Shown here piece after piece: positions 1-64,000 of a stretch of DNA of 64,000 nucleotides. How positions within the stretch are numbered: the stretch's first letter is position 1; the number at the start of each line of letters is the position of its first letter. A program made the position numbers and the translations under genes. The notes under the pieces were generated by a model. That model made no database searches. It saw only the letters and a list, made by a program, of their open reading frames with translations, and was not told where the DNA came from. The stretch covers positions 3,892 through 67,891 of the forward strand of contig CAYVUR010000001.1 of NCBI GenBank assembly GCA_964455185.1, read 5' to 3'. Source of the DNA: an uncultured Gammaproteobacteria bacterium (GTDB lineage: Bacteria > Patescibacteriota > Patescibacteriia > 2-01-FULL-39-33).

Positions 1-275
1 ATCCTTATGATGATGATCCACAACAGATAATCAATCAAGTAGCTGAAGGAGTAATTAAAGCAGGAAAAAAAGAAAATCAAGAAGTGTTTAAAATATTAAA
101 TCGTAGAGAAGCTATTCGCCAAGCTATAAAATTAGCTCAAGCAGGAGATTTAATACTTTTAACAGGAAAAGGAGCAGAACAAGCTATTTGTATTGCAGAA
201 GGAAAAAAAGAATTCTGGGATGAAAGAGAAGTAGTAAAAGATGAATTAGCTAATTTTGGTTATAAAAATAATTAA
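1..275 (+). CDS. Mur ligase family protein (MurE/MurF-like), C-terminal fragment; 5' end lies outside the window
   Basis: Frame 3 is open from the window edge to TAA at 273-275. The tail NRREAIRQAIKLAQAGDLILLTGKGAEQAI resembles the conserved C-terminal region of Mur ligases. Confidence 0.5.
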   Translation, partial: PYDDDPQQIINQVAEGVIKAGKKENQEVFKILNRREAIRQAIKLAQAGDLILLTGKGAEQAICIAEGKKEFWDEREVVKDELANFGYKNN

Positions 276-444
276 ACAACTTTTTATTTAATTATTTATA
301 TTTGATAATGTGGATAAATTGTTTATAAAATTATATTTTTTTTAATTAATCTTTAATAATAATTATAAAATTTGTTTATTTTTAGATAAAAATTTTATAT
401 TATTTGACAAAAATTAGAAATTAGACTTAGGTGGCAAAATTATG

Positions 445-473
445 TTGACTTTAATTTTTATTTCTGCTATTAT
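445..473 (+). promoter_or_regulatory. Candidate sigma70-type promoter in the rpoB leader (TTGACT-17-TATTAT)
   Basis: Hexamers TTGACT (445-450) and TATTAT (468-473) with a 17-nt spacer. Several similar motifs occur in this AT-rich leader, so specificity is low. Confidence 0.25.
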
Positions 474-648
474 ATTGACAATAGGCGATTTTTTCGTCTT
501 GACACATTTTTTTAATTTAACACTAATAATTTCTAAATTTAGTGTCTTCCTATCAAAATAATAAAACTTAAATCATAAAACTCATTTCCTAAATTAAGTC
601 CATCAATTTAAATTAAATGGCTAAAATAAGAGAAATGAGAGTTTTTTT

Positions 649-3600
649 ATGTCCAAGAAAAATTTAAAAGTAATAGATGGCAGAGTAAATTTTGCTCCTC
701 TATTAAAACAATCCTTCATTGCTTCTGATTTGATTGAATTACAAAAAAAATCATATGATTGGTTTTGGAAAACTGGATTAAGAGAACTTTTTGATGAATT
801 TTCTCCAATTACCGATTTTATCGGACGTGATTTAGAAGTGTATTTTCAGAATTATTATTTAGATGAACCAAAGTTTGATGAAGTTGCTTCTAAAGAAAAA
901 AATATTTCTTATGAAGCGCCATTAAGAGTTAACATTAAATTAATTAACAATAAAACCGGCCAAAGTCTTGAACAAGAAATTTATTTAGGAGATTTTCCTT
1001 TAATGACAGAACGTGGAACTTTTATTGTTAATGGAGTTGAACGTGTTGTTGTTTCACAGTTAGTTCGTTCTGCTGGCGTTTTTTTTACTTCTATTTCCGG
1101 AATTGATCGTAATCTTTATGGCGCGAAAGTTATACCTAATCGTGGCTCTTGGTTAGAATTTGAAACTGATATTAATAAAGTAATTTGGGTAAAGATTGAT
1201 CGTAAAAGAAAAGTAGCTTTTACTGCTTTATTACGTGCTTTTGGTTATTCAACTAATGATGATATTTTGAAATTATTTGCTGATTATCCAGAGGCCTTAG
1301 AATTTATTGAAGCTACTTTTAAAAAGGATGCTTCAGAAAATGAAGACGAAGGTTTAATTGAAGTTTATAAACGTATTCGACCTGGTGATTTAGCTGCTCC
1401 AGATAACGCTAAACAATTAATAAACAACATGTTTTTTAATTTTTCTCGCTATGATTTTTCCGCTGTTGGTCGTTACAAATTAAATCAACGTTTTAATGAA
1501 AATAGAGAGATTAATATAGAGAATAGAGTTTTATTACGTGAAGATATTGTTAACATTATTAAAGAAATAATTCGTCTTAATATAACTCAAGATCAAGCAG
1601 ATGATATTGATCATTTAGGTAATCGTCGTGTTAAAGCAGTGGGAGAGTTAGTACAAAGTCGTTTTCGTGTTGGATTAGCTAGAATGGAAAGAATTATTCG
1701 GGATCGCATGAGTACGCTTGATGTCACTACTTTAACTCCAACCAAATTAATTAACGCTAAACCTTTAATGAGTGTAGTTAAGGAGTTTTTTATGTCTTCT
1801 CAACTCTCTCAGTTTATGGATCAAGTTAATCCTTTAGCTGAATTAGAACATAAACGTCGTTTGTCAGCGCTTGGTCCCGGCGGATTATCGCGTGAACGTG
1901 CTGGATTTGAAGTTCGTGATGTACACCCAACTCACTATGGTAGAATTTGTCCGATTGCTACTCCCGAGGGTCCTAATATTGGTTTAGTTGGTCATTTAGC
2001 TTCATTTGCTCGTATTAATGATTATGGTTTTATTGAAGCTCCTTATTATCGTGTAGTTCATGATGTTGCTAATGATGGAAAAACAGCTATTGGTGAAATT
2101 GCTAGAAATGATTATGCAGGAATAGTTAAAGCTGGAGAAATTATTTCTAAAGAAGCCGCTAAAGCTTTAGCAAATAATAAAGAAATTAAAACTATTGCTG
2201 TTAAACCTCGAGTTACTGATGAAATTGTTTATATTGATGCCTTTGAAGAATCTCGTTCAACTACTACCCCTTATTCTAATAAAATAGATGAAAAGGGTTA
2301 CTTTTTAGTTGATAAAATTGAGGCTCGTGTTAAATTAAATCCAACTTTAGCTTCCGTTGAACAAGTTGATTATATGGATGTGTCTTCCAATCAAATTGTT
2401 TCAATTGCTACTTCTTGTATTCCTTTCTTAGAACATGATGATGCTGTTCGCGCTTTGATGGGAACCAATATGCAACGTCAGGCAGTTTGTACTATTAGAC
2501 CAGAAGCCCCTATTATAGGAACAGGCATTGAAAAAATTGCTGCTCAGTATTCTGGACATGTTGTTTTAGCTAAAGAAGACGGAAAAGTAATTGCTTTACA
2601 TGGTAATAGAATTGAAATTTTAAATAAAAATAATCAGATTGATACTTATCGTTTAAATAAATATATTAGATCCAATAATTCAACTTCTATTAATCAAAAG
2701 CCAGTGGTAAAAATTGGTCAAGAAGTTAAAAAAGGAGACGTTTTAGCTGATGGCCCTGCTATTGATCATGGAGAGTTAGCTTTGGGTCAAAATATTTTAG
2801 TAGCTTTCATGCCTTGGCAAGGTTATAACTATGAAGATGCTATTATTATTTCTGAAAGATTAGTTCAAAAAGATAGATATTCTTCAGTTCATATTGAAAA
2901 TTATGTTTGTGAGGTTCGTGAAACTAAACTTGGTCCAGAAATTGTTACTTCAGATATTCCTAATGTTAGCGAGGAGAAATTAAAAGATTTAGATGAAGAA
3001 GGAATTGTTCGCATCGGAGCTTTTGTTAAATCTGGTGATATTTTGTGTGGTAAAATTACTCCCAAAGGTGAAACTGAGTTGTCAGCTGAAGAAAAGTTAT
3101 TGCGCGCTATTTTTGGTGAAAAGGCTAGAGACGTGCGTGACTCTTCACTTTATTTAGAGCATGGTTCTTCTGGTAAGGTTATTGATGTTAAAATTTTTAG
3201 TCGTGAAAATGGTGATAAGTTACCTGCGGGCATGATTAAAATGGTACAGATTACTGTAGCTTCTTTACGTAAAATTCAAGTAGGAGATAAAATGGCAGGA
3301 CGACATGGAAATAAAGGAGTTATTTCTAAAGTTGTTCCAGTTGAAGATTTACCTCATTTAGCTGATGGTACCCCGGTTGATATTATTTTATCACCTCTAG
3401 GTGTTGTTTCTCGTATGAATTTGGGACAAATTCTTGAGACTCATTTAGGTTTAGCTGCTAAAAAACTTGGATATAAGGTGGCTACCAATGCTTTTAATGG
3501 GGCAGTTGAAGAAGATATTAGGAAGCAATTAGAAGAAGCTGGATACCCTTCAGATGGACGCATTCAATTATATGATGGACGCACTGGAGAACCATTCCAC

Positions 3601-4071
3601 AAAAAGAGTACAGTTGGTATTATCTATATGTTAAAATTGAATCATTTAGTTGAAGATAAAATTCATCAGCGTTCAATTGGTCCGTACTCTTTGATTACTC
3701 AACAACCTTTGGGTGGTAAAGCACAATTCGGCGGACAAAGATTTGGAGAAATGGAAGTCTGGGCACTTGAAGCTTATGGCGCAGCTGCTACTTTGCAAGA
3801 AATTTTAACTATTAAATCAGATGATGTAGTCGGGCGTAGTAAAACTTATGAATCAATTATTAAAGGTGAACCAATCAGTAATTTATATATCCCAGAATCT
3901 TTTAATGTTTTAGTTAGAGAACTAAAAGGTTTAGGTTTGAATGTAGAATTACTTAATAATAATAAACAAATTAGCGATTTCGATAAGTCAATTGAAAAAT
4001 CAGTTCTTACTAAAGATGACGAAGAAATCAATATTTTAGAAGAAGATTCTACTTCTAATAATGAAAGCTAG
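649..4071 (+). CDS. rpoB: DNA-directed RNA polymerase subunit beta
   Basis: 1140-aa ORF with RpoB hallmark blocks (GDKMAGRHGNKGVISKV, NMQRQAV, rifampicin-cluster region) and a conserved rpoB-rpoC tandem. Confidence 0.97.
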   Translation: MSKKNLKVIDGRVNFAPLLKQSFIASDLIELQKKSYDWFWKTGLRELFDEFSPITDFIGRDLEVYFQNYYLDEPKFDEVASKEKNISYEAPLRVNIKLINNKTGQSLEQEIYLGDFPLMTERGTFIVNGVERVVVSQLVRSAGVFFTSISGIDRNLYGAKVIPNRGSWLEFETDINKVIWVKIDRKRKVAFTALLRAFGYSTNDDILKLFADYPEALEFIEATFKKDASENEDEGLIEVYKRIRPGDLAAPDNAKQLINNMFFNFSRYDFSAVGRYKLNQRFNENREINIENRVLLREDIVNIIKEIIRLNITQDQADDIDHLGNRRVKAVGELVQSRFRVGLARMERIIRDRMSTLDVTTLTPTKLINAKPLMSVVKEFFMSSQLSQFMDQVNPLAELEHKRRLSALGPGGLSRERAGFEVRDVHPTHYGRICPIATPEGPNIGLVGHLASFARINDYGFIEAPYYRVVHDVANDGKTAIGEIARNDYAGIVKAGEIISKEAAKALANNKEIKTIAVKPRVTDEIVYIDAFEESRSTTTPYSNKIDEKGYFLVDKIEARVKLNPTLASVEQVDYMDVSSNQIVSIATSCIPFLEHDDAVRALMGTNMQRQAVCTIRPEAPIIGTGIEKIAAQYSGHVVLAKEDGKVIALHGNRIEILNKNNQIDTYRLNKYIRSNNSTSINQKPVVKIGQEVKKGDVLADGPAIDHGELALGQNILVAFMPWQGYNYEDAIIISERLVQKDRYSSVHIENYVCEVRETKLGPEIVTSDIPNVSEEKLKDLDEEGIVRIGAFVKSGDILCGKITPKGETELSAEEKLLRAIFGEKARDVRDSSLYLEHGSSGKVIDVKIFSRENGDKLPAGMIKMVQITVASLRKIQVGDKMAGRHGNKGVISKVVPVEDLPHLADGTPVDIILSPLGVVSRMNLGQILETHLGLAAKKLGYKVATNAFNGAVEEDIRKQLEEAGYPSDGRIQLYDGRTGEPFHKKSTVGIIYMLKLNHLVEDKIHQRSIGPYSLITQQPLGGKAQFGGQRFGEMEVWALEAYGAAATLQEILTIKSDDVVGRSKTYESIIKGEPISNLYIPESFNVLVRELKGLGLNVELLNNNKQISDFDKSIEKSVLTKDDEEINILEEDSTSNNES

Positions 4072-4094
4072 TCAATCATCCTTAATATAAAATT

Positions 4095-7000
4095 ATGTTT
4101 GACGAAAAAACACAAAATATTCATTTTGATGCCATCAGATTGAGAATTGCTTCCCCTGATGATATTCATAGTTGGTCACATGGTGAAGTTACTCGTCCTG
4201 AAACTATTAATTATCGTACTCAAAAACCAGAGAAAGATGGATTATTTTGTGAAAAAATTTTTGGCCCAATCAAAGATTGGGAGTGTTATTGTGGTAAATA
4301 TAAGAAAATTCGTTACAAAGGTATAGTTTGTGATAAATGCGGAGTAGAAGTTACTCGTTCTATAGTTCGTCGTGAACGCATGGGACATATTGATTTATGT
4401 GCTCCAGTTGCTCATATTTGGTTTTTACGTGGCATTCCATCAAAAATTGGTTTGGCTTTAGATATGTCGGTAATGAATTTAGAAAAAGTTATTTATTTTG
4501 CTGATTTTATTATTACTTCAGTTAATGAGGATTTAAAAAATCAAACTTTTGAACAATTACGCGCTGAATATAAACAATATCGTAAACAAATTGAAAGTGA
4601 TTTCGATAATCGTATCAAACAACTTGAATCTTCTGATAAAGAAAATAAAGAAGACGCTATTAATCAATTAATTAAAGCTAAAGAAGAAAAATTGAAAGAG
4701 TTAGAAGAGACAATGATAATTGCTGAAAATGAACTTAAAGAAATTAAACCTTTAAAAATTATTTCAGAACATGTTTTTCATGAATTATCTTTGAAATATG
4801 GCCATATTTTTGAAGCAGGCATTGGCGCTGAAGCGATTCGTGAATTATTGTCTAAAATTAATTTAGAAGAAACAGTTGAAGAATTAAATAAAGCAATTGC
4901 TGAATCTGTTGGTGCTAAAAAAGATAAATTAGTGCGTCGAGCTAAATTTTTTAATAATTTAATTAAAAATAAATTGCGCCCTGAGTGGATGATTATGACC
5001 ACTATTCCGGTTATTCCTCCAGATTTAAGACCAATGGTGCCGCTTGATGGTGGACGATTTGCTACTTCAGATTTAAACGATTTATATCGCAGAGTTATTA
5101 ATCGTAATAATCGTTTAAAACAATTATTAGATTTAAATGCTCCTGAAGTTATTACTCGTAATGAGAAGCGCATGTTACAAGAAGCAGTTGATTCTTTAAT
5201 TGATAATAATGCTAGACATGGCAAGACTGTAGTTGCTTCTACAGGACAAAAAAGAAATCTAAAATCTCTCGCTGATATTTTGAAAGGTAAACAAGGACGT
5301 TTCCGTCAGAATTTACTTGGTAAGAGAATTGATTATTCAGGACGTTCAGTAATTGTTGTTGGCCCTAAATTAAAATTAGATCAGTGTGGTATTCCTAAAA
5401 TGATGGCTTTAGAATTATTTAAACCATTTATCATTTCTAAATTAATTCAACGTGGTGTAGTACATAATATTCGTAGTGCTAATAGGTATATCGAAGCTAA
5501 ACATGATGATGTTTGGGATATTTTAGAGGAAGTAGTTAAAGGATCTTATGTTTTATTGAATCGTGCTCCTACTTTACATCGTTTGGGTATTCAAGCTTTC
5601 AAGCCAGTTTTAATTGAGGGTTTGGCAATTCAAATACATCCTTTAGTTTGTCCGGCGTTTAATGCTGATTTTGATGGTGATCAAATGGCTGTTCATGTTC
5701 CTCTTACTGAAGAGGCTAATAAAGAAGCGGCTGAAAGAATGCTTTCTTCTAAAAATCTTCTTAAACCAGCTAATGGTCAACCTATCGTTACTCCACAACA
5801 AGATATTATTTGGGGATGTTATTATTTGACTACTTTAAATGAGAATGAAAAAGCTAAAATTTTTTCTTCGGTTAATGAAGCTATTTTAGCCATGGATAAA
5901 GGACTTATTACTTTACAATCAAAAATTAAATTGTTTTATAGTAAAAATATTAAAAATAAAAAAGAGATTTTAGAAACATCTTTAGGAAGAATATTTTTTA
6001 ATGAAATTTTACCGGAAAATTATCCTTTTGTTAATAAACGAGTTGGTAAAAAAGATCTTTCTAAAATTTTAGCAGATATTTTAAGAAATTTTGGTCCAGA
6101 AATAACCGTAACAACTTTAGATCAAATTAAAGATATTGGTTTTAAATATCTAACTTATTCTGCTCAATCTTTAGGTATGGATGATTTAGTAGATATTCCA
6201 GAAAGAGAAAAATTAATTGAAGAAGGTAATAAGGAAGTTGATATTATTGATAGTCAATATTTGATGGGTTTACTTACTGAAGATGAAAGACATGAAAAAA
6301 TAGTTGAGAATTGGTTAAAAATTAATAATCAAATTTTGGAAAAAGTTAAAACTTCAATGAATGAAGGTAATACTATTCTTGCTATGATCGATTCTCAAGC
6401 TCGAGGCTCTTGGGGACAATTATCACAAATGATTGGTATGAAAGGTCCAGTAGTTAATCCTAATTATGAAGTTATTGAATTGCCTGTTAAATCTAACTTT
6501 AAAAAAGGTTTTAATGTTTTGGAATTCTTTATTTCTTCCCATGGTGCTCGTAAAGGTTTATCTGATACAGCTTTGCGTACTGCTTCTGCTGGTTATTTAA
6601 CTCGTCGTTTAGTTGATGTAGCTCAAGAAGTTGTAGTTAATAGTGAGGATTGCGGTGATACTGAAGGTCTTACTATTACTAAAGAAGAAAGTGAAATTAT
6701 GGGCGATAAACTTATAAATAGAGTAATAGGACGTTATGCCGCTAAAGATATTATTGATCCTAAAACTAAAAAAATTATTGTTAAAGCAGGAGATCTTATT
6801 ACTGAAGATTTAGCAGAACAATTGTCTAAATATGATATTTCAGAAATTACTGTTAGATCAGTTATGACCTGTCGCAATGTGCGAGGTGTTTGTCGCAAAT
6901 GTTATGGTTATGATTTAGCTTATAATAAACCAGTAGAATTAGGCGTTGCAGTGGGCGTAATAGCCGCTCAATCTGTAGGTGAACCAGGTACTCAACTTAC

Positions 7001-7973
7001 CATGAGAACTTTTCATACTGGAGGAGTTGCTTCTGAAGGAGATATTACTCAAGGTTTACCTCGTGTAGAAGAAATTTTTGAAGCTCGTACACCTAAAAAT
7101 AAAGCAATAATTTCTGAAGTTGATGGAATTGTTAAAATTAAAGAACCTAGACAAAGAGAAATTATTGCCGATGATGGCCAGAGAATTGCTAAAGTTTCTG
7201 GCAAAGAAAGAATTTTAGAAATTTCTTATGAGCAAACTTTAGAGAAAAAAATTTCTATACCTAAAGGTAAAAATGTTAAATTAGAAGTAAAAGATGGTGA
7301 TAAAGTTAAAGTTGGACAAATTCTTTTAAGTAATGGAGAAAATCAAGTTACTGCTCCAATAGCTGGAGTAGTCAGATTAGAAAAATCATTTTTAATAATT
7401 TCTGGTAAAGAATTGGGAGTAAAAGAATATCTAGTGCCTTCAATTAAATCTATAATAGTTGCTGATGGAGCTAAAATTAAAGCCGGTGATCAATTAACTG
7501 AGGGAAGTCTTGATTTGCATCAATTATATAAATTGAAGGGCAAACATTTCACTCAGAAGTATATTATGAAAGAAATTCAACATATTTATTCTTCTCAAGG
7601 TCAAAAATTAAACGATAAACATGTTGAAGTTATTATTCGTCAAATGTTTTCCAAAGTTTATGTAATTGATGCAGGAGACGGAGATTTTATGCCTGGAGAA
7701 ATTTTAGAATATGTAGATGTTATTAATGCTAATGAAGAATTAGCTAAAGCTGGTAAAAAATTGGTTGAATTTGAAAGATTATTATTAGGTATTACTAAAG
7801 TTTCTCTATCTACTCGTTCTTGGTTAGCCGCAGCTTCTTTCCAAGAAACCGCCAAAGTTTTAATTAATGCTGCAATTACTGGAAAAACTGATGATTTATC
7901 TGGACTTAAAGAAAATATTATTATTGGTCGTAAAATTCCTGCTGGAACTGGTTTTGTTCCTGAAAAATTATAG
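4095..7973 (+). CDS. rpoC: DNA-directed RNA polymerase subunit beta'
   Basis: 1292-aa ORF with the N-terminal zinc-binding Cys cluster and the catalytic NADFDGDQMAVHVP motif, immediately after rpoB. Confidence 0.97.
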   Translation: MFDEKTQNIHFDAIRLRIASPDDIHSWSHGEVTRPETINYRTQKPEKDGLFCEKIFGPIKDWECYCGKYKKIRYKGIVCDKCGVEVTRSIVRRERMGHIDLCAPVAHIWFLRGIPSKIGLALDMSVMNLEKVIYFADFIITSVNEDLKNQTFEQLRAEYKQYRKQIESDFDNRIKQLESSDKENKEDAINQLIKAKEEKLKELEETMIIAENELKEIKPLKIISEHVFHELSLKYGHIFEAGIGAEAIRELLSKINLEETVEELNKAIAESVGAKKDKLVRRAKFFNNLIKNKLRPEWMIMTTIPVIPPDLRPMVPLDGGRFATSDLNDLYRRVINRNNRLKQLLDLNAPEVITRNEKRMLQEAVDSLIDNNARHGKTVVASTGQKRNLKSLADILKGKQGRFRQNLLGKRIDYSGRSVIVVGPKLKLDQCGIPKMMALELFKPFIISKLIQRGVVHNIRSANRYIEAKHDDVWDILEEVVKGSYVLLNRAPTLHRLGIQAFKPVLIEGLAIQIHPLVCPAFNADFDGDQMAVHVPLTEEANKEAAERMLSSKNLLKPANGQPIVTPQQDIIWGCYYLTTLNENEKAKIFSSVNEAILAMDKGLITLQSKIKLFYSKNIKNKKEILETSLGRIFFNEILPENYPFVNKRVGKKDLSKILADILRNFGPEITVTTLDQIKDIGFKYLTYSAQSLGMDDLVDIPEREKLIEEGNKEVDIIDSQYLMGLLTEDERHEKIVENWLKINNQILEKVKTSMNEGNTILAMIDSQARGSWGQLSQMIGMKGPVVNPNYEVIELPVKSNFKKGFNVLEFFISSHGARKGLSDTALRTASAGYLTRRLVDVAQEVVVNSEDCGDTEGLTITKEESEIMGDKLINRVIGRYAAKDIIDPKTKKIIVKAGDLITEDLAEQLSKYDISEITVRSVMTCRNVRGVCRKCYGYDLAYNKPVELGVAVGVIAAQSVGEPGTQLTMRTFHTGGVASEGDITQGLPRVEEIFEARTPKNKAIISEVDGIVKIKEPRQREIIADDGQRIAKVSGKERILEISYEQTLEKKISIPKGKNVKLEVKDGDKVKVGQILLSNGENQVTAPIAGVVRLEKSFLIISGKELGVKEYLVPSIKSIIVADGAKIKAGDQLTEGSLDLHQLYKLKGKHFTQKYIMKEIQHIYSSQGQKLNDKHVEVIIRQMFSKVYVIDAGDGDFMPGEILEYVDVINANEELAKAGKKLVEFERLLLGITKVSLSTRSWLAAASFQETAKVLINAAITGKTDDLSGLKENIIIGRKIPAGTGFVPEKL

Positions 7974-7993
7974 ATTAGATTTTTAAATAAATA

Positions 7994-8024
7994 AAAAGAC
8001 CCCATAAAAAGGGGTCTTTTTATT
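7994..8024 (+). terminator. Rho-independent terminator after rpoC
   Basis: Hairpin AAAGACCCC-ataaaaa-GGGGTCTTT followed by a T-tract, 20 nt past the rpoC stop. Confidence 0.8.
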
Positions 8025-8158
8025 TATTGATTTTAAAAATAAAGTTGAAATATTTATAGTGTGGATAATTTTATTGTCAGATAATTATAATTATTATATA
8101 ATATAAAGCATAAAGTAAAGCTAATAGCTTTATAGTTTATACTTCATAGTTTAGATTA

Positions 8159-8395
8159 ATGTCATTAGAATTAATTAAAATTGGGGAATTAGCTAAATTA
8201 GCCAAGGTTTTACCTTCTACTATTCATTATTATACTAAAGAAGGACTACTTAATTTTGCTGCTGAAACGCCAGGAGGTTATCGTCTTTATGATAAAACAA
8301 AAACCTTAAAGCGAATTCGTATTATTCAAGATTTACAATCAAAAAATCGTTTGACTATTAATGAAATTAAAAAAAAATTAAAAAATAATTTTTAG
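8159..8395 (+). CDS. MerR-family HTH transcriptional regulator (short, 78 aa)
   Basis: N-terminal IGELAKLAKVLPSTIHYYTKEGLL...GYRLYD matches the MerR-type HTH signature. Confidence 0.65.
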   Translation: MSLELIKIGELAKLAKVLPSTIHYYTKEGLLNFAAETPGGYRLYDKTKTLKRIRIIQDLQSKNRLTINEIKKKLKNNF

Positions 8396-8401
8396 GAGGT
8401 T

Positions 8402-8524
8402 ATGTCTTTTTTAACTATTGAAGTTGTTTATCAAAAAAAGAATTATAGTCGCAAGGTGGCAATTACTTTATTTTTACTTGTCGTGCCTTTGATTATACTA
8501 GCTGTTTGGGCGCTTAAAATTTAA
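8402..8524 (+). CDS. Small hydrophobic peptide (40 aa, single predicted TM helix)
   Basis: ATG at 8402 lies 6 nt after a perfect AGGAGG (8394-8399). The ORF MSFLTIEVVYQKKNYSRKVAITLFLLVVPLIILAVWALKI ends at TAA 8522-8524 and is followed by a terminator. It is below the ORF-track size cutoff. Confidence 0.4.
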   Translation: MSFLTIEVVYQKKNYSRKVAITLFLLVVPLIILAVWALKI

Positions 8525-8539
8525 CTAGATCAAACAGCA

Positions 8540-8570
8540 AAAGAGCCGATAAATTATCGGCTCTTTTTTA
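8540..8570 (+). terminator. Rho-independent terminator
   Basis: Hairpin AAGAGCCGATAA-a-TTATCGGCTCTT followed by TTTTTT. Confidence 0.75.
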
Positions 8571-8581
8571 AAATAAAAAAT

Positions 8582-8611
8582 TTGGATAAAGACTTGTTTT
8601 TATGATATAAT
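8582..8611 (+). promoter_or_regulatory. Candidate promoter with an extended -10 (TGaTATAAT) for the 8692 gene
   Basis: TTGGAT-18-TATAAT, with TG 2 nt upstream of the -10 hexamer (8603-8611). Confidence 0.4.
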
Positions 8612-8691
8612 ATTAATGTTATTTCTTATGATATTTATTTTAAAATAAGCTTGAAATTTTAATTTCAATTTTATATTTATATCTATAATTT

Positions 8692-9153
8692 ATGAAAGAA
8701 AAAAAGATTAAAAAATTAGTTAATCTTAAACAAGCTAGCGAATTATCTGGTAAAAGTTGTCAACAGTTAAGAAAAATGATAACTTCAAAAAAATTAAAAG
8801 CTGTAAAACAAGGTAGAATTTGGATGATAGATCCATTAGATTTAGATATGAGTTTTTTAGAAAAAAAAGAAATCGATGATGGTAAATTTCTCAATAAATT
8901 TCAAAATAAAATAAATAATTTTGATATAAATACAGAACAAAAGACTTTTATCAATTTTAAAATTATATCAACACAACAATTAAGTTTAATATTAATAATG
9001 GTAGTAGTTTTATTTTCTTTATCTTTGTTTTTTTCTATATTTTTAAGTAAAGGTTTGTTAGTAAAAGCTTCTTTTTCTAAATTTTCTAATCAAGAAAAGT
9101 ATATTTCTACAGAGCAAGAAAAGTTTTTAAGACGTTCTGTTTTTGGAGATTAA
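8692..9153 (+). CDS. Membrane-anchored protein with an N-terminal excisionase/MerR-superfamily-type HTH
   Basis: LKQASELSGKSCQQLRKMITSKKLKAVKQGRIWMI resembles excisionase-family DNA-binding HTHs. One strong TM helix (LSLILIMVVVLFSLSLFFSIFL). It ends 6 nt before ftsK. Confidence 0.4.
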   Translation: MKEKKIKKLVNLKQASELSGKSCQQLRKMITSKKLKAVKQGRIWMIDPLDLDMSFLEKKEIDDGKFLNKFQNKINNFDINTEQKTFINFKIISTQQLSLILIMVVVLFSLSLFFSIFLSKGLLVKASFSKFSNQEKYISTEQEKFLRRSVFGD

Positions 9154-9159
9154 AAAATT

Positions 9160-11919
9160 ATGCCAAAATATCGCCGTTCAGGTTTTTTAAATTTTAGATC
9201 ACGACGTTATCGCCGTGAAATTACCAATTTTTCTTTACCCAAAGTAAATTTTAGTTTTTGGTCAGAATTATCTCCAGAAGTTAAAAAAGGACTCTCTATA
9301 ATTTTTTTATTTGTTTTGGCAATTTTGAGCATATTAGGATTATTTGATTTGTCGGGACAATTTGGGAAATTTATTGCTTATATTTTATCTATAATATTAG
9401 GCAATGCAAAATGGTTAGTACCAATAATTTTAGGAGGTTGGGTCTTTTTCTTGCTTAATGAAGATAAATATCCTATTAAAACTATTAATTTTATTGGTGC
9501 AATATTATTTTTAATTGGTTTAGCTGGTTTAATGCATTTGCGCTTTGATTCTTGGGAAGCGCTTAAACAAGCTAAATTAGGATCTGGCGGAGGTTATTTA
9601 GGCGCTTTTGTAGTTTTACCTTTATTAAGGTTTATGAATTTTTGGGGGGCTTTAGTCATTTGTGTAGCTGTACTTTTAGTTGGTATTTTATTAGCTTTAG
9701 AGACTTCAATTTATGGTTTGATGTGGCCTCTTAAATTAATTAAGTTTTTATGGAGTAAAGTATATGATTTTTATAATTTTATAAAGATTAAAAATCAAGA
9801 GAAAAAATTAAGAGAGATTCCTGAAGAATTAGATGATAATTATGAAGAGGAAACTAATGAAGAAGATTCTGAAATTAATGAAGAAGCATTAGAAGAAAAC
9901 AACAATGAAGAAGATGATTTGCCTCAATTTACTCGTACTCAAGTTAATTTAGGATTTAGAGATCAAGAACCGGAAAAGGAAATTATTAAACCTAAAAAAT
10001 TTGGTAAAAAAATAGATTTACCTCTTAGTTTAGTTAATGCTAAATCTGGCAAACCCACTTCGGGAGATATTAAAAATAATCAAGAAATAATTAGAAAGAC
10101 TTTTGCTAATTTTGGGATTCAAGTAGAAATGGGAGATGTTAATGTTGGACCAACAATTACTCAGTATACTTTACGTCCAGCTGATGGAGTTAAACTTTCA
10201 CGATTAGTGAATCTTAGTCCAGATTTAGCGTTGGCTTTAGCGGCGCATCCAATTCGCATCGAAGCCCCAATTCCGGGAAAATCTTTAGTAGGAGTGGAAA
10301 TTCCCAATCAAATGTCAGCTAAAGTTTCAATGGGAGAAATGCTTTTAAGTAAGGAATTTAAAACACGTGATAATAATTTATCAATTGCTTTAGGTAAGGA
10401 TGTATCAGGCAAAGCCTGTTTTGCCCAATTAGATAAAATGCCACATTTATTAATTGCTGGTGCTACAGGCAGTGGAAAATCAGTTTGCGTCAATTCAATT
10501 ATTGTTAGTTTGCTATATCAAAATAGTCCCGATGAATTAAAATTTATTTTAGTTGATCCGAAACGTGTTGAGTTGCCTCATTACAATAATATTCCTTATT
10601 TATTAACTCCAGTAATTACTGATGTTAAAAAAACCGTGGGAGCATTAAAGTGGTCGATTACAGAAATGGAACGACGCTTTGAATTATTGTCAAAATTAGG
10701 ACATAGAAATATAGCTTCTTATAATAAAACTCACCCCAATGATAAAATGCCATATATTGTTATAGTTATTGATGAATTAGCAGAGTTAATGTCTGCCAAC
10801 CCTAATGATATGGAGGCAGGAATTGTCCGTTTAGCACAAATGGCTCGTGCTGTTGGTATTCATTTAATCTTGGCAACACAAAGACCATCAACCGAAGTTA
10901 TTACTGGTTTAATTAAAGCTAATATTCCCGCTCGTATTGCTTTTGCTGTTGCTTCCTCAATTGATTCTCGCACTATTTTAGATGGTACTGGAGCTGAAAA
11001 ACTTGTTGGTCGTGGTGATATGTTGTTTTTGTCGCCAGATATTTCTAAACCTAAACGTATCCAAGGGGTATTTTTATCTGATCAAGAAATTAATAATGTT
11101 ATTAATTATATTAAAAATCAAGGTGGAGCTGATTATATTGAAGAACTTTCAGGAATGTCAACTAGTATTAATGGTTTTGGTGGCGGAGTTTTTAGTGAAG
11201 ATGATGGAGACCCGCTTTTAAATGAAGCAATAGAAGTAATTCGTCAATCAGGTAAAGCTTCAGCTTCTTTATTACAAAGGCGTTTAAAATTAGGTTATGC
11301 TAGAGCGGCACGTATTCTTGATTTATTAGAAGAGAAAGGTATTATTGGTCCAGCTGATGGAGCTAAGCCACGCGAAGTATTTTTGGATAAGCTTGGTGGA
11401 GTTGGAGTAGTAGAATTTGCTGCACGAGAACATAATTTAACTGGTGAATTGCGTCCTTTAGAAGAAGAAATTAAAGAAGAAGAACCCTCTTTTACAGCTT
11501 TTACTAGAAATGAATTAACAGATGTAGATAATACTGAAATTAATGAGTTAGATAATAAAAATGATAAAGATTTAGAAACAGAAGAAAATTCTTTTTCAGA
11601 CAGTATTACTAATAATTTTGATCAATTATCGCTTAAAGAAACATCAAATTCTAATTTAACTGATTTAACAAATTTAGAAAAAGATAAATTAATCTCGGAA
11701 GTTGATGATATCAAAGAAGTTGAAGAAGAGGCTTTGGAAGAAATTGCTGAAACTCTTGATTTAATAGAAGAAATTAAAGAAGAAGTTGCTGAAAAAACTG
11801 ATAATAATCAAGAACAAGAAATTGAGACACCTCAAAAGTCTCAGATTAAACAAAAAAAAGAATCATCAAAGAATTTGCCAAAGAAAAAAAATTATTTTGA
11901 TGACGAAGAGTGGAGTTAA
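9160..11919 (+). CDS. ftsK: DNA translocase FtsK/SpoIIIE
   Basis: Four N-terminal TM helices, Walker A GATGSGKSVCVNSII, and a gamma winged-helix domain (LLQRRLKLGYARAARILDLLEEKGIIGP). A ~170-aa acidic tail follows. Confidence 0.9.
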   Translation: MPKYRRSGFLNFRSRRYRREITNFSLPKVNFSFWSELSPEVKKGLSIIFLFVLAILSILGLFDLSGQFGKFIAYILSIILGNAKWLVPIILGGWVFFLLNEDKYPIKTINFIGAILFLIGLAGLMHLRFDSWEALKQAKLGSGGGYLGAFVVLPLLRFMNFWGALVICVAVLLVGILLALETSIYGLMWPLKLIKFLWSKVYDFYNFIKIKNQEKKLREIPEELDDNYEEETNEEDSEINEEALEENNNEEDDLPQFTRTQVNLGFRDQEPEKEIIKPKKFGKKIDLPLSLVNAKSGKPTSGDIKNNQEIIRKTFANFGIQVEMGDVNVGPTITQYTLRPADGVKLSRLVNLSPDLALALAAHPIRIEAPIPGKSLVGVEIPNQMSAKVSMGEMLLSKEFKTRDNNLSIALGKDVSGKACFAQLDKMPHLLIAGATGSGKSVCVNSIIVSLLYQNSPDELKFILVDPKRVELPHYNNIPYLLTPVITDVKKTVGALKWSITEMERRFELLSKLGHRNIASYNKTHPNDKMPYIVIVIDELAELMSANPNDMEAGIVRLAQMARAVGIHLILATQRPSTEVITGLIKANIPARIAFAVASSIDSRTILDGTGAEKLVGRGDMLFLSPDISKPKRIQGVFLSDQEINNVINYIKNQGGADYIEELSGMSTSINGFGGGVFSEDDGDPLLNEAIEVIRQSGKASASLLQRRLKLGYARAARILDLLEEKGIIGPADGAKPREVFLDKLGGVGVVEFAAREHNLTGELRPLEEEIKEEEPSFTAFTRNELTDVDNTEINELDNKNDKDLETEENSFSDSITNNFDQLSLKETSNSNLTDLTNLEKDKLISEVDDIKEVEEEALEEIAETLDLIEEIKEEVAEKTDNNQEQEIETPQKSQIKQKKESSKNLPKKKNYFDDEEWS

Positions 11920-12584
11920 ATTATTTTTTTGTGAATATTTTAATAAAAAATAATCAAATTTCTAATCCTTTAGGAGATCGTCTTAGAGAAGCTAGAGAAT
12001 CTCAAGGAATTAGTTTATCAAAAGCATCTAAAGATTTAGGTATTGCTATTAAATATTTAGAAGCAATTGAAAATAATTGTCCTAATAAATTGCCGGGAGA
12101 AGAATATTTTAATTTTTTTCTTAAGAAGTATTGCCTTTATTTAAAATTGGATTATTTAATCTTAAAAGAATTAATAAATAAAAATTCAGTAAAGACATTA
12201 AATAGTAAATGTAAAAGTACAAATTTTTTTTCTTGGCATAAATTTAATCGATTCTTTTTTTCTTTTTTTGTTGTTGTAGCTTTATTAAGTTTTTTGTTTT
12301 GGAATATTGAAGCTATTTTTCGTCCTCCTGAATTAGAAATTTTTTCTCCTACTGATGGAATTATAACTTTTGAAAGACAATTAAAAGTTGAAGGAAGAAC
12401 AGCTAAAGAAGCTGAAGTTTTTATAAATAATTTTCCTGTATTAGTTGATTCTAATGGAAATTTTAATGCTTTAGTAGACTTGCAAAAAGGTTTGAATTTG
12501 ATTAAAATTAGTGCGAAGAAAAGATATAGTAGACTTTCAATAGTCGAAATTAGAGTTTTGTTTAATGAAATAACAATTGATTAA
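11910..12584 (+). CDS. XRE-family HTH protein with a TM segment (RodZ-like architecture)
   Basis: HTH LGDRLREARESQGISLSKASKDLGIAIKYLEAIENN, a later TM helix (FFFSFFVVVALLSFLFW) and a C-terminal extracytoplasmic domain. The precise start is uncertain. Confidence 0.45.
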   Translation: MELNYFFVNILIKNNQISNPLGDRLREARESQGISLSKASKDLGIAIKYLEAIENNCPNKLPGEEYFNFFLKKYCLYLKLDYLILKELINKNSVKTLNSKCKSTNFFSWHKFNRFFFSFFVVVALLSFLFWNIEAIFRPPELEIFSPTDGIITFERQLKVEGRTAKEAEVFINNFPVLVDSNGNFNALVDLQKGLNLIKISAKKRYSRLSIVEIRVLFNEITID

Positions 12585-12599
12585 TAATTTAGCTAAATT

Positions 12600-13688
12600 A
12601 TGCCTAAAAAAGCTAATGAGGAGGTAAATGATAAATTTAAAGCCGTAGAATCAGCAATTAATCAGATTAAAGAAAGATTTGGTGATGGATCTATTATGAA
12701 ATTTGGTGAAGCTCGAGCTATGGAAGTTGATGCTATTTCAACTGGGTGTTTATCTTTAGATATTGCTTTGGGAGTTGGGGGAGTGCCTCGTGGCCGTATA
12801 ATTGAAATTTTTGGACCAGAAGCGTCTGGAAAAACTACTTTAGCTCAACATATAGTAGCTGAAGTTCAAAAAGCTGGAGGTGTAGCCGCTTTTATTGATG
12901 CTGAACATGCTCTTGATCCTGATTATGCTAGAAAAATAGGAGTTAATGTTAATGAATTATTTATTTCTCAACCAGATACAGGAGAACAGGCTTTGGAAAT
13001 TGTTGAAACTTTGGTAAGATCTAATGCAGTTGATGTTATTGTAGTTGATTCAGTAGCGGCTTTGGTGCCGAAAGCAGAAATTGAAGGAGATATGGGGGAT
13101 TCTCATATGGGTCTACAAGCTAGATTAATGTCTCAAGCTTTGCGCAAACTTACAGGTTCTATTTCTAAATCAAAAACTGTTTTAATTTTTATTAATCAAA
13201 TTAGACAAAAGATAGGAGTGTTTTTTGGTAATCCAGAAACTACTACTGGAGGTAACGCTTTGAAGTTTTATTGTTCAGTTCGTATTGAAGTGCGTCGAGC
13301 AGCTCAAATTAAACAAGGAGAGAAAAATATTGGTAATCGTGTTAAAGTTAAGGTAGTAAAAAATAAAGTTGCTGCCCCATTTCAAACTTGTGAATTTGAT
13401 ATCATGTATAATGAGGGAATTTCTTTGTCTGGAGATTTATTAGATGTTGGTATTGAAAAAGGAGTAATTAAAAAATCAGGCAATACTTATTCTTATGGCG
13501 AAGAGAAATTGGGAACTGGTAGAGAAAATGTTAAAGCTTACTTAAAATCAAATCCTAGATTAATGACAAAAATTCGTCAACAGATATTAGAAGAGGTAAA
13601 AAGATCCAGAGATGCTGAATTAAAAGCGAATAATCGTATTACTGAAATTGTTAATGATAATGATAGTGAAGTATTAACTGAAGAATAA
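12600..13688 (+). CDS. recA: Recombinase RecA
   Basis: Walker [12 protein letters not shown], the L1/L2 loop regions and overall colinearity with RecA. Confidence 0.97.
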
Positions 13689-13710
13689 TATAATAATATA
13701 TTTATTTTAA

Positions 13711-13740
13711 AAACTCTCGCTTTAAAGCGAGAGTTTTTTA
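13711..13740. terminator. Bidirectional rho-independent terminator between recA (+) and efp (-)
   Basis: Palindrome AAACTCTCGCTTT-AAAGCGAGAGTTT flanked by A/T tracts on both sides. Confidence 0.75.
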
Positions 13741-13749
13741 GTTTTTTAT

Positions 13750-14319
13750 TTAATTTACTCTTTCAACGTATTCTAGTGTTTCTGTATTAACTCTAATTAT
13801 ATCTCCTTCTTTAATAAATAACGGTACTTGAATGTTTATTCCAGTTTCTAATTCAGCAGTTTTAGTAACACGTCCTTGAGCAGAATTACCTTTATCTCCT
13901 TCGGGAGCTGAAATCACCTTAAGTTCTACTTTAGGCTGTAGAGAAATAGAAACTGGATTGCCATTAAAATACAAAGCATCAACTTTATCTCCTTCTTTCA
14001 TTAAGCCAATTTTATCACCTAAAGAGTCTTTAGGTAAAGCAAATTGTTCAAAATCATCATTAGACATAAAAAACCAATTTTCTCCATCATTATATAAATA
14101 ATCAACTTTTTTTCTCATTAAGTCCGCTTCATCAATTTTATCACCCGGATGAAAATTGATTTGTGCAACTTTACCATTGAGTAGATTACGCATTTTAGTT
14201 TGCATCACTGGTTTGCGCTGTTGCATTCTGACAAAATTAGCTTCAACTACTAGATATGGTTCACCTTCGTATAAGATATTAACGCCTTTTTTAATATCAT
14301 TAAGAGTAGAAATTGCCAT
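13750..14319 (-). CDS. efp: Elongation factor P
   Basis: Colinear with EF-P across all three domains (..GEPYLVVEANFV..., C-terminal GDIIRVNTETLEYVERV). The loop normally carrying KPGKG reads RMQQRKP. Confidence 0.9.
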   Translation of the reverse strand: MAISTLNDIKKGVNILYEGEPYLVVEANFVRMQQRKPVMQTKMRNLLNGKVAQINFHPGDKIDEADLMRKKVDYLYNDGENWFFMSNDDFEQFALPKDSLGDKIGLMKEGDKVDALYFNGNPVSISLQPKVELKVISAPEGDKGNSAQGRVTKTAELETGINIQVPLFIKEGDIIRVNTETLEYVERVN

Positions 14320-14331
14320 GGTTTTTATTTA

Positions 14332-14565
14332 TTACTTAGTAACAAAAGGAAGTAGGGCCATGATTCTAGCACGTTTAATAGCATTAGATAATTGTCTTTG
14401 ATGTTTAGAACAAACACCGCTTCTTTTTCGTGAAACGATTTTAGAATAAGAGGAAATAAAACGTCTTAATAAATTAACGTTTTTGTAATCAATTTCTTTA
14501 ATATTATTGACGCAGAAAAAACAATATTTTTTTTCTGAGCTAATATTTTTTTTATTATTTACCAT
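14332..14565 (-). CDS. rpsR: 30S ribosomal protein S18
   Basis: CFFC...[14 protein letters not shown]...[22 protein letters not shown] matches the bS18 signature. Confidence 0.9.
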
Positions 14566-14577
14566 ATATTTTATTTT

Positions 14578-15051
14578 TTAGAAAGGAATATCTTCAATTT
14601 TTATTTCTTCTTCATCATTAGAAACTATTGGTTCAGTTTGATAAGTCTCATTAATATAAGTAGGAGTTTCAAAATTAGGATTTGATAAATTATTACCACC
14701 ACTACTATTATTAGGTACAACTGATGGCTTAGGTCCTAATTGAATATTTTCAGCTATAATTTCTGTTTTCCAATGTTTAGCACCAGTTTGATCAGTCCAA
14801 CTTCTTGTTTGAATTTTGCCTTCAACCATACAAAGTCTGCCTTTGGCTAAATATTGTCCAACAATATCAGCTAATTTTCCCCAAGCAACAATTGAATGAA
14901 ATTCAGCTTGTTCTTGACGTTCACCTGCTTGATTAGTCCAAACACTATTAGTAGCAATAGTGAAAGAAGCAACTGATTTTCCTGCGGGAGTTTTTCTAAT
15001 CTCAGGATTTTGTGTAAGATTGCCAATAATAATTGCTTTATTGAGATTCAT
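14578..15051 (-). CDS. ssb: Single-stranded DNA-binding protein
   Basis: OB-fold region (MNLNKAIIIGNLTQNPEIRKTPAGKSVASFTIATN...) and an acidic C-terminal tail ending DIPF. Confidence 0.9.
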   Translation of the reverse strand: MNLNKAIIIGNLTQNPEIRKTPAGKSVASFTIATNSVWTNQAGERQEQAEFHSIVAWGKLADIVGQYLAKGRLCMVEGKIQTRSWTDQTGAKHWKTEIIAENIQLGPKPSVVPNNSSGGNNLSNPNFETPTYINETYQTEPIVSNDEEEIKIEDIPF

Positions 15052-15106
15052 ATTTTTATAAATTAATGCGGAAATCCGCTTTATTATTTATTTTAATTTT
15101 TTATAA

Positions 15107-15598
15107 TTAAATAATATCTTCACCGCTAAGAATTTCATCTAACTTTTCATCTAAAGGTTTAGTTTCAACTTTTTTTTCTGTTTTTTCTTTGGTATTTATT
15201 TTTTCTTTTTTGGTAGTTTTAATTGAGTCTTTTGAAATTTCTTCTTTAGTTTCTGTTTCTTTAAACTCAGCTTCTTGCTTTTTTTGTTTTTCAATTTCTT
15301 CAAGAGTAATTTTTCTTTTAGCAATTATTTGAGCACGTAAAATTTCTTTATCTAATCTTAAGAAATTGTTAATTTCTTTTATTTTATTACTATCTTCTAA
15401 CTCAAATTCTGTTAAAATATAATAACCATGAGATACTTTATTAATTGGATAAGCTAATTTTCTTTTACCTATTAAATTTTCATAACCAATTATTCCACCA
15501 TAATTTTTAATTACTTTATCAATTTTTTCTTTGATGTTTTTTATTTCATCTTCAGTGTATTGATTAGGAATAATATAGAGCAATTCGTAATTTCTCAT
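15107..15598 (-). CDS. rpsF: 30S ribosomal protein S6 with a K/E-rich C-terminal extension
   Basis: N-terminal MRNYELLYIIPNQYTEDE...GKRKLAYPI matches bS6. It sits in a conserved rpsF-ssb-rpsR block. Confidence 0.9.
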   Translation of the reverse strand: MRNYELLYIIPNQYTEDEIKNIKEKIDKVIKNYGGIIGYENLIGKRKLAYPINKVSHGYYILTEFELEDSNKIKEINNFLRLDKEILRAQIIAKRKITLEEIEKQKKQEAEFKETETKEEISKDSIKTTKKEKINTKEKTEKKVETKPLDEKLDEILSGEDII

Positions 15599-15810
15599 AA
15601 TTTAATTGAATTAATTTTATATTTTAATTAAAAAAATCCCTAAGGCAGAGCCCGGGAATCCAATATTTTTTAGATTCTTTAGGTTAATGCCTTTTCTTGA
15701 AAACTCTAGGTTTGCAAGATAATCCTCATAATGAGGTGGGAAAGGTTGTATTTACATCCTAACTTAATTTATTTTTTTTGTCAATTATTTATTAATATTT
15801 ATAAAATATA

Positions 15811-15839
15811 TTGACAAAAAATTAAATATATGATATAAT
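15811..15839 (+). promoter_or_regulatory. Perfect-consensus sigma70 promoter motif (TTGACA-17-TATAAT) on the plus strand of the rplT-rpsF spacer; function unclear
   Basis: TTGACA 15811-15816, 17-nt spacer, TATAAT 15834-15839. The TTGACAAAAAA half is mirrored by TTTTTTTTGTCAA at 15769-15783 as an inverted repeat. Confidence 0.3.
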
Positions 15840-15869
15840 AATAAATATAGTAATTAAATAACTTAAATA

Positions 15870-15896
15870 AAAAATCGCTTAAATAAGCGATTTTTT
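15870..15896 (-). terminator. Rho-independent terminator downstream of rplT (bidirectional hairpin)
   Basis: AATCGCTT-aaata-AAGCGATT flanked by A-runs and T-runs. Confidence 0.7.
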
Positions 15897-15920
15897 ATTT
15901 ATTTAATAATTTTGTTGCAA

Positions 15921-16277
15921 TTATTTAGTAGCAGTTTTAACTTTTTCAATAATTTTAGCAAAAACTGAAGGATTTTTACTAGCTAATTCTGCTAAAACTT
16001 TACGATCTAATTCAATTTTAGCAGCCTTTAATCCAGCAATAAATTTACTGTAATTTAGATTATAGGCTCTAACAGCGGCATTAAGTTTAATTTGCCATAA
16101 AGCTCTGGCAGTACGTTTTTTCATTTTACGATCTTTATAAGCATTAGCTCCAGCTTTAATAGCAGCAGTTTTAGCTAATTTAATTAATTTTTTACGTCCA
16201 CGTTGAAAACCTTTAGTGGTTTTAAGTAAATTTTTTCTGCGTTTATTATGCATGACACCTCTTTTGACTCTTGGCAT
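15921..16277 (-). CDS. rplT: 50S ribosomal protein L20
   Basis: MPRVKRGV..KRRKNLLK..KGF.GRKK matches the bL20 N-terminus, in infC-rpmI-rplT order. Confidence 0.95.
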   Translation of the reverse strand: MPRVKRGVMHNKRRKNLLKTTKGFQRGRKKLIKLAKTAAIKAGANAYKDRKMKKRTARALWQIKLNAAVRAYNLNYSKFIAGLKAAKIELDRKVLAELASKNPSVFAKIIEKVKTATK

Positions 16278-16304
16278 ATACGATTTAGTATTTATTTATA
16301 AACT

Positions 16305-16499
16305 TTAAGCGCCAATCATCCTGCGGATGTTTTTGGCATCGGCTTTAGAAATAGATTTATCTAATCTTTTTGCTCTTTTTTGTTTGCCAGATTCTCTAGC
16401 ATTAAAATGATCTTGACCAGTAGATCGTTTAATTACTTTTTTCTTTTTAGTAACTTTAAATCTTTTAGCTACTGCTTGTCTAGTTTTTATTTTCGGCAT
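16305..16499 (-). CDS. rpmI: 50S ribosomal protein L35
   Basis: MPKIKTRQAVAKRFKVTKKKKVIKR... matches bL35. Confidence 0.9.
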   Translation of the reverse strand: MPKIKTRQAVAKRFKVTKKKKVIKRSTGQDHFNARESGKQKRAKRLDKSISKADAKNIRRMIGA

Positions 16500-16510
16500 A
16501 TCATTTATAT

Positions 16511-17071
16511 TTATAATGAAAGATTTAATGATAATTTTCCTCCTACCAAAGTAATTTCTCCTTCGGTTTTTAAAGTTTTTTCTGAACCTAATTTTTCTTT
16601 AATTTTTTCTACAATTTTTTGAATACTTTGTTTAGCTAATTCAATATGTTGATTTTCGCGTCCTCGTAATTGTAATTCTATCTTAACTTTATCGCCACCT
16701 TCTAAAAATTTAACTCCTTGATTAGCTCTAACTTCCAAATCATGTTCTCCAATACGTAAAGATAATTTAATAATTTTAATTTCAGTAGTTTTTTGTTTAG
16801 CTTTATTTTTCTTTTCTTGTTTTTCTTTTTGATATTTAAAACTACCATAATCAATAAATTTAGCAATCGGAGGATTAGCTTTAGGAAAAACTTCAACTAA
16901 ATCTAGTTCTCTATTTCTAGCTTCTTCTAAGGCTTCTGCTTTAGAAACAATTCCAAGATTATTTCCGTTTTCATCAATTACAACTAATTCCTGAGCTAAA
17001 ATTTGTTCATTAACTCGGAACTCTTTGGAGTTTTCTGATTTTTGATTGTGTCCTCTAAATGATTTACGCAT
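16511..17071 (-). CDS. infC: Translation initiation factor IF-3
   Basis: INEQI...VVIDENGNNLGIVSKAEALEEARNRELDLVEV...PPIAKFIDYGSFKYQ is colinear with IF-3. Confidence 0.93.
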   Translation of the reverse strand: MRKSFRGHNQKSENSKEFRVNEQILAQELVVIDENGNNLGIVSKAEALEEARNRELDLVEVFPKANPPIAKFIDYGSFKYQKEKQEKKNKAKQKTTEIKIIKLSLRIGEHDLEVRANQGVKFLEGGDKVKIELQLRGRENQHIELAKQSIQKIVEKIKEKLGSEKTLKTEGEITLVGGKLSLNLSL

Positions 17072-17083
17072 TTTATTTAAATG

Positions 17084-17472
17084 TGGAGATGAGGGGTAAT
17101 GAGCCCCTGTCTAAGAATAAAGGGTTTTCTTGGGTTTACAAATTTAGTTGTTTTATATTTTAAGTAATCAATAAGTTAATAAAACAACAAAATACTTATT
17201 GACCCGTCTTTTAAGTTTAACCTTTCAGTTAAAGACAAACTGTAAGGCGATCCTGATGATATAACACTGCTGGCCATTTATCAGGAATCATGGGGCAATG
17301 GCTCTTGGATTAATTAAGCAAGAGCAGGGGCGAAGGTCATGCCGCTGAAAGCGGATTTAACCTTAGCCAAAAAATTGTTGGCATTTCTGCTTTTGACAGA
17401 TTTTTAACGAGATTCTGTCAATCTCGATTTGCCCAATGAAAAATTTATTCTTATCAAAACAAAAACATCCCC
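17084..17472 (-). ncRNA. ssrA: tmRNA (ssrA), ~389 nt, between smpB and infC
   Basis: The minus-strand RNA starts GGGGATG. Its 3' end GGGG-ctcatta-CCCC-TCATCTCC-A forms a T-arm and acceptor stem pairing with the 5' end, including a G3:U70 wobble (the AlaRS identity element) and A73. The internal frame GCC AAC AAT TTT TTG GCT AAG GTT AAA TCC GCT TTC AGC GGC ATG ACC TTC GCC CCT GCT CTT GCT TAA encodes a tag ending ...FAPALA*. A P2-like hairpin CGAGATT-gacag-AATCTCG is present. smpB is adjacent. Confidence 0.75.
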
Positions 17473-17534
17473 TTCTTTTGTAAATAAGAAAAAAAAGATT
17501 AGATTAGCAGAGGAAAAGAGGATGTTTGGGAAAA

Positions 17535-17987
17535 TTATTTTTGTTTTAAAGTTCTCTTTATTTCCCTTTGAATCTCTCTTTTTTTAATGATTTCTCTTTT
17601 GTCTATTTTTGTTTTTCCTCTAACTAAAGCAATTTCTACTTTAACTAATCTCCTATTAGTATATAGGGAAATTGGTATAATTGTCAAGCCTTTTTGAGTT
17701 TTTTTACCAATTAAAGCATCTATTTCTTTATGATTTAATAGTAATTTGCGTTTTTTATATGGATTATAATTGTTTTGTTGTCCTTGAGCTGGTTTATAAG
17801 GAGCAATATAAGCATTAACTAACCAAACTTCTTTATTAGAGTCTATTTGAATAAAACTGTTTTTAAGACTAGTTTGTCCTAATTTAATAGCTTTAGTTTC
17901 TGCTCCTGATAAAACAATTCCAGCTTGCCATTTTTCTAAAATCTCATTGTTAAATAATCCTTCTTTGTTAATAATGATTGTTTTCAT
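17535..17987 (-). CDS. smpB: SsrA-binding protein SmpB
   Basis: 150 aa, colinear with SmpB (..GAETKAIKLGQTSLKNSFIQI.., basic C-terminal tail). Confidence 0.9.
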   Translation of the reverse strand: MKTIIINKEGLFNNEILEKWQAGIVLSGAETKAIKLGQTSLKNSFIQIDSNKEVWLVNAYIAPYKPAQGQQNNYNPYKKRKLLLNHKEIDALIGKKTQKGLTIIPISLYTNRRLVKVEIALVRGKTKIDKREIIKKREIQREIKRTLKQK

Positions 17988-18057
17988 TTTTTTTGCTTCC
18001 TACTTTAATTATTTTTTAGTATAATATAGATTATAAGATTAATAAAGCCGTAAAATT

Positions 18058-19107
18058 ATGGCTCCAACTAAATCAAGTAAAGTTATTGTAGATATTTCAT
18101 CAATGACTTTTTTAAAAATATTATTAATTTTTGCTGTAGCCGCTTTTCTTTTTTATGTTAAAGATATTGCTATAATGCTATTTGTTTCTTTAATTTTAGC
18201 AGCGGCTATTAATCCTTCAGTAGATTGGATGCAGAAAAATAAAGTTCCGCGTGTTTTAGGGATTGTTTTTATTTATGTTCTAATTTTATCTGCATTGTTT
18301 TTTTCTTTTTATTTAATTATTAATCCTTTAACTTTAGAAATAAAAAATCTTTCTAAAGATTTTCCAGTTTATTGGGATAAGATATCAACGGGTTGGCATG
18401 AATTTGATACTTTTTCTAAAAATCAAGGTTGGCAAAAAACAATTGAAGATTTTTTATTGTCTCTACAAGCTGGTTTAGCTTCTTTAGCTTCTAATTTTTT
18501 AGGTGGTATAGTTTCTTTTATTGGTAGTATTTTTTCTTTTTTTGTTATTTTGGTAATGACTTTTTATCTTTCACTTTATGATCAATTAATAAAAAAGAAA
18601 ATTAGATCTTTTTTACCGCCTGATAAACAACCTTATTTTTTAGCAGTAATTAATCGCATGCAAGAAAAGATTGGTTTTTGGTTGCGAGGTCAATTATTAT
18701 TGTCATTAATTATTTTTATTTTTTGTTTAATAGGTTTATTAGTTTTAGGAATTAAATATGCTTGGGTATTAGCTTTATTTGCTGGCATTACAGAGTTTAT
18801 TCCTTATCTTGGTCCATTTATTGGCGCAATACCAGCTATTTTTATAGCATTTACTCAAAATCCAAGTTTAGGTTTTTATGTTTTAGTTTTATATATAATT
18901 ATTCAACAATCAGAAAATAATATTATTGTACCATTACTAATGAAAAAAGCGGTAGGATTAAATCCTGTTGTGGTAATAGTTGCGATGTTAGTTGGCGCAA
19001 AAATTGCTGGAATTGCCGGGGTTTTATTAGCGGTGCCAGTAACCACAGCAATAGGAGTAATTATAGGAGATATTTTTAGTCAAAGCGTTGAAAAAGATAT
19101 TGTTTAG
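18058..19107 (+). CDS. AI-2E family transporter (PerM/UPF0118-type permease)
   Basis: Polytopic membrane protein with the conserved C-terminal block FIPYLGPFIGAIPAIFIAF...IIVPLLM...VG. Confidence 0.75.
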   Translation: MAPTKSSKVIVDISSMTFLKILLIFAVAAFLFYVKDIAIMLFVSLILAAAINPSVDWMQKNKVPRVLGIVFIYVLILSALFFSFYLIINPLTLEIKNLSKDFPVYWDKISTGWHEFDTFSKNQGWQKTIEDFLLSLQAGLASLASNFLGGIVSFIGSIFSFFVILVMTFYLSLYDQLIKKKIRSFLPPDKQPYFLAVINRMQEKIGFWLRGQLLLSLIIFIFCLIGLLVLGIKYAWVLALFAGITEFIPYLGPFIGAIPAIFIAFTQNPSLGFYVLVLYIIIQQSENNIIVPLLMKKAVGLNPVVVIVAMLVGAKIAGIAGVLLAVPVTTAIGVIIGDIFSQSVEKDIV

Positions 19108-19182
19108 TATAAAATATTATGTTATAATTTTATTATAATTAATAATAAAAAGGCAAAATGGCCAGAAAGGAGAGGAAATAAA

Positions 19183-19719
19183 ATGAAAATTCCTTATACT
19201 AAAAAAAATGCGGAAAATTTTTCCGAAAATGAAGAAAATAAAATAATAAATAATAATTGTTGCTCAGAATCAAATAATACTCGCAAATATTATTATATTT
19301 GGTTATTGTTGGTGGTAGTATTAGCAGTTGTTATCATGGCTTATTCAGCTTGGTCTTCAAAAATTGCTTATCCATCTAATAAGGATTGGCAAGCAGTATT
19401 TTTAGTTAATGGACAAGTTTATTTTGGTAAAGTTACTAAAGTGAGCAGTAAAACATTAACTCTCAAAGATATTTATTATTTACAATTTGTTACTAAACCG
19501 CTTCAAACTAGTCAAAGTGGAACCAATACTTCTGGAGAGCAACAAACTCAGCAAGAATTAACTTTAATTAAATTAGGTAATGAATTACATGGCCCAACTG
19601 ATTCGATGATTATTAATCGTGATCAGATACTTTTAACTGAAAAATTAGGTAAGAATTCTAAAGTTATTGAAGCTATTAATAAATATCTTAGTGAAAAAGA
19701 AGCTTCAAAAAATAAATAA
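19183..19719 (+). CDS. Hypothetical membrane-anchored protein (single N-terminal TM)
   Basis: 178-aa ORF with TM YIWLLLVVVLAVVIMAYSAW and no recognisable motif. Confidence 0.4.
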   Translation: MKIPYTKKNAENFSENEENKIINNNCCSESNNTRKYYYIWLLLVVVLAVVIMAYSAWSSKIAYPSNKDWQAVFLVNGQVYFGKVTKVSSKTLTLKDIYYLQFVTKPLQTSQSGTNTSGEQQTQQELTLIKLGNELHGPTDSMIINRDQILLTEKLGKNSKVIEAINKYLSEKEASKNK

Positions 19720-19735
19720 TTATAATAAATAGGTA

Positions 19736-19771
19736 GAACGGGAACTTCAATAGTTGTTCCCGTTTTTTTGT
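19736..19771 (+). terminator. Rho-independent terminator
   Basis: GAACGGGAAC-ttcaatagtt-GTTCCCGTT followed by TTTTTT. It overlaps the first in-frame Met of the next track ORF, which argues that gene starts at 19796. Confidence 0.65.
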
Positions 19772-19795
19772 TTTTTATGTTATACTAAATTTAGT

Positions 19796-20404
19796 ATGGA
19801 AGGATTAGATAAAAAAGAAAGATCAAAATTAATATTAAATGATTTAGTTGATGATGAATTATTATCTTTAGATGAGGCCGCTAAGTTACTTAAAGTTAGC
19901 GAATCTTATCTTTTAAGTTTAGTTAGACGTGGCAAAATTAAAGCTTTTAAATTTGATGAATATTGGTTTATTAAACTTGATTGGATAAAACAATTTCGTC
20001 AACAGATACAAGATCATATTTCAGAAATTATTACAGCAGAAAATTTTGATAATAATTATAGATGGATTAAGCCAATAAAAAAGAAAGAAAATATTAATAA
20101 TAGTTTTTTTATTTTTAGTTTTAGATTATTAAGTTTTTCTTTTTTGTTTGCTATTATGGTTTTAGCTTCAGCTTGGATGATGCCTTTTGCTAATAATTTA
20201 GCAATCAGTGATACTTATTTTTTATCAGCAGTTTTAACTGTTTCTAATATTTATACTAAACCAGTTAATTCACTTTCTAAATTGATAATTACCCAATCTA
20301 AAATTAATGACGAAGTATTAACTCTTTGGGTGCGTAGTATTTTAATTAATAATCAAGATAATATTGGACAAGTAGCTGGAACTAGTGAAGGTTTTAATGA
20401 ATAA
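19796..20404 (+). CDS. HTH (excisionase/MerR-superfamily-like) membrane protein; paralogous in architecture to the 8692 gene
   Basis: LSLDEAAKLLKVSESYLLSLVRRGKIKAFKFDEYWFI HTH, then a TM helix (FSFLFAIMVLASAWMMPF). The start was moved from the track's 19754 to Met15 because of the upstream terminator. Confidence 0.4.
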   Translation: MEGLDKKERSKLILNDLVDDELLSLDEAAKLLKVSESYLLSLVRRGKIKAFKFDEYWFIKLDWIKQFRQQIQDHISEIITAENFDNNYRWIKPIKKKENINNSFFIFSFRLLSFSFLFAIMVLASAWMMPFANNLAISDTYFLSAVLTVSNIYTKPVNSLSKLIITQSKINDEVLTLWVRSILINNQDNIGQVAGTSEGFNE

Positions 20405-20430
20405 TTTTAATATAATAATTATTTTATTTA

Positions 20431-20457
20431 ATCCGCTTAAGTAAAAGCGGATTTTGA
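20431..20457 (+). terminator. Rho-independent terminator
   Basis: ATCCGCTT-aagtaa-AAGCGGAT followed by TTTT. Confidence 0.6.
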
Positions 20458-20505
20458 CTTTTATAGGTATTTTGAGTTAAAATTTAAGAAAATTATAATA
20501 AGTTT

Positions 20506-21891
20506 ATGACTAAAAAAATAGTTGAAAAAAATGATAAAATGGAAAAAATCGTAGCTTTATGTAAACGTAGAGGTTTTATTTTTCCAGCTTGTGAAATTTA
20601 TGGAGGCTTTGCTAATGCTTATTCTTATGGACCTTATGGTGTCGAATTAAAAAATAATATTAAACGACTTTGGTGGAAAAAATTTATTGATGAACGAGAT
20701 GATATGGTTGGTTTAGATGGACCTATTTTATTACATCCTAAATTATGGGAAGCTTCAGGACATTTAGACGGCTTTAATGATGCTATGATTGATTGTAAAA
20801 ATTGTAAAATGCGTTATCGTGCTGATAACTTAATTAATGAAGTTTTAGGTATTGATTTGGAAGGTAAATTAGATGAAATGACTAAAATAATTAGAGAAAA
20901 AATTAAATGTCCTAATTGTGGTAAACAGAATTGGACTGAAGCTAGATTTTTTAACATGATGTTTAAAACAGAAATGAATGGCATTGATGAACCAGTCTAT
21001 TTAAGACCAGAAACAGCAGGAGCAATTTTTGTTGATTTTAAGAATGTAGTTGATTCTTGTCGTGTTAAGATACCGTTTGGTATTGGTCAAATTGGTAAAG
21101 CTTTTCGCAATGAAATAGTAGCACGTAATTTTATTTTTCGTGTACGTGAGTTTGAACAAATGGAAATCGAGTATTTTATTTCTCCTGATGCTGATTGGCA
21201 AACTATGTTTAATAATTGGTTAGATCTACAAGAAGAATTTGCTTATGAACTAGGAGCTAAATCAGAAGATTTGAGACGTTATGAACATCCTAAAGAAAAA
21301 TTATCTCATTATTCTAGAAAAACTGTAGATATTGAATATAATTTTCCTTTTGGATTTTCTGAATTATTTGGCTTAGCACATCGTGGTGATTTTGATTTAT
21401 CACAGCACCAAAAATTTTCTGGCACTAATTTAGAATATTTAGATCAAGCATCTGGTAAAAAATATTTACCTCATGTTTTAGAACCAACTTTTGGTGTTGA
21501 TCGTTGTGTTTTAATGGTTTTATCAGCTGCTTATAATGAAGAAGAAATTAGTGAAAATGATATTAGAACAGTTTTAAAAATTCCTCCAATAATTGCGCCG
21601 ATTAAAGCGGCTGTTTTTCCATTACTTAAAAATAAGCCGGAATTAGTAAATAAAGCAAGAAAGATTTTTAATGATTTGCGTTCTGAAATTAAATGTGAAT
21701 TTGATGATAATGGAAATATTGGTAAACGTTATCGTCGTCAAGACGAAATTGGTACGCCTTATTGTGTAACAGTTGATTTTGATACTTTAGAAAAAGAAGA
21801 AGTAACTGTTCGTGATAGAGACACTATGCAACAAGAAAGAGTAAAAGTTCAAGAACTTAAAACTTGGTTAATAAATAAAATTAATGGTTAA
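20506..21891 (+). CDS. glyQS: Glycine--tRNA ligase (dimeric class II type)
   Basis: N-terminal RGFIFPACEIYGGFANAYSYGPYG is typical of alpha2-type GlyRS. Class II motifs and an anticodon-binding C-terminus are present. Confidence 0.9.
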   Translation: MTKKIVEKNDKMEKIVALCKRRGFIFPACEIYGGFANAYSYGPYGVELKNNIKRLWWKKFIDERDDMVGLDGPILLHPKLWEASGHLDGFNDAMIDCKNCKMRYRADNLINEVLGIDLEGKLDEMTKIIREKIKCPNCGKQNWTEARFFNMMFKTEMNGIDEPVYLRPETAGAIFVDFKNVVDSCRVKIPFGIGQIGKAFRNEIVARNFIFRVREFEQMEIEYFISPDADWQTMFNNWLDLQEEFAYELGAKSEDLRRYEHPKEKLSHYSRKTVDIEYNFPFGFSELFGLAHRGDFDLSQHQKFSGTNLEYLDQASGKKYLPHVLEPTFGVDRCVLMVLSAAYNEEEISENDIRTVLKIPPIIAPIKAAVFPLLKNKPELVNKARKIFNDLRSEIKCEFDDNGNIGKRYRRQDEIGTPYCVTVDFDTLEKEEVTVRDRDTMQQERVKVQELKTWLINKING

Positions 21892-21906
21892 TTTAAATAT
21901 TTTTTA

Positions 21907-21940
21907 AAAAAGCCACTATAAAATTGGTGGCTTTTTTTAT
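21907..21940 (+). terminator. Rho-independent terminator after glyQS
   Basis: AAAAGCCAC-tataaaatt-GGTGGCTTTTTTT. Confidence 0.7.
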
Positions 21941-21980
21941 TCTTTTTTGTTAAGATTATCACATAAAATAAATTAGTTTT

Positions 21981-23234
21981 ATGTATAAAAAACAAACTCT
22001 TCAAAATGGTATTCGTTTAATTACAGCGCCGTTAAAAGAAACACAAACTGCTAGCTTATTAGTTTTAGTTAAAGTTGGTAGTCGCCAAGAAACTAAATCT
22101 ATTTATGGTATTTCTCATTTTATTGAACACATGATGTTTAAAGGAACTTTAAAACGACCAACTACTTTAGATTTATCAAAAGAACTTGATGGTATTGGGG
22201 CTGAATACAATGCTTATACTGGTAAAGATGTTACTGGTTATTATATTAAATCAGATGCCAGACATCTATCGCTAGCAATTGATATACTTTCTGATATGTT
22301 GCTTAATTCTAAATTAGAAGTTAAAGAATTAGAAAAAGAAAAAGGAGTTATTATAGAAGAAATTAATATGTATGAAGATAATCCAATGATGTTTGTTGAA
22401 GAAATTTTAGAAGAAACTATTTTTTCTGGTTCACAATTAGGACATCAAGTTATTGGCACTCGAGAAATTATTAATTCTTTAGATCGTGTTTCATTAGTTA
22501 ATTATAGAGATACTTTTTATAATGGGTTAAATATAGTAATTGCTTTAGCTGGTAAATTTTCTGATAAACATATCAAAGAAATTAAATCTAAATTTCTTAT
22601 TAAAAGAGGTAAAAAATCAAAAATTAAAGACACTATTTTAATTCAAAAACATCCTAAAGTTAATATTAAATATAAAGATACTGAGCAGGTTCATTTAGCT
22701 TTAGGTTTCCCATCTTTTTCTCAACATGATAAGCGCAATTATGCTTTACAATTAATGTCAGTAATCTTGGGTGGTAATATGAGTTCACGTTTATTTATTA
22801 ATATTAGAGAAAGAAATGGTTTATGTTATTTTATTCGTTCGTGGAATAATTTATATGAAGATATAGGAGCAACTATTATTCAAGCTGGTTTAGATAAAAG
22901 TCGTATTGATTTTGCTATTAAAGCTATTAGAAGTGAGTTAGAAAAAATTTCTTTTGGCGTTTCTGATGAAGAGTTACGACGCGCTAAAGAATTTATCGCT
23001 GGTAAATTAGCTCTAGATTTAGAGGATTCTATGTCAATTGCTCAATATTATGGTAATTTAGAATTAATTAATAAACCTTTAATTTCTCCTAAAGAAAAAT
23101 TAAAAAAGATTATGGCCGTTAAAGCTTCAGAAGTAAAAAGTGTCGCTCAGAAAATTTTTGATTTTAATAAAGCTAATTTAGCAATTATTGGTCCTTTTAA
23201 AGATGAAATTAGATTTCTTAAATTATTAAAATAG
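21981..23234 (+). CDS. M16-family zinc peptidase (pitrilysin/insulinase-like)
   Basis: Inverted zinc-binding motif HFIEHMMFKGT (HxxEH) near the N-terminus. 417 aa with two M16 halves. Confidence 0.8.
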   Translation: MYKKQTLQNGIRLITAPLKETQTASLLVLVKVGSRQETKSIYGISHFIEHMMFKGTLKRPTTLDLSKELDGIGAEYNAYTGKDVTGYYIKSDARHLSLAIDILSDMLLNSKLEVKELEKEKGVIIEEINMYEDNPMMFVEEILEETIFSGSQLGHQVIGTREIINSLDRVSLVNYRDTFYNGLNIVIALAGKFSDKHIKEIKSKFLIKRGKKSKIKDTILIQKHPKVNIKYKDTEQVHLALGFPSFSQHDKRNYALQLMSVILGGNMSSRLFINIRERNGLCYFIRSWNNLYEDIGATIIQAGLDKSRIDFAIKAIRSELEKISFGVSDEELRRAKEFIAGKLALDLEDSMSIAQYYGNLELINKPLISPKEKLKKIMAVKASEVKSVAQKIFDFNKANLAIIGPFKDEIRFLKLLK

Positions 23235-23264
23235 ATTTATTATAATTTTTTATAAAACAATAAT

Positions 23265-24455
23265 ATGCGGATAGGCATTGATTGTCGTACTATTCTTAAT
23301 CCAAATGGTGGCGAATTAGCTGGAGTTGGCCATTATACTTATTATTTAGTTAAAAATTTATTATCTATTGATAAACAAAATGATTATGTTCTTTTTTTTG
23401 ATAATAATTTTTTAGATTTTGAGCAATTTAAAGCTTATAATGTTAAAATCGTCAAATTTCCTTTTTATCAATATAAAAAATATTTACCAATTGCTTATTC
23501 GCAAATGTTAATTAGTGCTTTTTTTGCTAGAGAAAGATTAGATTTATTACATGCTCCTGCTAATGTTATACCTATTTTTTATCGTCGGCCAGCTGTTGTA
23601 ACTATTCATGATTTAGCTATTTATAAATTTCCAGATTTTTTTCCTACTAACAAAATACTTAAACAATCTTTTGCTACTAAAGTTTTGGTTCCTAATAGTA
23701 TTAATCTAGCTAAAAAAATAATTGCTGTCTCACAGAATACTAAAAATGATATCATTGATATTTTTGGTACTTCAGAAAATAAAATTGAAGTAATTTATGA
23801 AGGAGTAATTAGTCATGGCAAAAATTGTCCTCATCAAGTATCTTTTACTTCAGTTAAAGAAAAATATAATATTGGTGAAAAATATTTATTATTTTTAGGT
23901 TCAATTGAGCCTCGCAAAAATATTATTAATTTAATTAAAGCTTTTAAAAATTATAAATTATTAGAAAAAGAAAAAGCAAATGAATTACAATTAATTTTGG
24001 TTGGCAGTAAAGGTTGGAAAAATAAAGAAATTTTTGAAACCATTAAAGAGGCTAATCAGAATTTATCCGCTAAAGACAATTATCAACCAATTCGATATTT
24101 AGGTTATGTTTCTTTGCCTGAGAAACTTTCATTAATTGCAAATGCTATAGCTTTTGTTTTTCCTTCCTTTTATGAGGGGTTTGGTTTACCAGTATTGGAA
24201 GCGATGAGTATGTCAATACCGGTAATTACTTCAAAAATTTCTTCTATTCCAGAAATAACTGGGCAAGATGGGGCCCTTCTTATTAATCCTTATAAAGAAT
24301 CAGAGATTCAAGATGCTATTAGTCAAATAATTTCTGATGAAGGATTAAGAGAACAATTAGCAATTAAAGGGCATAATCGAGCTCAAGAATTTACTTGGCA
24401 GAAGTGTGCTGAAAAAACTTTAGAAATTTATTACCAGATTATAAAGAATAAATAA
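23265..24455 (+). CDS. Glycosyltransferase family 4
   Basis: C-terminal GT4 motif EGFGLPVLEAMSMSIPVITS. Confidence 0.8.
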   Translation: MRIGIDCRTILNPNGGELAGVGHYTYYLVKNLLSIDKQNDYVLFFDNNFLDFEQFKAYNVKIVKFPFYQYKKYLPIAYSQMLISAFFARERLDLLHAPANVIPIFYRRPAVVTIHDLAIYKFPDFFPTNKILKQSFATKVLVPNSINLAKKIIAVSQNTKNDIIDIFGTSENKIEVIYEGVISHGKNCPHQVSFTSVKEKYNIGEKYLLFLGSIEPRKNIINLIKAFKNYKLLEKEKANELQLILVGSKGWKNKEIFETIKEANQNLSAKDNYQPIRYLGYVSLPEKLSLIANAIAFVFPSFYEGFGLPVLEAMSMSIPVITSKISSIPEITGQDGALLINPYKESEIQDAISQIISDEGLREQLAIKGHNRAQEFTWQKCAEKTLEIYYQIIKNK

Positions 24456-24480
24456 GCCGCATTAAGCGGCTTATTTATTT
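24452..24480. terminator. Bidirectional terminator hairpin between convergent genes
   Basis: ATAAGCCGC-att-aaGCGGCTTAT followed by a T-run. Confidence 0.65.
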
Positions 24481-24498
24481 GATTTATTTTTATCAGTT

Positions 24499-25008
24499 TT
24501 ATTTAATAAAGTTTATTTCTGCTAAAGTCATAAATAAAAAAGCAAAAAGTAATATTTGCATAACAATTCCTAATTTCAAAGGAATATCATTTTTCATTTT
24601 ACCTATTAAAATGTGATGATTCCATTTATGAAAATCAAAAAACCATTTTATTTTTTTAGATTTAGTTAATACATAACTAGCTACCAAAAGATCAGGAATA
24701 ATTCCTCCAACAATTCCCCAAATAACCCCGTCATCTTTAGCAAAATAAAAGTTTTTAAACATAAATAAAAGAAAAAAAACTAATATAATATAATCAAGTA
24801 ATCCATAAGCGGCTAAAGATTTAATTTTTTCTTCTTCGCTTAATTTTTTATTTAGTAAACCAAAAAAACGTTTTCCCAATTCTTTATCTCCATGAGGTAT
24901 AATGTCCATGATAAAATGGAGTATAAAATTGATTAAAAATGATAAAATTGGATTAGTAATTTGTGTGCCAACCAATGCTCCTGTGGCGGCATGAATAGTA
25001 ATAAACAT
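24499..25008 (-). CDS. Small polytopic membrane protein, possibly DUF457/YdjM-like membrane-bound metal-dependent hydrolase
   Basis: 169 aa, 4-5 TM helices, His/Asp-rich N-terminus (HAATGALVG...HFIMDIIPHGD). The family assignment is tentative. Confidence 0.3.
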   Translation of the reverse strand: MFITIHAATGALVGTQITNPILSFLINFILHFIMDIIPHGDKELGKRFFGLLNKKLSEEEKIKSLAAYGLLDYIILVFFLLFMFKNFYFAKDDGVIWGIVGGIIPDLLVASYVLTKSKKIKWFFDFHKWNHHILIGKMKNDIPLKLGIVMQILLFAFLFMTLAEINFIK

Positions 25009-25106
25009 AGTATATTTATATTATAACAAAAAAAAGCAAAAATATTAATATTTTAATGTTTTTATTAAAAAAATAAAAAAATTCGAAAAGTGAGTTTTTA
25101 TAAGAG

Positions 25107-25178
<72 letters not shown>

Positions 25179-25191
25179 ATGAAATATTTGT

Positions 25192-25264
25192 TGCGGGGGC
25201 GGGATTTGAACCCGCGACCTCTTGGTTATGAGCCAAGCGAGCTGCCAGACTGCTCTACCCCGCG
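25192..25264 (-). tRNA. Initiator tRNA-fMet (CAT)
   Basis: CGCGGGG...GCTTGG-CTCATAA-CCAAG...GCGGG-TTCAAAT-CCCGC-CCCCGCA-A. It has a C1:A72 mismatch, G-C pairs in the anticodon stem and close similarity to canonical tRNA-fMet. Confidence 0.85.
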
Positions 25265-25278
25265 ATAATATCTGGAAA

Positions 25279-25360
25279 TGCCCGAGGAGAGATTTGAACT
25301 CTCACATATTTCTATACACGATTTTGAGTCGTGCGCGTCTACCAATTCCGCCACTCGGGC
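25279..25360 (-). tRNA. tRNA-Leu (CAA), class II with a long variable arm
   Basis: GCCCGAG-TG-GCGG..CACGA-CTCAAAA-TCGTG-TATAGAAATATG-TGAGAG-TTCAAAT-CTCTC-CTCGGGC-A. Confidence 0.8.
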
Positions 25361-25381
25361 AAAGCAAATTGGTGTTTTTAT

Positions 25382-25409
25382 TTTATATTAAAATTTAGTC
25401 TTTTGTCAA
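25382..25409 (-). promoter_or_regulatory. Candidate promoter for the tRNA-Leu/fMet/Met cluster (TTGACA-16-TATAAA)
   Basis: Minus-strand TTGACA (complement of 25404-25409) and TATAAA about 16 nt downstream, ~20 nt before the tRNA-Leu 5' end. Confidence 0.35.
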
Positions 25410-25462
25410 CTTTGATTAATTTTATAATTGTTTAATTTATATAAATTTATATTTAGTTATTT

Positions 25463-25491
25463 TTGTCAAAAGCAGATTATCATGTTATAAT
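25463..25491 (+). promoter_or_regulatory. Strong sigma70-type promoter for parAB (TTGTCA-17-TgtTATAAT)
   Basis: TTGTCA 25463-25468, 17-nt spacer, TATAAT 25486-25491 with an upstream TG, 10 nt before the parA ATG. Confidence 0.6.
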
Positions 25492-25500
25492 AATTACGTT

Positions 25501-26274
25501 ATGGGAAAAATTATTTCCATCGTAAATCAAAAAGGTGGAGTTGGTAAGACTACTACCTCAATTAATTTAGGCGCTTACTTAAGTTATTTTGGTAAGTCGG
25601 TACTTTTAGTTGATTTAGATCCTCAAAGCAATGCTACTTCCGGATTAGGCATATCTCGAGAACTAGATAAAGGAGTATATGAGGTATTAGCTGGACCTTA
25701 TTCTTTTAAAGATGTTTTAACAAAAACTAATCATGAAAATTATTTTTTAGCTCCCTCCACAACATCTTTAGCTGGAGCCAATGTTGAATTTGTTTCTCTT
25801 GATCGTAGAGAGTTTAGATTATATGATAATCTTTTAGAAATTAAAAATGATTTTAATTATATAATTATTGATTGTCCTCCATCTTTAGGTTTGCTTACTT
25901 TAAATGGCCTTACAGCGGCTGATCAGATTTTGATTCCAGTGCAAGCAGAATATTTTGCTTTAGAGGGATTGGGTCAATTAGTAGAAACAATTGGATTAAT
26001 TAAAGAAAATTTAAAACCAGAATTAGATATTTTAGGGGTAGTATTAACTATGTATGACAGTAGGTTTAAATTAGCTAATGATGTTTTACGTGAATTGTAT
26101 AGTTATTTTCCTAATAAAATTTTTCGTTCAGTAATTCCTCGTAGCGTGCGTTTATCTGAAGCCCCTAGTTATGGTCAATCAATATTACAATATAACCCTA
26201 AATCTAAAGGAGCTAAAGCTTATGAAAGATTAGCTCGTGAATTTTTACATTTAACAGAATATTATGCCAATTAA
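25501..26274 (+). CDS. parA: Chromosome partitioning ATPase ParA/Soj
   Basis: Deviant Walker A KGGVGKTTTSINLGAYL. Colinear with ParA. Confidence 0.93.
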   Translation: MGKIISIVNQKGGVGKTTTSINLGAYLSYFGKSVLLVDLDPQSNATSGLGISRELDKGVYEVLAGPYSFKDVLTKTNHENYFLAPSTTSLAGANVEFVSLDRREFRLYDNLLEIKNDFNYIIIDCPPSLGLLTLNGLTAADQILIPVQAEYFALEGLGQLVETIGLIKENLKPELDILGVVLTMYDSRFKLANDVLRELYSYFPNKIFRSVIPRSVRLSEAPSYGQSILQYNPKSKGAKAYERLAREFLHLTEYYAN

Positions 26275-27160
26275 AACTTCAGGATTAGGCAGAGGATTAG
26301 GTTCGTTAATACCTAATAAAAAAAATTTATCATTATCTGGTACGCCTAATAATTTAAGCGATTCTTTTTTTATTGAATCTTTAGAAACTAAAGAAAAAAT
26401 TTGGGATTTGCCAGTAGATAAAATTTTACCCAACCCAAATCAGCCTCGTCGCCAATTTGATGATACGTCTTTGAAAGAGCTTGCTGAATCAATTAAAGAA
26501 CATGGAGTAATTCAACCGATAATTGTCGCCAAACAAGGGGATAATTGGCAACTAATAGCAGGAGAAAGACGTTTACGAGCTTCTAAAATTGCTGGTTTAA
26601 AAACAATTCCAGCAATAATTAGAGGTTTAACGGAACAAAAGAAAATGGAGATTGCTTTATTAGAAAATTTGCAAAGAGAAAATCTTAATGCTTTAGAAAT
26701 TGCTTGGGCTTATCGCAAATTAATTGATGAATTTAATTTAACTCATGAACAATTAGCTAAAAAGGTTGGTAAAAGTGCTAGCGTAATTCATAATCATTTA
26801 CGTTTGCTTAATTTACATCCTGATGTACAAGAAGCGATTTTGGCTGGACGACTTACTGAAGGTCATGCTAGAACTTTAGGTGGTCTTCCCTTAGAAGATC
26901 AACTTGAGGGTATGAAAAATATTTTGGAAAAGAAAATGACCGTAAGAGAAGCTGAAGCTTCCGCTAGAGCTATAGTAGCGGCTAAAAAAATTAGAAATTC
27001 AAGAGTATTTGATCCCGAATTAAAAGATTATGAAGATCGAATAGCTACAGCATTAGGTACTCGAGTAGAAATTAGGAGGCGTAATGGTACGGGACAGATT
27101 ACAATAAAATTTTTCAGTAATGATGAATTAAAAGATATAGTAAATAAATTAATTAAATAA
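26264..27160 (+). CDS. parB: Chromosome partitioning protein ParB/Spo0J
   Basis: ParB box GERRLRASKIAGL and an HTH. It overlaps the parA stop. Confidence 0.93.
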   Translation: MPIKTSGLGRGLGSLIPNKKNLSLSGTPNNLSDSFFIESLETKEKIWDLPVDKILPNPNQPRRQFDDTSLKELAESIKEHGVIQPIIVAKQGDNWQLIAGERRLRASKIAGLKTIPAIIRGLTEQKKMEIALLENLQRENLNALEIAWAYRKLIDEFNLTHEQLAKKVGKSASVIHNHLRLLNLHPDVQEAILAGRLTEGHARTLGGLPLEDQLEGMKNILEKKMTVREAEASARAIVAAKKIRNSRVFDPELKDYEDRIATALGTRVEIRRRNGTGQITIKFFSNDELKDIVNKLIK

Positions 27161-27190
27161 AATAAGAACCATTACGGTTCTTATTTTTTA
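27160..27190. terminator. Bidirectional terminator between parB (+) and the RSH gene (-)
   Basis: AAGAACC-atta-cGGTTCTT followed by TTTTTT. Confidence 0.7.
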
Positions 27191-28710
27191 AGTTTAATAT
27201 TTTTTAATAATCTAAGCGGATCTTTATTGCGATTAATTCCGGCTCTGATTTTACTTTTGGCCATTGATGTTTTAGCTATCTCTAACCAATCAGGATTAGG
27301 TGCTTTACGATTTTTGTCAGTTATGATTTCTACAATATCTCCACTTTTTAATTGATAACCAAGATTAACTAACTGGTCATTAACTTTAGAACCTACACAC
27401 TTATCGCCTAAATTACTGTGTACATGATAAGCGAAATCAATAGGCGTCGCTCCTTCAGGAAGATCAATAACGTCTCCTTTAGGAGTAAAAACAAAAATTC
27501 TATTTTGAAAAATATCAAATTTTATTGTCTGTAAAAATTGATCATTATCTTTTATCTTTTTTTGCCATTCAATAAGTTCGTTAAGCCATTTCATATTTTT
27601 GGCATTTAATTTGCCACCGGTTTCTTTATAATTCCAATGAGCGGCGATACCATATTCAGCTTGTTCATGCATTTCTTTGGTACGAATTTGAAATTCTACA
27701 ATTTCACCATCATCAGCAAATACAGTAGTATGCAAAGACTGATAGCCATTAGGTTTAGGATTAGCGATATAATCTTTGATGCGTCCGGGCATAGGGCGAT
27801 ACATACTATGTAAAATTCCTAAAACACTATAGCAATCAGTTACAGTAGGGACAATTAAACGTAAAGCAATTAAATCATAAACTCGTCCAATATCACGATT
27901 AATTTCTGGACGTAAGAGTTTTTTGTATAAACTATAAAGATGTTTAGTGCGTCCTTGTAAAGAAATTTCATTGATTTTAATATTGCTTTGAGCTAGTTTT
28001 TTTATTACGTTATTTTTAATTTTTTCTAAATATTTTTCTTTAGCTCGATATTCTCCGGGTATTATTTTATTAATCCATTGGTAGTCCTCAGGATAAACAT
28101 ACTTGAAAGCTAAATCTTCTAATTCACCTTTTATTTTTCCAATAGATAAACGGTCGGCAATTGGTGCATAAATTTCTAAAGTTTCTTTAGCGATACGAAG
28201 TTGTTTTTCAGGAGGTAAGGCATCTAAAGTTTTAAGATTATGTAATCTATCAGCAAATTTTATCAAAATTACTCTAATATCATCAGACATAGCAACAAAC
28301 ATTTTTCGCAGATTTTCTGCATATCGTTCCATGCCGCGATATTTTAATTGTCCTAGTTTAGTAATTCCAGCTACTAATTTAGCAGTATCATGTCCAAAGT
28401 TTTTTTCTATTTCTTCTAAAGTTCTGTTAGTATCTTCAGGAACATCATGTAATAAACCGGCTATTATAGTAGTTATATCTAATTTCATTTCAGCTAATTT
28501 TTGAGCTGTTGCTAATGGATGAATAATATAAGGTTCTCCAGAAACTCGAGTTTGACCCTTGTGAGCTTCAAAGGCAAAATCATAAGCAAGCTTAAGCATA
28601 TCTAAATCATTTGTAATATCAGATTTAGAAATTAAATTGTCGATAACCTCATTTTTTTCAACTATTTTTAATAGTTTATCAAATTCTTTTTGAGGATTAT
28701 TTGACCACAT
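27181..28710 (-). CDS. Short RelA/SpoT homolog: (p)ppGpp hydrolase (HD) + synthetase + TGS, lacking the C-terminal regulatory domains
   Basis: HD motif HDVPEDT, a synthetase block (..RTKHLYSLYKKLLR.., DLIALRLIV) and a TGS domain ending ..SGDIVEIIT. Only 509 aa. Confidence 0.85.
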   Translation of the reverse strand: MWSNNPQKEFDKLLKIVEKNEVIDNLISKSDITNDLDMLKLAYDFAFEAHKGQTRVSGEPYIIHPLATAQKLAEMKLDITTIIAGLLHDVPEDTNRTLEEIEKNFGHDTAKLVAGITKLGQLKYRGMERYAENLRKMFVAMSDDIRVILIKFADRLHNLKTLDALPPEKQLRIAKETLEIYAPIADRLSIGKIKGELEDLAFKYVYPEDYQWINKIIPGEYRAKEKYLEKIKNNVIKKLAQSNIKINEISLQGRTKHLYSLYKKLLRPEINRDIGRVYDLIALRLIVPTVTDCYSVLGILHSMYRPMPGRIKDYIANPKPNGYQSLHTTVFADDGEIVEFQIRTKEMHEQAEYGIAAHWNYKETGGKLNAKNMKWLNELIEWQKKIKDNDQFLQTIKFDIFQNRIFVFTPKGDVIDLPEGATPIDFAYHVHSNLGDKCVGSKVNDQLVNLGYQLKSGDIVEIITDKNRKAPNPDWLEIAKTSMAKSKIRAGINRNKDPLRLLKNIKLKK

Positions 28711-28754
28711 ATTATTTGTGGTTATTATAGGTTATCTACAGAAGAAAGTCTAAT

Positions 28755-30932
28755 TTAATATTTTAACTTATCGGGTCGATGATAAGGGCAATTTTTATCA
28801 GAACATCTTTCAGGAATTGTTTTAGTTCCTTCCATCATTAATTTACCGCAGAGAGGACATAAATTACCAGTTGGCTTGCTTTTAATAATATTTTTACAAG
28901 CAGGATAATTACTACAGCTATAAAAAATTCCATAATTACCATGTTTTTCTATTATTGTACCTTTTTTACATTCAGGACACTGAATTCCAGTATCAGCCTT
29001 TTTCATTTTTTCATTTTCTTTAGTTTCATCTTTTTTAATAAATTTACATTTGGGATAATTAGAGCAAGCAATAAACTTTCCATATTTACCATCTCGTTCA
29101 ATTAAATCTCCTTTACCACATTGAGGGCAAGTTTCACCTGTTGATTTAGGAGTTTCTAAAATTTTACCATCAAGCGTCATGGCGCCATTACAATCAGGAA
29201 ATTTAGCGCAAGAATAAAATTTGCCGCCTCGTCCTAATTTAATAATCATAGCTCCGCCACAAATAGGACATTTAATATTTTCTGGAGCCTTACCTAAATC
29301 ATTAAGTTTGGGGATTGATTTTTTGCTTTTAACTTCTTCTGTAAAAGGTTTATAAAAATTTTCTAAAACATGAATATAAGTCTCTTTACCTTGAGCAATT
29401 TCGTCAAGTTCATCCTCCATTTTAGCAGTAAAATTATCAGAAATATAATTTTTGAAATTATTATTAAGAAAATCACTGACAATTTCTCCAGTTTCCGTTG
29501 GTTTTAATGTTTTATTTTCTTTAATAACATAGCCACGATCTTGAATAGTTTTAATAATAGTAGCATAAGTTGAGGGACGACCAATACCTCTTTTTTCTAA
29601 TTCTTTAACTAGTCCAGCTTCAGTATAGCGATGCGGTGGTTCTGTTTGTTTGGCTAAAGATTCTATTTTTTCTAATTTTAATTTTTCTAATTCTTTGAAT
29701 TGTGGCAGATTAATATCTTCATTTTTAGCTTTAGGATCAATTTTAAGCCAACCTTCAAAAATTATTCTACTTCCTTCTGCGATAAATTCTGGTAATTCAT
29801 CTGCTTGGGCTATTATTTTTGTTTTTAAAATTTTAGCTTCTGACATTTGAGAAGCTATAGTTCTTTGCCAAATTAATTTGTATAATTTTTGTTCTTGAGA
29901 ATTAGCTCCAGCATCAATAGTGGAAAAATTAGTAGGACGAATAGCTTCATGAGCTTCTTGCGCATTTTTGCTTTTAGTTATAAATTTTTGTGGTTTAGCA
30001 TACTCTTTGCTGTATTTTTCTATAATTAAATTATTTATTTCTTTCATTGCTTGTTCACTTAAAATTGTACTGTCAGTACGCATATAAGTGATATGGCCAG
30101 CTTCATAAAGTTTTTGTGCTAAACGCATAGTAACAGCAGGAGAATATCCTAATCTTGAAGAAGCAACTTGTTGTAAAGTAGAGGTTGTAAAAGGAGCTTT
30201 GGCTCTGCGAATTGTTTCACTTTCTTCAATTTTAACTACTTTCCAAGACGATTTTTTAGCTTTGCTTAAAATTTCTTTTGCCTCAGTTTCTGTTTTGGCT
30301 ATTTTTTGACATTTGAAATGAGCTAATTGTTTTAATTCGCCAACAAAATCAGCTTCAATTTCCCAAAATTTTTCTGGAATAAAAGCACGAATTTCTTTTT
30401 CTCTTTCTACAATAATTCTTAAAGCAGGAGATTGAACTCTTCCAGCAGAAAGTCCATAACGAAGTTTTTGCCAAATTAATCCACTTAAATCATAACCAAA
30501 AAGACGATCAAGTACGCGTCTTGCTTCTTGAGCTTCTTTAAGATTTTCATCAATTTCTCGTGGATGTTTAATTGCCTCTAAAATAGCTGGTTTAGTTATC
30601 TCATAAAAAACAACTCTTTTAGGATTTTTTAATCCTACAGTTTCTTTAATGTGCCAAGCAATTGCTTCTCCTTCACGGTCAGGATCAGTAGCTAAAATTA
30701 CTTCCTCTGCTTCTTGAGCTAGTTTTTTAATTTCAGCTACTGTTTTTTCTTTGCCGGGAGAAATTTCATAATGAGGCACAAATCCGGATTCTATATCAAT
30801 AGCGTTTTTATTTGATTTAGGAAGGTCTCTAATATGACCAATACTAGCTTTAACAATATATTCATTATCTAAATATTTTGCTATAGTTTTTGCTTTAGAA
30901 GGAGATTCAACTATCATCAATTTTTTTGACAT
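28755..30932 (-). CDS. topA: DNA topoisomerase I
   Basis: TOPRIM N-terminus (MIVESPSKAKTIAKYL...), a catalytic Tyr region and several C-terminal Cys4 zinc ribbons. Confidence 0.95.
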   Translation of the reverse strand: MSKKLMIVESPSKAKTIAKYLDNEYIVKASIGHIRDLPKSNKNAIDIESGFVPHYEISPGKEKTVAEIKKLAQEAEEVILATDPDREGEAIAWHIKETVGLKNPKRVVFYEITKPAILEAIKHPREIDENLKEAQEARRVLDRLFGYDLSGLIWQKLRYGLSAGRVQSPALRIIVEREKEIRAFIPEKFWEIEADFVGELKQLAHFKCQKIAKTETEAKEILSKAKKSSWKVVKIEESETIRRAKAPFTTSTLQQVASSRLGYSPAVTMRLAQKLYEAGHITYMRTDSTILSEQAMKEINNLIIEKYSKEYAKPQKFITKSKNAQEAHEAIRPTNFSTIDAGANSQEQKLYKLIWQRTIASQMSEAKILKTKIIAQADELPEFIAEGSRIIFEGWLKIDPKAKNEDINLPQFKELEKLKLEKIESLAKQTEPPHRYTEAGLVKELEKRGIGRPSTYATIIKTIQDRGYVIKENKTLKPTETGEIVSDFLNNNFKNYISDNFTAKMEDELDEIAQGKETYIHVLENFYKPFTEEVKSKKSIPKLNDLGKAPENIKCPICGGAMIIKLGRGGKFYSCAKFPDCNGAMTLDGKILETPKSTGETCPQCGKGDLIERDGKYGKFIACSNYPKCKFIKKDETKENEKMKKADTGIQCPECKKGTIIEKHGNYGIFYSCSNYPACKNIIKSKPTGNLCPLCGKLMMEGTKTIPERCSDKNCPYHRPDKLKY

Positions 30933-30936
30933 AATT

Positions 30937-32034
30937 TTATTTTTTAAGACTGAAATAATTTCCGCCTCCAGAATTTTTAATTAGTCCTTTTATTTCCAGT
31001 ACTGATAATATGCTTGAAAGGACATTGATTCTAATATTACAGATTTGGGCTATTTTGTCAATGTGAAGACTTTGATTTTTTAAAAGAAAAATAATATTTT
31101 TTTCTGTTTCAGTTAAATTTTGAGTATTATCGCTTGATTTTGCTTTAATTAAATGACCAAGTTTTAAATCTTCTAAAATATCTGATATTTGAGTTACAGC
31201 TTTAGCTCCTTTTTTAATTAATTCATTGGTTCCTTCACAATAATGATTATAAATATTGCCAGGCACAGCATAGACATCACGGCCTTGGTCAAGAGCGCAA
31301 TTAGCGGTTATTATAGTTCCTGATTCTTTTCCAGCTTCTATAATTAATACTGCTTTAGAAATTCCAGAAATAATACGGTTTCTTATGGCAAAATTACTTT
31401 TTAAAGTTATTGAACCTAGTGAGTTTTCTGAAATTAAACAGCCGCCTTTTTCTAAAATTTCTTGGGCTAATCGATGATTTGATTTAGGTCCAATATTTTT
31501 CCAGTTTAAATCTGAACCTAAAACAGCGGCAGTGAATCCGTTTTTAGTAATTGCTATTTTGTGAGCTAGGGCATCTATTCCAAAAGCCAAGCCAGAGATT
31601 ATACCAATATTATAATAACTCAATTGACTTACTAAATCTTCTACAACTCTTTGTCCATAAGAAGTATTTTTACGTGTACCAACTACCGCTAAACATGGTA
31701 AATAATTAATAGGTTTAATATCGCCTAAAAAATAAATAATAAAAGGCGGATCATAGATTTCTTTAAGTAATTTAGGATAATTATTATCTTCTATTGTCAC
31801 CCAATTTATTCCCAACTTTTGTAATAGTTCAATTTCTTGATTAAGATCTATTTGATTACGTTGTTTAATAATTTCCTGACAGTCATTTTCTTTGATTCCC
31901 GAAGCTAAAAGTTCTGGAAAATTAGCTTTCCAAGCTAGTTCTAAATCTCCGAAAAAATCTTTAATAAGTTTAAATTTTATTGGACCTATTTGAGGTATCT
32001 TTGAAAAACCTATAAAATATTGGTCTTTTTGCAT
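30937..32034 (-). CDS. dprA: DNA processing protein DprA
   Basis: Rossmann-like DprA core (..LAVVGTRKNTSYGQRV..IISGLAFGIDALAHKIA..) and a C-terminal winged helix. Confidence 0.85.
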   Translation of the reverse strand: MQKDQYFIGFSKIPQIGPIKFKLIKDFFGDLELAWKANFPELLASGIKENDCQEIIKQRNQIDLNQEIELLQKLGINWVTIEDNNYPKLLKEIYDPPFIIYFLGDIKPINYLPCLAVVGTRKNTSYGQRVVEDLVSQLSYYNIGIISGLAFGIDALAHKIAITKNGFTAAVLGSDLNWKNIGPKSNHRLAQEILEKGGCLISENSLGSITLKSNFAIRNRIISGISKAVLIIEAGKESGTIITANCALDQGRDVYAVPGNIYNHYCEGTNELIKKGAKAVTQISDILEDLKLGHLIKAKSSDNTQNLTETEKNIIFLLKNQSLHIDKIAQICNIRINVLSSILSVLEIKGLIKNSGGGNYFSLKK

Positions 32035-32054
32035 GATAATTTATTTGATTACCC

Positions 32055-32083
32055 TTGACATTTGGGGTTTGTTTTGTTAAAAT
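32055..32083 (+). promoter_or_regulatory. Candidate sigma70 promoter (TTGACA-17-TAAAAT) preceding a long hairpin element
   Basis: TTGACA 32055-32060, 17-nt spacer, TAAAAT 32078-32083. No plus-strand CDS follows. The 32092-32187 hairpin lies immediately downstream. Confidence 0.35.
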
Positions 32084-32091
32084 GCTAGCGT

Positions 32092-32195
32092 TAATAATGG
32101 TCATATTACTGTTTGCTAATCGGCGGTTATTGCCCCCCCTCCTGGCATTTTCTCGCCGCTTAGCAGGCAGTAATATGGCCATTATTTTATTAATT
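32092..32195 (+). ncRNA. Candidate small structured RNA: ~95-nt imperfect long hairpin followed by a U-rich tract
   Basis: 20-nt arms TAATAATGGTCATATTACTG (32092-32111) and CAGTAATATGGCCATTATTA (32168-32187) differ by one wobble. Inner arms TTTGCTAATCGGCGG and CCGCTTAGCAGG extend the stem. The apical region is C-rich. TTTTATTAATT follows. Confidence 0.3.
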
Positions 32196-32197
32196 AC

Positions 32198-32224
32198 AAA
32201 AGCCGGTAATTCCGGCTTTAGCCC
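32198..32224 (-). terminator. Terminator hairpin downstream of pth
   Basis: AAAGCCGG-taattc-CCGGCTTT is directly past the pth stop. The U-tract is modest. Confidence 0.45.
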
Positions 32225-32241
32225 TCCTTAATACTTTTAAA

Positions 32242-32817
32242 CTAATTGTATTTATTCATTGCTTTACTTATTGACGATTTAATTATTTCTATAGCTGCTT
32301 CTGTTGCTAAATTTGTTTGTGTTTCAATAATTTTTAATTCATTTTTAGTAAATCTGCTTAATACATAATCAGCGGCTCCAATAATTTTTTTTCTTTCTGT
32401 AGCTATTCCTATTTTAATACGACAAAACTTTTTTGTTCCTAAAGACTCGATAATTGATTTAATACCATTATGTCCTCCAGCTGAAGAATTAAAAGAAATT
32501 CTTATTTTTCCTAAAGGTAAATCGATATCATCATGTATAACTATAATATTATCACTTTCTATTTTGTAGAAATTAGTTATCGCCGCTACTGACTTGCCAG
32601 AATTATTCATAAAAGTTAGCGGTTTTGCTAAAATTATTTTGTCTTGATTTTCATTTTTATAGGAAACGCTGCTTATTTCAGCTAAAAATTTAGAAACTTG
32701 TTTGAATTTAGGAGCAGCTAAAAAATGAGCTATTTTATCAATAGTTATAAAACCTATATTGTGCCAAGTATTTTTATATTTAATTCCAGGATTACCTAAA
32801 CCTATTATTAATTTCAT
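32242..32817 (-). CDS. pth: Peptidyl-tRNA hydrolase
   Basis: MKLIIGLGNPGIKYKNTWHNIGF... matches the Pth N-terminal signature with its catalytic His. Confidence 0.9.
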   Translation of the reverse strand: MKLIIGLGNPGIKYKNTWHNIGFITIDKIAHFLAAPKFKQVSKFLAEISSVSYKNENQDKIILAKPLTFMNNSGKSVAAITNFYKIESDNIIVIHDDIDLPLGKIRISFNSSAGGHNGIKSIIESLGTKKFCRIKIGIATERKKIIGAADYVLSRFTKNELKIIETQTNLATEAAIEIIKSSISKAMNKYN

Positions 32818-32819
32818 AA

Positions 32820-34178
32820 TTATTTTTTATCTTCTTTCCATTTTTTTAATTCAATCTGTATTGGTGTTCCGATAATTTTAAATTTTTCTCTTAAGTTATT
32901 CTGTAAGAAACGAATATAAGAAAAATGTAAAATAGTTGGATCATTAACATAAATAATAAAATGAGGTGGATTAGTGCTGTTTTGAATAATTTCATAAATA
33001 TAAGGATTTTTTAATCCTTTGCCTCTTGAAGGTTTATGTTGTTTAATTTTTTGTTTTAAAAATTTATCTAATTGGCTATCAGTAATTTTAATTTCTCTAG
33101 CTTCTTTTATTTGTATAGCTAAATCAAGTAATTTATGAGTGCGTAAATTTTCTTTGGCAGAAATAAATATTAAAGGAGCCCACCACAAATAAGGGAAAGA
33201 TTTACGATAGAAATCTTCATACTCTTTTATAGTATTGGTTTTTTTATTTTTTATAAGATCCCATTTATTAGCGACAATAATTACTGATTTGCCTGATTCT
33301 AAAATAGTTTGAGTGATTTTTTTGTCTTGAGCATCTATTTTTTTATTACATTCAGTAATTAAAATAGCTACATCACAATTATTAAGAGCATCAAGTGATT
33401 TTTTTATAGATTTTTTTTCTAAGGAATTTGGTTTAATTTTATTTTTTTTCCTAATTCCTGCTGTATCAATGATTAAAAATTTTTTATTTTTATAAAAAAA
33501 TTCAGTATCATGAGCTTCTCGAGTAGTGTGAGCTATATCGCTGACAATAACTCTTTCTTCGCCTAAAATTGAATTAAGTAAAGATGATTTACCAACGTTA
33601 GGTTTACCAATTATAGCTATTTTAATATCTGGTTTAGTGATTTCTTTTTCTGATATTTTTTTATTAGGTAATTTTTTTAAAATTTTATCCAATAAATCTC
33701 CTGTACCAGATCCAGAAGAGGCGCTAACATTTATCGGTTCCCCTAATCCTAAACAATAAATACTATTATCGTATTTTTTAAATTTTGCTGTTTCAGCTTT
33801 ATTTCCGACAAGAATAATTTTATTTTTAAATCCTTCATTAATTAATTTTTTAGCTAAACTTTTATCAACTGGAGTGGCGCCTTCTATTAAGTCTATAACA
33901 AATAATATTAAGTCAGATTCATTTATTGCTTTTTGAGCTTGTTTAATTATTCCTTCGCTGATAGTTTTAGGAATTTTTTCATCAATATCTAATCCACCAG
34001 TATCAATTAGTTGAAATTTTTTTCCTCGCCATGAAACTAAACCAATATTGCGATCTCGAGTTGTTCCTGAAATTGAAGAAACTAAAGCTTTTTCTTGTTC
34101 AATCAATCGATTGAAAAGAGTTGATTTGCCAACATTAGCTCGTCCGATTATAGCAACTTTGGGTAAAGTTTCAGACAT
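32820..34178 (-). CDS. der: GTPase Der (EngA), with two GTP-binding domains
   Basis: Two G domains (GRANVGKSTLFN and GKPNVGKSSLLN) plus a KH-like C-terminus. Confidence 0.93.
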   Translation of the reverse strand: MSETLPKVAIIGRANVGKSTLFNRLIEQEKALVSSISGTTRDRNIGLVSWRGKKFQLIDTGGLDIDEKIPKTISEGIIKQAQKAINESDLILFVIDLIEGATPVDKSLAKKLINEGFKNKIILVGNKAETAKFKKYDNSIYCLGLGEPINVSASSGSGTGDLLDKILKKLPNKKISEKEITKPDIKIAIIGKPNVGKSSLLNSILGEERVIVSDIAHTTREAHDTEFFYKNKKFLIIDTAGIRKKNKIKPNSLEKKSIKKSLDALNNCDVAILITECNKKIDAQDKKITQTILESGKSVIIVANKWDLIKNKKTNTIKEYEDFYRKSFPYLWWAPLIFISAKENLRTHKLLDLAIQIKEAREIKITDSQLDKFLKQKIKQHKPSRGKGLKNPYIYEIIQNSTNPPHFIIYVNDPTILHFSYIRFLQNNLREKFKIIGTPIQIELKKWKEDKK

Positions 34179-34290
34179 ATAAATATAATATCAATAAATT
34201 TTAATGATAACAACTTTTTTATTTTTTTAATGATTTTTATTATTATTTTTTTATATATTAGTTTCGTGTTATAATATTAAAAATAAAAAA

Positions 34291-35253
34291 ATGGAAATAG
34301 ATTTACAACTCAATAAAAATGAATGGAATAATTTTATAACTACTATTGATAGTGATGGTAGTTTTTTACAATCTTGGGAATGGGGTGAATTTCAGCAAGA
34401 TTTAGGTAGAGATATTTTTCGAATTTCTATAAAAATTGATAAAAAAATTTCTGCTGTTGCTTTAATTATTAAACACAAACTTCCTTTAGGACAAAATTAT
34501 TTATATATACCTCGAGGTCCAATCTTAAAAGATATTAATTCTGAAAATTTTGATATAATTTTTTCTAAAATTAAACAATTAAGTATTGATAATGATTCAT
34601 TGTTTATTAGAATTGATCCAGCTTGGAAGGATGATAAAAAATTAAAATCATACGAATTTAATTTTATAGGTCAAGTTCAACCTAAAAAAACTTTAATATT
34701 ACAATTAAATAAAACACCAGAAGAATTACTTTCTTTAATGAAACCCAAAACTCGTTATAATATTAAATTAGCACAGAGACATGAAGTTTTAATAACAGAA
34801 GCAAATTTGGATAGCTTTGATTTGTTTTGGCATTTAATGGTAAAAACTTGTCTTCGTGACGGTATAAAAAGTCATTCTAAAATTTATTATCAAAAACAAT
34901 TAAAAATTCCGGGATTTAAATTAAAATTAGCTTGGTGGCAAAACAAAGTTATTGCCGGAGCTATTATAAATGATTTTGGTAATACTCGTACCTATGTGCA
35001 TGGTGCTTCTGATTATAAATTTCGTGATAAGATGGCTCCTTATTTATTACAATGGGAAATGATTTGCGAAGCGCAAAAATTAGGTTTGAAATACTATGAT
35101 TTTTGGGGTGCTGACCCTTCTAATTCTAGATGGGCAGGTGTAACAAGGTTTAAAATAGGTTTTGCTCCGCAACAAGAATTAACATCATATATTGGAGCAT
35201 ATGATTTTAAATTAAAGCCATTATTTTACCGATTATATAAATTATTAAAATAA
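34291..35253 (+). CDS. FemAB-family peptidyltransferase-like protein (peptidoglycan interpeptide bridge formation family)
   Basis: 320 aa with the FemABX-like fold pattern (..LLQWEMICEAQKLGLKYYDFWGADP...RFKIGF). Confidence 0.55.
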   Translation: MEIDLQLNKNEWNNFITTIDSDGSFLQSWEWGEFQQDLGRDIFRISIKIDKKISAVALIIKHKLPLGQNYLYIPRGPILKDINSENFDIIFSKIKQLSIDNDSLFIRIDPAWKDDKKLKSYEFNFIGQVQPKKTLILQLNKTPEELLSLMKPKTRYNIKLAQRHEVLITEANLDSFDLFWHLMVKTCLRDGIKSHSKIYYQKQLKIPGFKLKLAWWQNKVIAGAIINDFGNTRTYVHGASDYKFRDKMAPYLLQWEMICEAQKLGLKYYDFWGADPSNSRWAGVTRFKIGFAPQQELTSYIGAYDFKLKPLFYRLYKLLK

Positions 35254-35269
35254 AAGAAAGAAAAAGAAA

Positions 35270-36460
35270 ATGTTAAAGAAAATTATCAATTTAATTCCTT
35301 CTTTAATTGCTTCAAAACTTAGTAGACAGGTGCGTGAACTTTATTCAGCTACTATTATTTTGAATTTGGCTGTATCAATGATTAATATTTTTGAGCCAGT
35401 CTTTGTTTTTAATTTATTTTATTTACAGAAGGGATTAAAAGGCACTTTAGAATCAGTTTTATTTTTTTATCTCGCTGTTTATTCTATTTATATTTTTGCA
35501 ATTCCTTTGGGAGTTCGTTTTGCTAAAAAATATGGTTATGAAAATTCAATAGCTATATCTTCAGTATTTCAGATAGCTTTTTATTTTTTTCTTTTTATTT
35601 CTAGCCGATCTCTATTATTTTTACCTATAGCTGTTATTGCTTATGTTTTAGCTAAAATGTTTTATTGGCCGGCTTATCATGCAAATTTTGCTCGTTTTTC
35701 TGCTGATGAGGAGTTAGGTAGAGAAATTAGTAATCTTTGGATTTTAAGTTCTTTAGTAGTAATTATCGCTCCATTAATTGGTGGATTAATTATAGAATTT
35801 TTTGGATTTAAGGTGCTTTTTTTGGTGGCTTCTTTATTAATTTTGGCTTCCAATATTCCGATGTTGGCAACTAAAGAAGACTTTCAGCCACAAGATTTCT
35901 CTTTTTTGAAGGCTTTTAAAAATCTTTTTGATAAAAAAAATCGTCGTGAATTTTGGAGTATTTTTGGTTTTGGAGAAGAATTTATTGTTTTAGTATTGTG
36001 GCCAATATTTATGTTTCTTACAGTTTATAATTTTTTAGGTTTAGGAATTATTTCTGCTTTTTCTATATTAATTTCTACTTTAATTTTACTTTTTGTAGGA
36101 CACTGGACAGATAAAAAAGATAGAAAATCATTATTTATTTTTGGAGTAGTGAGTTATGTTTTTTCTTGGATTATGAGAATTTTAGCTCGTAATAATTTAG
36201 GTATTTTAATTGTTGATGCTTATTCTAGGATTTCTAAAAATATTATTTCTGTACCACTTATGACTAGTGTTTATACAAAAGCACATAATGGTTCAGTTAT
36301 GTCTACTATAGCTTTCTTTGAAATGTCTTTAGTTATTGGTAAGCTTACAGCAATTATTATTTGTTTATTTATTTTACAAATATTTTCTCCCGGCTGGAAC
36401 TCAATTTTTGTTCTCGGTGCCATTTTTACTTTATTTTATTTATTATTTAATACTAAATAA
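35270..36460 (+). CDS. MFS-type transporter
   Basis: 396 aa, ~12 predicted TM helices in two repeat halves separated by a cytoplasmic loop. Confidence 0.55.
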   Translation: MLKKIINLIPSLIASKLSRQVRELYSATIILNLAVSMINIFEPVFVFNLFYLQKGLKGTLESVLFFYLAVYSIYIFAIPLGVRFAKKYGYENSIAISSVFQIAFYFFLFISSRSLLFLPIAVIAYVLAKMFYWPAYHANFARFSADEELGREISNLWILSSLVVIIAPLIGGLIIEFFGFKVLFLVASLLILASNIPMLATKEDFQPQDFSFLKAFKNLFDKKNRREFWSIFGFGEEFIVLVLWPIFMFLTVYNFLGLGIISAFSILISTLILLFVGHWTDKKDRKSLFIFGVVSYVFSWIMRILARNNLGILIVDAYSRISKNIISVPLMTSVYTKAHNGSVMSTIAFFEMSLVIGKLTAIIICLFILQIFSPGWNSIFVLGAIFTLFYLLFNTK

Positions 36461-37293
36461 TGGAAATTAAAGAAATTTGTAAAAATTTTGGCATTATACC
36501 CTCTAAATCTAAAGGGCAAAATTTTTTAATTGATAAAAATATAGTTAATAAAATAATAACAGTAAGTAATCTTAGTTCTCACGATATTATTTTAGAGATT
36601 GGTCCGGGATTAGGAGTTTTAACTGATAAACTCTTAAAAGAAGCTGGTAAAGTAATAGCCGTTGAATTAGATTATAAAACATTTTTAATGCTTCAAAATA
36701 GATTTATTAAAGAAATTAATCTTGGTAAATTATTATTAATAAATGAAGATATTTTAAAAGTTAATTTTTCGACTTTTAATTTATCTGATTTTTCATTTAA
36801 ATTGATTGCTAATCTTCCTTATAATATAACTTCAAAAATTTTTAGATTATTTTTAGAGGTTGGGCCTAGGCCAAGCGAAATGATAGTTATGGTTCAAAAA
36901 GAAGTAGCTCGTCGGATAATAGCTAAACCGGGCGATATGAGTTTATTATCTCTTTCTGTTCAGTTATATAGTGAACCAGAGTTATTGTTTGATGTTAGTT
37001 CTAATTGTTTTTGGCCTGTACCAGAAGTTGATTCTTCAGTAATTAGACTTAAATTAAAACAAAAAATTAGTCCGACTGACTATAAATTAATGTTTCGTTT
37101 AGCCAGAATGGGCTTTGCTGCTAAAAGAAAACAATTACATAATAATCTTTCTGGTGGATTAAAAATAGATAATAAAATAATTAAGAAAATAATTAGTAAT
37201 TTAGGTTGGAATGAAAAAATTAGAGCCCAAGATTTATCAGTTTCTGATTGGATTGCTTTATCAAAAGCTATTAGTAATTTTTTAAAAATTTAA
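36460..37293 (+). CDS. rsmA: 16S rRNA (adenine1518/1519-N6)-dimethyltransferase RsmA/KsgA
   Basis: KSKGQNFLIDKNIVNKI and the SAM-binding motif LEIGPGLGVLT. Confidence 0.9.
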   Translation: MEIKEICKNFGIIPSKSKGQNFLIDKNIVNKIITVSNLSSHDIILEIGPGLGVLTDKLLKEAGKVIAVELDYKTFLMLQNRFIKEINLGKLLLINEDILKVNFSTFNLSDFSFKLIANLPYNITSKIFRLFLEVGPRPSEMIVMVQKEVARRIIAKPGDMSLLSLSVQLYSEPELLFDVSSNCFWPVPEVDSSVIRLKLKQKISPTDYKLMFRLARMGFAAKRKQLHNNLSGGLKIDNKIIKKIISNLGWNEKIRAQDLSVSDWIALSKAISNFLKI

Positions 37294-37354
37294 AAGATAG
37301 TTTTGATAATTTTTATTGCTTTATAAATTATATTTATGTTTTAATATAAATTAA

Positions 37355-37386
37355 TTTTTGGCCGCTTAATTAATTTATGGTATAAT
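37355..37386 (+). promoter_or_regulatory. Candidate extended -10 promoter (TGgTATAAT) upstream of the secreted-protein gene pair
   Basis: TGG at 37378-37380 immediately before TATAAT 37381-37386. The -35 is weak. Confidence 0.35.
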
Positions 37387-37412
37387 TTAATTAATGAGTT
37401 ATCCACAATTTA

Positions 37413-38321
37413 ATGGAAGAACAAAAAACAACAAATGATAACAATCTTTATAATGATAACTGGTCAAATCAAGCCTTTTTTATTGAACAAAAAAGATTGC
37501 TCCGTAAAGAAAAAATTAATTCAATAATAATTATTATAGTCGGCTTGAGTGCTTTGTTTTTTGGTTTATTTGGAATGTTAGCAAATATTTCTAATCCTTT
37601 TGCTGATATTTTAAAAATTGGCCAAGCTCAGTTAAAAGAAGAAGCAGAAAAGGAAAAAATGCAATTATTAGCATTACAAACAACCGATATTGATGGTGAT
37701 GGTTTAGTTGATTATTTAGAACTTAATAAATATGGTACCAATCCTTATTTAAAGGATAGTGATGGTGATGGAATTGATGATAGTGAGGAAATATCAAGAG
37801 GATTGGACCCTAATTGTCCTCAAGGACAACAATGTCTTAATACAAATTTTATTAATAATGTTAATAATAATAGTAGTTCTTCGGAAAATATTCCTACTTT
37901 AGTTACGGAAATTCCTTTAGAAAACGGCACTGTTGCTATTACTCCAGATTTTTTAAGACAAGTACTTATTGAAAGTGGTTTTGATAAAGAAATGCTGGCT
38001 GAAGTGCCGGATTCGGAAATTATGGCGTTGTTTCAAGAATATGTCAAAACTAATCCTGAAATAGCTAGTAAATATTTTAACACATCCGAAGGAGAACAAG
38101 TAAAAACTTCTTTGCCAGAGCCTAATGCTTCTAATGTTAATCTTTCTTCATTAGGAGTAACAAGTTTAGAAGATTTAAAAAATCTTTCAGGTAGTCAAAT
38201 TAGAACTCTAATGATACAATCTGGCGCTCCAGAAGATTTACTTAAAACAGTTTCTGATGATCAATTAAAAGAATTATTTTTGAAAAAAATAGAAGAAAAA
38301 ATTAATTCAAATAGCAATTAA
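37413..38321 (+). CDS. Secreted/membrane-anchored protein with thrombospondin-type-3/dockerin-like Ca-binding Asp repeats
   Basis: N-terminal TM IIIIIVGLSALFFGLFGMLANI, then DIDGDGLVDYLELNKYGTNPYLKDSDGDGIDDSEEI (DxDxDG repeats). It is immediately upstream of the giant protein. Confidence 0.5.
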   Translation: MEEQKTTNDNNLYNDNWSNQAFFIEQKRLLRKEKINSIIIIIVGLSALFFGLFGMLANISNPFADILKIGQAQLKEEAEKEKMQLLALQTTDIDGDGLVDYLELNKYGTNPYLKDSDGDGIDDSEEISRGLDPNCPQGQQCLNTNFINNVNNNSSSSENIPTLVTEIPLENGTVAITPDFLRQVLIESGFDKEMLAEVPDSEIMALFQEYVKTNPEIASKYFNTSEGEQVKTSLPEPNASNVNLSSLGVTSLEDLKNLSGSQIRTLMIQSGAPEDLLKTVSDDQLKELFLKKIEEKINSNSN

Positions 38322-38327
38322 TAGTTT

Positions 38328-41300
38328 ATGAATAATAAACTCAAGATATATTTTTTTGTTGTAGTGTCATTGTTTATGTTTTTGGCGTCCACAACTCGTG
38401 CAGAGGCGCAAGTCAATGAGATTTACATGGAGGGTAATAGTGTTCTCTGGACTGGTGATAATTTTTCTTTAAACGTGACTCCTTGTGTTGGTGATCAATA
38501 TATAGAAGGAACCGCTTTTACTAAAAATCAAGCTGATTGTATTGAAAAACTTATTCAAAACCTTGATAAGAATACACAAAAAACAATTCAAGCTTACATG
38601 AAAAAACGTTTACGTGAAGAGTGGTGGGATCAAATGAAAACTAAGCTTAAAGAAGCAATGGCTGGAGCATTTAAAAAGTCATTAGAAAATATAGCACGTC
38701 AAATTGGTAGAGATACTGCTGTTTGGGTTGCTTCTGGCGGTCGTGGCCAAAAGCCATTGTTTATTACTGAAGGTTGGGGTGCTTATATGAAAAATATTGC
38801 TGATGTAGCTTTAGGAGATTTTATTGACCAAATAGGACAGAGTTTTGGTGTTGATTTATGCGAACCAGATTTTAATATTAAATTAGCTATTATTCTTGGA
38901 ATAGATGATAGGCAAACGAGAAGAGTTAGATGTAGTTTTTCTAAAATTATTCAAAATTGGGAAAGTGCTATTTCTAACTTTAATTTTTCTGTAGAATATC
39001 GCGCTGCATTAAGACCAGGTGAAAATGATATTTCAGTAGCTTTAATATTGGCTGACAAAAAACATAATTATATTGCTGGAATTGTGGAAGCAGCGGCTAA
39101 AGAGGCAGAAACTCAAGGTCTTTGGGCTAATATTAAAGATATTGCAGGCAAAATTCTTACTCCCGGTAGTATGATTCATGATAAATTTAAAAGTGATATT
39201 CATGATACTTCTAAATTAGGCTGGGAAACATTTACTGATACTATTTGGGATTTAATAGGTTCATTTTTAGATACTTTAGTGGGACAATTAGCTCTTAATC
39301 TTAAAAATGGATTTTTTTCTTCCAGTCCTGTTAAAAGTGATGATAATTCAAATCTTCCTGATTTAAGTTCTTTATTTAATCCTTGGTCTTCTCCAGTAGT
39401 AGCAGGAATTAAAGGTGCTGAAGGTAAATTTAATTATCTTAAAACTTCAACCATTAAAGTTGGCGGTCAATATGATTTGCTTAATAAACTTACTGCTTGT
39501 CAAGATCCTAATAATCCGGGACCAATGGGTTGTGTGTTAGATGTTAATTTAGCTTCTGCTATTAGACAAAAAACTTTAGTTAAAGATTTACCAGAAGAAA
39601 TTTTAAATCGACCCTTTGTTCCTTTAGCTAATAAAGTTGAAAATCCTAATGAGTATTTTAGTTTACGCGGCGTAACAATTTTAAGAAAATATCGTATTGT
39701 TCCGGTTGGTTGGGAATATGCGGCTAATTTAATTTCTCAGTTAGCAGCAAAAAATCCAAATTTCAAAGCCCCGACTCTTAAACAAATAATGAACGAATTT
39801 AATAATACTAACAGTGATTACTTTGGTTTAATTGATCCTTTTTGGGTATTGAAAGCCCCAGATATGTTCTGTCGTCGCGAAGGGTATGGACCGCAAAATT
39901 CTTTTTCTGGAGATCAAAATGGAGCAATATTTAGAGATAATTATTGTGCTGACGAACAACAATGTATTAAAGAAAACGATGATGGTTCTTGTGCTGCTTA
40001 TGGTTATTGTACAGAAGAACGTCGTGTTTGGAATTTTGGTAAATCTTGCGAGCCTAGATATAATACTTGCAATACTTATGTTAATCGTTTGGGACAAACC
40101 AATTATTGGTTAACTAATACTTTGGATTTCAGAGATTGCGATCAATCAACAGTTGGTTGTCGTTGGTTTAGTATAGAATATAATCCAGTTTCGAAATATT
40201 GGGTTGGAGCATATGAAAGTAATTTTTATACAGTTAATAACGAAACTACAGAGCAACAAATAACTCTTTCTGATGATAGTGGTTGGTTAGTAAGAGAAAA
40301 TCAATATGTTAGTAATAATAAACAATTAATAATGGCTTCTCCTTGCACTGAGGTTTTATGCAAGGATCCAGCAATGAATGGTAAATGTAATTTTGTTAAT
40401 AGGGCTTGTAAATTTAACACTGGTCTTTCTTGTAGTATACCTAGTGGAGGCATCAATTGTCGTTTACCTATTTGTGATAGCCAAACTGATGCTTTTGCTT
40501 CGGGAAATGGAGGATTTGAAGAACAGGAAGGTATTTATACTGATAATGCTAAAAAATGGAGTGATGAACTTTCCTTTATTACTCTAAATAATAGAGCTTA
40601 TAGAGAAATTAATGGCGGTAAATCAGGAGCTGGTTTACGAGTTTTAGCTAATGGCTCACCATCAGATATTTTATTATTATCAGATTCTTTTAGTGTAAAT
40701 CCCGGATCGTCTTACCATTTAAAATTTGACCTGCGAGGTTCTGTGGGAAATCAGGGAAAAGTTTTTGTATTTGTTTATGGTGGAGATAAAAGAATTAATT
40801 CTAATAATTTATCTGATATTAAAATTCTTGGTTCTATAGAAATAAATGCAGGTTATATAAGTAATAATTGGACATCTTTTAGAAGTTCTGAATTTCAAGT
40901 ACAAGAGTTTTCTACAGCTACAATAGCAATTATGGCGCCACAAGGAACTTTTGCTGATATTAGATTTGATAACTTTTCTTTAAATGAAGTTAGTAGTAAA
41001 TGTTTTGAAAATTCGGTTACAGTTTTTTCTTCAATAAAGCAAGAAGATAGGGAAAATATTAAAGATATTTATTTTGATCGAGATGCAGAATCTTGTTCAC
41101 CGGATTCTGCTGGATGTAGTCAATTTTTACGCTTGAAGGCTGGGATTGGTACTAATTTAGTTTATGATGGAGGTTTTGAATATGGTGATTTTGATTGGAA
41201 TAGTTATTGGGGGGGTAGTAAATTAAGTCCGATAGCAGAAATTAAAGATGGTAAAGCAAAATTAAGATATTCAACTGCATCTTATAGTACATATAAACCT

Positions 41301-44300
41301 ATAAATGTAGAACCAAATGATTATTATACAGTTTCTTTTGATGCCGCTCAAACATCAGATACTAATCATCATGAAATAAAATTTGAGATGGCTTTTGTTA
41401 GTGATATAAATTATGCTGGAAAATATCATTATGAAGTTAAAGATACTAATTGTAGCCAAACTGGAGATAACACAATTACTTTAATTTTTACTCCAGAATC
41501 TACTAATATGAAGCGTCAATCTTGTTGGTTTAAGGTACCTAGTGGAGCTAAGATATTACTATTTAAACCTTTTGCTTCATCTGAAACAGCTGAAATTTAT
41601 TTTGATAATTTAAAGATAGAGAAAGTTAATTATCCTTCTCTTACTCCAACTGCTTATACTCCTTATAATTTAGAAGATATTCAAAATCAACAAGTTACTT
41701 ATTTAAGAAAGGCTCCTGATTATTTCAATTGTTATTATTATACAGCAGAAGGAGTTAAGCGTTGGCCTATAACACCAAGTGAATTAAATTCAGTATTGGC
41801 CAATCGTAGTTTAGCTTGTTCGCAGTTTGCGGGAGTTTGTGCGCCATATGAAGTAGGGTGCGAATTATATAAACCACTTAATGGTGATCCTACTGTGCCG
41901 GGTGTTGCTAATGATATTGATGTTTGTCCAGCTGAATGCGCTGGTTATCAAGTTTATAAACAAGAAGTCACTAGATTTGTAAATGATAAATATCGTCAAT
42001 TTATAACTGACAATAAAATTAAATATTGTTCGGCTTCTTATGCTGGTTGTGATGAATTTACTAATCTAGATGAATTAGGCAGAGGAGCGGAAGCTAAAGA
42101 ATATTATTCAGCTATTCGCGCTTGTCAAAAACCAGACATTGATGATGGCGCTTTTTATACTTGGGAAGGAAGCGATGTTACAGGTTATCAGCTTAAAGCT
42201 TATAATTTAAAAAAATCTACTAGTACAGATCCCGACCCCAATGGAATCGGTGGAATTGCTCCTTGTACCAATCTTTTTTATGACAATCAAGGTAAACCTA
42301 AATGTAATGATCCTAGTACATGGCCTACTTCTTCCGAGGAACTTGAAAAGGCTGGTTTCTGTACTGTTAACGATTTAGTTACTAACGCTGATTGTCGTCA
42401 ATTTTATGATGTTGAAGGTAATGTTCATTATAGATTATTATCTCGTACTATTTCAGTATCTAATAATTGTCATCCTTATCGTCGTACTATGACACAAAAT
42501 TCTACGGCAGAAACTGAAGAAGATTGTAAAAGTCATAGTGGTTGGTGGAATAGTAATAACGAATGTATTTACATGGCAATTCCAGGAGAAGGAATGAAAT
42601 GTCCGGCCTCAGCTAAAGGTTGTCGCGCTTATACGGGAAATAAAGGTAATAATGTTCGTAATATAATAGAAGTTGCTAATTTTGGTTTGCAGTCTTCAAC
42701 TACTGGAAGTTGGGTAGGAGCAGACGGTACGTCTAATGGATTATTCGTGTCTTCCGAATCAACCTTTCCCGGTGGCAATTCTTTGATGAATCGAGGTACC
42801 ACAGTTATTAAGCATCCAGTAAAGATAAAGAAAGGTAAAACTTATATTTTAAGTTTCTGGGCTAAAGGCAGTGACAATTTTAGTATGGATTCGATAAAGT
42901 TTACTGGCGCTGGTACAGATACTTCTAAATATTTTGCCGTTAAACAAATTCGAGATGATAATTTGCTTTCTAATCGTCCTAACTTTAAACAAGATTGGAA
43001 TTTATATCAATTAGGGCCGGTTTTTGTTGATTGGGAGCCATCAGATAATGAATATTTAGAATTTAATTTACCAACTGGAGCAGGAATTACTGCTTATAAC
43101 ATTTATTTAGATAATGTAATTCTAAAAGAAATTGTTAATAATGTTTATGCTATTGAGAATTCTTGGTATACTCCTGTTTCTTGTGATAATAAATTAGATG
43201 ATCCTGACGGATCAAAGAGTATAACTACTGGAAGTTGTCAAGATTCAGCTTCAGGTCGTTGTTCAATTGGAGAAATGTTGGGTTGTACTGGTTATACTAA
43301 TAGAGCTAATCAAACTGTTTATTTAAAATCTTTTGCTTCATTGTGTCGTTCTGAAGCAGCGGGTTGTGAAGCTTTAATTGATACTAAAAATAATAATACT
43401 TCTTTAGCTAAGAGTTATCATGTAGGTGATAATTCACAAGTTAATGTTTCCGCTGATGAACAAGTTTATTTAGTAAATAGTCCACAATTTTCATGTCCTG
43501 CTTCTGATAAAGGTTGTACTCCATATGGATTGCCAATTATTGATCAGCAAGATAATGTTATAAGTTATCAAAGTGTTTTTATTAAGAATCAACCGGATAA
43601 ATACGAAATTGATCTTTGTTATGCTAAAAATCTTTGGTGTGAAGAATACTCTGCTAATGGAGGAGCAAAATATTTCAAAGACCCACACAACAAAATTTGT
43701 GTTTATGGTTCCACTAGAACCTCTACTTCTGCTATTTGGTATAAAATTGGCACTAATGGTGATCCTTGTGATGTAACATTTAATCAAACTTATGGTACTG
43801 GTTATGGTAGTTTAGAAAAGAAATTACAACCAGTAGGAGTAGTTTCGGGAGCTACTTATTCAAGTAGTGGAGAACCGGTTTATACGGGTTGGGCAGGAGC
43901 TTGTTCTCAGGATCAATCTGGTTGTACAGAATTTGTTGATCCACTTACAGAGATGTATAAGGAGGAGCTAGGAAAACTTAATTCCGATAATTCCGTTTCT
44001 TATTTACTCAAAGCAAATACTTTATATTCTATTTCTAATGATAGTTTTTATAAAATAAATATAAATTCAGATAATTGTGAATTTATTCCTCAAGACATTA
44101 CTTATTCTCGTCCAGGAGATACTAGTAGTGGCTATCTTTATTATGCTAAACCTAATTCAGATGATAAGTATTGTAATGTTACTATTTCATCATCTGATAA
44201 TAAAATTAAAGTAGCTAAAGCGGGTGTTTATTATAAGATAGCTAATTCAGTTGATAAATCAAGTTGTAATGGTTTAGTTGATTTTGGTACAGGCTGTGTA

Positions 44301-47300
44301 TTATTCAATGACCGTAGTGGAATTGATTATTCTACTACTACCATGTTTGGTAGAAATAAGTATCTCAATTTTGATGCTAATTATACTTATTTTATTCAAG
44401 GATATCCTTTTTCTTCTCAAAAAGTAGGACCAAAAACCGCTCAAGAAGCATTAAATAGTGGTAGCACACAAAATAGTAATAATACAGATATTATTTTACA
44501 AGTTAAACCAGATAGAACTTGTTCTAATTGGCTTGCTTGTACTTCTTATATTAAAGGCGATGGCAATTCTAGTAATGAGAAGTTTGGTGAGAAAGATTAT
44601 TGTTTAAGTGTTAATGCTTGCGATGAATTAAGCGAAGATAATCAATGTAGTCATTTAGTTTCCACTAACAAAGAAATTATTGACCTTACAAGTACAACAA
44701 CGAGATTATCTTATTTAAATAAAACAGGTTATTCTGTTCCCGGACTTTATCCTGTTGATCAAATGAAATATGAGGGCCAAGGTGCTAATGTTGGTAATGG
44801 TAATTTTGAAGTAAAACTTAATAGTGGCAAACCATTAAGTTGGGTTAATTGGTCACAGAATATAGCTTGGGATCCATCAATGTTTAGTGTTGTTTATGAT
44901 CCTAAAAATGCTCCAGAAGGAAGTAATTATTTAAGGATTAATTTTAAATCAACAGCAAAGTCAGAGATAATAGATGTAATTTCTGGACAAGATTATTATT
45001 TATCAGCTTGGATAAATACTGAATCTTTAAAATCTTCTTCTTCACCATTAAAAGAAAGAGCTGAAATAGTAGTAATGAATGCAGAGAAAGATGAAGAAAT
45101 AAATAGAGTTATGGTTTCTGCTGGATTGCCTTGGGCTCGAGTTACTCGTAAATTTACTGCTAATGCTAAATCAATTTATTTACTTTTAAGAAATTCTCCA
45201 GATGGTCCCCCATTTAGTACTAGTAATACTGGTCAACCAGTAGGTTATTCTCTTTTTGATGATATACAAATTACTCCTGTACTTAATGATAATGGAGATG
45301 GTTTAATGCTTCCTAAAACTTGTCGTATCTATCCATCGGCAGATGCTCCAGCTTGTAAATATAGTTCTGGTAATACTAATTATTATGGTTGGTATGGCTA
45401 TTGTTTAACTCCCGATCCTAATCGTCGTAGCGATTGTTTACAATGGTTTCCTGTTGATAAAATTAAAGGTGAATTTAGTAGTGACTACGCTTTAGGTTAT
45501 GATAATCGAGCGCCTTTGTATTATTGTATAGATTGGGACATTGTCTCTTTTAATATTAATGATTTAGGAGTAATTGGAAATATTGGAGAAGACGTTAAAG
45601 CAAAATATAGACAAAAAGTAAGTGCAATAATAACTGATAATAGAAAAGTAACACCGATTGCTTTTAATATTGATCCTGAATATGCTGGAATGTTTCGTTA
45701 TCCTTATATTTATAGATTTATTTTTGTAGGAGCATTTGGTGGACTTCAAAGAGATAATAATTTTAAACTTTTACCAATACTCACTTTTATGTATCCAAAG
45801 TGTGCGGTAGGATTTTTTGGATATCTGCCAATTTTTCATGGTAGTGATTGTAAAGATATTTTTAAATCACATTCAATTTTTAGTAGTAGCACAGAAGAAG
45901 AAATTAAAAACGAAGTTTGGATAAAAGATATTTTTGAAAGTTGTTTAGCTCCTGAGTTTAAGAAAGGTGGAAATGAAGGTTTTTGGATGGATAAAATGTG
46001 TGGAGATGGATTGGAAAATGGAGAGTATTGGCATGGTAAACAAATTGGTAAAAGTAGTAATCAAACATATAAAGGAACATATAAAGGCTCTTTATATTTT
46101 TCTTCTTCTCTTCCTCTTTCTTCTCCTTCTTCTTCAAGCACTGATTTAATAGAATTTACATCTAATAATTCTAAGACTGAAATTGCTGATTTTGATGGTA
46201 GTATAGATGGATATATGGATGATTATACATATAAAAATGATGGTAAAAGAATTGATTATTATCAATGTCTTAATAGAGAAAAAAAAGTTTGGGATTGGGA
46301 CAATAATGATTGTTCAGTAGAAGTATATGATTTTTGTTATTATAAAAATACTTTTTGTGAACTAGATAATCCAAATAATTATGAAGGCGAGAGTAGTTGT
46401 AGAGAATTTTGTTTTGGTACTCTTGATAGTATTGATGACGAAATAGAAAGTTGTATTAAAGAAAAAGTTCAACAAGCCAAAGCAGACAGAGGAGATTGCA
46501 ATTTTGCCGGCTTAAATATAAGCCAATGGATTAGATGTGTAGTTAATAAATTAGTAAACATAATTTCAAGTATATGGCTCAGTGTATCAAATATTGCTTG
46601 GAACGACACTGAAGATGTTTGGGGTGGTTTTGGAGCTTTTGGTTTTGTTATAGAAGGTATAGATATTAAACCATTAGTATTTCCCACTACTTTTTCTGGG
46701 GCTTTGAATGCTCCTAATATAATATTCGCTATAGAATTAGTAGCTAATGCTATTAAAGCAATTGGAGGCCAAGCTACAGAAAATATATTTATTGGAGTAG
46801 GTGCTTCAGGAGTTAAAATTATAACTGATCAAGATTCAAAGTATGCCAGTTCTTTGACTGATCCCGATCCTAATGTTTCTGGAAATGTTTTGGGTTATGC
46901 TTGGTTTTTAAATACATCAGAATTAAAAGGTGCTGGATTAGTTGGTCATTTTGAAGGATATATGAATATTCCTTATTGTAAAAAATTTGTTAAAGTTGTA
47001 ACAGCTTCAGGACAGAATAAAGCTTATTATAGTAAAGTGGGATTAGGTTCTAATTATAGTTATACTGTTAACGCTCAATCTTTTGGACCAAATCCAGCTT
47101 CAACTGCGACTTTTACTTATAATATGGATTATATGCCTTTTGGAGCTATTGTGCCGCCGTCATCTGGTAATATAGATGAACCAATAACTTGGGATAGTAA
47201 AACACTTTCTAGTATTGATCAGGGAAATATTAATTTACCAGGTGTAAATGTTTCTGGATTACAATTAATACAACCTACAGTTATAGGAGTTAATTATTCA

Positions 47301-48194
47301 GCAACTAAACAACCTTTATTTTTTGAAACGCCGGTATTAAGTTATGGTAATCCATATCAAGCTAGAGCTGGTGGAAGCGTTATAGAAAATAGTAAAGCTA
47401 ATTTTTTTAATAATAGTTTTAAAAGGATAGCGGTATTTTTAAATACTACAACAACACTTCAACAACTTTTTGCTAAAAGTTATGGTATTTTTATTTGGCA
47501 TTGGGATGAAATTAATATTTTTAATCCGAATTTAATATTAAAAGAATGGTTATTTTTTACTAATTCAAATGACAATACTAATTGTGTTCAAGATAATGGA
47601 AATAAGATTTGTACTCCTGTAAATGGTGTAAATGGTTCAGGGGGAAGTTATAAAGAAGAATTAGCAAGCCTTGATAATTGGGATAATGTAAGTGCAAAAG
47701 GTTTAGGATCAATAATTGATAATATTAAACTTGAAATAATTAGTAAATATGAAACTATTTCTTTAGCTAAATTAAGCTTTAATGTTACAATACCAGTTGA
47801 TCAATTACCAATCAAATCTTATACCATTGCTTGGGGCGATGGAACAGTTGATACTTTTTCAGGTGCTTCTCTTAATGATAAGCCAAACTCGTCCAGTACT
47901 TTTACGGTTTATCATACTTATGATTTCAATAAACTTAAGGATATTTCTATTTCTGGCTCCAATTTTAATTTATCAATGCCCTGTTGTGTAAAGAGTGGAT
48001 CATATGAGTGTACTGAGCAGTTGTCTATTGTGCCAAATGCTCCTGTTTCATCTGCATGTACCAACGCTACCTGTACAGCTACCATCTATATTTCGGTTAG
48101 AGATAATTGGGATAAAGTTAATTATTGTAATATTACTACAACCACTCAAGGAATAAATTATAATTATGCAACTGTAAGTATAAGTTCAAATTAA
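38328..48194 (+). CDS. Giant (3288 aa) secreted Cys-rich multi-domain surface protein with CBM4/9-like jelly-roll modules and a C-terminal PKD-like domain
   Basis: Signal peptide MNNKLKIYFFVVVSLFMFLASTTRAEAQ. At least four galactose-binding-like modules (GGFEEQEG.., YDGGFEYGDFDWNSYWGG.., LQSSTTGSWVGADGTSNG.., GNFEVKLNSGKPLSWVNW..). At least 8 recurrences of a Cys hairpin C-x2-3-[SA]-x-G-C-x2-[FY]. A PKD-like IAWGDGTVDTF..VYHTY motif near the C-terminus. Confidence 0.7.
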   Translation: MNNKLKIYFFVVVSLFMFLASTTRAEAQVNEIYMEGNSVLWTGDNFSLNVTPCVGDQYIEGTAFTKNQADCIEKLIQNLDKNTQKTIQAYMKKRLREEWWDQMKTKLKEAMAGAFKKSLENIARQIGRDTAVWVASGGRGQKPLFITEGWGAYMKNIADVALGDFIDQIGQSFGVDLCEPDFNIKLAIILGIDDRQTRRVRCSFSKIIQNWESAISNFNFSVEYRAALRPGENDISVALILADKKHNYIAGIVEAAAKEAETQGLWANIKDIAGKILTPGSMIHDKFKSDIHDTSKLGWETFTDTIWDLIGSFLDTLVGQLALNLKNGFFSSSPVKSDDNSNLPDLSSLFNPWSSPVVAGIKGAEGKFNYLKTSTIKVGGQYDLLNKLTACQDPNNPGPMGCVLDVNLASAIRQKTLVKDLPEEILNRPFVPLANKVENPNEYFSLRGVTILRKYRIVPVGWEYAANLISQLAAKNPNFKAPTLKQIMNEFNNTNSDYFGLIDPFWVLKAPDMFCRREGYGPQNSFSGDQNGAIFRDNYCADEQQCIKENDDGSCAAYGYCTEERRVWNFGKSCEPRYNTCNTYVNRLGQTNYWLTNTLDFRDCDQSTVGCRWFSIEYNPVSKYWVGAYESNFYTVNNETTEQQITLSDDSGWLVRENQYVSNNKQLIMASPCTEVLCKDPAMNGKCNFVNRACKFNTGLSCSIPSGGINCRLPICDSQTDAFASGNGGFEEQEGIYTDNAKKWSDELSFITLNNRAYREINGGKSGAGLRVLANGSPSDILLLSDSFSVNPGSSYHLKFDLRGSVGNQGKVFVFVYGGDKRINSNNLSDIKILGSIEINAGYISNNWTSFRSSEFQVQEFSTATIAIMAPQGTFADIRFDNFSLNEVSSKCFENSVTVFSSIKQEDRENIKDIYFDRDAESCSPDSAGCSQFLRLKAGIGTNLVYDGGFEYGDFDWNSYWGGSKLSPIAEIKDGKAKLRYSTASYSTYKPINVEPNDYYTVSFDAAQTSDTNHHEIKFEMAFVSDINYAGKYHYEVKDTNCSQTGDNTITLIFTPESTNMKRQSCWFKVPSGAKILLFKPFASSETAEIYFDNLKIEKVNYPSLTPTAYTPYNLEDIQNQQVTYLRKAPDYFNCYYYTAEGVKRWPITPSELNSVLANRSLACSQFAGVCAPYEVGCELYKPLNGDPTVPGVANDIDVCPAECAGYQVYKQEVTRFVNDKYRQFITDNKIKYCSASYAGCDEFTNLDELGRGAEAKEYYSAIRACQKPDIDDGAFYTWEGSDVTGYQLKAYNLKKSTSTDPDPNGIGGIAPCTNLFYDNQGKPKCNDPSTWPTSSEELEKAGFCTVNDLVTNADCRQFYDVEGNVHYRLLSRTISVSNNCHPYRRTMTQNSTAETEEDCKSHSGWWNSNNECIYMAIPGEGMKCPASAKGCRAYTGNKGNNVRNIIEVANFGLQSSTTGSWVGADGTSNGLFVSSESTFPGGNSLMNRGTTVIKHPVKIKKGKTYILSFWAKGSDNFSMDSIKFTGAGTDTSKYFAVKQIRDDNLLSNRPNFKQDWNLYQLGPVFVDWEPSDNEYLEFNLPTGAGITAYNIYLDNVILKEIVNNVYAIENSWYTPVSCDNKLDDPDGSKSITTGSCQDSASGRCSIGEMLGCTGYTNRANQTVYLKSFASLCRSEAAGCEALIDTKNNNTSLAKSYHVGDNSQVNVSADEQVYLVNSPQFSCPASDKGCTPYGLPIIDQQDNVISYQSVFIKNQPDKYEIDLCYAKNLWCEEYSANGGAKYFKDPHNKICVYGSTRTSTSAIWYKIGTNGDPCDVTFNQTYGTGYGSLEKKLQPVGVVSGATYSSSGEPVYTGWAGACSQDQSGCTEFVDPLTEMYKEELGKLNSDNSVSYLLKANTLYSISNDSFYKININSDNCEFIPQDITYSRPGDTSSGYLYYAKPNSDDKYCNVTISSSDNKIKVAKAGVYYKIANSVDKSSCNGLVDFGTGCVLFNDRSGIDYSTTTMFGRNKYLNFDANYTYFIQGYPFSSQKVGPKTAQEALNSGSTQNSNNTDIILQVKPDRTCSNWLACTSYIKGDGNSSNEKFGEKDYCLSVNACDELSEDNQCSHLVSTNKEIIDLTSTTTRLSYLNKTGYSVPGLYPVDQMKYEGQGANVGNGNFEVKLNSGKPLSWVNWSQNIAWDPSMFSVVYDPKNAPEGSNYLRINFKSTAKSEIIDVISGQDYYLSAWINTESLKSSSSPLKERAEIVVMNAEKDEEINRVMVSAGLPWARVTRKFTANAKSIYLLLRNSPDGPPFSTSNTGQPVGYSLFDDIQITPVLNDNGDGLMLPKTCRIYPSADAPACKYSSGNTNYYGWYGYCLTPDPNRRSDCLQWFPVDKIKGEFSSDYALGYDNRAPLYYCIDWDIVSFNINDLGVIGNIGEDVKAKYRQKVSAIITDNRKVTPIAFNIDPEYAGMFRYPYIYRFIFVGAFGGLQRDNNFKLLPILTFMYPKCAVGFFGYLPIFHGSDCKDIFKSHSIFSSSTEEEIKNEVWIKDIFESCLAPEFKKGGNEGFWMDKMCGDGLENGEYWHGKQIGKSSNQTYKGTYKGSLYFSSSLPLSSPSSSSTDLIEFTSNNSKTEIADFDGSIDGYMDDYTYKNDGKRIDYYQCLNREKKVWDWDNNDCSVEVYDFCYYKNTFCELDNPNNYEGESSCREFCFGTLDSIDDEIESCIKEKVQQAKADRGDCNFAGLNISQWIRCVVNKLVNIISSIWLSVSNIAWNDTEDVWGGFGAFGFVIEGIDIKPLVFPTTFSGALNAPNIIFAIELVANAIKAIGGQATENIFIGVGASGVKIITDQDSKYASSLTDPDPNVSGNVLGYAWFLNTSELKGAGLVGHFEGYMNIPYCKKFVKVVTASGQNKAYYSKVGLGSNYSYTVNAQSFGPNPASTATFTYNMDYMPFGAIVPPSSGNIDEPITWDSKTLSSIDQGNINLPGVNVSGLQLIQPTVIGVNYSATKQPLFFETPVLSYGNPYQARAGGSVIENSKANFFNNSFKRIAVFLNTTTTLQQLFAKSYGIFIWHWDEINIFNPNLILKEWLFFTNSNDNTNCVQDNGNKICTPVNGVNGSGGSYKEELASLDNWDNVSAKGLGSIIDNIKLEIISKYETISLAKLSFNVTIPVDQLPIKSYTIAWGDGTVDTFSGASLNDKPNSSSTFTVYHTYDFNKLKDISISGSNFNLSMPCCVKSGSYECTEQLSIVPNAPVSSACTNATCTATIYISVRDNWDKVNYCNITTTTQGINYNYATVSISSN

Positions 48195-48216
48195 ACATTT
48201 TAAATTTTTTCACTTT

Positions 48217-51200
48217 ATGTTTTCTAGAAGAAAGAACAAAATTTTGATAAATATTGTGGCTACAATAATAATAGTCGCAATGTGTTTTGGTGTAGCTAGG
48301 CCGGTTAGAGCTGGTTGGCTGAATAATTTAGGTGCTTTTGGTGGTTTTGTTGGAACAGTTGCTGCTGGAGCAGCTATTGGAAGCTTATTTGCTATTAGTG
48401 CGCCGGTTTCTGTTCCGGTGGCTTTAATTGGTGGAACGATTTTGACTGCTGTGACTGAAGCTGGCGTCATGTATGTCATAAGTAGTAGAAAAGTTCAAGA
48501 ATCTGCTAATTCAATAGTAACTCCTATAGTTATGAATGCTGCGTTAACTGATACCTCCATTGGAACTTATGTTGCTGGTACTAACTTGCCCGAAAGTACA
48601 GGGGGAGTTTTAGAAACGTCTGCAAAAGCAATTGAGAGAGGAGTTAAAAAAGAAGATGTACAAGCGGCTATAGGAGGCATGAATTACAGTTATCAGCAAA
48701 CCGAGGCACTAAAAGCATCTAACCAGCAAATAAAAGATGATCCCAAGAATTCAACCATAGGTGATATTATTGCTCGCATGTTTGCTTGGCTTTTGTATTA
48801 CATAGCCGTAGGATTGGGTTGGGTTTTAATGTTGATTAGTTTTGTAATGCTTAAAATTGCTGTTTATAATAATTTTCTTAGAGAAGACGCAATACATTTA
48901 GGTTGGCAAATTATCAGAGATATTTGTAATAATTTTTTTATCATTTTATTACTTATTACTGCAATTAGTACTATGTTGCGTCAAGGAGACTTTAAAGATT
49001 GGCGTAGTATGTTACCTAAAATTTTAGTTGCTGCAGTAATAATTAATTTTTCTTTATTAATGTGTGGTATTTTTATTGATGTTTCACAAATTTTTACTCT
49101 TACTTTTGCTAGCCCGCTTAATTCTATTACAGGATACAATGTTATTTTAGCGGCTATGGGTATACCAAGCAGTATGCAATTAAGCAATCTTTCTTCAGAA
49201 GTAGGTACCACTGGAATTGAAAATATAGATCTAATAGCGGCTTTAATTTATGCGACAATAATAACTTTTGTTACAATAATAGTTATTACAGCAATAACAG
49301 TATTACTAGCTTATCGTATTATTATGTTATGGTTTTTAGTAATACTTTCTCCTTTACCTATTCTTTTATCTCTCTTAAAGAGAGGAGCTAGTTATGTTAA
49401 TTTATGGTGGGAAGAATTTTTTAAATATCTAATAGTAGGACCTGCAGTGATGTTTTTCTTATATTTATCCTTTATGTTTATGGGTAAAATGAATAATACA
49501 GGAACAGCTGGAAATACTTCTAATGTTTTAAATATTAATACTCAAAGTCTACCAACAGGTGCAACTATAGGTAGCGGCTCTAATGTAACTTTAACTTCAG
49601 GTAAAGATACTGTTAGTTTGTCTAATGCCGCTAGCCCTAATGGAGTCATTAATTTTTTAATTGTTATTAGTTTAATGGCCGGGTCTTTATTAATGGCTCA
49701 AAAAATTGGAACAAAAGGTTCTAAATTTGCTGGACAAAGTTTAACTTGGCTACAAAATCAAGGTAAGCGTTGGAGTGGATTTAATTTAGCTAAAAATTTA
49801 GCAAAATCAGCACCTAGAACTGTTGGCACCGCCATTGATGATAAATTGGGCCTTCGTCAAAAATTGTATGGAACAGCTTTTGCTGCTGGTGGTAAATATA
49901 TTCCTTTTGTTGGACAGGATTTAGGTAAAAGAATTGGCGTATTGGAAGAAGGAACACAGAGAAGAATTAATGCAAAATATAGTGATTTAGCTAAAGGTTA
50001 TCAAATTGATAAAATGAATGAAGAACAATTAAGAAAATTAGCTTCTAAAGGTGGATCTGCTGGAGTGGTGGCTACTCAAGCTTTAATGAAGAAAGGTTTA
50101 TTTAGAGATGATGATGAATTAAATAGAGCAAATAATATTGATATTATTAAGAAAGCTAGAGAGGCACTTAAAGGAACTGATTTAGGTAATACTTTTGATG
50201 AAAATCTTAAAAAATATAATCCTAGTTTAGCTTTTTCTACTATTTATGATGGTAAATTAGATAAATTACGTAGCGATTTAAAACTTGGAAAAATTGATAT
50301 TGATAAGTTAATGGCTGGTATGACTCCCGAGCAGATCAATAAACTCAAAGCGGATTTGGGTGGTGGCAATGGCGCTGTAGCTAAGTTTATTTTGAGTAAT
50401 TCTAGTGATATTGGTAAAACCTTAAAAGGTATGAATAAACAAAGTCGAGAATTGGTCACTCAAGAAATTGATCATAAAACTTTTGCTAAGCGCATCAATC
50501 CTGATGGTACGATTGCTGAATATGATGATGAGACTAGAAGGAAATATTTATCTTCAAAACCTGCTGATATTATGAAGATTTTTGATATGAATGACAAAAC
50601 TGAATTAGAAAAGGCTAGAAAACAATTTAGTAAGAATAGAGAGACTATTTTGAGGGAAATGGATCCAGAAGGTATGACCTCTGAATTTATTAAGAATTTT
50701 GGAGATTTATTTAATTTTAAAGAATTAGAGAAAAATTTCTCTGATCGAAGTTCTGAACATAAAACTGCTGCGACTAGAGCTTTGCAAGAACATCTTGATG
50801 CTTCACTAAAAGAGGTGAACTTTGAACAATTGGCTCAAAATTTGGCTCGAGCTATAGCCAGTGGAGATAAAGTTGCTATAGAAAAAGCTAAGAAAGAGCA
50901 AGCAGATATGGATGAATTAGTTAAGAAAAATTTATTGGCCCAAGGAAATTTATCACCATCAGTTATTAAAGCTTCTGGCTCTGATGATGCTTTAGAGAGG
51001 ATTTTGGGTAATCTTAATGGCGATGATGCTAGTAAAATTAATTGGGGTAATTTATCTGATCAAGAGAAAAATATTATATCTCAACATATTAATCCTAATG
51101 CTCTTAAATTGTTAGCAACTAGAGGAGATAATAATGAGTTGATAAGGGGAGTTCGCGATAATATTAGAACTAGAGCGAAGATAGATAATGATAATGAACA

Positions 51201-51537
51201 GATATTTAATAACGCTAAACAAAGATATAATGAAGCTAGAGGAAATCTTGAATCTTTAAGAAAAGAAATAACAGATTTAAGTAATGAGGCTGATGATGCG
51301 AAAAAAGCAGGAGATTCAATGACATATCAAAAGTTACAAAGCAAGATAAATAGATTGAAAAGTCAGGAAGCTACTTTACAAGCAAATTTATCTAAAGCGG
51401 AAAATGAATATAATCAGGCGTTAAATAATTATGCTTCTAATTTAGATGATAACAAGAATTGGAAAGAGACTGATTTGCAAAAACGAGAAAAAGAAATTAT
51501 TGGTAAAAAAAGTAAAAATAATAATAAAGAAGATTAA
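48217..51537 (+). CDS. VirB6/TrbL-like polytopic membrane protein with a ~600-aa helical cytoplasmic C-terminal extension
   Basis: The N-terminal ~500 aa hold about 8 TM helices interrupted by a large loop, the VirB6/TrbL topology. The C-terminal half is K/E-rich and predicted coiled-coil. It precedes VirB3/VirB4-like genes. Confidence 0.45.
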   Translation: MFSRRKNKILINIVATIIIVAMCFGVARPVRAGWLNNLGAFGGFVGTVAAGAAIGSLFAISAPVSVPVALIGGTILTAVTEAGVMYVISSRKVQESANSIVTPIVMNAALTDTSIGTYVAGTNLPESTGGVLETSAKAIERGVKKEDVQAAIGGMNYSYQQTEALKASNQQIKDDPKNSTIGDIIARMFAWLLYYIAVGLGWVLMLISFVMLKIAVYNNFLREDAIHLGWQIIRDICNNFFIILLLITAISTMLRQGDFKDWRSMLPKILVAAVIINFSLLMCGIFIDVSQIFTLTFASPLNSITGYNVILAAMGIPSSMQLSNLSSEVGTTGIENIDLIAALIYATIITFVTIIVITAITVLLAYRIIMLWFLVILSPLPILLSLLKRGASYVNLWWEEFFKYLIVGPAVMFFLYLSFMFMGKMNNTGTAGNTSNVLNINTQSLPTGATIGSGSNVTLTSGKDTVSLSNAASPNGVINFLIVISLMAGSLLMAQKIGTKGSKFAGQSLTWLQNQGKRWSGFNLAKNLAKSAPRTVGTAIDDKLGLRQKLYGTAFAAGGKYIPFVGQDLGKRIGVLEEGTQRRINAKYSDLAKGYQIDKMNEEQLRKLASKGGSAGVVATQALMKKGLFRDDDELNRANNIDIIKKAREALKGTDLGNTFDENLKKYNPSLAFSTIYDGKLDKLRSDLKLGKIDIDKLMAGMTPEQINKLKADLGGGNGAVAKFILSNSSDIGKTLKGMNKQSRELVTQEIDHKTFAKRINPDGTIAEYDDETRRKYLSSKPADIMKIFDMNDKTELEKARKQFSKNRETILREMDPEGMTSEFIKNFGDLFNFKELEKNFSDRSSEHKTAATRALQEHLDASLKEVNFEQLAQNLARAIASGDKVAIEKAKKEQADMDELVKKNLLAQGNLSPSVIKASGSDDALERILGNLNGDDASKINWGNLSDQEKNIISQHINPNALKLLATRGDNNELIRGVRDNIRTRAKIDNDNEQIFNNAKQRYNEARGNLESLRKEITDLSNEADDAKKAGDSMTYQKLQSKINRLKSQEATLQANLSKAENEYNQALNNYASNLDDNKNWKETDLQKREKEIIGKKSKNNNKED

Positions 51538-51544
51538 TTAATTC

Positions 51545-52963
51545 ATGGCGGAAAATAATCAAAATAAAATTCAAGATTTAGAAGAAATTAAGCAATCTAA
51601 TCCCTGGATTGTTGATTTCGGTTTATCTGATGCAGAAATAGTTGCCATTGTTAATCTTATTGGTCAAGTTATCTGGGGCGATATTGATTTGCAGGAATAT
51701 TCAGAAATGATTAAAAAAGTAATTCTTAAAGACCCTCAAATAAAGCGTCAAATTGAAATTGCCATCGCTAAAAATAGGCTTATGGCGTTTAAGGACGAGA
51801 TTGATGGAGTTGAGGATTATATTCGTTCATTAGGTATAACGGTTTTAGAAGTCAGACCGCCTCAAAAAGAAGAGAGTAGTCTTGAAGGTTTACCAGAAAT
51901 CAAATCTGATACTGCCAGATCTTCATCCGGCATGGCCTTTTCTATGTCTGATGAAAAAGAAATTCAATCAATAAAAGTTCCTGATTATGAAGAAAAAATT
52001 GATTGGGGTAGCCAAATAAAGTCTATAATTTCTCAATTTGGTTTTCGCGAATCAGATCCTGTTATTGTTAAACGTTTAGAAAATATTATTATAGCTAGAC
52101 TTAAAGATATTCGTGATGATTTAGAAACTTTTGATATTTTAACTCGATCACGTAAAATTGGAGGTATGGAATTTAGTGATACTCAAGCTGAGCAATTACT
52201 TTCTTTAATAAGAAATCAAGATTCTTTTAAGGTGGCAAAAATAGAAAATGATTTAACTTTAGCAAGTAAGCCTAAATCATCGGTAATCTCACCTAAAATA
52301 GAAATAGAAGATGGTTTACCTGTAGTTCGCTTACCGGATGATTTAATAGTTAAACCGGAATTATTAAATGAAAAAGAATTAGAAGAAGAATTAATTTTTC
52401 AAAAATCAAAAGAAACAGCTTCTAATATTGAAATCAATAATAATAAGGAGAAAGAATCTAACTTAGAAATTAAAAAAGAAGAAATTAATAAATCTAGTGA
52501 TAATAAAATTGTCACTAATTCTTTTACAACAATTACTCCTAAACCTGAGCCTTTTTTAGCATCTAAAAAAATACCATCAATTACTAATATTAAAAATTCT
52601 TCAAAACCACATCTTGATGGTATTAAAATAACTAAAACAATAATGGGGCCAATTGATGAATTAGAAGCAATGACCTTAATAGAATTTCGTCGTCTTTCTT
52701 CTGACCCTTTTGAAGCAATTAAAAAAATTCAAGAAGATATTGAGCTTATTAGTAAAGAAGGATTTGATCGGCGTAATGAAGCCATTGCCGCTTGGCATCG
52801 TAGTGAAGTTAGTAAGTTTTATCGTCTTTTAGGGCAACTTGCTATGTCAGAAGGAAAAAGTGTATCTTCAGTAATAGAAGAAAGATTAATTTCTGGCAAA
52901 CCAACTTTATCAATGAATGAATTTGAAGCGATCACAGAACTTAATAAATTAATTAGATTTTAA
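51545..52963 (+). CDS. Hypothetical soluble protein within the T4SS-like cluster
   Basis: 472 aa with no TM helices and no recognisable NTP-binding motif. It is translationally coupled to its neighbours. Confidence 0.4.
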   Translation: MAENNQNKIQDLEEIKQSNPWIVDFGLSDAEIVAIVNLIGQVIWGDIDLQEYSEMIKKVILKDPQIKRQIEIAIAKNRLMAFKDEIDGVEDYIRSLGITVLEVRPPQKEESSLEGLPEIKSDTARSSSGMAFSMSDEKEIQSIKVPDYEEKIDWGSQIKSIISQFGFRESDPVIVKRLENIIIARLKDIRDDLETFDILTRSRKIGGMEFSDTQAEQLLSLIRNQDSFKVAKIENDLTLASKPKSSVISPKIEIEDGLPVVRLPDDLIVKPELLNEKELEEELIFQKSKETASNIEINNNKEKESNLEIKKEEINKSSDNKIVTNSFTTITPKPEPFLASKKIPSITNIKNSSKPHLDGIKITKTIMGPIDELEAMTLIEFRRLSSDPFEAIKKIQEDIELISKEGFDRRNEAIAAWHRSEVSKFYRLLGQLAMSEGKSVSSVIEERLISGKPTLSMNEFEAITELNKLIRF

Positions 52964-52966
52964 ATT

Positions 52967-53416
52967 ATGCAACAAGTAGTTGTACCACAATTTTTAGATG
53001 TAGAAGATAAAATTATTGGGCCAATTACAGTACGTCAATTTATTGAATTAGTAATTGGAGCTATTTTTATCGCTATACTTTATAAATTGCTTTATTTACC
53101 TTATTTTTTAGTTGCTGGTTTTATCGTTTTTGGTATTACCATGATTATAGCTTTTGCTAAAATAAATGGGCAGGTTTTTCATATTTTTATGCTTAATTTT
53201 TTTCAGACAATGATAAATCCTAAATTAAAAATTTGGCGAAAAAGAGTAACTCTTAAAGAAATAAAAGCCGATTTATCTAAACCTAAAGAAGAAAATTTAC
53301 AATTAGTAAAAATGTCTCATCGACCAATAAGTTCTTCGCGACTTTCAGAAATCGCCTTAATTATAGATACGGGAGGAGTTTATCAAGGAGAAGAAAATAA
53401 TAATTTAATAAAATAG
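52967..53416 (+). CDS. PrgI/VirB3-like small membrane protein
   Basis: PQFLDVEDKIIGPITVRQFIELVIGAIFIAILYKL then a second TM, the PrgI-family pattern. It is immediately upstream of VirB4. Confidence 0.5.
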   Translation: MQQVVVPQFLDVEDKIIGPITVRQFIELVIGAIFIAILYKLLYLPYFLVAGFIVFGITMIIAFAKINGQVFHIFMLNFFQTMINPKLKIWRKRVTLKEIKADLSKPKEENLQLVKMSHRPISSSRLSEIALIIDTGGVYQGEENNNLIK

Positions 53417-53419
53417 TTT

Positions 53420-54100
53420 ATGGCAGGAAGAAAAGCTAACAATTCAACACCATCAACCCAAAGTTTTCTTCAAATTTCTGAAATAAAAGATGATACAATA
53501 GTAATGAAGGATGGTAGTTTGCGGGCAGTCTTATTAGTTTCAAGTATTAATTTTGCGCTTAAATCGGAAGATGAACAAAATGCAATTATTGCTGGTTATG
53601 TCAGTTTTCTTAATTCTTTAGAATCACCTTTACAAATAGTTATTCAATCACGCAAATTAGATTTAGATCAATATTTAGAGTTTCTTAAAGAAATTGAAGA
53701 AAAACAACAAAACGATTTATTAAAAATACAAATGACTGAATATCGTCAATATATTCAAGAATTGATTGAATTAGGCAATATTATGACCAAAAGATTTTAT
53801 GTTATAGTTCCTTATTCAGTTTTTGGAGAAAAAAAAAGAAGTTTTTGGCAAAGATTAAGTGATATTCTTGCTCCTGCTTCGGTGATAAATTTGGATCAAG
53901 AACGTTTTTTACAAAGACAAAAAGATTTATTTGTTATAGTTGATAGAGTTATGACTGGTTTGGCTAGTATGGGTTTACGTTCACAAATTTTGGATACTCA
54001 ATCACTAATTGAATTATTTTATAATACTTATAATCCGACAGTTTCTAGATATGAGAAATTACAAGATATTAATAAATTAATGATGGAACAAAAAATGTAA
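53420..54100 (+). CDS. VirB4-like ATPase, N-terminal fragment (split or frameshifted)
   Basis: FLQISEIKDDTIVMKDGSLRAVLLVSSINFALKSEDEQNAIIAGYVSFLNSLESPLQIVIQS resembles N-termini of Gram-positive VirB4/TraE proteins. It stops at an A6 tract (54090-54095) 4 nt before the next ORF, in a different frame. Confidence 0.5.
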   Translation: MAGRKANNSTPSTQSFLQISEIKDDTIVMKDGSLRAVLLVSSINFALKSEDEQNAIIAGYVSFLNSLESPLQIVIQSRKLDLDQYLEFLKEIEEKQQNDLLKIQMTEYRQYIQELIELGNIMTKRFYVIVPYSVFGEKKRSFWQRLSDILAPASVINLDQERFLQRQKDLFVIVDRVMTGLASMGLRSQILDTQSLIELFYNTYNPTVSRYEKLQDINKLMMEQKM

Positions 54101-54104
54101 TTTT

Positions 54105-56027
54105 ATGTTTAATCCTCAAGAAATAGAAAAAAATAATCAGTCACAACAAACTTTTGGTTATACTCCTCCACCACCTCTTAAAGGTGCTCAGAGATTAGCT
54201 GTAGAAACTAAAGAACTTGCTTTATCCAAAGAAGCTTTGGAAGAAGAAAAAATTTATCGCCGAGGAGTAGTTTCGGTTAGAGATTTAATAGCTCCCTCAG
54301 CCTTAGAAGTTAATCCTAATTATATTAAGTTGGGGGAACTTTTTGTTCGTACTATTTTTGTTTATGAATATCCTAGATATATTGCCGTAGGTTGGTTTGC
54401 TCCCATAATTAATATGGATATTACCGCAGATATTGCTATGTTTTTTTATCCAGTTAAGGCCGCGGTGATACTTAAACAGCTTAAGAAAAAGGTAGGTGTT
54501 TTAGAAGCAGGAATTATTTCTGCCGCTGAAAAAGGTGCGCCACGTGATCCTTTAGCAGAAACAGCGCTTAGAGACATGGAAAAATTACGTGATGACTTAA
54601 CTCAAGGAATAGAACATTTTTTTCAGATTTCTCTTTATGTAACTATTTATGCTAAGACTCTTGAAGAATTAGATAGAACTTCTGAAAGAATAGAAAATTT
54701 TTTTGGTTCAACGCTTATTTATTCAAGACGTGTTTTTTATCAAGCGGAACAAGGATTTAATTCTACTTTACCGATTGCATTAGATGAAATGCAAGTTTTT
54801 ATTAATATGAATTCTTCTCCAGCGGCGTCAGCTTTTCCTTTTGTTTCATCAGATCTTACTTCTGATCATGGAATTCTTTATGGGATTAATCGTCATAATA
54901 ATAGTTTAATATTATTTGATAGATTTTCTTTACAAAATGCTAACGCAGTGGTTTTTGCTACTTCTGGAGCTGGTAAATCTTATGCAATAAAACTTGAAGT
55001 GTTACGTAGTTTAATGATGGGAACAGAAGTGATAATTATTGATCCAGAACGTGAATATAATCATCTTTGTCAAGCTGTAGGAGGTACTTATATTGATATT
55101 TCACTTAATTCAGAAGGTAAGATTAATCCTTTTGATTTACCGCGTGCTGTTGGTGAAGATGCTAAAGCCGGAGATATTATTAGAAACGCAGTCATTACGG
55201 TTAAAGGTTTAGTTAGATTAATGATTGGAAACGTTACTCCTGAAGAAGATTCAATTATTGATCGAGCGCTTTTAGAAACTTATGCTAAAAAAGATATAAC
55301 TCCTGATGCTGATTTACGTTACGTTGAACCGCCGATTATGCAAGATTTTCAAGATATACTAGAAGGCATGGAGGGCGGAGAAAATATTGTTTTACGTTTA
55401 AAAAAATATACCGAAGGGACTTTTGCTGGCTTACTTAATAATCCAACTAATGTTAAACTTGATAATCAATTAGTAGTATTTTCTGTTCGAGATTTAGAAG
55501 ATGAACTTAAACCGTTAGCTATTTATACTATCGTTAATTATATTTGGAATATAGTTAGAAGCGAACTTAAGAAAAGAATTTTAGTAGTTGATGAAGCTTG
55601 GTGGTTAATGCAACGAGAAGATTCAGCTAAATTTATTTTTGCTTTAGTTAAACGTTGCCGTAAATATTATTTAGGAGTTACCACAATTACCCAAGATGTT
55701 AATGATTTTCTTACTTCTTCTTATGGACAGGCGATAGTTAATAATTCTTCAATACAATTATTGTTAAAGCAGTCACCGGCTGCAATTGATTTAGTTAAAA
55801 AAACTTTTTTACTTACTGAAGGAGAAAAGTATTTATTATTAGAATGCGGTGTTGGTGAAGGAATTTTTTTTGCTGGAGCTAAACATGTAGCGATTAAAAT
55901 TGTTGCTTCTTATTCTGAAGATCAACTTATTACTTCTGATCCGCGCCAATTATTAGAAATAGAGCGAGCTAAAAAAGAATTTGCTGAAGCTATGATGCAA
56001 GAAGAAAATATGCCTAAAAAAGAATAA
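54105..56027 (+). CDS. VirB4/TrbE-family T4SS ATPase (middle and C-terminal ATPase domains)
   Basis: Walker A FATSGAGKSYAIKLE, Walker B ILVVDEAWWLM, and upstream VirB4-family blocks (YIKLGELFVRTIFVYEYPRYIAVGW). Confidence 0.8.
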   Translation: MFNPQEIEKNNQSQQTFGYTPPPPLKGAQRLAVETKELALSKEALEEEKIYRRGVVSVRDLIAPSALEVNPNYIKLGELFVRTIFVYEYPRYIAVGWFAPIINMDITADIAMFFYPVKAAVILKQLKKKVGVLEAGIISAAEKGAPRDPLAETALRDMEKLRDDLTQGIEHFFQISLYVTIYAKTLEELDRTSERIENFFGSTLIYSRRVFYQAEQGFNSTLPIALDEMQVFINMNSSPAASAFPFVSSDLTSDHGILYGINRHNNSLILFDRFSLQNANAVVFATSGAGKSYAIKLEVLRSLMMGTEVIIIDPEREYNHLCQAVGGTYIDISLNSEGKINPFDLPRAVGEDAKAGDIIRNAVITVKGLVRLMIGNVTPEEDSIIDRALLETYAKKDITPDADLRYVEPPIMQDFQDILEGMEGGENIVLRLKKYTEGTFAGLLNNPTNVKLDNQLVVFSVRDLEDELKPLAIYTIVNYIWNIVRSELKKRILVVDEAWWLMQREDSAKFIFALVKRCRKYYLGVTTITQDVNDFLTSSYGQAIVNNSSIQLLLKQSPAAIDLVKKTFLLTEGEKYLLLECGVGEGIFFAGAKHVAIKIVASYSEDQLITSDPRQLLEIERAKKEFAEAMMQEENMPKKE

Positions 56028-56040
56028 AATAAAATATTAT

Positions 56041-56625
56041 ATGTTTATGTTAGACAATAGACAAAAAATAATTATAAGTTTATTAATCAGCGTTGCTATA
56101 TTAATAGTAGCTTTTTTTCTGTGGTTATTATTTAAGCCTAAAGAAGCTCCAATAAATTTAGTACAAACTCCAACTTCAACCATTCAAATCGGACAATCAG
56201 TAGTTGAACCCGTTGTTTTAGAACCCGCTAATCCATCTAGAATAGAAAATGAAAAACAATATCCTTTAGGGTCTAAACAGGTTGCTATGATTTTCGCTGA
56301 AAGATATTCTAGTTATTCAACTGATGAACCAATCAAAAATATTCAAGATCTTCAATCTTTAACTACGTCAGAGTTTTATTCGGCGATTATTTCTGAAGCA
56401 AAAAATAGACAATTTCCTGATATTTTTTATGGTTATTCAGCTAAAGCTCTAGCAGCTAATCTTATAGAAGTTAGCCAAACAAAAGCCAAAATAGCAGTTA
56501 ATTTACAAATAGAACAAACTATAGGTGATGGACAAAATAGTAATATTTTATATCGCACTTTAAATGTTAATTTAATTAAATTGAGAGAAGAATGGAAAGT
56601 AAATGGAGCCTCTTGGCAACAATAA
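56041..56625 (+). CDS. Bitopic membrane protein (N-terminal TM + ~150-aa extracytoplasmic domain); possibly VirB8-like
   Basis: TM IIISLLISVAILIVAFFLWLLF. The size and topology fit VirB8-type T4SS subunits, but no motif-level support. Confidence 0.3.
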   Translation: MFMLDNRQKIIISLLISVAILIVAFFLWLLFKPKEAPINLVQTPTSTIQIGQSVVEPVVLEPANPSRIENEKQYPLGSKQVAMIFAERYSSYSTDEPIKNIQDLQSLTTSEFYSAIISEAKNRQFPDIFYGYSAKALAANLIEVSQTKAKIAVNLQIEQTIGDGQNSNILYRTLNVNLIKLREEWKVNGASWQQ

Positions 56626-57251
56626 GTAATTATTTAATTGATTTAATTTTTCCTAAAATTTGTGTTTCCTGTGGCCAGCCAAATGAAAATTTGTGTAATT
56701 ATTGTAAACAATCAGTTAACCCTGTTTTTGGGACTAAATCGGTTCCTAATATTGACCAATTAATTTTTATTTGGCGTTACGATAACCAAGTAGTAAAATC
56801 ATTAATTAAATCTTTGAAATACGATTTTATTACTAGTCTTGAAAATGATTTACGATTTCTTTTTAATCAGCAAAATTATATTGAAAAAATTAGAGATTTT
56901 TGTTCTTCTGGATATTTAATACCAATTCCTTTACATAAAAAACGTGAACTTTGGCGAGGTTTTAATCAGTCAGTAATAATAGCTCAAATTATTTCAGAAA
57001 TAACTTGTTTACCAGTAAAAGATAATTTAATTAAAAGAATAATATTTACTAAACAGCAAGCTCATTTAGAACTGAATGATAGATTATTAAATTTAAAAAA
57101 TGTTTTTTTAGCAACTAAATGCTCAACTATTGATAAGACAGCGATATTAATTGATGATGTTGTAACTACGGGAGCAACTTTATCAGCTGCCGCTCAAGAA
57201 CTTAAAAGAAAAGGATTTTTATATGTTAAAGCTTTAGTTCTCGCTGCTTAA
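56592..57251 (+). CDS. comFC: Competence protein ComFC (phosphoribosyltransferase-domain, ComF family)
   Basis: N-terminal 4-Cys zinc finger (CVSCGQPNENLCNYCKQ) and the PRTase PRPP-binding motif ILIDDVVTTGATL. Confidence 0.85.
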   Translation: MESKWSLLATISNYLIDLIFPKICVSCGQPNENLCNYCKQSVNPVFGTKSVPNIDQLIFIWRYDNQVVKSLIKSLKYDFITSLENDLRFLFNQQNYIEKIRDFCSSGYLIPIPLHKKRELWRGFNQSVIIAQIISEITCLPVKDNLIKRIIFTKQQAHLELNDRLLNLKNVFLATKCSTIDKTAILIDDVVTTGATLSAAAQELKRKGFLYVKALVLAA

Positions 57252-57263
57252 TTTTAGAGACCT

Positions 57264-57292
57264 TTACAAAAACACTTTATTTATGCTAAAAT
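57264..57292 (+). promoter_or_regulatory. Candidate promoter for the tRNA-Ser pair (TTTACA-17-TAAAAT)
   Basis: TTTACA 57264-57269 and TAAAAT 57287-57292, ~38 nt upstream of tRNA-Ser. Confidence 0.45.
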
Positions 57293-57329
57293 ATGGGGGC
57301 TATGGGTAGTTTTAAAAATTTTTAATCTT

Positions 57330-57420
57330 TGGAGAGGTGGCTGAGTGGCTGAAAGCGGCGGTTTGCTAAACCGTTGAACGTCTATTTGGGCGTTCCGGGG
57401 GTTCGAATCCCCCCTTCTCC
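57330..57420 (+). tRNA. tRNA-Ser (GCT), class II long variable arm
   Basis: GGAGAGG-TG-GCT..GCGGT-TTGCTAA-ACCGT-[21-nt variable arm]-CGGGG-GTTCGAAT-CCCCC-CTTCTCC-G. Confidence 0.85.
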
Positions 57421-57438
57421 GAATATTTTGATATATTA

Positions 57439-57525
57439 AGGAGAGGTGGCAGAGTGGTTGAATGCGTCAGTCTTGAAAACTGAAGTCCCCTTAAAAGGAC
57501 CGCGAGTTCGAATCTCGCCCTCTCC
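57439..57525 (+). tRNA. tRNA-Ser (TGA), class II long variable arm
   Basis: GGAGAGG-TG-GCA..TCAGT-CTTGAAA-ACTGA-[variable arm]-GCGAG-TTCGAAT-CTCGC-CCTCTCC-G. Confidence 0.85.
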
Positions 57526-57556
57526 GCAAGAATTTTTTCAAAAATATAATAATTAT

Positions 57557-58054
57557 ATGTCAGAAAAAACAAACAACCCGGCTTTAACTGAAGCTTTATT
57601 TTATTGGCAACATCCGGATTATGTGGTTTATCACAAAAGTTTTAAATGGTATGCAATTTCTTTGATATTATTAGTTTTTGCTGTTATATGGACGATTATA
57701 GATGCCAATTATATGTTTGGTGTTTTCTTGGTTTTATTTTATTTAATACTTTTATTATTTGAAAATCGTCCTCCGGAAATGGTAGAATTTGCCATTACTC
57801 CAGAAGGAATTAAAAGTGGTAAAAAATTTCATTATTATCGTGATATTGATTGTTTTTATATTATTTATCGTGCCGAAGGAATAAAAAATCTTTATTTTGA
57901 GTTTCGTAACCCTTTAAAAGGAAGATTAGTTATTCCTCTTGATGGTCAAAATGCTGTTGCTATTAGAGATTATTTGATTAGTGTTTTGCGTGAAGATTTA
58001 GAAAGAGAAGCAGAACCATTAACTGAGCAATTACGCCGTTGGTTAAAAATATAA
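57557..58054 (+). CDS. Hypothetical small membrane protein (two TM helices)
   Basis: The track ORF 57446-58054 overlaps tRNA-Ser(TGA). The first Met after the tRNA (MSEKTNNPALTEALFYWQHPDY...) is the likely start. It has two adjacent hydrophobic helices. Confidence 0.4.
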   Translation: MSEKTNNPALTEALFYWQHPDYVVYHKSFKWYAISLILLVFAVIWTIIDANYMFGVFLVLFYLILLLFENRPPEMVEFAITPEGIKSGKKFHYYRDIDCFYIIYRAEGIKNLYFEFRNPLKGRLVIPLDGQNAVAIRDYLISVLREDLEREAEPLTEQLRRWLKI

Positions 58055-58068
58055 TATTTTTATATTAA

Positions 58069-58141
58069 GTGCCCGTAGCTCAGGGGATAGAGCGCCAGCT
58101 TGCGGAGCTGTAGGTCGCAGGTTCAATTCCTGCCGGGCACG
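58069..58141 (+). tRNA. tRNA-Arg, anticodon read as GCG
   Basis: GTGCCCG-TA-GCTC-AGGGGATA-GAGC-G-CCAGC-TTGCGGA-GCTGT-AGGTC-GCAGG-TTCAATT-CCTGC-CGGGCAC-G. G3:C70 rules out Ala. The 7-nt loop TTGCGGA places GCG at positions 34-36. Confidence 0.65.
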
Positions 58142-58155
58142 TATTAATTTTTTTC

Positions 58156-60213
58156 ATGGCTGCTTTATCGGATAAAATCGGAGAATTAAATCCGTTTGCC
58201 AAGAAATTATCAAAAAAATTACAACGTTTAGGAATTGAGACCATAGAAGATCTCATTTTTTATTATCCTTATCGTTATGAAAATTTTTCAGTGTTATCTG
58301 AAATTTCAAAATTAACAATAGGACAAGAAGCTGTTGTTTGGGGAAGATTAGAACTTATTGCTTCACGACGTAGTTTACGTCAACGTAAATATCTTACAGA
58401 AGCAGTAATTTCTGACACTTCTGGGTCAATAAAAATAATTTGGTTTAATCAACCTTGGCTAACTAAAACACTCAAACCCGGAGATCGTTTATTGGTTTAT
58501 GGAAAGATAGCGGGAGATGTTTTTAATATTTATTTTAATTCTCCTAATTGGCAAAAAGTTGATTTTAATAAAAAACCAGAACCCCTAGGAATTTTACCAG
58601 TTTATCCATTAACCGCCGGCATAACTTCTAAACAGATTTTTTCTTTAGTAGAAACAGCTTTAATAAAGTATAAAGAGTTTATTAAAGATTTTTTACCACA
58701 AAAGATAATTGAAGACTATAAACTTAAAGAATTGTTTTGGTCTATTAAACAAATACATAAACCTACTAATTTAGATAATTTATCTTTAGCGCAATATCGA
58801 CTTTCTTTTGATGAACTTTTATTTTTACAATTAAAATCACAATTATCACGACGAAAATTAAAAGCATTAAAAGCACCACAAATTAATTTTAATGAAGCAA
58901 AAACTAAAGAATTAGTTAATTCTTTGCCTTTTAATTTAACTGCTGATCAAAAAAAGTCAGCTTGGGAAATAATTAAAGATATTGGTAAAACTGAACCGAT
59001 GAACCGATTACTTGAAGGAGATGTTGGTTCTGGTAAAACTTTAGTTGCTATAATATCTATGCATGCTACTTTTGTTGCTGGTTGGCAAACTGCTTTAATG
59101 ACTCCCACAGAAATATTAGCAACCCAACATTATCAAACAATTAGAAAGGTTTTAAAATTTTCTGGCGCCAAAATTGGTTTATTAACTGCTAACAGAAAAA
59201 TTATTAATGATGTTAAGGTAAATAAAAAAGATTTTTTGCAAGCTTGTTTATTAGGTGAAATAGATATAATAATAGGAACTCATTCTTTAATACAATCAGA
59301 AATTAATTTCAAAAAATTAGCTTTAGTTATTGTTGATGAACAACATCGTTTTGGCGTTAGACAAAGACAAGAATTAAAAAATAAAGGAGAATTAACCCCT
59401 CATTTTCTATCTTTAACTGCTACGCCTATACCTCGAACTATGGCATTAATTGCTTATGGAGATTTAGATATTTCTTTAATTAAACAACCACCTCAAGGTA
59501 GATTACCAATTATTACTAAAGTTGTTTCGCCGCAACAAAGAAATATGGCTTACGATTTTATTAATAAACAGGTAGCTCGGGGTAGACAAGTTTTTGTTAT
59601 TTGTCCTTTGATTGATCCCTCTGATAAATTAGGAGTTAAATCAGTAAAAGAAGAATATATGAAGTTAGATAAAGAAGTATTTCCTCATTTTTCAGTGGGC
59701 TTGTTACATGGCCGTTTGAAGCCTTCAGAAAAGGAACAAATAATGAATGATTTTACTGCTGGAAAAATTAAAATTTTAGTAGCAACTTCCGTAATTGAGG
59801 TTGGTGTAGACGTTCCTAATGCTACTGTTATGATGATTGAAGGAGCAGAGCGATTTGGTTTAGCTCAACTACATCAATTTCGTGGACGTGTAGGAAGAGG
59901 AAAATTTCAATCTTATTGTTTTTTATTTACCAATTCTTCAGATGAAAAAACAATTAAACGTCTTAATTTTATTGCTCATAATAATGATGGTTTTTCTTTA
60001 GCAGAATATGATTTAAAATTAAGAGGCTCAGGAAATTTATATGGCGTAGAACAATCAGGATTTATTTCCGGACTAAAATTAGCTGATATTAATAATGTAG
60101 CATTAATAAAACAAGTTTCAAACGTTGCTAAAGAGTTGATTGATAAAATAAACAATTTTCCTGAATTATTAGATAAAATAGAAAAATTAGGATTAATTGA
60201 TCATTGGGAGTAA
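58156..60213 (+). CDS. recG: ATP-dependent DNA helicase RecG
   Basis: Wedge/OB N-terminal domain and helicase motifs (GDVGSGKT, DEQHRFGV, TATPIPRTMA, LHGRLK). Confidence 0.93.
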   Translation: MAALSDKIGELNPFAKKLSKKLQRLGIETIEDLIFYYPYRYENFSVLSEISKLTIGQEAVVWGRLELIASRRSLRQRKYLTEAVISDTSGSIKIIWFNQPWLTKTLKPGDRLLVYGKIAGDVFNIYFNSPNWQKVDFNKKPEPLGILPVYPLTAGITSKQIFSLVETALIKYKEFIKDFLPQKIIEDYKLKELFWSIKQIHKPTNLDNLSLAQYRLSFDELLFLQLKSQLSRRKLKALKAPQINFNEAKTKELVNSLPFNLTADQKKSAWEIIKDIGKTEPMNRLLEGDVGSGKTLVAIISMHATFVAGWQTALMTPTEILATQHYQTIRKVLKFSGAKIGLLTANRKIINDVKVNKKDFLQACLLGEIDIIIGTHSLIQSEINFKKLALVIVDEQHRFGVRQRQELKNKGELTPHFLSLTATPIPRTMALIAYGDLDISLIKQPPQGRLPIITKVVSPQQRNMAYDFINKQVARGRQVFVICPLIDPSDKLGVKSVKEEYMKLDKEVFPHFSVGLLHGRLKPSEKEQIMNDFTAGKIKILVATSVIEVGVDVPNATVMMIEGAERFGLAQLHQFRGRVGRGKFQSYCFLFTNSSDEKTIKRLNFIAHNNDGFSLAEYDLKLRGSGNLYGVEQSGFISGLKLADINNVALIKQVSNVAKELIDKINNFPELLDKIEKLGLIDHWE

Positions 60214-60223
60214 AAATATACAA

Positions 60224-61561
60224 TTATTTTAAGATATTAATTGCTTTTTTAATATTATTTAAATTTTCAATTTTTATTTTAGATTTTGAAAAAAAGTTTT
60301 TTAATTGAGGTATTAAAGCGGAAACAAAACCCATTTTTTCTGCCTCAATTATTCTTTTTTCTAGTTGTGATACTGATCTAATTTCTCCTGATAAACCTAC
60401 TTCTCCTAAGATTATAGTTTTAGCAGGTAGAGTTTTTTCTAAAAAAGCAGAAACGATAGCTAAACAAACAGCTAAATCAGCAGCAGTTTCTTTAATTTTG
60501 AAACCGCCAGCAACATTGATATAAACATCGTAATTATTAAGATTTATTTTAGAATTTTTTGATAAAACAGCTAAAAGCATTTGTAAACGATTAAGATCAA
60601 ATCCATTAGCTCGGCGTTGCGGATAGCCAAAAAAAGTTTTAGCTGTTAACGCTTGAATTTCTATAAGAAATGGTCTGCTTCCTTCTATAACTATAGTAGT
60701 GGCTATTCCGCATCTATTAATATCTAATTCTTTATCTATAAAAGCTTGGCTAGGATTATTAATTTCTAATAGTCCTGTTGTAGACATTTCAAAAACGCCA
60801 ATTTCGCCAGTTGATCCAAAACGATTTTTTACTGATCTAAGTATACGATAAAAATTATTATTATCATTTTCTAAATAGAGTACAACGTCAACTAAATGTT
60901 CTAAAGTTTTAGGTCCAGCCACATACCCATCTTTAGTAACATGTCCAATAACTAAAATTGGTATGTTTTGAGTTTTAGCTAAGCTTATTAATTTAGTTGT
61001 ACAAGCAGTTATTTGTGATACACTCCCAACTGAACCAGAAACTTCTTGGGAGTAGATTGTTTGTATTGAATCTATAATTAAAAATTGAGGTTTAATTTTA
61101 TTAGTTGTAGCTATTATTTTATCAATATCAGTTTGTGCTAAAAAATTTATTTTTTTAGTATCAATTCCTAATCTAATTACTCGAGAAGCAACTTGTGAAG
61201 CAGACTCTTCTCCTGAAACATAAAGAGCATTGTTTAAGTTTTGAATTATTTGTAGAGCTAAAGTAGATTTACCAATTCCCGGATCTCCGCCAAGTAAAAT
61301 AAAAGATCCTAAAACTATACCCCCACCAAGAACTCGGTCAACTTCTTTTATTTTAGTGGTTAAGCGAAAATTTTCTGTTTCAGTTAAAGAAGCTAAATTA
61401 ATTGGAGTTTCTGGTGAGATTAAATTTTTAGTTTTAGGTTTTGTAGAAATAATTTCTTCATTAAGAGTTCCCCAAGAACCACATTCTAAACAGCGTCCTT
61501 GCCATTTAAGATATTGAGCGCCACATTTAGAGCAGAAAAAAATAGTTTGATTATTTTTCAT
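60224..61561 (-). CDS. radA: DNA repair protein RadA/Sms
   Basis: N-terminal C4 zinc finger (CSKCGAQYLKWQGRCLECGSWGT), RecA-like Walker A GDPGIGKST, a KNRFG motif and a Lon-like C-terminal domain. Confidence 0.93.
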   Translation of the reverse strand: MKNNQTIFFCSKCGAQYLKWQGRCLECGSWGTLNEEIISTKPKTKNLISPETPINLASLTETENFRLTTKIKEVDRVLGGGIVLGSFILLGGDPGIGKSTLALQIIQNLNNALYVSGEESASQVASRVIRLGIDTKKINFLAQTDIDKIIATTNKIKPQFLIIDSIQTIYSQEVSGSVGSVSQITACTTKLISLAKTQNIPILVIGHVTKDGYVAGPKTLEHLVDVVLYLENDNNNFYRILRSVKNRFGSTGEIGVFEMSTTGLLEINNPSQAFIDKELDINRCGIATTIVIEGSRPFLIEIQALTAKTFFGYPQRRANGFDLNRLQMLLAVLSKNSKINLNNYDVYINVAGGFKIKETAADLAVCLAIVSAFLEKTLPAKTIILGEVGLSGEIRSVSQLEKRIIEAEKMGFVSALIPQLKNFFSKSKIKIENLNNIKKAINILK

Positions 61562-61568
61562 GAAATTA

Positions 61569-62423
61569 TTATCCTTGATCTATGTGCCAACAATTATTTT
61601 CCGGTTTATATTCATTAATAATTCTTATTGTTGGATAAATAGTTCCTCCTATATTAACATTATTTAAAATATATCCCGGTTGCCCTTTATATTGAAAGTC
61701 TGGAGTTTCATTGGCGATAAGATTTCCAAAATATTGATTTGTTTGCTCATTTCTAGGAAAGTCAGCCGCTGTTCCATGAGCATGTCTTGAGCCAGTATCA
61801 TAAGGTCTAAAAACTGAAGTTGGATTAGCTCCAGTAGCCGAGCTTATAGTTTTAATTATTGCTTGAGTTTCTGGCGTAGCTCCAGTTAAATTTAATGGGA
61901 CATTGCTATTAATATTTCCTTCATGTTCGTATTTACCAATACTTTCTTCATGTTTTTGACTCATCACATCATAATTACTCGTGACTTGAATATCTTTTAT
62001 CTCTGGCATATTAATATTAGTCAAAGAAGGATTAATTAAACTAATAATTAAATAAGAACCAAAAGCTAATACTAACCCAGTAACAGCAGAAAAAATAGTA
62101 TCTTGAGCATCACTAATTTGTTTAGGGTCACCTCTAGAAGCCAACCATTTAAAGCCGCCCCACATTATTATAATAGTAGCAATAATGCCAACTGTTCCCA
62201 GTAAAAGATTGTACCAAGCTTTAAAATAATCTCCTAATAATGAACCCTTAACTTGTCCACCAGTAACATTGCCAACAGGAACATTGAGTTGAATTGAAAT
62301 ATCGTTATAATTGTTGTCAGTTTGGCTCTTTGATGAAGCTTTTGCTGGTGGATCTAATGCTAAAACTGTTGTAGCAGGAATTAATAAATAAAAAATAAAT
62401 ATTGTTAAAATTATTTTTTTCAT
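61569..62423 (-). CDS. Pilin-like (VirB2/TrbC-topology) membrane module fused to an M15-family zinc peptidase (VanY/DD- or LD-peptidase-like)
   Basis: Signal peptide plus two TM helices separated by a short basic loop (..YFKAWYNLLLGTVGIIATIIIMWGGFKWLASRGDPKQISDAQDTIFSAVTGLVLAFGSYLIISLI..). The C-terminal SRHAHGTAADF (SxHxxGxAxD) and terminal CWHIDQG are M15 zinc-site signatures. Confidence 0.6.
   Translation of the reverse strand: MKKIILTIFIFYLLIPATTVLALDPPAKASSKSQTDNNYNDISIQLNVPVGNVTGGQVKGSLLGDYFKAWYNLLLGTVGIIATIIIMWGGFKWLASRGDPKQISDAQDTIFSAVTGLVLAFGSYLIISLINPSLTNINMPEIKDIQVTSNYDVMSQKHEESIGKYEHEGNINSNVPLNLTGATPETQAIIKTISSATGANPTSVFRPYDTGSRHAHGTAADFPRNEQTNQYFGNLIANETPDFQYKGQPGYILNNVNIGGTIYPTIRIINEYKPENNCWHIDQG
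61958..62322 (-). repeat. Copy A of a ~365-nt perfect direct repeat (the shared N-terminal module of the two paralogs)
   Basis: Nucleotide-identical by eye to 63050-63412, from ..GACTCATCACATCATAATTACTCGTGACTTG.. through ..GAATTGAAATATCGTTATAATTGTTGTCAG. The flanks diverge. Confidence 0.8.
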
Positions 62424-62426
62424 ATT

Positions 62427-63482
62427 TTATTGACAATTAACCCCAGCTTGTTCTATTAATTTATCATTTCCCTCAGCTTCACTAGCCGCCATAATATCAG
62501 CATTCATTTGGGGTCTACCTGTTTTTTGTAACTGAATATAATATTGGCTGTTTAATATTTCTTTTCCAGCTTGTTCAAAATTATTTTCTCTAATAGCTGT
62601 CCACATATTATTGAAATTATTAAGTGAGGCTCCTCCCATATTATAAGCCATATCAGTTAGAACAACTTGTCTTCCAGCTGAAAGATTATCAAAATTGACT
62701 CCATGTTCGCTAGCTATTTCTCTAGCTTGATTTTGATATTTTTCGTAATCACTTGCTAGAATTTTTCTTGCTTCCTCTTCTGTGCCATTAAAAGTTTCTC
62801 CTGGCTGTATTTGATGTCCAAAATAAATATCTTGAGTGTCTGTTTGGATTGGGTCAGTATAAGGAGTAGTGCTATAACCTTCATGAGAAGCAATATAGGC
62901 CATGCCATAATTTCTCTCTCCTTTATCATTTTGTGGACAAGGTACTTTAGGTCCATTATTTTTATTTTCTGGCGTGGATTGTCCTAATTGACCATTAGTT
63001 GGAGTTGTTTGGGATAAAGAATTGTAATTATTACCTTTACTATAACCTTGACTCATCACATCATAATTACTCGTGACTTGAATATCTTTTATCTCTGGCA
63101 TATTAATATTAGTCAAAGAAGGATTAATTAAACTAATAATTAAATAAGAACCAAAAGCTAATACTAACCCAGTAACAGCAGAAAAAATAGTATCTTGAGC
63201 ATCACTAATTTGTTTAGGGTCACCTCTAGAAGCCAACCATTTAAAGCCGCCCCACATTATTATAATAGTAGCAATAATGCCAACTGTTCCCAGTAAAAGA
63301 TTGTACCAAGCTTTAAAATAATCTCCTAATAATGAACCCTTAACTTGTCCACCAGTAACATTGCCAACAGGAACATTGAGTTGAATTGAAATATCGTTAT
63401 AATTGTTGTCAGCAGCTAACACTCTTAATAGTGGTGGAATTAATAATAACAAAGTAATTAATACAAAAAATATTTTTTTCAT
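62427..63482 (-). CDS. Pilin-like (VirB2/TrbC-topology) membrane module fused to a GH24 phage-type lysozyme (muramidase)
   Basis: The N-terminal ~125 aa are identical to the 61569-62423 paralog. The C-terminal domain aligns with T4/P22 lysozymes: catalytic IASHEGYSTTPYTDP..IYFGHQ (E...D...T block), VVLTDMAYNMGGASL and NNFEQAGKEILNSQYY blocks. Confidence 0.65.
   Translation of the reverse strand: MKKIFFVLITLLLLIPPLLRVLAADNNYNDISIQLNVPVGNVTGGQVKGSLLGDYFKAWYNLLLGTVGIIATIIIMWGGFKWLASRGDPKQISDAQDTIFSAVTGLVLAFGSYLIISLINPSLTNINMPEIKDIQVTSNYDVMSQGYSKGNNYNSLSQTTPTNGQLGQSTPENKNNGPKVPCPQNDKGERNYGMAYIASHEGYSTTPYTDPIQTDTQDIYFGHQIQPGETFNGTEEEARKILASDYEKYQNQAREIASEHGVNFDNLSAGRQVVLTDMAYNMGGASLNNFNNMWTAIRENNFEQAGKEILNSQYYIQLQKTGRPQMNADIMAASEAEGNDKLIEQAGVNCQ
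63050..63412 (-). repeat. Copy B of the ~365-nt perfect direct repeat
   Basis: See copy A. It is identical across the signal-peptide-proximal to linker-coding region. Confidence 0.8.
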
Positions 63483-63492
63483 AGATAGTTTA

Positions 63493-64000
63493 TTATAAAG
63501 GTAGATTTATTTGATAAATTCTATTATCGTTTTTTTCTGAAAAAAAGATTTTTCCCGGATTAGAATTTGAATACATAATATTTTCTATTGTTTTAGTGCC
63601 TTGTGGCTTAGCTATCATTTTCATATCTCCAGTTGCCAGATCTATTAGCCAAATATCATCTTGTACTTTATCAACCTCAGATCTATTAAGTCCAGCTCCA
63701 ATTGGCATTTCTTCTGGTACGCCGCAAAAAACAAAACGATCTTCTGCAAAAGTACATTTATCAACAAAAGTTTTGAGTGGTATAGGACTTCTGAAAGCTC
63801 CAATATTTTCTCCTGAAGCCGCTGAAATCCACAGAGATGGGCGATAATAATCATTTACATCATAAGTGCTATAAAGCATATAATTTCCTGAGGGTGACCA
63901 TTTTCCTGCAAACCCTCTACCTTGAACAATCATTGATTTAAAATTTTCTTTGTTTTGTCCAATAAAATAAACTTCTGAACGAGAGCTATCTTTGCCTTCA
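63493..64000 (-). CDS. TolB-like beta-propeller (PD40/WD40-like repeat) protein, C-terminal part; the ORF runs off the window end
   Basis: GKWSPSGNYMLYSTYDVN.. and ..DDIWLIDLATGDMKMI.. resemble TolB/PD40 blades. The reading frame stays open upstream of the track's Met to position 64000. Confidence 0.45.
   Translation of the reverse strand, partial: EGKDSSRSEVYFIGQNKENFKSMIVQGRGFAGKWSPSGNYMLYSTYDVNDYYRPSLWISAASGENIGAFRSPIPLKTFVDKCTFAEDRFVFCGVPEEMPIGAGLNRSEVDKVQDDIWLIDLATGDMKMIAKPQGTKTIENIMYSNSNPGKIFFSEKNDNRIYQINLPL

Follow-up and report, generated by a model that had tools for sequence, protein, structure and literature searches.

The locus considered here raises the question of how two adjacent genes of an ultra-small Patescibacteria bacterium, with unrelated enzymatic domains, come to share 365 nucleotides without a single mismatch. 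Overall, the best explanation, and one in which we place high confidence, is a recent interlocus gene-conversion tract between old tandem paralogs, both of which encode exported wall hydrolases with a pilin module.

The repeat and the two genes that carry it

Comparison of the window (the whole 64-kb stretch of DNA that was analysed) with itself at an offset of 1092 reveals an unbroken run of 365/365 matches between 61956-62320 and 63048-63412, with identity falling to background on both flanks. The original prediction had estimated this identity by eye as about 365 nt at 61958-63412: the alignment bears out both the identity and the length, with coordinates correct to within 2 bases. A repeat search reported 300 nt at 100%, the reference copy in that search being limited to 300 nt. 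A chance origin is excluded by the unbroken run, the background flanks and the G+C content of the window (29.8%), and an exact-repeat scan found nothing else of 25 nt or longer anywhere in the 64 kb. A mobile element or intein was also considered and rejected: the presence of rpoB/C, topA and ftsK marks the window as chromosomal.

Both copies lie on the minus strand, each within a complete gene that has its own ATG, signal peptide and full module. Gene A (62427..63482, minus strand; 351 aa) combines a signal peptide, a pilin module, a low-complexity linker of ~45 aa and a T4-lysozyme-like (GH24) domain. The last of these is supported by a match of residues 199-310 (62553..62888, minus strand) to PF00959 Phage_lysozyme (E 3e-07) and by PDB matches to T4 lysozyme, gp5 and endolysin (E 9e-05 to 5e-03). 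Hence, the glycan-cleaving domain of gene A is of the GH24 and not the SLT type. Gene B (61569..62423, minus strand; 284 aa by its open reading frame) consists of a signal peptide, a 13-aa insert preceding the pilin module that has no counterpart in gene A, the module itself, a linker and a LAS/M15-like metallopeptidase domain. The gap between the genes is 3 nt, and that between B and the downstream radA is 7 nt; a promoter and terminator scan gave nothing above chance and, on the minus strand, no terminator within the run from A through B to radA.

The C-terminal domain of gene B (61572..61955, minus strand) is probably a zinc peptidase of the LAS/M15 type. Two family alignments show an invariant His214-x2-Gly-x-Ala-x-Asp221 motif together with His280-x-Asp282; PF08291 Peptidase_M15_3 is detected in 2/7 family members (best E 6e-09), and the profile matches PDB entry 9flh (E 8e-06) across the SGYRP..H..G.A.DF motif. 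In the window's own gene B this domain has no Pfam match. The AlphaFold2 model of B, from a 6-sequence alignment, was poor (pLDDT 55.7), and Foldseek returned no PDB match with E <0.38, so that the assignment is drawn from motifs and profiles.

In gene orientation the repeat spans nt 71-435 of gene A and nt 104-468 of gene B, that is, from the second position of codon 24 to Gln145 in A and from the second position of codon 35 to Gln156 in B. The encoded modules, Asp25-Gln145 of A (copy 1, 63048..63412, minus strand) and Asp36-Gln156 of B (copy 2, 61956..62320, minus strand), accordingly share 121 identical residues. No similarity is detectable between the C-terminal halves of the two genes. 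The signal-peptide coding stretches, the first 47 nt, have 79% identity.

Both modules score above the cut-off of 26.6 bits for PF18895 T4SS_pilin (31.3 bits for B, 30.5 bits for A), while TrbC PF04956 (24.9 and 21.9 bits; cut-off 27.9) and the NCBIfam pilin model NF045849 (~22; cut-off 40) remain below theirs. A hydrophobic leader at the N-terminus, ending in VLA, precedes two peaks in the hydropathy scan, and in the AlphaFold model of B, where pLDDT is low (55-67), helices occupy 60-96 and 100-130. The proteins thus show the layout expected of a VirB2/TrbC-type pilin, a signal peptide and then two hydrophobic helices with a short polar loop between them. They depart from such pilins in size: these are small stand-alone subunits of about 70-120 aa that can polymerise, and A and B carry 140-205 further residues with enzyme domains. 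A profile built from 12 modules and compared with the PDB recovered no solved VirB2 or TraA structure, only chance transmembrane matches (E at least 0.3), and a local HMM found no further pilin module elsewhere in the window. Among the 110 nearest cluster representatives with the module, every C-terminus recognised by Pfam acts on the cell wall: GH24 (12), SLT (11), M15 (5), YkuD (3) and glucosaminidase (2).

Old paralogs and concerted modules

The A/B tandem pair is retained intact in 12 genomes. The order ClpB, two ORFs, A, B, RadA and RecG is conserved in four related genomes (L010, L012, L014 and L015), and the ClpB-to-RecG order is partly kept in L001, L011 and L013; the comparison of arrangements that the original prediction called for recovered A and B in tandem, flanked by the same genes. 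More distant Buchananbacteria-like genomes also have A/B pairs in the same order. DNA identity between the window and its L010 orthologs is 76-82% (RadA 77.5%, A C-terminus 76.3%, B C-terminus 79.7%), and the A and B modules of L010 are 83.7% identical to each other. These relatives bear directly on the proposal that a module or whole gene was tandemly duplicated very recently, with a second enzyme domain acquired afterwards. Although the identity at synonymous sites is what a fresh duplicate would display, orthologous pairs, each gene with its own module, are already present in relatives that have diverged by ~22% in DNA and in the Buchananbacteria-like genomes, so the duplication is older than these lineages. 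Moreover, the window's gene A has lost the A-specific states seen in the gene A modules of relatives. We consider a new duplication extremely improbable, and the very recent duplication that was one of the options first envisaged has to be given up: because both genes already had the module in relatives, the identity comes from overwriting.

Several observations point to gene conversion as the source of this overwriting. Within individual genomes (12 compared) the A and B modules are 84-100% identical over 188-368 nt, and over an ungapped 246-nt core the two modules of one genome match each other better than they match any module of another genome in 10/11 genomes. Conserved residues are enriched for identical codons within genomes: at conserved degenerate residues 94/94 codons are identical in the window, the corresponding fraction being 0.46-0.88 in other genomes. 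Mosaic tracts are also apparent. The A module of L001 has an A-type 5' end and then becomes identical to the B modules of L001 and L010 from ~nt 97 to at least nt 251, yet L010, a close strain with a 100% identical B module, is without this tract; the B module of L011 has an A-type middle, and L015 shows a perfect A/B tract of 270 nt. On the strength of these sequence comparisons, gene conversion is recurrent in this ABY1 lineage and the window is its extreme case. The 'ongoing gene conversion' of the original prediction is thereby upheld by concerted evolution and mosaic tracts across the clade.

The direction of transfer can be read from sites at which the A and B modules of relatives differ: both window copies show the B-type states there (DISIQ, GGQ), and the window module is 81.8% identical to the B module of L010 against 77.0% for its A module. 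Hence, the B module was probably the donor and the A module the recipient. In this account homologous recombination copied the B module onto A across the entire block still alignable, wiping out all A/B differences, those at synonymous sites included. As the process recurs throughout this lineage, the modules change together, and the enzyme domains drift apart or give way to others.

Concerted evolution by gene conversion is known for the duplicated tuf genes in enterobacteria. As in such gene-converted paralogs, similarity within a genome exceeds that between orthologs, identity reaches synonymous sites, mosaic tracts have varied ends in close strains, and tracts stop where homology stops. 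Unlike the tuf-type cases, in which the whole gene is the unit of conversion, here the unit is a protein module: one domain per gene is homogenised, and the other two thirds are unrelated enzymes. Interlocus gene conversion is the subject of a prokaryote-wide survey (PMC6053082).

A different reading of the same repeats is that the modules are handles for programmed domain swapping and the enzymes are polymorphic effectors, weapons against the walls of a host or competitor. As direct repeats of 365 nt, the modules suit RecA well, and a deletion between them would preserve the reading frame, leaving a product with the leader of A, the module and the peptidase. The C-termini at the locus also vary by genome (lysozyme, SLT, two kinds of LAS peptidase and unknown domains), and Patescibacteria are epibionts that need their T4SS in order to grow on the host (PMC10633639). 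However, silent or orphan cassettes and immunity-like genes are absent from the locus, as its gaps of 3 and 7 nt illustrate: both genes are complete, closely packed and conserved as a pair. While the handle has been homogenised, the warheads have not moved between close strains: a lysozyme and the same peptidase type are found in all four closest genomes (window, L010, L011 and L001), a different peptidase-like C-terminus appearing on B in L015 and L013, and SLT or unknown domains in more distant genomes. No recombinant protein, including the product of a deletion between the repeats, was seen among the homologues found. In a metagenome contig collection that does not contain this organism, neither a deletion-product pattern (the A leader, 365 nt and either 3' flank), which does match the window, nor a plain 32-nt B junction had a match. 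Such recombination, as raised in the original prediction, is thus mechanistically possible and has left no product among these homologues; its 'alternative warheads' exist in the sense that C-termini differ between genomes over evolutionary time, and in no other.

Rhs and CdiA with their orphan modules, and pilE/pilS of Neisseria, are the polymorphic-toxin and pilin-cassette systems to which this locus had been likened. It resembles them in its conserved N-terminal trafficking part, C-termini that differ between genomes and repeats able to support recombination; it differs in lacking silent or orphan cassettes, immunity genes and evidence of switching, both members being full, expressed-type genes that are stably inherited. 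The likeness is not supported, and we regard programmed swapping as very improbable; recurrent gene conversion remains our preferred account of the repeat.

The repeat in independent assemblies

The repeat carries a risk of misassembly, of which the original prediction had rightly warned. In a short-read de Bruijn graph a repeat longer than k forms one node and bubbles can be merged, so that the 100% identity may be partly imposed by the assembler. The 365-nt repeat is nonetheless also present in an independent JGI assembly. Across 50.6-64 kb the window and the JGI assembly differ at just 3 positions, two of which fall at equivalent sites of the repeat: position 63224 (minus strand; Gly87 of copy 1, GGT, which is Ser, AGT, in the JGI assembly) and position 62132 (minus strand; Gly98 of copy 2, with the same JGI difference). 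This G/A difference affects a nearly invariant Gly, and its occurrence in both copies is the pattern expected if a consensus had been called from reads that cannot be phased. The gene B product is identical to a protein on JGI contig Ga0212093_1000064. An independent contig, built by MEGAHIT at k141, breaks off exactly 141 nt inside the repeat, and the contigs of L001, L007, L013 and L017 stop inside the second module.

These features would fit an artefact in which the modules are truly diverged (~84%, as in L010), or only one gene exists, and the repeat was collapsed or mis-joined: 365 nt exceeds typical reads and k-mers, the two assemblies differ by an identical SNP in both copies, and four related contigs end within the second module. 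Against this, modules ~84% identical share no k-mers and assemble separately, and no mechanism would make them identical; the same tandem order and neighbours occur, with no assembly problem, in relatives whose modules clearly differ; the JGI assembly reproduces the repeat; and a MEGAHIT contig that stops k nt into it is what a genuine two-copy node should produce. Real differences that were smoothed away could number a few at most. We therefore judge an artefact of this kind to be quite improbable: the A-B arrangement is real, and its perfect identity is provable only with reads.

Genomic context and a probable role in wall opening

The pair lies near a T4SS core on the plus strand, comprising a PrgI/VirB3-like gene (52967-53416), a TraC-like 226-aa ORF (53420-54100) and a VirB4 ATPase (54105-56027), as indicated by PF12666, PF19044 (E 5e-30) and PF26593. 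Between the end of virB4 (56027) and the end of gene B (61569) are a 194-aa ORF, a comF-like gene (56592-57251, plus strand), a 202-aa ORF, recG (58156-60213, plus strand), three tRNA genes and radA (60224-61561, minus strand). The virB4-to-pair gene order is also kept in relatives. Such a chromosomal cluster of VirB4, PrgI, ComF, RecG and RadA is typical of ABY1-class Patescibacteria, whose T4SS loci contain comF, recG and radA (PMC12102498). The A/B pair forms an operon-like run with radA and is encoded on the strand opposite virB4; what ties it to the T4SS is therefore proximity and the pilin domain.

By analogy with VirB1, the most likely role of A and B is that of a pilin-anchored pair of peptidoglycan hydrolases serving the T4SS. 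Each is an exported protein in which the signal peptide, which is cleavable, is followed by a two-helix pilin module of VirB2-like type, a flexible linker and a peptidoglycan-cutting enzyme, a GH24 muramidase in A and a probable M15/LAS-type peptidase in B. We infer that the common module would bring both enzymes to one spot, namely the membrane beside the VirB4/PrgI T4SS encoded 6 kb away, or its pilus-like assembly, where cutting of glycan and peptide together would open the cell wall. The substrate would be the bacterium's own wall or that of its host.

CwlT of ICEBs1 is a VirB1-like wall hydrolase of Gram-positive conjugation. PrgK of pCF10 and TraG of pIP501 likewise belong to this type (PMC12102498), in which a single two-domain protein does the wall-opening job ascribed here to the pair. 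The A/B pair resembles these proteins in uniting a membrane-anchored muramidase and peptidase, encoded with a VirB4-type machine in a single-membrane bacterium. However, PrgK, TraG and CwlT hold both domains in one polypeptide, pair an SLT or related glycosidase with CHAP/NlpC-P60 and are anchored by a plain transmembrane segment or as lipoproteins, whereas here GH24 and LAS/M15 reside in two proteins, each with a pilin-like hairpin as its anchor. No CHAP/NlpC-P60 peptidase was found in the gene A polypeptide, the peptidase being the LAS/M15-like domain of its neighbour.

VirB2-like arrays have been described in Patescibacteria (Wang et al. 2023, PMC10633639; Quinonero-Coronel et al. 2025, PMC12102498). 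The window shares with them the PF18895 detection family and tandem genes near virB4, and with the published ABY1 T4SS loci a chromosomal context with comF, recG and radA. The published arrays are of sequence-divergent pilins (mean 25%, maximum 54% amino-acid identity; PMC12102498), in contrast to the identical modules of the window, each of which is the N-terminal third of a cell-wall hydrolase; comparing whole proteins would mask this. Fusions of a pilin module to a wall hydrolase are not described in the papers we could search, which is not proof of their absence.

A bolder and rather unlikely possibility is that the modules, instead of being a neutral side effect of conversion, are kept interchangeable so that muramidase and peptidase co-assemble in a VirB2-like T4SS filament or channel and drill through peptidoglycan on their long linkers; the wall so drilled could be that of the epibiont's host cell, and, in view of the operon-like link to radA, recG, comF and dprA, the drilling could serve uptake of DNA or nutrients. 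If co-assembly is true, many 'VirB2 pilins' of Patescibacteria would be pilin-tethered wall hydrolases, and these would supply the VirB1 function reported missing, VirB1 being absent from most Patescibacteria that have VirB2 (PMC12102498).

Taken by itself, the repeat is what gene conversion ordinarily leaves behind in tandem paralogs, and a practical hazard at which related contigs break repeatedly. Its wider interest lies in the proteins: VirB2-like 'pilin' domains beside the T4SS in the ABY1 class are N-terminal modules of peptidoglycan hydrolases. Published surveys have counted such genes as pilins, with highly divergent arrays and VirB1 mostly missing; examining the proteins domain by domain suggests a possible seat for the wall-cutting activity. 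The A/B pair thereby offers a testable handle on how an essential and poorly understood secretion machine of epibionts crosses the cell wall.

Two tandem genes sharing one pilin module

When the window is compared with itself at an offset of 1092 nt, positions 61956-62320 equal 63048-63412 over 365 nt without a mismatch, and identity falls to background just outside this block. The repeat described in the original prediction is thus borne out (365/365 match; chance is excluded), and no other exact repeat in the 64 kb reaches 25 nt. A repeat-finding scan lists this pair too, with its length capped at 300 nt. It lies in two minus-strand ORFs: gene A (62427-63482; 351 aa) and gene B (61569-62423; 284 aa). 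These are separated by 3 nt, with radA following gene B after 7 nt, and a sequence scan recovered no terminator-like sequence between gene A, gene B and radA. Both products start with a hydrophobic leader with VLA at its end, and the repeat corresponds exactly to their pilin module (Asp25-Gln145 of gene A; Asp36-Gln156 of gene B). The Pfam model T4SS_pilin (PF18895) recognizes both (30.5 bits in A and 31.3 bits in B; cut-off 26.6), while the classical TrbC/VirB2 model PF04956 and the NCBIfam Mollicutes pilin-like model stay below their own cut-offs in the two genes. A local HMM of the module, run over the six reading frames of the whole window, found no further copies. The signal-peptide coding parts (gene A: 63436-63483; gene B: 62377-62424) are 79% identical over 47 nt; between that of gene A and the leader of its ortholog in the related genome L010, no similarity could be detected. 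The likeness may be left over from an older and longer conversion or from 5'-end replacement, or may merely reflect AT-rich leader composition.

Past a low-complexity linker, gene A codes for a lysozyme domain of the phage/T4 type (PF00959, E=3e-07), with T4 lysozyme, gp5 and endolysin as PDB matches. The C-terminus of gene B has no Pfam match. Its family displays invariant His-x2-Gly-x-Ala-x-Asp and His-x-Asp motifs, 2 of the 7 members match Peptidase_M15_3 (best E=6e-09), and the family profile matches PDB entry 9flh over the metal-binding motif (E=8e-06); hence, it is probably a LAS/M15-type peptidase. The structure prediction of gene B (pLDDT 55.7) was too poor to confirm this, and Foldseek returned no match.

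Gene conversion between the modules

Of the origins originally proposed for the identity, namely recent duplication, gene conversion and a domain-swapping cassette, the data support gene conversion. A new duplication is rejected. The pair is old, because the window and L010 share only 76-82% DNA identity where they are orthologous (RadA 77.5%; C-terminus of A 76.3%; C-terminus of B 79.7%). The synteny ClpB-two ORFs-A-B-RadA-RecG is also found in L010, L012/L016 (another assembly of the window's population), L014 and L015, and partially in L001, L011 and L013; tandem module-bearing genes extend to the more distant L002-L008. Identity between the two modules of one genome is 84-100% (over 188-368 nt), and for 10 of 11 genomes no module of another genome comes as close; L010 is the sole exception, and only because its near-identical strain L001 was included. 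At conserved residues, identity between modules is raised at the codon level too. Mosaics are apparent when the variable sites of the close clade are aligned: the A module of L001 has an A-type 5' end, equals the B modules of L001 and L010 from about nt 97 up to nt 251 or further, and then returns to the A type. The A module of L010 lacks this B-like tract, though the B modules of the two strains are 100% identical. Likewise, the middle of the L011 B module is A-type, and L015 has a 270-nt perfect tract within a 362-nt block of 95% identity.

Residue states that mark B in the relatives (DISIQ, GGQ) are present in both window copies, and the window module is closer to the B module of L010 (81.8%) than to its A module (77.0%), which points to gene B as the donor and gene A as the recipient. 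The tract spans the entire region where the two genes align, being limited 5' by a 13-codon insertion in gene B and 3' by the point where the linkers diverge.

The cassette reading, likened to polymorphic toxins, fared less well. As read from the sequence, RecA-dependent recombination between the repeats would delete the lysozyme domain and preserve the reading frame. There is, however, no sign of a programmed switch: the gene A/B locus has neither silent cassettes nor immunity genes, no recombinant proteins were seen among the homologues, the pair is stably kept, and the same two enzyme types occur in the four closest genomes. Since enzyme domains differ among more distant genomes, the module may ease their replacement over evolutionary time.

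The repeat in independent assemblies

The same 365-nt repeat is present in the JGI 3300022554 contig Ga0212093_1000064 (440 kb; L012/L016). The independent MEGAHIT contig k141_42567 (ENA ERZ27245800; L017) ends at window position 62096, after exactly 141 nt of the repeat; in a graph built with k=141, such a stop is the hallmark of a true two-copy node. The concern over misassembly was justified to the extent that contigs break here: L001 (end 8064), L007 (end 9243), L013 (end 6298) and L017 (end 17992) all stop inside the second pilin module, which suggests that short-read assemblies of this clade routinely break at the repeat. A mis-joined arrangement is not upheld: the A-B order is real, as relatives with clearly different modules have it too, with the 100% figure itself being as assembled.

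Over 50.6-64 kb only three positions differ between the window and the JGI contig; at two of them, the equivalent sites 62132 and 63224, an identical G/A change swaps a nearly invariant Gly for Ser. Possibly a mutation spread to both copies by conversion; alternatively, the site may be polymorphic or specific to one copy and have been called alike in both, because reads inside the repeat are unassignable to either copy. Differences between the window and L016 and L017, two other assemblies of its population, cluster at 46000-48000 (~60) and 48500-50500 (~70), with only three in the following 13 kb. The clusters fall in a 3288-aa CBM-containing giant protein and a 1106-aa protein adjoining the T4SS genes, which look like hypervariable surface proteins.

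Genomic context and a predicted role in wall opening

The window (G+C 29.8%) is chromosomal DNA of a Patescibacteria genome, whose closest relatives are Buchananbacteria-like MAGs. Two MAG records with a Patescibacteria-type tandem pilin-hydrolase locus (L004, L007) are titled 'uncultured Gammaproteobacteria'; these contigs are probably mis-binned or mislabelled. The window contains rpoB/C, ftsK, relA, topA, dprA, der, femAB and ksgA; then the 3288-aa surface protein, the 1106-aa protein and a 472-aa protein; then PrgI/VirB3-like, TraC-like (226 aa) and VirB4 (PF19044, E=5e-30) ORFs; and then ComF, tRNAs and RecG, with RadA-B-A on the opposite strand. The 226-aa ORF (53420-54100), 4 nt upstream of the VirB4-like ATPase (54105-56027), has weak TraC/VirB4 N-terminal similarity (PF11130, PF26593); the two, also separate in L016 and L017, may be a split VirB4. 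A 202-aa GTG ORF (57446-58054) overlaps a tRNA-Ser gene (57440-57527); its true start is probably further downstream, as the JGI call is 165 aa. Natural transformation and recombination genes, dprA (30937-32034), comF (56592-57251), and recG and radA (58156-61561), flank the T4SS genes, a setting that resembles a ComB-like role in DNA uptake. That T4SS genes keep company with comF, recG and radA has already been noted for class ABY1 (Quinonero-Coronel et al., PMC12102498).

A search with the 121-aa module gave 23,267 matches at E 1e-3 or better among 1.84 billion cluster representatives, the best 150 being nearly all 250-420 aa with an N-terminal module. In 110 single-module proteins from the best matches, all Pfam-recognized C-terminal domains are cell-wall-acting (GH24 12, SLT 9 and SLT_2 2, M15 types 5, YkuD 3, glucosaminidase 2); VanY and C39-like peptidase domains also occur among module-bearing proteins. 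The module is thus a common carrier of wall enzymes. Separately, the database proteins P0042, P0034, P0051 and P0089 have 6-11 module copies per polypeptide (e.g. 1147 aa with 11 matched stretches); these may be either pilin arrays joined in one chain or the product of merged gene calls.

Both termini of VirB2-type pilins face outward, which would place a C-terminal enzyme in the wall compartment. There, gene A would cut glycan strands and gene B peptide stems, together opening the wall locally; the wall may be the cell's own or that of the host, and the two proteins may either be anchored in the membrane or join a pilus-like polymer. On balance, we lean towards A and B supplying this opening for the T4SS, as a VirB1-like hydrolase does elsewhere. 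VirB1 is absent from most Patescibacteria with VirB2-like genes, and in monoderm T4SSs the wall is normally opened by a two-domain VirB1-like hydrolase (PMC12102498); whereas that is one enzyme, the window has the two predicted activities on A and B.

In the literature, the VirB2-like arrays of Patescibacteria figure as divergent pilins (identity 25% on average and 54% at most; PMC12102498), whereas the window's two modules are identical. The searchable literature yielded no mention of pilin-hydrolase fusions or their concerted evolution. That tandem paralogs undergo gene conversion is textbook knowledge. Hence, the repeat itself is ordinary, and it is the gene pair that appears to be new, as a variation on both the T4SS wall hydrolases and the Patescibacteria pilin arrays.
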